Made by a program: the position numbers and the translations under genes. From the NCBI GenBank assembly GCA_036274615.1, contig DASUFK010000015.1:1-24000 (forward strand): a stretch of DNA of 24,000 nucleotides, given 5' to 3'. Positions 1 to 24,000 of this stretch are shown in pieces (position 1 is the stretch's first letter; each line of letters starts with the position of its first letter). Under the pieces are notes generated by a model. It saw only the letters and a list, made by a program, of their open reading frames with translations, did no database searches and was not told the origin of the DNA. Source of the DNA: Gammaproteobacteria bacterium (GTDB lineage Bacteria; Pseudomonadota; Gammaproteobacteria; Steroidobacterales; Rariloculaceae).

Positions 1-1096
1 AGTCACCTGTGCACCTGACGACGCGTATCCCCGCCGCTGCGTATGCTTCGGTGAACGTGTCGAACTTCTCATTCACTAACGCTTTGTACGGCAGAAGGAA
101 TGCCGCCTTCTTTCCGGCTGTGACGGCACGGATTGCCGCGAGCTCGCCGACAAACGTTTTCCCCGAACTCGTCGGCGCGACAACCAGAAGGGACTCGTCG
201 CTAAGAATGCGATGCGTGTTCACCGCTTTGATCTGTAGTTCGTTAAGACCGGACGGGAACCGTTTACGCCAATCGCTGAGAATCTCTGGCCCAAATCCGT
301 AAACGGCCAATTCGTCGATTGCGCCCGAGATGGGCTGCACGTCGAACTCGGGAAAAGCCGCGAGAAATTTCGGTCCGCGTCGCAACCTCGGAATGCTCAG
401 ACCGCCCTCGACATGGTTGATCAGTACCGGTGTTTGAACTTCTCCAATCCTCTCCGCCGCGGTTCTAGTGCGCGTCAGAACTTCATCGAAAGCACTAGAC
501 AGCGTTACCGTCTCGTCATCCCAATTGCACAACACGTCAATCAAGGCGTGCGTTAGCAGTCCGTGCCCGGTCCCCGGCTGCTCCCACGCGACCTCGTGAG
601 CGGCGGCCGCAGCTATAAGGATGCGACCCTTCCCGGTGATCAATTCGTACGGGCTCGTGGGATTTCGTGCGACGGCCGCGCCTTCAAACACGCGCGCCGG
701 GGCTGCGCCGCTGAAGCAACAATCTAGGATGCAGAGGATCGCGCGCGCTCGACAACTGCGAAATCTCTCCGCGAGTTCCTCCATACCGATGGAAGTTGCG
801 GCAAGGCCCGCGCTATTTGTGTCGTAGGCCACAAGCCGATGATTCGGCGTGCCGTGACCAGCGAACGACAGGACAACAACGTCGTCCGCTTCCGCGTCGC
901 CCAAAGACGTATCAATTGCATACCGGATCGCGGCGGCGGTTGCATCGTCGTCCAGGAGAGCGGTGGCGTCGATGTCATCAAAGGTATCGCTGAACAACGC
1001 CCACAGAGCCAGCGCATCGCGGACGGCGCCCGTCAGTTCGCGGATGCCCGGATCCTCGTGCCTATTTACGCCGACGAACGTTGCGTGGATTTTCAT
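1..1096 (-). CDS. Partial CDS (C-terminus lies beyond the left window edge): N-terminal caspase-like peptidase C14 domain fused to a Ski2/Hel308-like SF2 helicase
   Basis: Absent from the supplied ORF track because it has no stop inside the window. My reverse-complement translation starts at ATG 1096-1094, with an in-frame TAA two codons upstream. It reads MKIHATFVGVNRHEDPGIRELTGAVRDALALW...DDVVVLSFAGHGTPNHRLVAYD...RARAILCILDCCFSGAAP, giving the caspase dyad context of His in AGHG and Cys in DCCFSG. It continues ...LNELQIKAVNTHRILSDESLLVVAPTSSGKTFVGELAAIRAVTAGKKAAFLLPYKALVNEKFDTFTEAYAAAGIRVVRCTGD, covering a Q-motif-like stretch, Walker A/motif I, motif Ia and the TGD motif Ib. The frame stays open to position 2. 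Confidence 0.8.
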   Translation of the reverse strand, partial: MKIHATFVGVNRHEDPGIRELTGAVRDALALWALFSDTFDDIDATALLDDDATAAAIRYAIDTSLGDAEADDVVVLSFAGHGTPNHRLVAYDTNSAGLAATSIGMEELAERFRSCRARAILCILDCCFSGAAPARVFEGAAVARNPTSPYELITGKGRILIAAAAAHEVAWEQPGTGHGLLTHALIDVLCNWDDETVTLSSAFDEVLTRTRTAAERIGEVQTPVLINHVEGGLSIPRLRRGPKFLAAFPEFDVQPISGAIDELAVYGFGPEILSDWRKRFPSGLNELQIKAVNTHRILSDESLLVVAPTSSGKTFVGELAAIRAVTAGKKAAFLLPYKALVNEKFDTFTEAYAAAGIRVVRCTGD

Positions 1097-1207
1097 GCTT
1101 TAACTCTGTCGCCTTGACTCGCCAATCCTGCAACTACAGGGGCGCTCCCTTTCTCGCCGCGATCACTAGCTAGTATTCATGGCACCATGCCGGCCAAAGT
1201 GCGAATA

Positions 1208-1240
1208 ATACGGCATTGACGTAGTACGTCAATGCCGTAT
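1208..1240. promoter_or_regulatory. Perfect 33-bp palindrome (16-bp arms, 1-nt centre); putative operator of the toxin-antitoxin operon
   Basis: ATACGGCATTGACGTA-G-TACGTCAATGCCGTAT, checked base by base. It lies 11 bp upstream of the toxin ATG. A further TGACGTC half-site follows at 1243-1249. Type II antitoxins with HTH domains typically autoregulate through palindromes like this. Confidence 0.6.
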
Positions 1241-1243
1241 ACT
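1216..1243 (+). promoter_or_regulatory. Putative sigma70-type promoter embedded in the palindrome (-35 TTGACG, -10 TATACT, 16-nt spacer)
   Basis: TTGACG at 1216-1221 and TATACT at 1238-1243. The predicted start site falls at about 1250, essentially at the toxin ATG (1251), and no Shine-Dalgarno sequence precedes that ATG. Confidence 0.4.
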
Positions 1244-1250
1244 GACGTCG

Positions 1251-1562
1251 ATGTTCATCTTCATCGAAACGAAGCTATTCACTCGGCTAGCTGATGAGCA
1301 TCTGTCCGACGATGACCTGTCTAAGCTACAGGCCTACATCAACGAGAACTCGGAGACGGGAGACATCATCCGCGGGTCCGGCGGTGTGCGTAAGTTGCGC
1401 TGGGGAGCAGCGGGGCGCGGAAAGCGTGGCGGATTACGGATCATCTACTACTTGCGGTCCAAACAAGGTGAGATCTGGTTGCTCACGTTGTATGCAAAGA
1501 ACGAGGCCGAGAGTATTTCCGGACCGATTCTCAAGAAGATTAAGGAGGAGATTGATGGCTAG
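1251..1562 (+). CDS. higB: Type II toxin, RelE/ParE superfamily, HigB-2-like
   Basis: 103 aa. MFIFIETKLFTRLADEHLSDDDL...GSGGVRKLRWGAAGRGKRGGLRIIYYLRSKQGEIWLLTLYAKNE follows the pattern I remember for Vibrio HigB-2 (GTGGLRKIR...GKGKRGGSRIIYY...LLTIYGKNE). It overlaps the downstream antitoxin gene by 8 nt. Confidence 0.85.
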   Translation: MFIFIETKLFTRLADEHLSDDDLSKLQAYINENSETGDIIRGSGGVRKLRWGAAGRGKRGGLRIIYYLRSKQGEIWLLTLYAKNEAESISGPILKKIKEEIDG

Positions 1563-1827
1563 CCAAAAGCGAAACATTGGGCGCGAGATTCTCGAAGGCA
1601 TCCGCGAGATCAAGCGTGGTGAACATGGGCGCGTGACGACAGTTCCGTCGGTGTCCAGTGTTCGCGAGAAGACGGGACTGTCGCAAGCAGAATTCGCGCG
1701 TCTCTTGGGCGTATCCGTTCGAACGCTGCAAGAGTGGGAACAAGGTCGCCGGGCACCGTCGGGCGCAGCGCGCACGCTTCTGATGATCGCGGCTAAGAAT
1801 CCGCGCGCGCTTTTAGACGTGGCGTGA
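1555..1827 (+). CDS. higA: HTH (XRE-type) antitoxin, HigA-2-like
   Basis: Internal ATG at 1555 of track ORF 1294..1827, preceded by AAGGAGGA at 1542-1549. The product MASQKRNIGREILEGIREIKRGEHG...GLSQAEFARLLGVSVRTLQEWEQGRRAPSGAARTLLMIAAKNP matches the HigA-2/NadS-type pattern (GxSQxxFAxxxGVSxxTLxxWEQGRRxPxGxAxxLL). Confidence 0.85.
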   Translation: MASQKRNIGREILEGIREIKRGEHGRVTTVPSVSSVREKTGLSQAEFARLLGVSVRTLQEWEQGRRAPSGAARTLLMIAAKNPRALLDVA

Positions 1828-2019
1828 GGTCGATTATCTTGGCATGCTCGAGTCGTTGGGATTTCAGGTGCGCGAAGTGCGCGCGAATCGTGCTTAAGTC
1901 GATTCCACGAGTCAGTGGTTTGGGTCCGAAAAAACGAGAAAATCGCCTGGGTAACTTTAGTGGTAACGGCGATTTTCAGAACTAGGATTTAGCTGCTGTA
2001 TCAGCAGCTTGCGCGCCGT

Positions 2020-2043
2020 GTTCGATTCCGTCCCTGGCCACCA
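2020..2043 (+). other. tRNA 3'-end fragment (T-loop, 3' T-stem, 3' acceptor strand, discriminator A, CCA); putative att remnant at an island boundary
   Basis: GTTCGATTCCGTCCCTGGCCACCA reads as G53 + TTCGATT loop + CCGTC + CCTGGCC + A + CCA. The ~76 nt upstream contain no matching 5' acceptor strand (GGCCAGG) and no 5' T-stem (GACGG), so this is a fragment and not a gene. It coincides with the GC step and directly abuts the kinase stop codon at 2047. Confidence 0.55.
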
Positions 2044-2046
2044 TTC

Positions 2047-4650
2047 TCATTCGCTCACCAGCGCCGGCCAGTTGAGCACGACTCCGATCGCCGCTCGATC
2101 CGTTCCGCCCTGATCCTGTCGAACGGCCATCATGAAACGTTGGCCGTCGGCGGAGTCCGCACTGCTGCTACTGGCAGTGGGAGGCAGCACGAGCCGCTGA
2201 GGAACGCCGCTCTCGAAAGCCGTGCCGCTCGCATCGACGGGCACGGCGAAAAGCGTCGGGGCTGACGGAAAATGGTTGAACAGGATCTCTTCGTCGTCGC
2301 GCCACAGAGGCCAATTGCCCCCGTTCCTCGAAACCTGCCACCTGCCGTCTCCCAACGCGGGCTCGCCGTCGGCCTCCGCAAGGCGAAAAGGACGAACGTA
2401 GACTTCCGAGACGCCCGTCTCCAACGACACGTAGGCCAGCCAACGCATGTCGGGTGAGAAGACGCCCGCCCACTCGTTGAAGCTCTCGCCGAGCAGCAGA
2501 GTCCGTTTGCCGTCCTGCACGCCCAAGGCCCATTGGTCGTACCCCGTCTTCGGAGCGTTCTCCACGTGATAGAGCAGGAACCGCCCGTCGCGCGACCAAC
2601 TGGTCACGAAGTGCCTAACGCCTGACTCCTTCAAGAGCTCCTGCGCGTCGCCGAGGCCGGAGGCGGCTTTCGTAAATACCGTGTCGCCGAGACGCCCGGC
2701 CGCATACGCGATGCGGCTGCCGTCCGGAGACCACACACCCGGCGAGTAGACGTCACTCCCAAACGTTAGACGAGCGCGCCGGCCGCTCGCGAAGTCGAGC
2801 GTCCAGAGATCCCCAGGCTCACCGTACGGGGAGTCCTTCACGACGGCGCGCTTGCCGTCGGGCGACAACGCAACGCTCGTGTCGGGACCCGGCGGTCCGA
2901 ACGTGCCGAGCGTCTGCCCTTGCCGGTCGAGCCAAGTGAGCTGAAAGGTGCCGCTCGGGGCCGCGGCGCGATAAGCAAGGGTCCCGCCCTCGGAGACCGC
3001 AAACACCGCGGTGGAGTACCAGGTGACCGCCACGTTCTCGGCCACCGGCACCGGCGCGCCCGCGAGCTCGAGGCTGCGATCGTCAAACCGCTGCGCCATC
3101 AGCGTGTTCGCGCGCACGAAGAAGACGTGCCCATTCGCGTAAACCGCCGGCACGGTGCTCTGCAAGAGCCGTTGACGCGATTGTTGACCGGGCTCGATGC
3201 CGAGGGAGCCGACGTAGGTGCCTTGGACTTCCTCCGGTCCGGAGCGGAAGTACAGGAAGTGCGTGCCGTCGGCGAGGAACGTGGGCCACGTGTGATGGAA
3301 CTCCGTGGCGGAGAGGTCGACCTCCGTCACCGCCGTCGCGGCGCCGCCGGTCTCCGGCACTTTCCAGATCGGCCCGCCGGTGCCGCCGCCCCACGCGCCC
3401 ACCAAGAGGTCGCCGTTTCGGTTCCAGCTGCCGAATCCGCCCGCGTCGTTGGGCAGAGTGCTCAGCGTTTCCGGCGGTCCGCCGGCAAGAGCCACTTTCT
3501 TGATCTCACGTCCGACGCTGAAGCCGAGGTAGCGGCCGTCGGGAGACCAGAACGGTGTCGATCCGCCCTCGGTGCCCGGCAACCGCCGCCACTCCGGGGC
3601 ACCGAAATCGCGAATCCAGAGCGCCCCGCCCACGACGAACACGAGCTGGCGGCCGTCCGGCGACATCGCCAGAGCGCCGCCGGTGACACCTTCCGGAATC
3701 GAGGCCTCGAAGCGGCTCACCGAGCCCCGCGCCGCCGGCCACGACGCCCAACCGCCGAGCCCGACCGCGATCAACGCCATTACCGCGGCCAACGCTTGCC
3801 AGGCACGAACCGAACGAGCGGGCGCCGGCGCCGGTCGTTCGGCCGCGATCCAGGTGAGCGCATGCTTGATCTCGCGCGCCGATTGCCAGCGTTTCTCGGG
3901 ATCCTTCTCGAGGCAGGTTCGCACGATGGCTGCGAGGCCGGGCGGTAGCGGCGGCTGCAGGTCGGTCAGCGGCCGGGGCTCTTCCTTGAGGATGGACGCA
4001 ACGAGGCCGGTTTGCGTGTCGCCGACGAACGGTCTTCTGCCCGCGAGCAACTCGTAGAGCACGACTCCGAACGCGAACAAGTCGCTGCGCGCGTCCGCAT
4101 CCCGCCCTTCGATTTGCTCCGGCGACATGTAGGGCAGCGTGCCCAGCACGGCACCGTCAATCGTTCGGCCGGTAACTGCGGCAGCGACCTCGGTGTTCTC
4201 CCCGGCTGCGCCCGCGGGGCGTTCGATCTTCGCGAGACCGAAGTCGAGAACCTTCACGCCGTTGTGCGCGAGCAGAATGTTTTCGGGCTTGAGATCCCGG
4301 TGGACGATGCCTCGCCGGTGGGCGGCGTCGAGCGCATCCAGAATCTGTTCGGCCAATACGAGCGCTTGGGCGCGCGGCACCGGTCCCCGCAGCCGCTCGC
4401 CCTCGACGTACTCCATCACCAGGTAATCCGGGCCGACGTCGTAGAGCGAGCACACGTGCGGATGATTCAACGCCGCGATGGCTCGAGCCTCGCGCTCGAA
4501 GCGGTCACTGAAGCGGGTGTCGCTGGTCTTGATCGCGACCAAGCGGTCGAGGCGCGTGTCTCGCGCCCTCCACACTTGGCCCATGCCGCCGGCGCCAACC
4601 AAAGCCAGAATTTCGTAGGGTCCGAGCTTCGTTCCGGCCTGGAGGATCAT
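2047..4650 (-). CDS. Ser/Thr protein kinase with one TM segment and C-terminal PD40/TolB-like beta-propeller repeats
   Basis: Track ORF 2047..4716. Kinase motifs are GAGGMGQVWRA, VAIK, HRDLKPENIL, DFGLA and YMSPEQ. A hydrophobic segment AVMALIAVGLGGW follows. Repeated motifs include SPDGRQLVF, WSPDGRYLGF, SPDGKRAVV, WSPDGSRIAYA and SRDGRFLLY. I prefer the start at ATG 4650 (MILQAGTKLGPYEI), because kinase domains begin close to the G-loop. 4716 is the alternative start. Confidence 0.85.
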   Translation of the reverse strand: MILQAGTKLGPYEILALVGAGGMGQVWRARDTRLDRLVAIKTSDTRFSDRFEREARAIAALNHPHVCSLYDVGPDYLVMEYVEGERLRGPVPRAQALVLAEQILDALDAAHRRGIVHRDLKPENILLAHNGVKVLDFGLAKIERPAGAAGENTEVAAAVTGRTIDGAVLGTLPYMSPEQIEGRDADARSDLFAFGVVLYELLAGRRPFVGDTQTGLVASILKEEPRPLTDLQPPLPPGLAAIVRTCLEKDPEKRWQSAREIKHALTWIAAERPAPAPARSVRAWQALAAVMALIAVGLGGWASWPAARGSVSRFEASIPEGVTGGALAMSPDGRQLVFVVGGALWIRDFGAPEWRRLPGTEGGSTPFWSPDGRYLGFSVGREIKKVALAGGPPETLSTLPNDAGGFGSWNRNGDLLVGAWGGGTGGPIWKVPETGGAATAVTEVDLSATEFHHTWPTFLADGTHFLYFRSGPEEVQGTYVGSLGIEPGQQSRQRLLQSTVPAVYANGHVFFVRANTLMAQRFDDRSLELAGAPVPVAENVAVTWYSTAVFAVSEGGTLAYRAAAPSGTFQLTWLDRQGQTLGTFGPPGPDTSVALSPDGKRAVVKDSPYGEPGDLWTLDFASGRRARLTFGSDVYSPGVWSPDGSRIAYAAGRLGDTVFTKAASGLGDAQELLKESGVRHFVTSWSRDGRFLLYHVENAPKTGYDQWALGVQDGKRTLLLGESFNEWAGVFSPDMRWLAYVSLETGVSEVYVRPFRLAEADGEPALGDGRWQVSRNGGNWPLWRDDEEILFNHFPSAPTLFAVPVDASGTAFESGVPQRLVLPPTASSSSADSADGQRFMMAVRQDQGGTDRAAIGVVLNWPALVSE

Positions 4651-4796
4651 AGGAGTGGCGCAATGATAGCCGGTGAACCGTCGTCGAGGTGATGCCATTC
4701 GCGGTCCATTCCGCACACGGGTCCCAACCCATCGCGACCTCTGGCAGGATCGCGCTTATAGTCCTTGCGCGAAGCGTCGTCTTCAGAGACAACACC

Positions 4797-5840
4797 ATGC
4801 ACCGGAGCCGCGTCGCCGCCGTTGGCAGTTTGATCGTCACCGCCCTTGCGCTCGTTGCCCAACCACAGGAATCGAACGCGCAGCCGGCGGGCGCTGAAGC
4901 GCCTCCCTACCGCGCTCCGCGAACGTCCTGGGGCGACCCCGATCTCGCTGGTAAATGGCCGAGCACGAACATGGCCGGTGTGCCGCTCCAGCGCCCCGAA
5001 TCGTTCGGCACCCGCAACGTGCTCAACGACGCCGAGTTCGCCGAGCGTCAGGCGCAAGCCGCCCGTCAGGTGGCGGAGGACAACGCCGACTTCGATTTCG
5101 AGCACCCGAGTGTGCCGTTCGGTCAAATCGGCGGCGGGCAGTCGCCGCCGCAGCACTGGTTCGAGCGCGGCGAGACGCAGCGCCAGGCGTCGTTGATCGT
5201 CGACCCGCCGGACGGCCGCTTACCCGCGCTCACCGCCGCCGCGCAGAAGCGCGAGGCGGACCGGCGCAGCAACACGCGCACGCCTCCGGCGTCGTACACC
5301 GATTTCTCGCTCTACGAGCGGTGTATCACGCGGGGCCTCATCGGCTCCGTGATGCCGGGGGGCTACAACAACGGCAATCAGATCTTCCAGGCGCCGGGCT
5401 ACGTGACCATCGTGAACGAGATGATCCACGAGTCCCGCGTCGTGCCGCTCGACGGCCGGCCGTACGCGAGCCCGGCGATTCGAAGCTTCCTCGGCGACTC
5501 GCGCGGCCGGTGGGAGGGCGACACGCTGGTGGTGGAGACGAAGAACGTCGCCGATCGCCCGGGTCTCGGCATGAACGACACCGGCGCGAGCCCGGCGCTC
5601 ACGATCACCGAGCGCTTCACGCGAACCGGCGACGCCACGTTGCGCTACCGGGTCACCGTTGACGACCCGATGACCTGGACAGCACCCTTTACGCTGCAGT
5701 TCACTCTCGACCGGGACGACGACTACGGTATGTTCGAGTACGCGTGCCACGAGGGTAACCACGCGCTGCGCAACATCCTGAGCGGCGCCCGTGCGAGCGA
5801 GCGCGCCAACGGGGACGCGGCCCCGCGGCCGCTGCGCTGA
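4797..5840 (+). CDS. Secreted protein of unknown function, large-domain family member P1 (WEGDTLVVET / ITERF / EYACHEGN motifs)
   Basis: Track ORF 4689..5840. Internal ATG 4797 gives the signal-like N-terminus MHRSRVAAVGSLIVTALALVAQPQESNAQ. It is homologous by eye to the products of 5913..6962, 17146..18003 and the C-terminal two-thirds of 21841..23022. Confidence 0.75.
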   Translation: MHRSRVAAVGSLIVTALALVAQPQESNAQPAGAEAPPYRAPRTSWGDPDLAGKWPSTNMAGVPLQRPESFGTRNVLNDAEFAERQAQAARQVAEDNADFDFEHPSVPFGQIGGGQSPPQHWFERGETQRQASLIVDPPDGRLPALTAAAQKREADRRSNTRTPPASYTDFSLYERCITRGLIGSVMPGGYNNGNQIFQAPGYVTIVNEMIHESRVVPLDGRPYASPAIRSFLGDSRGRWEGDTLVVETKNVADRPGLGMNDTGASPALTITERFTRTGDATLRYRVTVDDPMTWTAPFTLQFTLDRDDDYGMFEYACHEGNHALRNILSGARASERANGDAAPRPLR

Positions 5841-5912
5841 TCCGGACAAATCTCAATAGATCGTTGCCTCTGACTTCTGCACCATATAGGCCGCCCTTTC
5901 AGGAGGATTGAC

Positions 5913-6962
5913 GTGCCCACAACGAAAACAACCCCGGCCGACGGGGGTCGACTGGCTATGTATCTGCCCGGTGCTGCAGCGATGCGTGCGCTGGCCTGCC
6001 TCGTCGCGCTCGCCTGGAGCGTCGGCGCTTCGGCGCAATGGGAGCCCAGGCCCGATCCCAAGCTGCCGCGGGACAAGGACGGCAAGGTGCTCATGGACGC
6101 TCCCACGCCCAAAACGGCGGCCGGCAAACCGGATTTCTCCGGCCTCTGGATGCGGGTGAACAGCGGACCGCCGCCGGGCAACGGCGGACGTGGCGGCCGC
6201 GGGGGCGGCGGGGGCGGCGGTAACGGAGGCGGCGGCGGCGCTGGCGGCGGACCCGGCGGCGGCGGTGGTGCCAGAGGCGGAGCCGGTGGCGGTGGCGGCG
6301 GCGTCTCGCTCGAGCCCGCGCAGGCACCGTTCCCCTACGATCCGAAGGGCCCGCCGGTCGCGGCGTTCTTCGAGGCCGGTCAGAACATCGAAGGCGGTCT
6401 CCCCTACACGCCGTGGGCCAAGGAGCTCAGGGACAAGCGCTTCGCCGCGCGCGCGAAGGACAACCCGGATGCCAATTGCATGCCGATGGGGTTTCTACAA
6501 TTTCACCAGCAGCCCCAACCGCGCATGATCATCCAAACCGACAAGATGATCCTGATCGAGTACGAAGCCAACTACGGCATCCGCCACATCTACTTGGACG
6601 GACGCAAGCTGCCGCCGCAGGGCGAGCCGCAGCCGTGGTGGTACGGCTATTCGGTGGGTCACTGGGAAGGCGACGACCTGGTAGTCGAGACGAACAACCT
6701 GCGCGGTGCCGACGAGGACAGCCCCTACGACGCCTGGCTCGACGTGAACGGCAGCCCGTACTCGCGCGAGGCGAAGATCACGGAGCGCTTCCGCCGGCCC
6801 GAGCTCGGCCATTTGCAGATCGACTTCACGATCGAAGATCCGAAGGCGTACACCAAACCGTGGACCGTGCGTGTCGATCAGCGCCTCCTGCCGGACCAGG
6901 AGCTGATCGAGTTCGTCTGCAACGAAAATCAACAATTCGGCAATAGAATCAAGCTGGATTAG
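5913..6962 (+). CDS. Secreted protein of unknown function, large-domain family member P2, with a Gly-rich low-complexity insert
   Basis: GTG start at 5913 with AGGAGG at 5901-5906. Signal-like segment: AMRALACLVALAWSVGASAQ. Family motifs present: PDFSGLW, NCMPMGF, DGRKLPP, GHWEGDDLVVETNNL, ITERFRR, EDPKAYTKPWTV and EFVCNEN. Confidence 0.8.
   Translation: MPTTKTTPADGGRLAMYLPGAAAMRALACLVALAWSVGASAQWEPRPDPKLPRDKDGKVLMDAPTPKTAAGKPDFSGLWMRVNSGPPPGNGGRGGRGGGGGGGNGGGGGAGGGPGGGGGARGGAGGGGGGVSLEPAQAPFPYDPKGPPVAAFFEAGQNIEGGLPYTPWAKELRDKRFAARAKDNPDANCMPMGFLQFHQQPQPRMIIQTDKMILIEYEANYGIRHIYLDGRKLPPQGEPQPWWYGYSVGHWEGDDLVVETNNLRGADEDSPYDAWLDVNGSPYSREAKITERFRRPELGHLQIDFTIEDPKAYTKPWTVRVDQRLLPDQELIEFVCNENQQFGNRIKLD
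6165..6302 (+). repeat. GGN-codon low-complexity tract encoding ~46 aa of Gly-rich (RGG-like) sequence inside P2
   Basis: It encodes GPPPGNGGRGGRGGGGGGGNGGGGGAGGGPGGGGGARGGAGGGGGG. The three paralogs have no counterpart at this position. Confidence 0.9.
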
Positions 6963-6972
6963 GAGCACGTAA

Positions 6973-7494
6973 GTGAACCCGCAAGCACACGTAAACAGGA
7001 ACAGCCGTATCCGCGGCCGCATCAAGCTCGGAGCGCTCACGAGCGTCGCCGTCGCCGCGGTGGCCGCATCGCTACCGCTCGCCGCCCATCATTCTTTCTC
7101 CGCGGAGTTCGATGGGACCAAGGAGATCAAGGCAACGGGAGCCCTCAAGAAACTGGATTGGCAGAATCCGCACGGCTGGATTCACCTCACCGTCACCGAG
7201 ATCTGCGAGCGCACCGGTACTCGCGGCCCCAACAATCCCAACGCCGCCGAAGAAGAGTGGAAGTGCCGCTCGCCCGCCGGCGGCGAGAAGGACGCGGATT
7301 GGGCGTTCGAGATCGGCAGCCCCAACGGACTGATGCGTCAGGGCTGGACGCGAAACTCGCTCAAGGCGGGCGACGTGGTCACGGTTCTCGGCTCACGGGC
7401 GCGCGACGGCAGCACGAACTCGAACGCGCGCTCCGTCACGACGGCCGACGGCAAGCGCCTGTTTGCCGGGTCGAGCCAAGACACCACGCCGTAA
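6973..7494 (+). CDS. Small secreted DUF6152-like protein (copy A)
   Basis: GTG start at 6973 with AGGAG at 6961-6965. The signal peptide ends ...ASLPLAA, followed by HHSFSAEFDGTKEIKATGALKKLDWQNPHGWIHL. I remember the pattern AHHSF..FD...G.V....W.NPH.W as the DUF6152 family. The start lies 11 nt after the P2 stop. Confidence 0.8.
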   Translation: MNPQAHVNRNSRIRGRIKLGALTSVAVAAVAASLPLAAHHSFSAEFDGTKEIKATGALKKLDWQNPHGWIHLTVTEICERTGTRGPNNPNAAEEEWKCRSPAGGEKDADWAFEIGSPNGLMRQGWTRNSLKAGDVVTVLGSRARDGSTNSNARSVTTADGKRLFAGSSQDTTP

Positions 7495-7513
7495 CCGACA
7501 TCGGCAAAGCGTA

Positions 7514-7547
7514 AACGCGGTGCGCGCCGCTCAGCGCGCACCGCGTT
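7514..7547. terminator. GC-rich hairpin between convergent genes (14-bp perfect stem, 6-nt loop); possible bidirectional terminator
   Basis: AACGCGGTGCGCGC-CGCTCA-GCGCGCACCGCGTT. It lies 20 nt after the stop at 7494 and 80 nt from the convergent stop at 7628. The T tract is weak: only TT on the + side and TTT on the - side. Confidence 0.45.
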
Positions 7548-7627
7548 CCCACGACACCGGTCACACGGGTCCCAACGTTCCGGCCGAGCGGCGGACCACT
7601 CGCGACCTCGCATCTCGGCTTTTCGCG

Positions 7628-7852
7628 TCACGGCGGCCGTTCCCTCAACTCCTCTATCAGCCGATCTCGCTCCTCGATCTGCAGGTGCAGCGCCGACTCG
7701 AACTCTACGAGTAGCGCTTCGGCTTGAGCCGTGTCATGTCCGCGGCCGCGGAGACTCTCGATCAGCCCCCGCTGCTTGGCGACGTGTGCCTGACCTTCGG
7801 TCACGTGGCGCTCGGCCAGCGCCAGATGGTCGGCGATCGTTTGCTTGTCCAT
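7628..7852 (-). CDS. Small (74 aa) predicted coiled-coil protein, unknown function
   Basis: This is the C-terminal part of track ORF 7628..8269, starting at ATG 7852: MDKQTIADHLALAERHVTEGQAHVAKQRGLIESLRGRGHDTAQAEALLVEFESALHLQIEERDRLIEELRERPP. The upstream part of the track ORF is Arg/Ser/Ala-rich and looks non-coding. Confidence 0.55.
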   Translation of the reverse strand: MDKQTIADHLALAERHVTEGQAHVAKQRGLIESLRGRGHDTAQAEALLVEFESALHLQIEERDRLIEELRERPP

Positions 7853-7898
7853 GCCCACTGCCAAGCAAACTTGATGCCACGCCGCCCGGATCGGCTGC

Positions 7899-9794
7899 AT
7901 GTGCGCCGCACGTCTTGCCCGGCCGAATGCGGCCCGCCACCATGGATGCTCGACCCGAGACGGCGGAGCAGTGCTAGGTAGATCGTTCCATCCGTTGCGC
8001 GCGCCCGCCGACACCTCGGCGGCGCGGACACTACGAGTGCCGTTCGAGGAGCACGTCGAGCTGCTGCGGGCATTCTTGGGCCACCGGGCCGAAGCCGTCG
8101 ACAACATCCAGGGCGTGCTGAACGCGCAGCGAAAGCCGCCGCAGTATCTGCGCGACGCGTCCATGCTGGCGCGGCTGCTCGACGAGTGCTTCTTCACGCT
8201 GCCGGGCCCCGGCGACCGATGGGCGCTCGCGCGCCAGTTGGACGAAGCGCACTGGGCGAGCGGCTTCAAGCCCCGTCACACGCCGGGCGAGCACAACGAC
8301 CTCATCGACCCCGCCGAAATGATGACGCGCGGCTTTCACTTGTGGCAGCAAACCCGCTGGCCGGGAAGCGCCGGCCGAGCGCGTTGGGCCGAGACCTTGT
8401 TCAACCTGTATCTCCTGCGGCGGTTGATGCTGCTCTGCATGCGAATCTGGGATGCGGGCGCGGCGGAGGCCGGCACCCGGCTCGCGCAAATCCAGGGCGT
8501 GCTCGACGAGCTGTGGAGAACGGCGCCGGCCGATCAGCCGGTATTCGTGCGCGATGCGCGCTGGCTGTTCCCCCTGGCGCAGAGCCCCACCACCGACGAG
8601 CTCGGCGGCTACTTCGTGGTGGCGCAACACATCGCGGACAGCCTGTCCTACGAGCACCGCCTCGAGATCGACAAGGCCAGTGTTCGAATGGCAGGCGGGC
8701 ACCTCACCTCGCAGCTGCGCCACGTCTCCACGCAGAAGGGCGTGTCGATCCACGACCACGCGCTGATCCTCATCACCCGCCGCTCCAACGCGCTCGATCT
8801 CGCCACGCTGCTCCAGGGTCTCGTGCCGCTGCTCGAGGCTTACGAGCGGGCCGCTGCAGGCGGCGACGCCGACAAGCGTCTCGAGCTCGCCGGCGCGATC
8901 TGTCAGGGCATCTCTCCGGATCCGGAGCTGTTCGTCAATCGCCTCGACCTGCTCGGCCCTTACGGCATGATCGAGTATCTATTCATCGCGGCGGATCGTG
9001 ACGGGCACGCCGCTTACACGCCGTTGGGACGACGGCATCTGCAACTGCTCGAGGAGTACGCGGCGCGGCTTGCGCGTGTAGTCGAGCCGTTGCACGCAGA
9101 CTGCGCGCGCTTCAAGCCGGTTTCGGGCGCCTATTCGCCCTACGGCACGTTGTACGGTTTCTCGTCGCGGCTCCTGGAGCACATGGCGCTCAAGAGCCTC
9201 GCGCCCGACGCCGCCACCGGCTTCAGCCTCGAGGACGTCTTCAGCGACGGCGGGGCGGATAAGCTCGCGTGGGTGAGCGGCTGGCGCAAGCTGCCGCACA
9301 TCCCGCGCGACGTGCAGAAGCTCTTCGACTACCCGCAAGAATTCGCGGAGCAGATCTTCGGCCGCATCGAGGCCGCGCTGCGCAAGCGCGTGGCCGGCGG
9401 CGGCGCGAGCGCCGCCGCGAGAGCGGGCCGTCTGCTGCTCGTGGCCGAGGACGAGCCGGTGTCGGGCTCGCAGCACTCGTCGATTCCGGATCTCGCGCCA
9501 CGATTCTTTCTGTCGTCCGACCGGCGCCTCGTGGACGACGGCAAGGCCGAGCCTTACGGCCAGCGGGAGCTGCTTCACAGCAGGACCGAGGGCGAATTCA
9601 TCGTGAGCTACGCGACGCCGGGCGGCTGGCTCGCGATCACCAAGGACGCTCTCACCGACGTCATCGGCGCGGGGCTCGAAGCGAAGGTCCGCCTGCCGCG
9701 CGCGGCCGCCGAGACGCTGCGCTCGATGTGCCTCGGGCTCGCCGAGTTTCCGGAGACTTCCGCGCAGTCGCAGGAGGTGGGGCAGCCGGTCTAG
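7899..9794 (+). CDS. Large cytoplasmic protein of unknown function (no family recognised)
   Basis: 631-aa ORF with balanced composition (K, F, Y, W, I present) and GC-rich third positions from about 8037 onward. Overlapping minus-strand ORFs are Arg-rich artefacts. The start is uncertain: codons between 7899 and 8036 have poor third-position GC, so GTG 8037 (VPFEEHVELL) or GTG 7971 are alternatives. Confidence 0.7.
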   Translation: MCAARLARPNAARHHGCSTRDGGAVLGRSFHPLRAPADTSAARTLRVPFEEHVELLRAFLGHRAEAVDNIQGVLNAQRKPPQYLRDASMLARLLDECFFTLPGPGDRWALARQLDEAHWASGFKPRHTPGEHNDLIDPAEMMTRGFHLWQQTRWPGSAGRARWAETLFNLYLLRRLMLLCMRIWDAGAAEAGTRLAQIQGVLDELWRTAPADQPVFVRDARWLFPLAQSPTTDELGGYFVVAQHIADSLSYEHRLEIDKASVRMAGGHLTSQLRHVSTQKGVSIHDHALILITRRSNALDLATLLQGLVPLLEAYERAAAGGDADKRLELAGAICQGISPDPELFVNRLDLLGPYGMIEYLFIAADRDGHAAYTPLGRRHLQLLEEYAARLARVVEPLHADCARFKPVSGAYSPYGTLYGFSSRLLEHMALKSLAPDAATGFSLEDVFSDGGADKLAWVSGWRKLPHIPRDVQKLFDYPQEFAEQIFGRIEAALRKRVAGGGASAAARAGRLLLVAEDEPVSGSQHSSIPDLAPRFFLSSDRRLVDDGKAEPYGQRELLHSRTEGEFIVSYATPGGWLAITKDALTDVIGAGLEAKVRLPRAAAETLRSMCLGLAEFPETSAQSQEVGQPV

Positions 9795-9868
9795 AGCGCG
9801 CTCCGGCGCGGAGCGCCGAGCTTCATGCAGCGGAACGCGCGCAACGAAGCGCAAGGAGCCGTTCGCCA

Positions 9869-12004
9869 GTGAGTCGAGCAGAGACCAAGGAAGGCACCTA
9901 CCGGCGGTTCCGCCCGCTCGCCATCGTGCTCGCGCTCGCGATCTTCGGAGCGCTCTCTGCGTCCGCCGCAGACGCGCAGGCGCTCGGCTTTCGGCTCGAC
10001 GAAGGCGGCAACATCAACAGCTTCACCCGCGACGGTGACGTGGCCGCGCACCTGCTGCTGCGCTCGGGCGATGAGCCGAGAATCCTCGTCGCGTTCCCGG
10101 CCGGCGACAGCGGCGTGGGACTGTGGTTCGCGAAGACCGCCGAGCCGGTGGAGTGGCGGCTCGTGGCGGCACCTCGCGCGATCACGGTCATGGACGGCAG
10201 CGGCCGTCCGCTGCACGGTATCGAAGCGCAAGTCGAAACGGACGCGCCGGCGCTCCGCGTGGAGCGCGCGGTGTTGTCGTCGATCCGCGTGCTGCGCGAC
10301 TTCGAGCTCCTGCGCACGGTGCCGGACGAAGTCCTCACGCCGCCCGTGGCGAGTGGCTCGCGTCTCACCTGGGCCCGCGACCGGCTGGACGGCGCGGCCG
10401 GATACCGGTTGACGCTGGAAGCGGAGGGCGACGCCGCGGTCGGCGCGGATGGCATCCGCCGCGGCGCCGCCGGCCGGCTGCGGTTCACGGTGACGGCGTT
10501 GACGGGCGAGCCGCCGCTCACGCCGATCGACGGCGCGGCGCTGCTCGACCGGCGGGCCGCGGTCGACCCGCGGTCGCGCCACGTGCTCGAGTTCCTCGCC
10601 TATCGCGAGAAGTACCTCGCGGGCTCGTGGCGCTTCGACACCTACTTCGGGCGCGACACGCTGATCTCGCTGATGCTGCTCGAGCCCGCGCTGCAGCCCG
10701 GCGCGATCGGCGCCGGCATTCGCTCGGTGCTCGAGCGGCTCGCGCCGAACGGCGAAGTGGCGCACGAGGAAGACATCGGCGAGCAAGCGGTGCTGCGCAA
10801 CGCGAAGGAAGGCCGCGGCCTCGTCGACACGCCGATCTACGACTACGGCATGGTCGACGACGACTTCATGCTCGCGCCGCTGATCGCGCGTTGGCTGCTC
10901 GACGGCGGCACGTCGCGCGCTCGCGCCGACGATTTTCTCGCGAGCGGCCTGGCGTCCGGAGCGCCGGCGGCGGAAGCGCTCGCGCGCAATTTCGAATGGG
11001 TGGTGCGCCGCAGCGCGGCCTTCGCGGCCGAGCCCGTGGCGGCCAACCTCGTCGGCATCAAGCCGAATCGCCGCACCGGCAACTGGCGCGACAGCGACGA
11101 CGGGCTCGGCGGCGGAACCTATCCCTACGACGTCAACGTGGCCCTCGTGCCGGCCGCGCTCGAGGCGATCGATCGACTCTTCGCGAGCGGGCTGCTCGAC
11201 GCGTATCTATCGAACGAGCAACGCCGCGTTCTCTCGCAAGCGGGCGCGCAGCGGCGGATCTGGGCGGCGAGCGCGGCGCCGTTCTTTCGCGTCGCCCTGT
11301 CCGCCGGCGCGGCACGCTCCGCGATCGCCGCGTACGCGGCCGCGGCCGGAGTGAGCGCGACGGACGGGCTCGCGTCGATCGGCGACGACGGCGTCGAGCT
11401 CGACGCGCTATCGCTCGACGCGAACGGCGAGCCCGTGCCGGTGCTGCACTCGGACGGCGGCTTCACGCTGCTGTTCGGCGAGCCCGCGCCCGCGCAGGTG
11501 GAGCGCGCCGCGGCAGCGCTGCTCCACCCGTTTCCCGCGGGCCTGCTCACGCCCGTGGGCATGGTCGTCGCGAACCCGGTGTTCGCCGATCCCGAGGTGC
11601 AAGCGCGGTTCTCGAGCGCGGCGTACCACGGCACCGTGGTGTGGTCGTGGCAGCAGGCGTTGATGGCCGCCGGCCTCGAGAGGCAGCTCGCGCGCAGGGA
11701 CTTGCCGGCCGGCTTGCGCGCGCGGCTGCGCGACGCACGCGCGCGGCTCTGGGCCGCGATCGGCGCCGCCGCGGCGCTGCGCTCGTCGGAGCTCTGGTCG
11801 TGGTCGTTCGCGAACGGCTGCTATCGGCCGGAGCCGTTCGGCGCCCGCCGCACGGACGTCGACGAGTCGAACGCCGCGCAGCTCTGGAGCACCGTGTTCC
11901 TGGCGCTCGACGCCGTCAGCGCTCCGGCGCGGCGGGCGCGGGTTCCGGAGCCCTGCCGGGACCGGGATCGGCGGCCGCCGGCAGCTGCGCGCTCTCCACC
12001 TTGA
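9869..12004 (+). CDS. Secreted six-hairpin (alpha/alpha)6 glycosidase-like protein (amylo-alpha-1,6-glucosidase/GDE_C-like motifs)
   Basis: In frame with track ORF 9269..12004. I place the start at GTG 9869, with AAGGAG at 9853-9858. This gives the signal-like N-terminus VSRAETKEGTYRRFRPLAIVLALAIFGALSASAADAQA. WRFDTYFGRDTLISLMLL and AAYHGTVVWSWQQ resemble the FGRD and YHNGxVWPW motifs of GDE_C/GH15-like barrels, as I remember them. Confidence 0.7.
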   Translation: MSRAETKEGTYRRFRPLAIVLALAIFGALSASAADAQALGFRLDEGGNINSFTRDGDVAAHLLLRSGDEPRILVAFPAGDSGVGLWFAKTAEPVEWRLVAAPRAITVMDGSGRPLHGIEAQVETDAPALRVERAVLSSIRVLRDFELLRTVPDEVLTPPVASGSRLTWARDRLDGAAGYRLTLEAEGDAAVGADGIRRGAAGRLRFTVTALTGEPPLTPIDGAALLDRRAAVDPRSRHVLEFLAYREKYLAGSWRFDTYFGRDTLISLMLLEPALQPGAIGAGIRSVLERLAPNGEVAHEEDIGEQAVLRNAKEGRGLVDTPIYDYGMVDDDFMLAPLIARWLLDGGTSRARADDFLASGLASGAPAAEALARNFEWVVRRSAAFAAEPVAANLVGIKPNRRTGNWRDSDDGLGGGTYPYDVNVALVPAALEAIDRLFASGLLDAYLSNEQRRVLSQAGAQRRIWAASAAPFFRVALSAGAARSAIAAYAAAAGVSATDGLASIGDDGVELDALSLDANGEPVPVLHSDGGFTLLFGEPAPAQVERAAAALLHPFPAGLLTPVGMVVANPVFADPEVQARFSSAAYHGTVVWSWQQALMAAGLERQLARRDLPAGLRARLRDARARLWAAIGAAAALRSSELWSWSFANGCYRPEPFGARRTDVDESNAAQLWSTVFLALDAVSAPARRARVPEPCRDRDRRPPAAARSPP

Positions 12005-12431
12005 CCGCGTCGCGCTGCTCGCCCGGGCCGCGCCCGAGGATCTCGGCCTCCTCCTTCGAGATCGGGAGGAACTGGCCGAGCTTGCAGGGTGCGCCGTCGG
12101 TTCGGAGCAGCCGATCCACGACCAAGATCTGCGTGCCGCTGCAAATCTGCTCGAGGCTGCCGCCGCTGGGGTTCGCGTAGGTGATTCGGTCGTGGAATGC
12201 GAGGTCTCGGCAGGTGGCTTGCAGATAGTTGCGGTAGTACCTGCCGCGCACGTTGAACACGATCGTTCGATCGTCGACGGCGTGCGTCTTCTTGATTCCG
12301 CCCATCGGCACGCAGCGTACCGGTGAACGATCGAGGTCCTTGCCGCCGTCTTGCGCGTGCGCGGTAGAGCCGCCGGTCCAAGCCGCCGCTCCGAGCAGCA
12401 CCGCAGCCCATCGGGCACCGGTCGAGAACAT
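11916..12431 (-). CDS. Small secreted Cys-containing protein, unknown function
   Basis: Track ORF 11916..12443. I prefer ATG 12431, which is preceded by GGAGA. N-terminus: MFSTGARWAAVLLGAAAWTGGSTAHAQ. It has four Cys residues (RCVPMGG, ATCRDL, EQICSG, APCKLG) and a Pro/Ala-rich tail. Its 3' end overlaps the convergent CDS by 89 nt. Confidence 0.6.
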   Translation of the reverse strand: MFSTGARWAAVLLGAAAWTGGSTAHAQDGGKDLDRSPVRCVPMGGIKKTHAVDDRTIVFNVRGRYYRNYLQATCRDLAFHDRITYANPSGGSLEQICSGTQILVVDRLLRTDGAPCKLGQFLPISKEEAEILGRGPGEQRDAVKVESAQLPAAADPGPGRAPEPAPAAPER

Positions 12432-12520
12432 GCCGGTCTCCACTTCGTCGATTCGCGGCTATTCTTATAGCGCGGCTGCCTCGGGTTCGGAAGGGGAGCC
12501 AACGATCCCGGAGCAGCGTC

Positions 12521-13174
12521 TTGACCCGATTCGTCGACGACCAAGGCCGCTTGGACTTTGCCGCGCTCGCGGCGGACCGGCGCAGCCTCGACGAGCACAT
12601 CGCCTACGTGGAGCGCGTGAGCCCGGCCAGCGCGCCGGAGCTCTTCCCGCGCCGCGCCGACGTGCTCGCCTATCACCTGAACGCTTACAACGCGTTGGCC
12701 ATGCGCGGCGTCATCGACGCCGGCATCACCGAAGGCTTCAAGGGTTTTCTCGGGCGGCAGCTGTTCTTCCGGCTGCGCAAGGTGGTGGTGGGCGGACGGC
12801 GGATGTCGTTGTCGGCGTACGAGAACGACGTGATTCGGCCGCTCGGCGAGCCGCGCGTGCACTTCGCGCTCAACTGCATGGCGCGCAGCTGCCCGCGGCT
12901 GCCGCAAGCGGCGTTCAGCGCAAACGAGCTCGACGCGCAGCTCGAGGCCGCGGCCCGCGAGTTCGTGAACGACCCGCGCAACGTGCGCGTCGACGCGGCG
13001 GCGCGCGAGGTGTGGCTGTCGAGCATCTTCGCCTTCTACACGAAGGACTTCGCGCCCGACGGCAAGCACGCGAGCCTGATCGACTACGTGAACCGCTACC
13101 GCGACGCGCCCGTGAACCGAGAATTCGCCGTGCGCTTCATTCCCTACGACTGGTCGCTCAACCGGCAGCCTTGA
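12521..13174 (+). CDS. DUF547 domain protein
   Basis: TTG start at 12521, the most upstream start codon in the frame. AYHLNAYNALAMRGV, VHFALNCMARSCPRL and EVWLSSIFAFY match the DUF547 pattern I remember (HFALNC...SCP). Confidence 0.75.
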   Translation: MTRFVDDQGRLDFAALAADRRSLDEHIAYVERVSPASAPELFPRRADVLAYHLNAYNALAMRGVIDAGITEGFKGFLGRQLFFRLRKVVVGGRRMSLSAYENDVIRPLGEPRVHFALNCMARSCPRLPQAAFSANELDAQLEAAAREFVNDPRNVRVDAAAREVWLSSIFAFYTKDFAPDGKHASLIDYVNRYRDAPVNREFAVRFIPYDWSLNRQP

Positions 13175-13178
13175 CGGC

Positions 13179-14093
13179 TCAGCGGTCGAGCTCGCTGCAC
13201 GACGAGCCGTACTTGAAGCAGCTGTAGCAGCGATGGTGGTGCAGCATCACGCGCTTCGTCATGCTCTCCGCCAGCGCGCCGCCGAGGTCGTAGGCGGCGT
13301 CGTCGTCGACGAGCGTGCAGGCGTACACCCGCATGCGACCCTCCTTCTTCACCACCATCTTCGAGAACGCGCACATGAAGGCGCGGCGGCTGTCCGCGGA
13401 CTGATACGTCGTCATGCAGTGCTCGGTGATCGCGGGCACGCGCGGGCTTGCGCCCGGCAAGAGGAAGTCGGGAAAGGCCACGATGCCGGCTGTCGGCGGC
13501 AGCCCGTGCTCCGTGAGCAGGCCGGCGTAGGCCGCCGTTACCGCGGCCGCGTCCTCGTTCCGGTCCATCTGCCTCGCGATCGAGACCCTGAAGCCGAGCG
13601 CGTGCAGCTCCTCGAGCGCCTGCCAGGATTGCGCGAAGGTGCCGGCGCCGCGGCCCGCTTCGTGCCGCTCGCGGCTCGGATAATCGATGCTCACGCGGAA
13701 CGCGATCGGGTGCGGCTGCTCGCGCAGCGAGGCCACCTGTCGCAGGCGCTTGAGCAGCGCGTCGGTGCCGTTGGTCAATACGAGGCACGGGCGAGCGTCC
13801 GACGCGTAGCGAAGGATGCTCACGAATTCCTTCACGACGAACGGCTCGCCGCCCGTGAACGACAGCTGCTCCACGCCGAGCGCCACGGCCTCGTCGATGA
13901 ACGGCTTCGCGTCCGCGAGCGTGATGCGGCCGAGGCGCGCATCGCCGGGATTCGAGCCCTCGAGGCAGAACGGGCACGCCAGGTTGCAGGCGGTGCCCGT
14001 GTGGAACCAGAGCTCGCGCAGCGCGTGCGGCTCGATGTAGCCGCGCGGGTCGCCGCCGGCCGTGAAGAGCAGCGAGCTCGGCTCCGCGCTCAT
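13179..14093 (-). CDS. Radical SAM enzyme with a Cys-rich C-terminal tail (resembles the TIGR04167/ArsS-type Cys-rich/selenodomain rSAM group)
   Basis: This is the C-terminal 304 aa of track ORF 13179..14963, starting at ATG 14093. It has the CxxxCxxC cluster CNLACPFC, the motif SFTGGEPF, and the tail HHHRCYSCFKYGSSCSELDR. Its ATG overlaps the upstream gene's stop as ATGA. Confidence 0.8.
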   Translation of the reverse strand: MSAEPSSLLFTAGGDPRGYIEPHALRELWFHTGTACNLACPFCLEGSNPGDARLGRITLADAKPFIDEAVALGVEQLSFTGGEPFVVKEFVSILRYASDARPCLVLTNGTDALLKRLRQVASLREQPHPIAFRVSIDYPSRERHEAGRGAGTFAQSWQALEELHALGFRVSIARQMDRNEDAAAVTAAYAGLLTEHGLPPTAGIVAFPDFLLPGASPRVPAITEHCMTTYQSADSRRAFMCAFSKMVVKKEGRMRVYACTLVDDDAAYDLGGALAESMTKRVMLHHHRCYSCFKYGSSCSELDR

Positions 14094-14839
14094 GGCTCCG
14101 GATCGCCGCCCGAGGTGAGGGTTGCCCGATAGCTCGCGGCGAGCGCCGCGGGCTCTCCGCCGAGCGCGTAGCGCAGCGCGAGCCAGCGATTGTGCAGCGT
14201 GCGCGCGAGCCAGCCGTCGCGTTCCCAGCGCCGCGTCGCCACGGCGAGCGCGCGCGGCAGCACGCGGAACCTGCCGCGCGCGCGCAGGCCGCGCACGAGC
14301 CGCACTTCCTCGAACAGCGGCTGCGCGGCGAATCCGCCGAGCTCGAGGTACACGTCGCGGCGCGCGAAGATGCCCTGGTCGCCGTAGACCATGCCGCCGC
14401 AGCGAATCCTGAGCGCCACGAGTCGCGCGAGCAGGCGCTTGTACCAGCTGCTCGGCCCTTGGAACGCGAACCGGAAGCAGCCGCTCTCGGCGCCGTGTCG
14501 AACGGCGGACGCGATGAGCTCCACCGCGTCCCTCGCCGGCTCGGCGTCGGCGTGCAGGAACCACAGCACCGGGGCCGTGGCCTCGAGCGCGCCCGCGTGG
14601 AGCTGCGCGCCGCGGTTCGGCGCGGTCTCGACGTACTTGCAGCCGTACGAGCGGCACACGGCCTCCGCCGCGGCGGCACTGCGTCCCGACACCACGACGA
14701 CCTCCGCGGGCCGTTGCCGCGCGAGCCGCGCGAGCAGCGTGCCGAGCGCGTGCTCCTCGCCGAGCACCGGGATCACCACGGCCACGCCGGTCGAAGCGGC
14801 GGCGGGCTCGGTGCCTTCCTGTGGGACGCCGGCGCTCAT
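14090..14839 (-). CDS. GT2-like transferase of the type I remember as TIGR04283 (rSAM/selenodomain-associated transferase 2)
   Basis: ATG at 14839. Motifs: VAVVIPVLGEE, NRGAQLHAGA, WFLHADAEP, VYGDQGIFARR and VATRRWERDGW. ATGA overlaps occur at both ends (14836-14839 and 14090-14093). Confidence 0.8.
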   Translation of the reverse strand: MSAGVPQEGTEPAAASTGVAVVIPVLGEEHALGTLLARLARQRPAEVVVVSGRSAAAAEAVCRSYGCKYVETAPNRGAQLHAGALEATAPVLWFLHADAEPARDAVELIASAVRHGAESGCFRFAFQGPSSWYKRLLARLVALRIRCGGMVYGDQGIFARRDVYLELGGFAAQPLFEEVRLVRGLRARGRFRVLPRALAVATRRWERDGWLARTLHNRWLALRYALGGEPAALAASYRATLTSGGDPEP

Positions 14840-15585
14840 TGCACGCTGTCCGGCTGCGCGTCGCCCGTGAGCGCGTCGCCGGGCAGCGGCGCCTGCGACT
14901 CGGCCGCGAGACGCTCGCGCAAGATGCGCGTGGAGCGGCGCGTGACGAGCACGGTGAGCGCAACCGTGGATGCGAAACCCACCGCGAGCATCGTGTCCGC
15001 CGCCCAGGCCGGAGCGCCGTCCGCGCTCGTGAGCGTGGTGAGGCTCTTCGCGAGCGTGCCCGTGTAGACGTACAGCACGATGGCCGGCAGCATGCCGAGC
15101 CACGACGCCACCGCGTAGTCGCGAAAGCGCGCGCCCGTGATGCTCAAGGCGTAGTTCAAGAGGTTGTAGGGGATCAGCGGCGACAGGCGCGCGAGCAGCA
15201 CGATCGCGAAGCCGTCATGGTGCAGCGCCGCTGCCAGCGCGCTGAACTTGGGCGACGCGGCCACCCGCTGCGTCACCCAGTCGCGCGCGACGAATCGCCC
15301 CACGAAGAATGCGGCCGCCGCCCCGAGCATGCTGCCGAGCGAGGTGAGCGCCACGCCGAGCGGCAAACCGAACAGGAAGCCCGCGGCGAGCGTGAGGATC
15401 GAGCCGGGGACCAGGAGCACGGCGGCCAACACGTACACGGCGAGGAAGATCACGGCCGCGGCCATGCGGTGGTGCTGCGCCCACGTGGCGGCGCCGGCGA
15501 TCCACGATGCGAGTGGCGGGTGGAAGGCCACCGCGGCGATCGCCGCCAGCACGAGCACGGCCACGAGCGCGTGCCGCTTGTTCAC
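14836..15585 (-). CDS. TVP38/TMEM64 (DedA-related, SNARE-associated domain) integral membrane protein
   Basis: GTG at 15585 forms a GTGA overlap with the upstream stop. The sequence has multiple hydrophobic segments: LVPGSILTLAAGFLFGLPLGVALTSLGSMLGAAAAFFVGRFVARDWV...ARLSPLIPYNLLNYALSIT. Confidence 0.8.
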   Translation of the reverse strand: MNKRHALVAVLVLAAIAAVAFHPPLASWIAGAATWAQHHRMAAAVIFLAVYVLAAVLLVPGSILTLAAGFLFGLPLGVALTSLGSMLGAAAAFFVGRFVARDWVTQRVAASPKFSALAAALHHDGFAIVLLARLSPLIPYNLLNYALSITGARFRDYAVASWLGMLPAIVLYVYTGTLAKSLTTLTSADGAPAWAADTMLAVGFASTVALTVLVTRRSTRILRERLAAESQAPLPGDALTGDAQPDSVQ

Positions 15586-16262
15586 GAGCGGAGATCCGGC
15601 TGCACGTCGAGCCAGCGCGCGAGCGCGCGGCGCGCCGGCCGCGAATCGCCGGCGAGGTCGGTCCGCAGGGCGGCGAGATCGTCGAGCGTGTCCACGTCCT
15701 TGAGGCGCGGCAGCGTGGCGGTGTGCGCGCCGGCCGCCTCGCAGGCCGCTTGCAGCGAGTCGCACAGGCCGCTCGTGCTCCACGGCAGCGCCGCGAGCGG
15801 CGGCCAGCGACCGCGCACGCCCATCAGTACCACGCCGCCGTCGGGCGCCGGGCCGAGCACGGCGTCGTGATCGTCGAGCGCGTGCGCCGCGCGCGCGAGG
15901 TACGGTACGTCGAGAGTCGGGCAGTCGATGCCGATGAAGAGCTGCCGCTCGAAGCCGCGCTCGAGCAGGTCGTCGTTGACGTGATGGATGCGCTCGCCGA
16001 GATTGCCGCCGCGCTGCACCACTACGACGTCCGCCGGAAGCGCATCGGCCCGCTCGTCGGCCGCCGACGGCGCCACGCACACGGGGCCCGGCCAGGCCGC
16101 GAGATCCTCGCGCACGCAGTCGAGGAGGCGCTGCGCCGCCTGGGTGGCTCGCCGAGCGCCGATGTGCTCGGCTAGCCGCCGCTTCGAGCGCGCGGCCGAC
16201 TTCATCATCAGAACCACGCAGCAGCCGCTGTCCCGGACGCCGCGCGGCGACGGTATTCCCAT
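15582..16262 (-). CDS. DUF2064 protein of the type I remember as TIGR04282 (rSAM/selenodomain-associated transferase 1)
   Basis: This is the C-terminal part of track ORF 15582..16514. Motifs: VVLMMKSAARSKRRLAEHIG (compare the FAKxPxxGxVKTRLA pattern), NLGERI, IGIDCPTL, VLGPAPDGGVVLMG, LPWSTS and DVDTLDDL. The start at ATG 16262 is tentative. The track ORF upstream of it merely reads through the palindrome. Confidence 0.7.
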   Translation of the reverse strand: MGIPSPRGVRDSGCCVVLMMKSAARSKRRLAEHIGARRATQAAQRLLDCVREDLAAWPGPVCVAPSAADERADALPADVVVVQRGGNLGERIHHVNDDLLERGFERQLFIGIDCPTLDVPYLARAAHALDDHDAVLGPAPDGGVVLMGVRGRWPPLAALPWSTSGLCDSLQAACEAAGAHTATLPRLKDVDTLDDLAALRTDLAGDSRPARRALARWLDVQPDLRS

Positions 16263-16307
16263 GCTCCTAATGTTACACGCGCTCCTTCCACCCCCGGGAT
16301 CGCTCAT

Positions 16308-16400
16308 CGCCGAAAAATAGGGACATGTTACTTTTTCGTCCCGCGGGGTCGGCCGACGAGGCCGTTTGTCGAAAAAGTAACATGTCCCTATTTTTCGGCG
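16308..16400. repeat. Inverted repeat with perfect 31-bp AT-rich arms and a 31-nt GC-rich spacer, in a divergent intergenic region
   Basis: Left arm, 16308-16338: CGCCGAAAAATAGGGACATGTTACTTTTTCG. Right arm, 16370-16400: CGAAAAAGTAACATGTCCCTATTTTTCGGCG. I verified 31/31 complementary positions. The spacer has its own 5-bp hairpin (CGGCC-GACGA-GGCCG). Each arm also contains an internal CGAAAAA/TTTTTCG inverted pair. Confidence 0.9.
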
Positions 16401-16440
16401 GGGTATGATGAGGGCGTTCCACCCGATCGGAGGCCCGGCG

Positions 16441-17133
16441 ATGCAGCGCAACCGCTTACTCGACCCCATTCGTCGAACGGAGCCGGGCGAGGCTCTCACC
16501 CGCCGCTCGTTCATCGCTCACGGTGCGGCTGTCGCCGCCACGGCCGCGATTCCGGCAGGCGCCTGGGCCGCCGTGGACTACAGCCAATTCAAGCGCGTGC
16601 CCACTCAGTACATCGCCGCGCTCGCCGAGCCGAAGGCCACGTCCGGCAACAACGCCGAGACCTGGGGCCTCTGGCGCCAGGACCCCGGGCCGCGCGGCGT
16701 GCGGCTCGGCAGCTACGAGCGCCTCGCGAGCACGGGCGTGGCCCCCGCCGGGTGGAAGTTCGACCAGGGCTCGTGGTGGCTCGAGGAGCACGGCCTGATC
16801 ATGGAGAAGCCGGAGTTTCCGATGCCGGCCGGCACCTTCGTCGTGACCGGCGACCGCGAGACCACGAGCGTGCTAACGGTCCATGCGCCGGGCGCGGACG
16901 GCAAGCAGCGCTGGGAGCTCGCCGACGGCGCCACCCTCTACGACGTCACGCACCTGCGTTGCCGCTCGGCGGTGTACACGCCGGCGCAGGCGGGCGGCGC
17001 GTGCACGCCCACGCAGGCACGGCAGAGCGACTTCCCGGTGGCGCCCGGGGCGGCGATGCCGCCCGTCACGGGCTGCGCGAAGCAGGACTATCAGGTCCTG
17101 ATCGTGATCGGGATGCCGAAGAACGCCGTCTGA
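16441..17133 (+). CDS. Tat-signal secreted protein, unknown function
   Basis: ATG at 16441 with GGAGG at 16429-16433. Twin-arginine motif: TRRSFIAHGAAVAATAAIPAGAWA. No family recognised. Confidence 0.7.
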   Translation: MQRNRLLDPIRRTEPGEALTRRSFIAHGAAVAATAAIPAGAWAAVDYSQFKRVPTQYIAALAEPKATSGNNAETWGLWRQDPGPRGVRLGSYERLASTGVAPAGWKFDQGSWWLEEHGLIMEKPEFPMPAGTFVVTGDRETTSVLTVHAPGADGKQRWELADGATLYDVTHLRCRSAVYTPAQAGGACTPTQARQSDFPVAPGAAMPPVTGCAKQDYQVLIVIGMPKNAV

Positions 17134-17145
17134 GCTAACGGCTGC

Positions 17146-18003
17146 TCAGGAGCGATCGGCCTTTCCCGGCTGCTGCGAGCAGGTGTCCTGCACGATCTCG
17201 ACGTCGGGCGTGTAGAGCCAAGTCTTCGTCATGACCAGCGGCTTCGTGAACGTCACGGGATCCGTGAGCGTGAGCGTGAGCTCGAGCCGGCGCGGATTCT
17301 CGCGGATCACGTACCGCTCCACCGCCTTGAGCTCGCCGCTGTGGCCCCACTGCGAGCTATCGGAGATCAGGTCCGGCGTGATCAACGCCGACTCGACGAT
17401 CAGCGCGCCGTTCTCCACGCGTCCCACCGAATGCCCGAGCAGCGTCGGCGTCTTGTGCTCGGGGTGCGGCCGGCCGTCGGTGTAGATGTTCCGCAGCAGC
17501 GACCACTCCTCGTAGCGCACCACGAGGTGGTCGCCGTCGCGCCGAATGTTCATCGGCAGCGGATTGGTGACTTCGCGCACGAAGCCGTACGGCTGACAGT
17601 TGATGAACTTCGGATCGTTCTCCGGCTTGTTGGCGGCGTGCACCAGCTTGCCGAGCGGCGTGAGCGTGGCGTCGAGCGCCGCGCTCACCGTGCCGTTCGC
17701 GCGGCCCGACAACGCCATCGCGGGTGTCTGATCGTTCGCCGGGTCAGCGAGCAGGCGGCTCAGCTCGTTGTAGAACTCGAGCGGGCAGCCGACGAAGCAC
17801 TGGATGTCGGCGAACGTCCAGTACTTGTTGCTCTGCGTGGTGAACACGCCGCTCCACGTGCCCAAGAACGGCGCCGCGGGATCGGCGGCTTGCGCGAAAA
17901 CGCCGGCGGGCGCCGCGAACAACGCGCAGAGCGCGAGATTGCGAGCTCGAACGCCGACGGACTTGGGGAAACTCGGCTGAGTCATCGCGGCTCCGATTCT
18001 CAT
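17146..18003 (-). CDS. Secreted protein of unknown function, large-domain family member P3
   Basis: Track ORF 17146..18222. I prefer ATG 18003 because it forms an ATGA overlap with the upstream small gene's stop (ATG 17985 is the alternative). Signal-like segment: RNLALCALFAAPAGVFAQA. Family motifs: PFLGTW, INCQPYGF, TDGRPHP, GHSVGRVENGALIVES, AVERY, TDPVTFTKP and QDTCSQQ. Confidence 0.75.
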   Translation of the reverse strand: MRIGAAMTQPSFPKSVGVRARNLALCALFAAPAGVFAQAADPAAPFLGTWSGVFTTQSNKYWTFADIQCFVGCPLEFYNELSRLLADPANDQTPAMALSGRANGTVSAALDATLTPLGKLVHAANKPENDPKFINCQPYGFVREVTNPLPMNIRRDGDHLVVRYEEWSLLRNIYTDGRPHPEHKTPTLLGHSVGRVENGALIVESALITPDLISDSSQWGHSGELKAVERYVIRENPRRLELTLTLTDPVTFTKPLVMTKTWLYTPDVEIVQDTCSQQPGKADRS

Positions 18004-18419
18004 TGCGGCCGCGTCCGGCGGTTGTTGAACTCGTCGTAGTTGATGTCCTCGGTGAACTTCTCGGTGCCGTTCGGCAGGACGATATGCGTCATGTGGATGA
18101 GCTTCGCCGTGGGATCGCGCGGCGCGTGGCCTTTGAGCGTGATCTTGTCGCCCGGCTTCACTTCCGTTTCCGTCCAGCCCACGCGCATGAGCTGCGTGCG
18201 CGAGCCTCCTTCGGCGAGCCACTGTTCCTTCACGCCGTTGTTATCGACGTCCAGGTAGATCCGCATGTGCGGGTTGCCGAGCTGAAACTCGGTGACCGTG
18301 CCGGTGATGGAGATCTCCTTGCTCAGGTCGTAGAGCATCGCCGGCGAGTGATGGGCCGCGACGTGCGTCAGCGGCACCAGCCCGATGGCCAACAGCAACG
18401 TCCAAAATCTCGTTCGCAT
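18000..18419 (-). CDS. Small secreted DUF6152-like protein (copy B)
   Basis: ATG at 18419, preceded by GGAGAG. Sequence: MRTRFWTLLLAIGLVPLTHVAA, then HHSPAMLYDLSKEISITGTVTEFQLGNPHMRIYLDV. Confidence 0.8.
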   Translation of the reverse strand: MRTRFWTLLLAIGLVPLTHVAAHHSPAMLYDLSKEISITGTVTEFQLGNPHMRIYLDVDNNGVKEQWLAEGGSRTQLMRVGWTETEVKPGDKITLKGHAPRDPTAKLIHMTHIVLPNGTEKFTEDINYDEFNNRRTRPQ

Positions 18420-18522
18420 GGCAGCTCTCTCCGGAATCTTGCGCGCATAGCTGTAGCACGCCGCCGGCCGCTCGTCCATGGAAGGGAGAGCACCCGCCCG
18501 CGGCGAGCCTGCCCCACGAGCC

Positions 18523-18583
18523 GGTGTCAGACACCTTCGGTGTCAGACACCTGGAGTGTCAGACGCCGGCGGTGTCGGACACC
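18523..18583. repeat. Four tandem 13-bp palindromes (GGTGTC-N-GACACC) at an exact 16-bp period
   Basis: The four copies are 18523-18535 GGTGTCAGACACC, 18539-18551 GGTGTCAGACACC, 18555-18567 AGTGTCAGACGCC and 18571-18583 GGTGTCGGACACC, separated by 3-nt spacers TTC, TGG and GGC. The array spans the 3' end of the acyltransferase ORF and the region about 100 nt upstream of DUF6152-like copy B. Confidence 0.9.
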
Positions 18584-19707
18584 AACGGCGGCGTCTTCGG
18601 CGCGCCTTTCATGCCGAACGCGACGCGCAGCAGCGATACCCGCCGCACGGCGTATTCGTACAGGACCACGCACGCAACCAGCGTGGCCGACAGCACCACC
18701 CAGTACTTCGTCCACGGCGTCCACGACGTCTGAATCACGTAGTAGCCGAGCGCCACGATCGCCGTCTGGTGCAGGATATAGATCGGATAGCTCGCGTCGC
18801 GAGCCCAGCGCAGCAGCGGATTGGCGAACGACAGGTAGCGCCGGCCGTAGCCCAGGAACGCCAGCACCAAGAGCCACGTGAACACGTTCGCGAGCACGCA
18901 GTCGACCGCGCCGCCGTGCGGAACCGTGCCGAAAACGAGCATCGCGATGAGCGCGGCGGCCGTCGCGACGCCGCCGAAGACCAGCGCCGCACGCCTCTCC
19001 GCGAGCCACTGCCAGCCGCCGGGCAGCGACGCGAGCAGGTAGCCGTACGCCGTGAGCAGCAGGTAGTGATCGAAGATGTACCAGTCGTTCAACAACGTGT
19101 GCCGCTCGCCGAACAACGGCTTGAGCAGCGTCTCGTTCACGCCGAGCGGCAACGCGAGCGCCACCAGCCACCACCCGGGGCGCGGCGCGGCCGCGCGCCG
19201 CTTCCACCAGAGCATCGCGGGGATCAAGAGCAGCGCGTACACGTAGAGATACGCGATGAACCACAGGTGATGCCAGCTGAAGTTGCCGGCCGGGTACGGC
19301 TGGAGCTGCAGCACGCGCTCCGCGTAGAAGTCGAGATAGCCGCCGCTCCACTGGCCGTGAAACAGCCGCTCGAAGTAGATCTGCGGCGGCACGATCACGA
19401 AGCAGCCGACGATCAGCGGCAGCAGCAGCCGCACCGTGCGCTCGCGCAGCAGGCCGCCGCCCGTGCGCCGTCGCAGCGCGAACCACATGCCGGCGCCCGC
19501 GATCACGAACAGGAGCGGCATGCGCAAGCGGTGCGCGATGTCCATCGGCCACTGCAGCGCCGGGATGGTTTCGCGATTCGTCACGTGCCAGCCCCAGCCC
19601 ACGAACAGCATGCCGGTGTGATAGAAGAGCAGCACGCCGATCGCGATCACTCGCAGCCAGTCGAGGAAATCGTAGCGCTCGCCGGCGGTTCGGGTACCCG
19701 TGGTCAT
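18559..19707 (-). CDS. Acyltransferase family 3 integral membrane protein (OafA/OpgC-like)
   Basis: 382 aa starting at ATG 19707. N-terminal RYDFLDWLRVIAIGVLLFYH is typical of acyltransferase_3. The protein is multi-pass and hydrophobic throughout. Its last ~8 codons are encoded by the tandem palindromes. Confidence 0.85.
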   Translation of the reverse strand: MTTGTRTAGERYDFLDWLRVIAIGVLLFYHTGMLFVGWGWHVTNRETIPALQWPMDIAHRLRMPLLFVIAGAGMWFALRRRTGGGLLRERTVRLLLPLIVGCFVIVPPQIYFERLFHGQWSGGYLDFYAERVLQLQPYPAGNFSWHHLWFIAYLYVYALLLIPAMLWWKRRAAAPRPGWWLVALALPLGVNETLLKPLFGERHTLLNDWYIFDHYLLLTAYGYLLASLPGGWQWLAERRAALVFGGVATAAALIAMLVFGTVPHGGAVDCVLANVFTWLLVLAFLGYGRRYLSFANPLLRWARDASYPIYILHQTAIVALGYYVIQTSWTPWTKYWVVLSATLVACVVLYEYAVRRVSLLRVAFGMKGAPKTPPLVSDTAGV

Positions 19708-19811
19708 CGAAGCTCTCTTGCGCGATTGCGGATGCGCGGAGCTTCGTCCGGCTCGGCCGCGGCCGCAGCGGTTTTGGGGCGAGCGGGGCGGCGGGCGGGA
19801 TCAGCGGGGCG

Positions 19812-20579
19812 TCAGCGCCCCATGCGAGCGAACAGCGCGTCCTTGTAGCGCCGGCTGAGCCGCAGGGTGCGGCCGTCGCGCAGGTGAACTTCGTAGTCGC
19901 CCTTGAACAGCGGCGTGAGCGACGCGATCGCGGCCACGTTCACGGCCGCCGACTTGTGGATCCGCGCGAAGCGCTGCTCGCCGAGCTGCGCCAGCAGATC
20001 CTGGAGCGTGCGCCGCAGCAGGTAGCGGCGCTGCGGCGTGTGCACGTGCACGTAGTTGTCGTCCGCTTCGAGCCAGTCGATCGACGAGCTGTCGATGAGC
20101 TCGAGCCGTTCGCCGTTCGGCACGAGCAGCCGCTCGGCGGATCCCGCTTGCGCGCGGGCCGTCGCGACCGCCGCCGTGCGCGCGGAGCTCGCGGTCGTGC
20201 GCTCGCGCGCGCGCTCGAGCGAGCGCAGCAGGCGGTCCTTGTCGTAGGGCTTGAGCAAATAGTCGACGGCGTTCAGGTCGAACGCCTTAACGGCGTGCTC
20301 GTCGAACGCGGTCACGAACACGATCAGCGGCGCGGTCGACTGCTCGAGCTGCGCCGCCACCTCGAGGCCGTTCAGGCCCGGCATCTGGATGTCGAGGAAG
20401 GCCACGTCGGGACGCAGCTGCTCGATGTCGCGCGCGGCCGCGAGCCCGTCCTCCGCATGGCTCACGACTTCCGTGCCGGGCTGCTCGTCGAGCCAGCGGC
20501 GCAGCTTGGCGCGTGCAGGCGGCTCGTCGTCGGCGATGAGCACGCGCAAAGCCTTGGCGCTTCGCTCGGAGCTCTTCAT
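19812..20579 (-). CDS. Two-component response regulator, LytR/AlgR family (REC + LytTR DNA-binding domain)
   Basis: ATG at 20579 forms an ATGA overlap with the kinase stop. REC motifs: RVLIADDEPPAR, DVAFLDIQMPGLNG and YLLKP. LytTR region: IDWLEADDNYVHVHT...ARIHKSAAVN. Confidence 0.9.
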   Translation of the reverse strand: MKSSERSAKALRVLIADDEPPARAKLRRWLDEQPGTEVVSHAEDGLAAARDIEQLRPDVAFLDIQMPGLNGLEVAAQLEQSTAPLIVFVTAFDEHAVKAFDLNAVDYLLKPYDKDRLLRSLERARERTTASSARTAAVATARAQAGSAERLLVPNGERLELIDSSSIDWLEADDNYVHVHTPQRRYLLRRTLQDLLAQLGEQRFARIHKSAAVNVAAIASLTPLFKGDYEVHLRDGRTLRLSRRYKDALFARMGR

Positions 20580-21739
20580 CGCGAAGCCGGGCCGCGGAGC
20601 GGCAGCACGATCTCGGCCGTCACACCGTGCTCGTTGCTCGCGAGCTCGAGCGTTGCACTGCCGCCGTAGATCACCGCGAGCCGGTCGCGGACGTTGCGCA
20701 GGCCGATGCCCCCGCCGCCGCCCTCGGCCAGAGACGAGCCGCTGTTGCTCACGCCGAGCCGCAGGGAATCGCCGTCGCGACGGGCGGCGACTTCGATGCG
20801 CACGGGCCCGATGCTGCGCTCGACGCCGTGCTTGAAGGCGTTCTCGAGCAACGGCTGCAGCAACAGCGACGGCACCGGCACGTCGAGCACGCTCTCGTCC
20901 ACGCGCTGCACGAGCGTCACGCGATCCGCGTAGCGCGCGAGCATGATCTCGGCGTAGAGGTCGACCGAGCGCAGCTCGTCGCACAGCGGCGTGGTATCGC
21001 GATCGCCGGACTGCAAGCTCAAGCGCAGCAAGTCGGCGAGCCGCGCGAGCAACCTATCGGCCCCGGCGACGTCGACGTGCATCTGCGCCGACACCGTGTT
21101 GAGCGCGTTGAAGAGAAAGTGTGGACGGAGCTGCGACTTGAGCTGTGCGAGCTGCGCCTCGGCGAGCGTCCTCTGCAGCTCGAGCAGCCGGCGGCGCTGC
21201 GTCTGCCACTGCTCGTACGAGTCGAAGCCGAACAGGATGCCGAGCCAGAGCCCGGAGTAGAGCAGGATTTTCACCGACTCGTAGACGAACACGAACGGCC
21301 ACGCCGGGTGGCTGTACGTCCGGCCCGCGAGTGCATAGATGCCGTGCCGCAGCGCGTACACCGCGGCGATGAACGTGACCGCGGCGAGCGGCAGCCAGCG
21401 CAGGTGATAGGCGAACCAGAGCAACGGGCGGTCGAGGTACGGCGCGTGATAGCCGCGCGCCCGGAGCACCAGCGCCATCCAGGCGCTCGCGGCCAATGCG
21501 GAGCTGCCCTCCCAGAGCACCGGCTCCCACCAGCTGATCGCGGTGCTGTGCAGCGTGTCGCCGATCGCCACCGAGATCATCAGCAACCAGAACGCGGCCC
21601 ACAACCAATAGAGCGCGACGGGCCGGCGCTCGTCGAGCGTGCGAGCGGCCAGCGAGACGGCGGGCGATTCCAGCGGCAGAGCGGCCATCGCGGCGATTCT
21701 AGCCGCGGTGCCGGCGGCGGCGCGCTCGCTTTGTGGCAA
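20576..21739 (-). CDS. Sensor histidine kinase, LytS/YehU-type (His_kinase + HATPase_c)
   Basis: Several N-terminal TM segments. QLKSQLRPHFLFNALNTV carries the phospho-acceptor His motif of this family. QPLLENAFKHG and GGIGLRNVRDRL are the N and G boxes. The start is uncertain, either TTG 21739 or ATG 21688. Confidence 0.85.
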   Translation of the reverse strand: MPQSERAAAGTAARIAAMAALPLESPAVSLAARTLDERRPVALYWLWAAFWLLMISVAIGDTLHSTAISWWEPVLWEGSSALAASAWMALVLRARGYHAPYLDRPLLWFAYHLRWLPLAAVTFIAAVYALRHGIYALAGRTYSHPAWPFVFVYESVKILLYSGLWLGILFGFDSYEQWQTQRRRLLELQRTLAEAQLAQLKSQLRPHFLFNALNTVSAQMHVDVAGADRLLARLADLLRLSLQSGDRDTTPLCDELRSVDLYAEIMLARYADRVTLVQRVDESVLDVPVPSLLLQPLLENAFKHGVERSIGPVRIEVAARRDGDSLRLGVSNSGSSLAEGGGGGIGLRNVRDRLAVIYGGSATLELASNEHGVTAEIVLPLRGPASR

Positions 21740-21840
21740 GCGGGACCGAGTGCGAACCGTGCGGTGCGCACGAACGTGTGGCGCGCCTCGCGAGCGCCGG
21801 CTTAGACTGGCAACGAGTCAGGAGCGAGGGGGAAAGCGCA

Positions 21841-23022
21841 GTGGAAGCAAAGGCACACACGTACGCGGCCGCGGCGCGCCCGCATGCGGCGGCGCGCGGC
21901 ACACGCGCTTTGGCCGCCGCGCTCGTCCTCGCGGCGCTCGGCGCATCGAGCACGGCGCTTGCGCACCACGGCTTCGGCCTGTTCGACCGCTCGAAGCCGG
22001 TGACGCTCACGGGCCGGATCACGCGCATCGACTTCGTGAACCCGCACTCCTATCTCTACTTCGACATGACCGGCGCCGACGGCAAGACGCTTGCCATGCG
22101 CTGCGAGATGCGCGCCGCCACGCTGCTGCGCCGCTCCGGCTGGTCGCCGGAGATGTTCGCGGCCGGCGCCACGGTCACGGTGTACGGCTTCGCGCACCGG
22201 CAGGATCCCGCGTCGTGCTATCTCGAGGACGTGACGATCGGCAACGCGCCGAAGCGCAACCGCAACGACCAGTTCGAGACCACCAAGGTCGACGTGTCGA
22301 AGCGCGCGAAGCGCTTGCCGACGGGCGAGCCGAACATCACCGGCGACTGGGCGCAGGAGCAGTACGTGATCGCCGTGCCGCCGGGCGGCGGCGGCGGGCT
22401 CGTGCCGAAGAGCATGATCGCCGGCGTGGAGGCGGGGAAGATCGCGATGAAGGACATCCCGCCGTCGGGCTGGGGCCCGCGTGCCGTGACCTACACGCCG
22501 CGCGGCAAGGCCGAGGCCGACGCGTTTCAGATGTGGTCGCCGAAGGACAACCCGCGGCTGCGCTGCCGGCCCACGAGCATCCTGCTCGATTGGGTGTTCG
22601 ACGGCGCCGTCAACCGGATCACGCAGGAGAAGGACCGCATCGTCATCGATTACGGTCTCTTCAGCTTCCAGCGCGTGATTCACATGAACGTGGACAAGCA
22701 CCCCCCGAACGTCGCGCCGAGCTACTCGGGGCATTCGATCGGCAAGTGGGATGGCGACGTGCTCGTGGTGGACACCGTGGGCTTCGAGCCCGGCGTGATC
22801 GCCCCGCCGCTGCGCAACAGCGACCAGCTGCACGTCGTCGAGCGGTTCAAGCTCGATACCGACAAGTGGTCGTTGACGCGCGAGTACGTGGCCGAGGACC
22901 CGGTGTACTTCACGGACAAATATGTCGGGTCGGACACGGTGCTCGTGGCCGACGTGCCGTACGAGCCGCATCCGTGCAGCGAGCTCACGTACGAGTTCCG
23001 CGACGGGCAGCCGCCGCGCTAG
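21841..23022 (+). CDS. Secreted fusion protein: N-terminal DUF6152-like domain (copy C) + C-terminal large-domain family member P4
   Basis: In frame with track ORF 21733..23022. I prefer GTG 21841, preceded by GAGGGGGAA. The signal peptide ends ...LGASSTALA and is followed by HHGFGLFDRSKPVTLTGRITRIDFVNPHSYLYFDM, the small-domain pattern. The large-domain motifs come next: GEPNITGDW, RLRCRPTSI, GHSIGKWDGDVLVVDT, VVERF, EDPVYFTDK and HPCSEL. Confidence 0.75.
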   Translation: MEAKAHTYAAAARPHAAARGTRALAAALVLAALGASSTALAHHGFGLFDRSKPVTLTGRITRIDFVNPHSYLYFDMTGADGKTLAMRCEMRAATLLRRSGWSPEMFAAGATVTVYGFAHRQDPASCYLEDVTIGNAPKRNRNDQFETTKVDVSKRAKRLPTGEPNITGDWAQEQYVIAVPPGGGGGLVPKSMIAGVEAGKIAMKDIPPSGWGPRAVTYTPRGKAEADAFQMWSPKDNPRLRCRPTSILLDWVFDGAVNRITQEKDRIVIDYGLFSFQRVIHMNVDKHPPNVAPSYSGHSIGKWDGDVLVVDTVGFEPGVIAPPLRNSDQLHVVERFKLDTDKWSLTREYVAEDPVYFTDKYVGSDTVLVADVPYEPHPCSELTYEFRDGQPPR

Positions 23023-23057
23023 CCGGCGTCGGGCCGGCTGAAAGTTTCCGCGGAAAC

Positions 23058-23702
23058 ATGCGCCAGATCTATCTCATCCGGCACGCCCAGACCCGCTACG
23101 TGGCCGACGAGCCCGACGAGCACCGTCCGCTCACGGCAAAGGGCCACGAGCAGGCGGCGGCGCTGTGCCACGCGCTGCACGCGCTCGGGATCGAAGAGAT
23201 CCACTCGAGCCCTTTTCGCCGCTGTGTCGACACGATCGGGCCGTTCGCCGAGCGTACGGGCCTTTCCGTGAACCACGTGGTGGGCTTGCGCGAGCGCTGC
23301 TTCACGAGCGACTTCGTGCACGACTGGGACACGCTCTGGAAGAAGGTGTGGACCGATTTCGACTTCGCGCTTCCCGATGGCGAGTCGTCGCGTCAGGCGC
23401 AAGCGCGGATGTACGACGCCACGTTGGAGGTCGCAAGAGTGTCGCGAGCTCGCACGCTCGCAATCTCGTCGCACGGCAACGTGATCGGACTGCTGCTGCA
23501 ACACATCGATCCACGGTTCTCGTTCGAGCACGCGTGCGCGATTCGGAATCCGGACGTGTTGCGAGTCACTTTCGATGGCGCGGCGTTGCGCTGGGACGCC
23601 GAGTTCTCGCTCGGTGCGCTCGCGTCGTTCGCGACGCGTGTCGACACGAAGACGCATTTCGCCGCGCGTTCCAGCGATCCGATCGGTCGCGTGCGAACCT
23701 AG
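23058..23702 (+). CDS. Histidine phosphatase superfamily protein (phosphoglycerate-mutase-like)
   Basis: ATG at 23058, within the tail of track ORF 21639..23702. MRQIYLIRHAQT carries the RHG-type motif, followed by SSPFRRCVDT and ISSHGNVI. The start lies 35 nt after the fusion-protein stop. Confidence 0.8.
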   Translation: MRQIYLIRHAQTRYVADEPDEHRPLTAKGHEQAAALCHALHALGIEEIHSSPFRRCVDTIGPFAERTGLSVNHVVGLRERCFTSDFVHDWDTLWKKVWTDFDFALPDGESSRQAQARMYDATLEVARVSRARTLAISSHGNVIGLLLQHIDPRFSFEHACAIRNPDVLRVTFDGAALRWDAEFSLGALASFATRVDTKTHFAARSSDPIGRVRT

Positions 23703-23775
23703 ACGCGACACGCACTATATCTTCGCGGGTCGCACCACAGATCGAGACACATCATCGCATTCCAATTGGCCACAG

Positions 23776-24000
23776 GCTGAGGTCATCGAGGACGTCGCCG
23801 CCACCGCCGCGTCGCAGTCAATTACACGGGCGGCGACACGCCGGTGCACGTTGCCGCAAGCCAGGTCACCGCCTCTTACTTCCGGGCGTTTCGCACATCG
23901 ATCTATGGATGCCGCTCGATCCCAGCACGCCCGGGTCTCTGGAAGCCGTGGCGCGTCTGAAGCCGGGAGTTTCGTTGGAACAAGCGCAGGAAGGGCTAGC
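23776..24000 (+). pseudogene. Possible decayed or truncated FtsX/MacB-type (ADOP-like) permease remnant, running off the window
   Basis: Recognisable pieces sit in three different frames: AEVIEDVAATAAS (from 23776), VNYTGGDTPVHVAASQVTASYFRAF (from 23817), and IDLWMPLDPSTPGSLEAVARLKPGVSLEQAQEGL (from about 23897 to the window end). In intact permeases, as I remember them, the YF...LG and DLW.PL...RLKPGVS blocks are about 70 aa apart and in one frame. Confidence 0.3.

Follow-up and report, generated by a model that had tools for sequence, protein, structure and literature searches.

A caspase–Hel308 helicase fusion protein in bacterial genomic islands and its possible role in defence

The left end of the window (the whole 24,000-nucleotide stretch of DNA analysed here) carries an open frame that appears to join a caspase-like protease to a Ski2/Hel308-like helicase, which raises the question of what such a protein is and what a protease would do on a helicase. 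The original prediction, made from the letters of the window, placed the fusion in a low-GC island beside a toxin–antitoxin (TA) pair, suspected partner genes further left, and proposed an accessory or defence role for it.

A protease and a helicase in one chain

The frame is missing from the program-made list of open reading frames because it exits the window at the left edge. This explanation, already given in the original prediction, is borne out by translation of the minus strand from 1096 to 1, which gives 365 codons without a stop, with an ATG at 1096-1094 and no end before the left edge. The translation holds both dyad contexts (AGHG, residues 79-82; DCCFSG, residues 125-130) and the helicase motifs Q, I (APTSSGKT, residues 307-314), Ia and Ib (TGD, residues 363-365), each where it had been placed.

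Extension to the left with two overlapping public contigs yielded the full frame and its neighbours. The gene continues for about 1.9 kb past the window edge, and the whole of it (contig L089, 834-3866, minus strand) encodes 1,011 aa; the residues beyond the first 365 of these 1,011 are taken from the near-identical contigs L089 and L090, whose overlaps with the window contain 7 and 3 mismatches. The predicted single-chain architecture is therefore correct and is now complete, with a caspase domain followed by a 55-aa linker (about 60 aa had been estimated) and an entire five-domain Hel308 helicase. Within the linker, P236, G241, F248, P249 and W276 are kept in the alignments. The coordinates of all features are collected in Table 1.

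Table 1. Features at the left end of the window, with the evidence for each
Feature	Position	Strand	Evidence or detail
Caspase-Hel308 fusion gene, 5' third	1..1096 (frame 2-1096)	-	Translation, Pfam, NCBIfam
Peptidase C14 (caspase/metacaspase-like) domain, residues 1-230	407..1096	-	Pfam, NCBIfam, fold match
Codons of the predicted dyad and of Asp125	His81 854-856; Cys127 716-718; Asp125 722-724	-	
Loop after the catalytic Cys, residues 129-154, predicted disordered	635..712	-	AlphaFold2, alignments
Conserved linker, residues 231-285	242..406	-	Alignments; Hel308 structures align from about profile position 264
Start of Hel308-type RecA1, residues 286-365	2..241	-	Pfam DEAD; best PDB sequence matches are Ski2/Hel308 helicases
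Walker A APTSSGKT	155-178 (Lys313 codon 158-160)	-	Q motif at Q288; motifs Ia, Ib
Perfect 16+16-nt palindrome, 1208-1240	within 1205..1243		Two face-to-face sigma-70-like promoters
RelE/HigB-type toxin gene, 103 aa	1251..1562	+	Pfam RelE PF06296, 33.1 bits against a cut-off of 27
HTH (Xre/MqsA-like) antitoxin gene, 90 aa	1555..1827	+	Pfam HTH_3 PF01381, 42 bits against a cut-off of 23
tRNA 3' fragment, 24 nt (positions 53-76 plus CCA)	2020..2043	+	Pattern match

A first protein search, in which all entries were of 640 aa or less, had suggested a short protein without RecA2. This was rejected as an artefact, because these entries are fragments from contig ends, frameshifted long-read assemblies and, in one case, the product of an IS21 insertion, and the intact frames of relatives are about 1,000 aa long.

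Judged by its sequence, the N-terminal domain is a clan-CD C14 protease in which the predicted His81/Cys127 dyad is intact. In the window fragment, Pfam Peptidase_C14 (PF00656) matches residues 5-211 (E 1.5e-13, 51.4 bits against a cut-off of 21.4), and the best match of the domain is the NCBIfam model caspase_w_EACC1 (NF047832; E 7.6e-28, 97.4 bits). On full-length homologs NF047832 scores 97-102 bits against a cut-off of 140, so that the family falls outside the EACC1-associated subfamily. A profile search of solved structures aligned the histidine of AGHG with the catalytic histidine of metacaspases (YSGHG), and the AlphaFold2 model of the fragment (pLDDT 81.6) was matched by Foldseek to MALT1 paracaspase, GSU0716, caspase-9 and metacaspases (E 1e-9 to 1e-12), as expected of a caspase-hemoglobinase fold. 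Among the aligned homologs (46 and 39 sequences), H81, G82 and D125 are invariant, and C127 is kept in 45 of 46 and 39 of 39, with a serine at this position in one sequence. The C14 assignment of the original prediction thus stands on a significant Pfam match and on a dyad that both aligns and is conserved.

In Arg/Lys-specific metacaspases and in MALT1, an aspartate precedes the catalytic cysteine by two residues (D-x-C). The invariant Asp125 two residues ahead of Cys127 provides the same arrangement and suggests Arg or Lys at P1, that is, a predicted cleavage after these residues. The loop that follows Cys127 has a pLDDT below 50 in both AlphaFold2 models (the fragment and a 1,008-aa homolog), and two basic positions in it are conserved: position 135 (R135 here) is Arg or Lys in 46/46 and 35/39 homologs, and position 144 (R144 here) in 45/46 and 27/39. 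We consider this loop a candidate autoprocessing or activation loop.

Both sequence profile and predicted fold place the helicase part much closer to archaeal Hel308/Hjm than to HamB, the helicase of Hachiman. Pfam DEAD matches residues 288-364 of the window fragment (E 4.1e-11), and NCBIfam Hel308-type models match its C-terminal stretch. The full gene (L089) continues with LDEGQ (residues 407-411), LSAV (444-447), ATTTLAAGINTPA (614-626) and GRAGRLG (654-660), and RecA1 and RecA2 together contain all of motifs Q, I, Ia, Ib, II, III, IV, V and VI. No variation was seen at Q288, G312 or K313; T314 is fixed in alignments A1 and A3 and kept in at least 90% in A6; and K312, D408/E409 and R655/R658 (P0121 numbering) are invariant in 39 divergent homologs. 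According to profile and fold alignment, the winged-helix, ratchet (domain 4) and helix-hairpin-helix (domain 5) domains all follow the motor core, with Pfam Helicase_dom4_arc scoring 24-26 bits, slightly below its cut-off of 27.

The likeness to archaeal Hel308/Hjm (2p6r, 2va8, 2zj2) and to the Polθ helicase domain extends through five domains end to end, with all motifs (E 1e-84 to 1e-96). The sequence profile reached E 9.7e-96 against Hel308/Hjm 2zj2 and E 3.7e-92 against 2va8 (profile 264-1001 against chain residues 11-707), compared with E 5.8e-29 against HamB (8vx9). For the fold comparison we used the model of the 1,008-aa homolog (pLDDT 88.5, pTM 0.82) and TM-scores normalised to the target, and found 0.80-0.86 to Hel308/Hjm chains over about 750 aligned columns and 0.48 to HamB. 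What had been called a Ski2/Hel308-like helicase from its first motifs is accordingly, by profile and by predicted fold, a complete Hel308. Helicases of this type are loaded at forks and on 3' single-stranded DNA tails and translocate with 3'->5' polarity. Hel308 itself is a repair enzyme of archaea and metazoans without a protease domain, whereas the fusion adds a 285-aa N-terminus of caspase and linker and its family is mostly bacterial and mobile.

The island around the gene

The fusion gene lies at the end of an island with 57.4% GC (1-2043), against 69.0% for the remaining window, which agrees with the low-GC island of the original prediction. The island is bounded, at the step from 57% to 69% GC, by the 3' end of a tRNA, which comprises the T-loop, 3' T-stem, acceptor strand, discriminator and CCA, so that the tRNA-fragment boundary also holds. 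The pattern occurs once in the window and in none of 100 shuffles. A whole tRNA gene at the border was considered and rejected, as ARAGORN and Rfam find none there and the 24-nt fragment stands by itself. From its sequence, the fragment looks like an att repeat at the right end of the low-GC island.

A 154-nt intergenic region separates the start of the fusion gene from a divergent higB on the opposite strand. The Pfam RelE and HTH_3 matches support the predicted HigBA pair; for the antitoxin gene, the NCBIfam MqsA-family and NadS models remain below their cut-offs. The gene for the RelE-fold toxin is located upstream of the HTH antitoxin gene and overlaps it by 8 nt across the toxin stop codon, and this toxin-first order is typical of HigBA. 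The HigB-type toxin has no similarity to the Gp49-type toxin found beside the closest homolog. At the palindrome in the intergenic region we found two promoter-like sites, compared with 0.6 expected in shuffles, one facing higB and one facing the fusion gene. The palindrome may be an operator shared by higB and the fusion gene. On the other side, beyond the window, contig L089 carries an Mrr_cat ORF on the same strand, 50 nt downstream of the fusion gene, together with an IS remnant.

Distribution and neighbours of the family

Our search of species-representative genomes found 540 relatives, the best 80 of which come from Pseudomonadota, Acidobacteriota, Bacteroidota, Cyanobacteriota, Verrucomicrobiota, Planctomycetota, Gemmatimonadota, Actinomycetota, CPR bacteria and Methanotrichaceae. 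The best 150 matches contain 40 full-length representatives of 50%-identity clusters, and 2,688 protein clusters match the helicase part at E ≤ 1e-30. With the helicase part as query, each of the 120 matches listed is 56-100% identical over that part. The query protein itself is one of them; the typical length is about 1,000 aa, and about 70% have a recorded Peptidase_C14 match. With the query protein excluded, relatives share 56-79% identity in the helicase part and about 40-65% in the caspase part. No other N-terminal effector was found on the same helicase clade among the best 120 matches, so that an argument from swappable effectors is not available. The gene is present on 17 plasmids. Homologs from isolates include those of Pandoraea sp. 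XJJ-1 and Pseudomonas sichuanensis and WP_060913256 on a Bradyrhizobium plasmid. A phage-borne gene was rejected, as none of 50,697 phage records has a full-length match and only one of 2.9 million viral contigs carries the gene. Judging from these sequences, the family is large, horizontally scattered and mostly bacterial, with some archaea, and both of its catalytic centres are conserved.

The homologs are found in variable, mobile and defence-rich neighbourhoods and not in conserved housekeeping synteny. We describe individual loci one by one. One homolog adjoins CBASS, and others have nearby a SIR2 protein, an SMC-like ATPase, TA pairs and an integrase; an MmeI-type restriction–modification enzyme; integrases and a RelA/SpoT protein; or a KAP NTPase and a second caspase. 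The gene is accompanied by multiubiquitin/ThiF/DUF6527 and AbiE on a conjugative plasmid, by NB-ARC and TIR proteins on pREB8, by BREX-2/Pgl on a mobilisable element, and by QatABCD and a TIR protein on an ICE. Some homolog neighbours are ordinary metabolic or regulatory genes.

This distribution bears on whether the protein might serve accessory DNA repair and not immunity, as a roadblock-removal enzyme in which Hel308 tracks single-stranded DNA at stalled forks and the protease degrades proteins stuck or cross-linked on DNA; it would then be a DNA–protein-crosslink protease coupled to a helicase. Both sequence and predicted fold mark the helicase part as a bona fide Hel308, and Hel308 relatives are DNA-repair enzymes, with Hel308 and HELQ acting at damaged forks (cited in PMC12278908); moreover, a single chain ties the two activities together, and the loci show no conserved gene for a separate substrate. 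A core repair factor would be expected to be inherited vertically, however, and the observed pattern is patchy and horizontal, with the gene near CBASS, Qat, BREX and Abi systems in plasmids, ICEs and tRNA islands. The nearest caspase relatives are likewise of conflict-system types, such as the EACC1-associated caspase model. We consider the repair role unlikely.

For a search for partner genes, ORFs were called in 80 homolog loci and clustered. A conserved partner was rejected, as the largest neighbour cluster is present in 10 of the 80 loci; clusters c2–c6 are an AbiE-like pair and separate QatABC genes, and 148 neighbouring proteins are spread over 108 Pfam families. A close co-directional gene is found upstream in 23 loci and downstream in 31, with little in common between loci. 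No EACC1-, MBL- or Pepco-type substrate gene was found beside the protease gene in the examined loci. Small upstream ORFs in six loci gave no match in four cases and the unrelated DUF6527 and DUF2158 in two (Pfam and NCBIfam, from both of which an EACC1 model is possibly absent). Nor did we find a recurrent TIR, SAVED-CHAT or CanB/CanC operon partner in these neighbourhoods, the TIR proteins being sporadic and separate neighbours, and HamA/DUF1837 is absent among the best 25 Pfam families listed for the immediate and ±3 neighbours. As for the partners suspected on the left, the Mrr-type nuclease gene and the IS remnant do lie there; neither is conserved across the family, suggesting that the fusion protein acts alone.

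The nuclease gene would acquire a different meaning if the fusion were the sensor–protease half of a two-gene system, in which the caspase cleaves a variable downstream pro-effector, here the Mrr-type nuclease, in the manner of the trypsin-Hachiman–MBL, canu and EACC1 modules. Its close, co-directional position in the source locus would fit, as would the EEP nuclease, Tle1-like phospholipase, AbiJ-domain protein and KAP NTPases among the co-directional downstream genes of other loci, and protease–effector pairing is common in defence (PMC12642450, PMC12799240). Yet a co-directional gene follows within 160 nt in only 31 of about 70 intact loci, few of these genes are related between loci, and several belong to independent systems, the KAP NTPase being the first gene of a QatABCD operon. 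Together with the lack of any detected EACC1-, MBL- or Pepco-like partner, this makes a two-gene system quite unlikely.

Relation to known systems and proposed function

Our literature search found no paper characterising a caspase-Hel308 or caspase-helicase fusion in a defence context; two surveys only list Peptidase_C14 plus helicase as a rare domain combination. No PADLOC-DB v2 model covers the entire protein, which matches only a generic caspase model and, partially, HamB models. In Hachiman, a helicase sensor gates the effector (PMC12278908). Hachiman (HamA nuclease plus Ski2-like HamB helicase) resembles the fusion in coupling a helicase sensor to a destructive effector and in its location in defence islands; it differs in that its effector is a nuclease on a separate subunit, against a fused protease here, with no HamA/DUF1837 among the neighbour families listed. 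Membership in Hachiman was rejected, because no HamA was found among those families and the helicase, lying outside the HamB clade, is much closer to Hel308; the PADLOC HamB models reach no further than the motor core, which they match in one or two stretches with at most 122 bits.

On the protease side, the fusion shares with the type IV Thoeris caspase and the type III CRISPR PCaspase a caspase-like C14 protease as killing module, and its D-x-C arrangement suggests a matching Arg/Lys specificity. Promiscuous Arg-specific caspase effectors are known from bacterial defence (10.1101/2024.10.24.620036). Those proteases are separate proteins, activated by N7-cADPR or by an upstream protease, whereas the presumed activator here is the covalently attached helicase, with no TIR or SAVED-CHAT partner. 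Control of a protease by a helicase has been described for trypsin-Hachiman (PMC12799240; 10.1101/2025.09.03.673762). In trypsin-HamA with MBL (HamMAB), caspase–EACC1 on Avs and canu CanABC, a sensor NTPase or helicase likewise controls a protease, but in the homolog loci compared we detected no conserved neighbour of the EACC1, MBL, Pepco or CanB/C-like kinds. Flavivirus NS3 also combines a protease at the N-terminus with an SF2 helicase at the C-terminus of a single chain; its protease, however, is of an unrelated serine-protease fold, and its task is to process the viral polyprotein. RIG-I (CARD–helicase), an SF2 helicase that senses nucleic acids, signals via adaptor proteins, and caspase activation is the end of its pathway; in the fusion, the caspase is built into the sensor.

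As the family is widespread, partnerless and located in mobile islands beside anti-phage systems, its most likely role is phage defence, with one protein as both sensor and executioner. From context and domain logic, the gene studied here, on a genomic island integrated at a tRNA, probably encodes a defence protein that works alone as a single polypeptide and in which DNA sensing by the helicase would unleash the fused protease. It is very unlikely that the protease domain is instead regulatory or self-directed, its autoprocessing freeing or activating a helicase that does the actual work, for instance through stripping or unwinding of the invader's DNA. The disordered loop with conserved basic residues after the catalytic Cys resembles a processing site and the helicase part is the better conserved of the two (56-79% versus about 40-65% identity), but the alignments keep the dyad and the predicted S1 Asp no less strictly than the ATPase motifs, it is not obvious how a helicase that lacks a nuclease would harm an invader, and known bacterial caspase-like defence proteins are effectors (10.1101/2024.10.24.620036).

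For the stand-alone defence protein we tentatively propose a previously unrecognised and very widespread single-protein immune system, in which a true Hel308-type helicase senses invading or damaged DNA and directly activates its own caspase domain. As for the mechanism, the Hel308 module would engage, in an ATP-dependent manner, the ends of phage or plasmid DNA, intermediates of replication, or DNA that is damaged, and this engagement would unlock the latent protease by a conformational change through the linker. Alternatively, several molecules might be crowded on one DNA, so that their caspase domains dimerise. Activation could include cleavage of the disordered loop after Cys127, with its conserved Arg/Lys at 135 and 144, and the active protease would then cleave many host and phage proteins and abort the infection, as with the type IV Thoeris caspase and PCaspase. 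In a more radical form of the proposal, the motor would carry the protease along DNA, where it would destroy DNA-bound phage proteins. A TA module represses Hachiman (PMC13064477), and the palindromic promoter region common to the fusion gene and the divergent higBA-type pair may hold expression of the fusion gene low here.

We regard this as a variation on the known defence logic of helicase sensor and caspase effector. If the proposal is true, defence-finding databases have missed a new and abundant defence family, hidden as helicases, and the family would offer a minimal single-gene model of how a helicase turns DNA sensing into death-protease activation and of how, before eukaryotes, proteases of the caspase type were coupled to sensors of nucleic acids. 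The animal innate pathway from nucleic-acid-sensing helicase to caspase would here be collapsed into one bacterial polypeptide. Hel308 has been stated to be absent from bacteria (PMC12278908), and a genuine Hel308-type helicase would then be present in many of the organisms said by the Hachiman literature to lack it. In public records, family members are named merely "DEAD/DEAH box helicase".

Domain architecture of the fusion protein

We found that the fusion gene reads as 365 stop-free codons from its ATG on the minus strand to the left edge of the window, and it is missing from the ORF list because its frame exits there, as the original prediction had stated. Every motif named in that prediction, AGHG, DCCFSG, APTSSGKT and TGD, is found in the translation, and the proposed order of a C14 protease followed by an SF2 helicase holds: Pfam places Peptidase_C14 at residues 5-211 (E 1.5e-13, 51.4 bits against a cut-off of 21.4) and DEAD at residues 288-364 (E 4.1e-11), assignments that are statistically sound. 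In NCBIfam, the fragment matches "caspase, EACC1-associated type" (E 7.6e-28; 97 bits, under the 140-bit family cut-off), and its C-terminal stretch matches Hel308-type helicase models. The generic caspase model of PADLOC matches at 2e-19.

For the leftward extension, exact matches to the window's toxin and antitoxin proteins were sought; these led to L089 and L090, public contigs assembled by Logan from SRR16630573 and SRR16630574. Their overlap with the window shows 7 and 3 mismatches, and they reach 2.6-2.8 kb farther left. The complete frame recovered from them yields a 1,011-aa protein that combines Peptidase_C14, DEAD and Helicase_C domains and includes helicase motifs II (LDEGQ), III (LSAV), V and VI. 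Full-length homologs match the Hel308-type NCBIfam model PRK02362 (positions 4-698 of 739). Furthermore, a family profile matches archaeal Hjm/Hel308 structures end to end (2zj2, 9.7e-96; 2va8, 3.7e-92, profile 264-1001 on chain residues 11-707), the Polθ helicase domain at 1e-65 and HamB, the Hachiman helicase, at merely 5.8e-29. The model of a 1,008-aa homolog (pLDDT 88.5, pTM 0.82) has a target-normalised TM-score of 0.80-0.86 to Hel308/Hjm over about 750 aligned columns, and of 0.48 to HamB. Because profile matches and TM-scores both favour Hel308/Hjm, the helicase is a complete five-domain Hel308, not HamB.

Searched against PDB, the family profile (46 members) finds metacaspases, and the FAGHG His aligns with their catalytic His (YSGHG). 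Among 46 close homologs and 39 that are more distant, H81, G82 and D125 are invariant and C127 is kept in 45 and 39, respectively, so that both residues of the predicted dyad align. C126 is replaceable, the homolog P0041 reading DACFAG; with C127 conserved, this identifies C127 as the nucleophile. Metacaspases (DSC) and MALT1 (DMC), proteases that cleave following Arg or Lys, share this D-x-C arrangement. For the 365-residue fragment, AlphaFold2 gives a pLDDT of 81.6 overall and about 90 across the protease, and the model's top PDB matches are MALT1 paracaspase, bacterial GSU0716, caspase-9 and metacaspases (E 1e-9 to 1e-12). Residues 129-154, the loop that follows the catalytic Cys, are modelled with pLDDT under 50 in the fragment as well as in the 1,008-aa homolog; position 135 is R/K in 46/46 close and 35/39 distant homologs, and position 144 in 45/46 and 27/39. 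The loop sits where the inter-subunit linker of caspases lies and is plausibly an autoprocessing site. The nearest non-fusion relatives of the caspase domain carry 2-4 tandem caspase domains per protein (P0195, P0215, P0216, P0227, P0232, P0242, P0253 and P0254), which hints that the clade works as dimers.

Distribution and neighbourhoods of the family

Scanning a single genome for each species returned 540 relatives, the best 80 of which span residues 1-365 at 39-64% identity. These 80 come from Burkholderiales, Rhizobiales, Pseudomonas, Acidobacteriota, Bacteroidota, Cyanobacteriota, Verrucomicrobiota, Planctomycetota, Gemmatimonadota, Mycolicibacterium, Bacillota, CPR bacteria and Methanotrichaceae archaea. 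Intact frames are about 1,000 aa. Against 1.84 billion representative proteins, the caspase plus linker gave 86 matches at E ≤ 1e-30, with 40 full-length fusions among the top 150 matches. The helicase part as query gave 2,688 clusters at the same threshold. The 120 helicase matches listed are all 56-100% identical over the helicase part (100% being the query's own protein), mostly about 1,000 aa, with Peptidase_C14 recorded for about 70%; in their sources they are named nothing more specific than "DEAD/DEAH box helicase" or "replicative superfamily II helicase". A full-length copy is found on 17 PLSDB plasmids and the fusion on 1 of 2.9 million viral contigs; phage records yielded no full-length fusion. 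The truncated proteins among the matches are pieces cut off at contig ends, products of long-read assemblies with frameshifts and one copy interrupted by IS21, that of Methylocapsa aurea, which breaks off right ahead of a fragment of an IS21 helper-ATPase (IstB) gene lying at the contig end. The frameshift-split copies come from ENA MAG assemblies; we suspect that the splits are indel errors of long reads and that the genes are not true pseudogenes.

ORFs were called and clustered in 80 homolog loci. The sole cluster common to most loci is the fusion protein itself, the next largest occurring in 10. A close co-directional gene lies upstream in just 23 loci and downstream in just 31, and these neighbours are mutually unrelated, save for one recurrent island. 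Within ±3 genes, 148 proteins fall into 108 different Pfam families, led by resolvases, HTH regulators, KAP NTPases, integrases and Mrr nucleases, and also including Abi_2, HipA, a STAND NTPase and another caspase. The annotated examples are defence-island or mobile-element settings (Table). Such variability, the opposite of conserved housekeeping synteny, argues that the fusion protein works alone. It carries two intact, co-conserved catalytic centres on one chain without an obligatory partner gene.

Table. Features of the fusion gene, its island (parts ordered right to left; those beyond the window from L089 and L090) and homolog loci
Feature	Location	Detail
Fusion gene fragment	window 1-1096, minus strand	ATG at 1096-1094
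AGHG	residues 79-82	
DCCFSG	residues 125-130	
APTSSGKT	residues 307-314	
TGD	residues 363-365	
Caspase	residues 1-230	
Conserved linker	residues 231-285	then five-domain Hel308
tRNA 3′ end, 24 nt	window 2020-2043	GTTCGATTCCGTCCCTGGCCACCA; tRNA positions 53-76
Island part 1		higBA-type pair
Island part 2		154-nt intergenic region between divergent genes
Perfect 16+16-nt palindrome	window 1208-1240 (within 1205-1243)	in the divergent intergenic region
Island part 3		fusion gene
Island part 4	L089, L090	Mrr_cat nuclease ORF, 50-nt gap after fusion gene
Island part 5	L089, L090	IS3-type transposase remnant
Mrr_cat ORF running straight into IS3-type (rve) fragment	L089 1-830; L090 1-578	ORF at least 192 aa
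Homolog locus	L006	CBASS (SMODS/ThiF/JAB/SAVED)
Homolog locus	L001	SIR2 + SMC-like ATPase, three TA pairs, integrase
Homolog locus	L092	MmeI-type restriction-modification enzyme
Homolog locus	L093	integrases, RelA/SpoT protein
Homolog locus	L091	KAP NTPase, second caspase, integrase
Homolog locus	L094	Bradyrhizobium conjugative plasmid: multiubiquitin/ThiF/DUF6527 + AbiE
Homolog locus	L095	Acaryochloris plasmid pREB8: NB-ARC + TIR proteins
Homolog locus	L097	closest homolog; mobilisable element adjoining BREX-2/Pgl genes
Homolog loci	L098-L100	Pandoraea ICE; fusion gene between AbiE-like pair and QatABCD + TIR protein
Conserved pair directly upstream of fusion gene, one ICE lineage	L098 8016-9991; also L013, L017, L024	about 360 aa (weak AbiEi-like HTH match) + 298 aa, unknown family
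QatABCD	ICE lineage of L098	directly downstream of fusion gene
Extra stand-alone caspase genes within a few kb	L016 7827-9383, 17880-18878; L091 8162-8890; L096 4041-5822	
Frameshift-split or interrupted copies	L006 10001-13005; L092 9511-12520; L093 10001-13001; L001 10001-11827	
Ser/Thr protein kinase, 889 aa	window 2047-4716, minus strand	fused to PD40/Tricorn-like beta-propeller repeats
Paralogous ORF, 383 aa	window 4689-5840	
Paralogous ORF, 349 aa	window 5913-6962	Gly-rich run, about 45 residues

Candidate mechanism and alternatives

The Hel308 module would act as the sensor. Literature quoted in PMC12278908 gives Hel308 helicases a preference for 3'→5' unwinding and a place of action at damaged forks. 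HamB of Hachiman senses lost genome integrity by related chemistry. DNA- and ATP-dependent engagement of the helicase would then release or assemble the caspase domains. Caspase activation generally needs dimerisation and/or loop cleavage, and the former route is in keeping with the tandem copies of the nearest non-fusion relatives. The active protease would cut many proteins and so halt infection, an outcome documented for the type IV Thoeris caspase and PCaspase (10.1101/2024.10.24.620036).

A repair enzyme clearing DNA-bound or cross-linked proteins would agree with the Hel308 ancestry, yet this reading is at odds with the mobile, patchy, defence-island distribution and we consider it unlikely. 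We think it quite improbable that the fusion belongs to a two-gene system whose downstream pro-effector varies from locus to locus: the Mrr nuclease gene after the fusion gene fits at the window's locus, but fewer than half of the other loci do, and several downstream genes there are parts of independent systems. A protease that only processes itself sits poorly with how strictly the dyad is kept, and would leave the fusion protein without any other damaging activity.

We favour a stand-alone defence protein, which would resemble Hachiman in its helicase sensor and effector logic but differs in that its helicase is outside the HamB clade and it has no HamA nuclease partner among the neighbour families listed. 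It may likewise share the logic of caspase-effector systems, yet it belongs to none of them: it scores below the EACC1-associated caspase cut-off, small upstream ORFs at six homolog loci gave no EACC1 match in Pfam or NCBIfam, and the TIR, SAVED-CHAT and CanB/C partners of known caspase/protease systems do not recur beside it. PADLOC-DB v2 holds no model for it. Literature searches found no characterisation of this single-polypeptide architecture, in agreement with the original prediction; helicase fusions figure in two surveys of prokaryotic caspase homologs only as a rare domain arrangement, one survey listing 12 among 671 sequences and the other 3 cyanobacterial orthocaspases. The fusion is a strong, if unproven, candidate for a single-gene defence system, and an easily testable one.

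The island around the fusion gene

The low-GC island, divergent HigBA pair and tRNA-fragment boundary of the original prediction are all recovered. GC content is 57.4% over window positions 1-2043 and 69.0% in the remainder, and the tRNA 3′ end coincides with this step. Its pattern occurs once in the window and in 0 of 100 shuffles; no whole tRNA gene was found in the window. The orientation of the fragment puts the island on its left, and the fragment resembles the distal att repeat of an island integrated at a tRNA gene. The left end of the island, beyond the fusion gene, is rearranged.

The palindrome between the divergent genes holds two face-to-face sigma-70-like promoters, one toward higB and the other toward the fusion gene. 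Because it carries promoters for both, the HTH antitoxin may repress the higBA-type pair and the fusion gene alike; repression of Hachiman by a TA module is a precedent (PMC13064477). The link between antitoxin and fusion gene is not conserved at other loci.

The first high-GC gene outside the island encodes the Ser/Thr protein kinase. The two adjacent paralogous ORFs that follow have no Pfam match and share 32% identity over their C-terminal 155 residues.

Follow-up and report, generated by a model that had tools for sequence, protein, structure and literature searches.

An exported barrel-like protein family beyond Pfam and its DUF6152 partner: a tentative case for histidines supplied in cis or in trans

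What is the function of a secreted domain of about 300 residues that is found four times within 18 kb of the genome of a soil gammaproteobacterium, in the company of small DUF6152-like proteins? This question arose from a reading of the bare sequence, which had predicted a two-part envelope or periplasmic module with a large domain of no recognisable catalytic family. We followed it up for the entire stretch of 24,000 nucleotides, here referred to as the window. All four large domains that the original prediction had placed there are present, and for convenience we call them A to D (Table 1). The order in the first locus is A, B, DUF6152; the statement that a DUF6152 protein accompanies each large domain holds for B, C and D, and fails for A, which is without a DUF6152 of its own. 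The tight coupling of the pairs was borne out: the TAG stop codon of B is followed after 10 nt, with a GGAG in between, by the GTG start of the DUF6152 gene s1, the stop codon of s2 overlaps the ATG of C as ATGA, and in D both domains are fused. An AGGAGG precedes the start of B. By eye, every translation begins with a hydrophobic stretch that ends in an AxA-like site, in line with the predicted signal peptides on all members. At a GC content of ~68% many spurious ORFs arise in the window; the reading frames of the six module genes are backed by codon-position GC bias, and four of them have an identical protein at NCBI. A scan of 4500-7900 for promoters and terminators yielded no informative signal.

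Table 1. Module genes of the window, with features read from their translations and alignments
Feature	Position	Strand	Length	Database entry	Sequence features
Large-domain paralog A	4797..5840	+	347 aa	HEX5045637.1, NCBI 'hypothetical protein'	Stand-alone type; signal peptide; PDLAGKW; C176 + C317; both cis His, H211 (codon 5427-5429) and H318 (codon 5748-5750)
Large-domain paralog B	5913..6962	+	349 aa		Signal peptide; PDFSGLW; C189 + C336; Gly-rich low-complexity insert ~6177-6302; both cis His replaced, Y and N in those columns
DUF6152 protein s1	6973..7494	+	173 aa	HEX5045639.1; Pfam PF19649	Signal peptide, then His39-His40 (codons 7087-7092); NPH at 7165-7173; ~35-aa insertion with two Cys
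Large-domain paralog C	17146..18003	-	285 aa		Short type; FLGTW; C136 + C275; neither cis His present
DUF6152 protein s2	18000..18419	-	139 aa	HEX5045651.1; Pfam PF19649	Signal peptide, then His23-His24 (codons 18348-18353); NPH at 18267-18275
Fused protein D	21841..23022	+	393 aa	HEX5045655.1, NCBI 'DUF6152 family protein'	N-part: signal peptide, His42-His43 (21964-21969), predicted DUF6152 OB domain ~21970-22260; C-part: linker, large domain ~22303-23019, C242 + C379, cis His absent

The similarity of the four paralogs proved real on formal alignment. Pairwise BLASTP comparisons yielded E values of 1.6e-4 to 3.9e-13 over 107-179 residues, computed at a nominal database size of 1e6, and the four-way alignment reproduces the blocks P[DN].xGxW, CxPxG, DGR, GxSxGxWEGDxLVVET, ERF and DPxx[YFW]T together with an early and a late cysteine. 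Invariant columns include, in B numbering, C189, R224, G245, S247, G249, E291, R292, D309, P310 and C336. Practically every one of 172 homologues from other genomes keeps both cysteines, which, like R214, E272-R273 and D290 (A numbering), are conserved in the stand-alone and the DUF6152-associated classes alike; further conserved motifs are PRTPWGDPDLxGxW towards the N-terminus and EYACHEGN towards the C-terminus. A profile search recovered 22,518 clusters (50% identity) at E<=1e-3 and 12,263 at E<=1e-10, with more than 4,900 homologues for B. Species-representative genomes contain the large domain at no fewer than 586 places, in Acidobacteriota, Gammaproteobacteria and Sphingomonadaceae; the family is at home in soil Acidobacteriota and Proteobacteria, often as tandem arrays. 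With 160 copies in 81 loci of ~12 kb, clustering of paralogs is the norm, so that the density that had drawn attention to the window is present there, but is usual for the family rather than peculiar to this neighbourhood.

As predicted, the large domain also lies outside any characterised family. Neither Pfam nor NCBIfam matched it in the window paralogs, and a Pfam scan (E<=1) of 98 large-domain relatives returned nothing, including for Lipocalin, FABP, CusF, CopC and ZinT. Searches of PDB sequences with profiles of 4 and of 134 large-domain sequences gave nothing credible; the best match obtained with large-domain and DUF6152 profiles (E = 0.14) covered the signal-peptide region only. The large domain is among the bigger families still outside Pfam, NCBIfam and PDB and occurs in multiple copies in dominant soil phyla; a function found for it would carry over to the annotation of tens of thousands of genes.

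For the small partner, membership in Pfam PF19649 is clear, with 90.9 bits (E 5.9e-26) for 6973-7494, 83.7 bits (E 1e-23) for 18000-18479 on the reverse strand and 69.0 bits (E 3.7e-19) for the N-terminus of D, scanned as ORF 21733-23022, at a gathering score of 27 bits; besides DUF6152, the scan of the window members at E<=1 produced only weak SH3_2, DUF4131 and FeoA matches. All three window copies share the family motifs, namely a His-His after the signal peptide, D..K, TG, NPH, W, E and L.R.GW. Across 128 non-redundant DUF6152 sequences, (A/G/S)-His-His directly follows the hydrophobic core of the signal peptide in 127, at a distance of 25-26 residues (extremes 24-27) from NPH, which occurs in all 128, a collection that had itself been gathered by searching for [NS]PH. 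Judging from the AxA pattern, cleavage by signal peptidase probably exposes the His-His at the mature N-terminus. The alignment contains further invariant His, Asp and Glu residues, and His2, the invariant His of NPH and conserved Asp/Glu are candidate second metal ligands. Literature searches on DUF6152 and PF19649 found no paper mentioning either, neither a function nor a structure nor a partner has been described for this family, and no publication on the large domain came to light. New for DUF6152 are a predicted OB fold, the invariant post-signal His-His, the fusion with the large domain and a near-obligate linkage to it.

This linkage is real but asymmetric, comprising ~80-90% of DUF6152 genes compared to ~17% of large domains. 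In loci anchored on the large domain, 27 of 31 DUF6152 domains are fused to a large domain or lie <=400 bp from one, while 133 of 160 large domains have no DUF6152, and such copies build tandem arrays alone. Metagenomic loci anchored on DUF6152 gave a concordant picture: a large domain is adjacent or fused in 60 of the 77 decidable loci, lies farther off in 12 and is missing from 5 (flanks >=1.2 kb), with 25 undecidable loci kept outside the 77. Among the 120 best homologues of D, every one is a fusion. Beyond this genome, hundreds of metagenomic and MAG loci show the co-occurrence, the two domains being adjacent or fused, and the idea of a two-part module stands when viewed from DUF6152, which nearly always has a large domain, but not when viewed from the large domain, which mostly goes without. 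In every fusion seen, DUF6152 is placed in front, leaving its N-terminus free.

We next consider what folds these sequences may adopt. The AF2 model of fused D has a pLDDT of 84.3 and a pTM of 0.78, with moderate confidence (~66) in the N-terminal HH segment. Foldseek relates its N-domain to OB folds (SSB, PriB, LysRS anticodon domain; E about 2e-4); against PDB, the fused model found OB matches only, and nothing better than ~7e-3 for the barrel. The C-domain is modelled as short N-terminal strands around GxW, ~60 helical residues and 8 antiparallel strands. For the model of A, the best PDB match is the FABP-like calycin SAHS (5xn9, E 2.3e-3), followed by CRABP2, UnaG and NanoLuc with E values up to 4e-2 and target-normalised TM scores of 0.41-0.52. 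The models suggest an OB fold for DUF6152 and, for the large domain, a helix-lidded antiparallel barrel of weak FABP/calycin-like resemblance. Calycins and FABPs (FABP, CRABP2, SAHS, UnaG, NanoLuc; lipocalins), the best structural matches of the large-domain model, may have in common with it the order of a first strand with GxW, a helical lid and an antiparallel meander; the large domain differs from them in being about twice the size and exported, and in having a putative invariant disulfide and terminal motifs of its own. Nitrophorin matched weakly, as did LolA chains (E 0.05-0.07, probability 0.2); a LolA/LolB-type carrier, for which an unclosed barrel with a helical plug was the structural criterion, found no support at TM scores of only 0.12-0.22. 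Homology to FABP likewise found no support, as hhalign against human CRABP2 (an approximate sequence) gave a probability of 0.65%, with a 10-residue EGDT match only.

The distribution of histidines in the two partners is reciprocal. Both cis His of the large domain are present in 79 of 97 stand-alone, 11 of 75 DUF6152-adjacent and none of 10 fused copies, the first of them being retained in 27 of the 75 paired domains. The His of the CHE motif, taken alone, occurs in 89/97 stand-alone versus 12/75 DUF6152-adjacent domains (Fisher p = 1.5e-25), and in the window, too, A has both cis His and B, C and D have none. Largely, this anticorrelation is a difference between the A-like and the B/C/D-like clades, and at this level it may stem from few evolutionary events; inside the A-like clade the both-His contrast is weaker (11/20 versus 79/91, p = 0.003).

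As a tentative model, which we regard as possible without expecting it to hold in all its parts, we propose that the large domain is a ligand-holding barrel whose metal site receives its pair of histidines either in cis or from DUF6152. The large domain would be exported by Sec to the periplasm, or secreted, and would form an antiparallel beta-barrel with a helical lid in calycin/FABP-like topology, with the putative invariant disulfide fastening the C-terminal tail to the lid. It would hold a small molecule, and the working site at the lid or portal would consist of the carboxylates E208 and E319 (in A), the invariant Arg R214 and a pair of histidines. Stand-alone proteins such as A would provide this pair in cis, from the motifs EMI-H and C-H-EGN; in DUF6152-associated barrels such as B, C and D, which would have lost their own, DUF6152 would provide it in trans, being docked on the barrel or fused ahead of it. 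The outcome would be an N-terminal-histidine, 'histidine-brace-like' metal site that binds or chemically modifies the ligand of the barrel.

The most far-reaching form of this proposal is a new class of exported metalloproteins with an active site split over two polypeptides, where docking would insert the His-His of the OB fold into the barrel portal; this we consider improbable. Here the N-terminal His-His would form a metal centre, either with Cu and of the histidine-brace type or with some other metal, with the substrate held by the calycin-like barrel and an equivalent His pair present in cis in the stand-alone relatives. If it were true, the ~22,500 clusters of the family would stand for a major set of periplasmic enzymes, oxidative or metal-dependent, that has so far gone uncharted in Acidobacteriota and Proteobacteria of the soil; if it were wrong, the bacterial envelope would still hold in this family a clearly delimited unknown that is open to experiment.

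In the histidine brace, Cu is held in a T-shaped arrangement by the N-terminal NH2 and the pi-N of His1 and by the tau-N of a second His, and all known proteins of this kind expose their N-terminal His via signal-peptide cleavage (PMC10952591). A signal peptide combined with an invariant His, as in DUF6152, is the signature behind the discovery of the copper histidine-brace proteins, and the exported brace or brace-like proteins (LPMOs AA9/AA10, CopC, PmoF1, YcnI/DUF1775), with their signal-peptide-exposed invariant His, follow the same sequence logic. DUF6152 differs from them in having two adjacent N-terminal His, in its partner, a barrel protein instead of a polysaccharide or transporter, and in its modelled OB fold, as the known classes are beta-sandwiches (Ig-, fibronectin- or cupredoxin-like). 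Literature searches that combined 'histidine brace' with OB-fold found no papers; should DUF6152 be a histidine brace, its scaffold would be new, since the OB fold has not previously been linked to that chemistry.

It is also conceivable, if unlikely, that the module serves periplasmic metal trafficking or scavenging, with DUF6152 as a metallochaperone or capture protein (Cu, Zn or Ni) comparable to CopC, YcnI, CusF or ZinT, and with the large domain as its docking partner or client and no ligand-processing barrel. The invariant post-signal His-His fits such a role, and the histidine-brace-like sites of CopC and YcnI are tied to copper transport (PMC10952591, PMC8424229). YcnI/DUF1775 often neighbours copper genes (PMC8424229). 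Unlike CopC and YcnI, which are associated with copper genes (CopD, YcnJ, PCuAC), DUF6152 has no recurrent Cu, Zn or Ni homeostasis family among 148 flanking genes and six annotated contexts, although in one related locus a HupE/UreJ-type transporter lies two genes from the DUF6152 gene. Moreover, the partner of DUF6152 is almost always the large domain and no transporter, several paralogous pairs per genome would be unusual for chaperones, and no member carries a Pfam signal for CusF, CopC or ZinT. The predicted OB fold recalls CusF, a small periplasmic OB-fold Cu(I)/Ag(I) chaperone that operates with the CusCBA pump and binds its metal by His, Met, Met and Trp in the barrel, without using an N-terminal His. 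DUF6152 would resemble it as a small periplasmic OB-fold protein with putative metal binding, but has neither a CusF family match nor a Met-rich motif in its alignment, and CusCBA is absent here. ZinT/YodA, a calycin-like protein of the periplasm that binds metal and has a His-rich N-terminus and a helical part, is in concept the closest counterpart of the stand-alone type, as an exported calycin-like protein with putative His-based metal binding; it serves as a lead only, since the top Foldseek matches of the A model do not include it and the Pfam scan of the 98 relatives gave no ZinT match.

These 148 flanking genes and six contexts yielded no conserved operon partner, with no Pfam family above ~5%. 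The window does contain, as described originally, a two-component system, consisting of a LytS-type histidine kinase and a LytTR response regulator, and an Acyl_transf_3 acyltransferase. In the absence of a recurrent partner family, the kinase, two-component system and acyltransferase fall outside the module, and their proposed part in a dedicated system finds no support; the kinase recurs in a close relative only.

Equally doubtful is a metal-free periplasmic carrier or solubiliser of hydrophobic molecules, akin to FABP, lipocalins or LolA, to which DUF6152 would be a non-catalytic OB-fold adaptor using its His for hydrogen bonds to the ligand or for protein-protein contacts. The FABP-like and weaker LolA and nitrophorin matches agree with this, as do the GxW motif with the modelled helical lid, the invariant Arg, known likewise from carboxylate-binding FABPs, and the exported catabolic enzymes that are frequent neighbours (PQQ dehydrogenases, metallo-beta-lactamase-fold hydrolases, esterases, lactonases and glyoxalase-fold proteins). 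Speaking against a carrier are the weakness of the structural matches and the absence of a sequence relation; it also explains neither a His-His placed so exactly at the predicted mature N-terminus nor the DUF6152-first order of every fusion.

Less likely again, the large domain might have enzymatic activity of its own, for instance as a hydrolase, lyase or cyclase, with acid-base catalysis by His, Glu and Arg; the B, C and D types would then be inactive or re-purposed paralogs and DUF6152 an unrelated accessory. The conservation of E208, H211, R214, D219, H318 and E319 in the stand-alone clade would suit a catalytic site, and calycin-fold enzymes exist, with NanoLuc among the Foldseek matches. 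Against this, no enzyme family was matched in Pfam, NCBIfam or PDB sequences, whole clades dispense with both His while remaining strongly conserved in other positions, and DUF6152 is tightly linked to exactly these His-less clades.

That we are looking at chance similarity, decaying paralogs or mis-called ORFs, which GC-rich DNA does breed, has virtually no probability left, as it is refuted by thousands of conserved homologues; the codon bias and identical NCBI calls described above, the above-threshold Pfam matches and the confident D model speak against it as well. Ten unusually long members of the large-domain family carry, according to Pfam, sporadic Glyoxalase or methyltransferase extensions only, which are probably fused gene calls.

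The four exported domains of about 300 residues, termed A to D, of which D is fused to a DUF6152 domain, had been proposed to be homologous. BLASTP among them bore this out, with E-values of 1.6e-4 to 3.9e-13 over 107-179 residues, and a MAFFT alignment of the four recovered all of the proposed motif blocks and both cysteines. The original prediction had recognised no catalytic family for this large domain, and Pfam and NCBIfam indeed matched nothing in the window paralogs or in 98 relatives; a search for sequence relatives in the PDB was likewise fruitless, even with a 134-sequence profile. DUF6152 (Pfam PF19649) was detected at all three predicted places (E = 5.9e-26, 1e-23 and 3.7e-19). The close coupling of the two parts also held: B is separated from the DUF6152 gene s1 by 10 nt, with a GGAG within the gap, and the second DUF6152 gene, s2, forms an ATGA overlap with C. 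The large domain is not accompanied by DUF6152 each time, as had been assumed, because the order of the first locus is A-B-s1, leaving A without a DUF6152 of its own. After its PDFSGLW motif, B carries a Gly-rich, low-complexity insert of ~42 residues (GNGGRGGRGGGGGGGNGGGGGAGGGPGGGGGARGGAGGGGGG, 6177-6302) that A, C and D lack, and B orthologues differ in length in this region (291-364 aa). An insertion of ~35 residues with two cysteines (TEICERTGTRGPNNPNAAEEEWKCRSPAGGEKDADWAFE, about 7190-7310), located inside the OB domain of s1, has no counterpart in s2 or D; a separate cysteine pair, C88 and C126, is found in D's OB domain.

Over 4,900 homologues of B came up in word-indexed searches, as did over 4,200 of D; a profile of the four paralogs drew over 6,100. 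When 1.84 billion cluster representatives were searched exhaustively with a profile of the large domain, 22,518 matched at E<=1e-3, of which 12,263 also passed E<=1e-10 and 2,052 passed E<=1e-30. Scanning one genome per species confirmed at least 586 large-domain places, a count to which one chromosome can contribute several matches; the best 80 of these lie mostly in Vicinamibacterales and Bryobacterales (Acidobacteriota), and the others include Gammaproteobacteria, one Sphingomonadaceae MAG and one Bordetella-labelled MAG. Large-domain genes form arrays of up to six in a row, as on one Vicinamibacterales chromosome, where six consecutive genes are arranged head-to-tail (L057, 3043-10033). 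In a Bryobacterales MAG, two DUF6152 genes are interspersed among five large domains (L015, 3752-9359), and a Proteobacteria MAG locus (L079) combines six large domains with four of DUF6152.

To survey the proposed two-part pairing beyond this genome, an HMM was made for each domain and run over the six-frame ORFs of every locus retrieved. Of these loci, 81 were anchored on the large domain and held 160 large and 31 DUF6152 domains; in them the claim stood for DUF6152, with 27/31 fused to a large domain or at most 400 bp from one, and failed for the large domain, with 27/160 so paired. A converse set of 80 DUF6152-anchored metagenome loci held 102 DUF6152 domains: 60 adjoined a large domain or were fused to one, 12 had one farther off, five lacked one although their flanks extended at least 1.2 kb, and 25 lay on contigs too short for a call. 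For DUF6152 this makes the linkage near-obligate; for the large domain it is facultative. When large domains were classed by their nearest window paralog, A-like domains were mostly unpartnered (113/127 in genome loci), and the partnered ones were B-, C- and D-like. PF19649 is present in each of the 120 best homologues of D, and these span 88-98% of D, which marks the fusion as a stable architecture.

A third partner was sought in a Pfam census of 148 genes directly flanking the modules, and none emerged. The commonest families were the metallo-beta-lactamase fold (8), PQQ dehydrogenase propellers (7) and the glyoxalase fold (5), along with scattered esterases, lactonases and amidohydrolases; six annotated contexts differed from one another and showed no recurring third partner either. 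For the suggested envelope or periplasmic system, the flanking two-component system and acyltransferase provide no support, as neither is a conserved neighbour in the census or in the six contexts. Overall, the original observation is confirmed and its interpretation partly supported: large domain and DUF6152 form a real, widespread and undescribed module, but an asymmetric one, to which no third partner is consistently attached.

A set of 128 non-redundant DUF6152 sequences was drawn from unrelated loci, and in 127 of them a His-His pair directly follows the hydrophobic core of the signal peptide. It is preceded by A (117), G (6) or S (4), and its start lies 25 or 26 residues (extremes 24-27) before an NPH that is invariant in this set, itself collected by searching for [NS]PH; conservation extends to D, K, TG, W, E and L.R.GW. 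By the AxA rule, mature DUF6152 would start with His-His after signal-peptidase cleavage. In histidine-brace copper proteins, whose known classes are all exported, such cleavage frees the N-terminal amine, which chelates copper together with His side chains (PMC10952591), and YcnI follows histidine-brace logic with an exposed N-terminal His (PMC8424229). DUF6152 is N-terminal in every fusion seen, presumably because its His-His must be freed by cleavage.

The model of D, built on a 100-sequence alignment, reached a mean pLDDT of 84.3 and a pTM of 0.78. Its N-domain, with five strands and one short helix, matched OB folds in the PDB (SSB, PriB, the LysRS anticodon-binding domain and TiaS; E ~2e-4 to 5e-3), and its C-domain comprises three short strands around GxW (168-189), helices (190-252) and eight antiparallel strands (257-369). 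A modelled alone was weaker than D (pLDDT 64, beta core 75-92). Its best PDB matches were FABP-like calycins, led by SAHS (5xn9, E 2.3e-3) and followed by CRABP2, UnaG and NanoLuc, with a TM of 0.41-0.52 on target; LolA and nitrophorins scored much lower. With hhalign, no sequence kinship of the large domain with CRABP2 was detected.

We compared 97 large domains from DUF6152-free loci with 75 adjacent to or fused with DUF6152. Both sets conserve, in A numbering, the two cysteines, R214, E272-R273 (ERF), D290-P291 and the GxSxGxWEGDTLVV block. Two histidines are conserved in the stand-alone set only, one in EMI-H (H211; 82/97) and one in C-H-EGN (H318; 89/97). Both occur together in 79/97 stand-alone, 11/75 partnered and 0/10 fused large domains, the difference between stand-alone and partnered domains for the C-H-EGN histidine having a Fisher p of 1.5e-25, uncorrected for phylogeny. 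The contrast lies mostly between clades; inside the A-like clade it amounts to 11/20 partnered versus 79/91 stand-alone domains (p = 0.003). Of the window paralogs, A carries both histidines; neither occurs in B, C or D. Judging from strand order, the turn with E208 and H211 should share the barrel side with the lid, and the C-terminal CHE motif should sit on the lid side, tied by the putative disulfide.

The likeliest of the readings weighed, though less likely than not, is that the barrel is an exported holder of a small molecule, with a functional site at the lid that would require two histidines, the conserved carboxylates and Arg. Stand-alone large domains would supply the His pair themselves, whereas lineages B, C and D would receive it from an OB-fold partner, docked or fused, whose N-terminal His-His is free. 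The His-pair site would probably be a metal site, with oxidation, hydrolysis, or capture of metal or ligand as candidate roles. As a whole chain, an exported lidded barrel with a probably metal-binding His-pair site, supplied in cis or by DUF6152, is a tentative proposal, possible but short of probable. Alternatively, the module could be a metal chaperone or scavenger, an unlikely role that is weakened by the absence of metal-homeostasis families among the recurrent neighbours. A metal-free carrier of a hydrophobic ligand, with the OB domain as adaptor, is similarly doubtful, and would leave the invariant terminal His-His of DUF6152 unexplained. We give still less credence to the barrel being an enzyme with a catalytic His and DUF6152 an unrelated accessory, and an artefact is very improbable indeed.

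The small domains of the window belong to DUF6152, a family without described function, structure or partner, of which, as of PF19649, no mention was found in the literature searched. In its sequence pattern of an export signal followed by a putative N-terminal His, the module resembles histidine-brace proteins; those proteins, however, are beta-sandwiches, while DUF6152 has a predicted OB fold, and no copper-gene neighbourhood was found around the module among the recurrent flanking families or in the six contexts. Between the large domain and FABP-like calycins, the likeness is confined to predicted topology. None of the known systems compared joins a lidded barrel, whether split or fused, to an OB-fold protein with an N-terminal His, and the module is therefore placed outside every described kind. 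Its novelty would so far consist of an uncharacterised family and a testable mechanistic hypothesis.

The window, with a G+C content of ~68%, was mapped with a codon-position log-odds gene finder and family scans.

Features of the window and the basis of their assignment
Feature	Position	Strand	Basis
Ser/Thr kinase with PD40 repeats	2047-4716	-	gene finder and family scans
Large domain A	4797-5840	+	gene finder and family scans
Large domain B	5913-6962	+	gene finder and family scans
DUF6152 s1	6973-7494	+	gene finder and family scans
Unannotated large ORF 1	8037-9794 (about)	+	strong coding signal; ~585-631 aa
Unannotated large ORF 2	9869-12004 (about)	+	strong coding signal; ~711 aa, signal peptide, FDTYFGRDTLISL motif
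DUF547	12521-13174	+	family scan
Radical-SAM protein, Cys-rich C-terminus	13179-14093	-	family scan
TIGR04283 'arsenosugar biosynthesis glycosyltransferase'	14090-14785	-	199 bits vs cut-off 182
DedA/VTT membrane protein	14836-15585	-	family scan
TIGR04282/DUF2064 transferase	15582-16262	-	122 bits, slightly under cut-off 134
Tat-signal protein	16405-17133		gene finder and family scans
Large domain C	17146-18003	-	gene finder and family scans
DUF6152 s2	18000-18419	-	gene finder and family scans
Acyl_transf_3	18559-19707	-	family scan
LytTR response regulator and LytS-type kinase	19812-21739	-	family scan
Fused D	21841-23022	+	gene finder and family scans
Histidine phosphatase family gene (His_Phos_1-like by NCBIfam)	23058-23702	+	directly 3' of D

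Four window proteins are identical to NCBI entries, HEX5045637.1 being named 'hypothetical protein' and HEX5045639.1, HEX5045651.1 and HEX5045655.1 'DUF6152 family protein'. The two unannotated large ORFs matched nothing in Pfam or NCBIfam. The cluster 12521-16262, whose radical-SAM protein matched ArsS (TIGR04167) weakly (45 bits vs a cut-off of 300), has no relation to the module. The nearest relative of D (P0186) has two DUF6152-to-large pairs ~5 kb away and, as in the window, a histidine phosphatase gene after it (L162, 4493-5134), which is synteny by descent; an opposite-strand ORF overlapping the window's phosphatase gene (23019-23711) is probably spurious. The Ser/Thr kinase with PD40/beta-propeller repeats adjoins the A-B-DUF6152 locus, and a homologous kinase adjoins a B-ortholog/DUF6152 pair on a 580-kb metagenome contig (L001, 11551-14358); this adjacency probably reflects synteny among close relatives, not a functional link. 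In a related Gammaproteobacteria MAG (L163, 11655-14958), a DUF6152 gene has no recognisable large domain after it; next come a 401-aa protein showing faint NHL repeats and, beyond that, a membrane protein of the HupE/UreJ type (nickel/cobalt transporter-like), the sole metal-transport neighbour seen in the contexts examined. At the window edge, G+C falls to 55-59% over positions 1-2000, compared with ~68% elsewhere; this stretch, which contains a small HTH/MqsA-like antitoxin-type ORF (1294-1827), may be a foreign or mobile patch.
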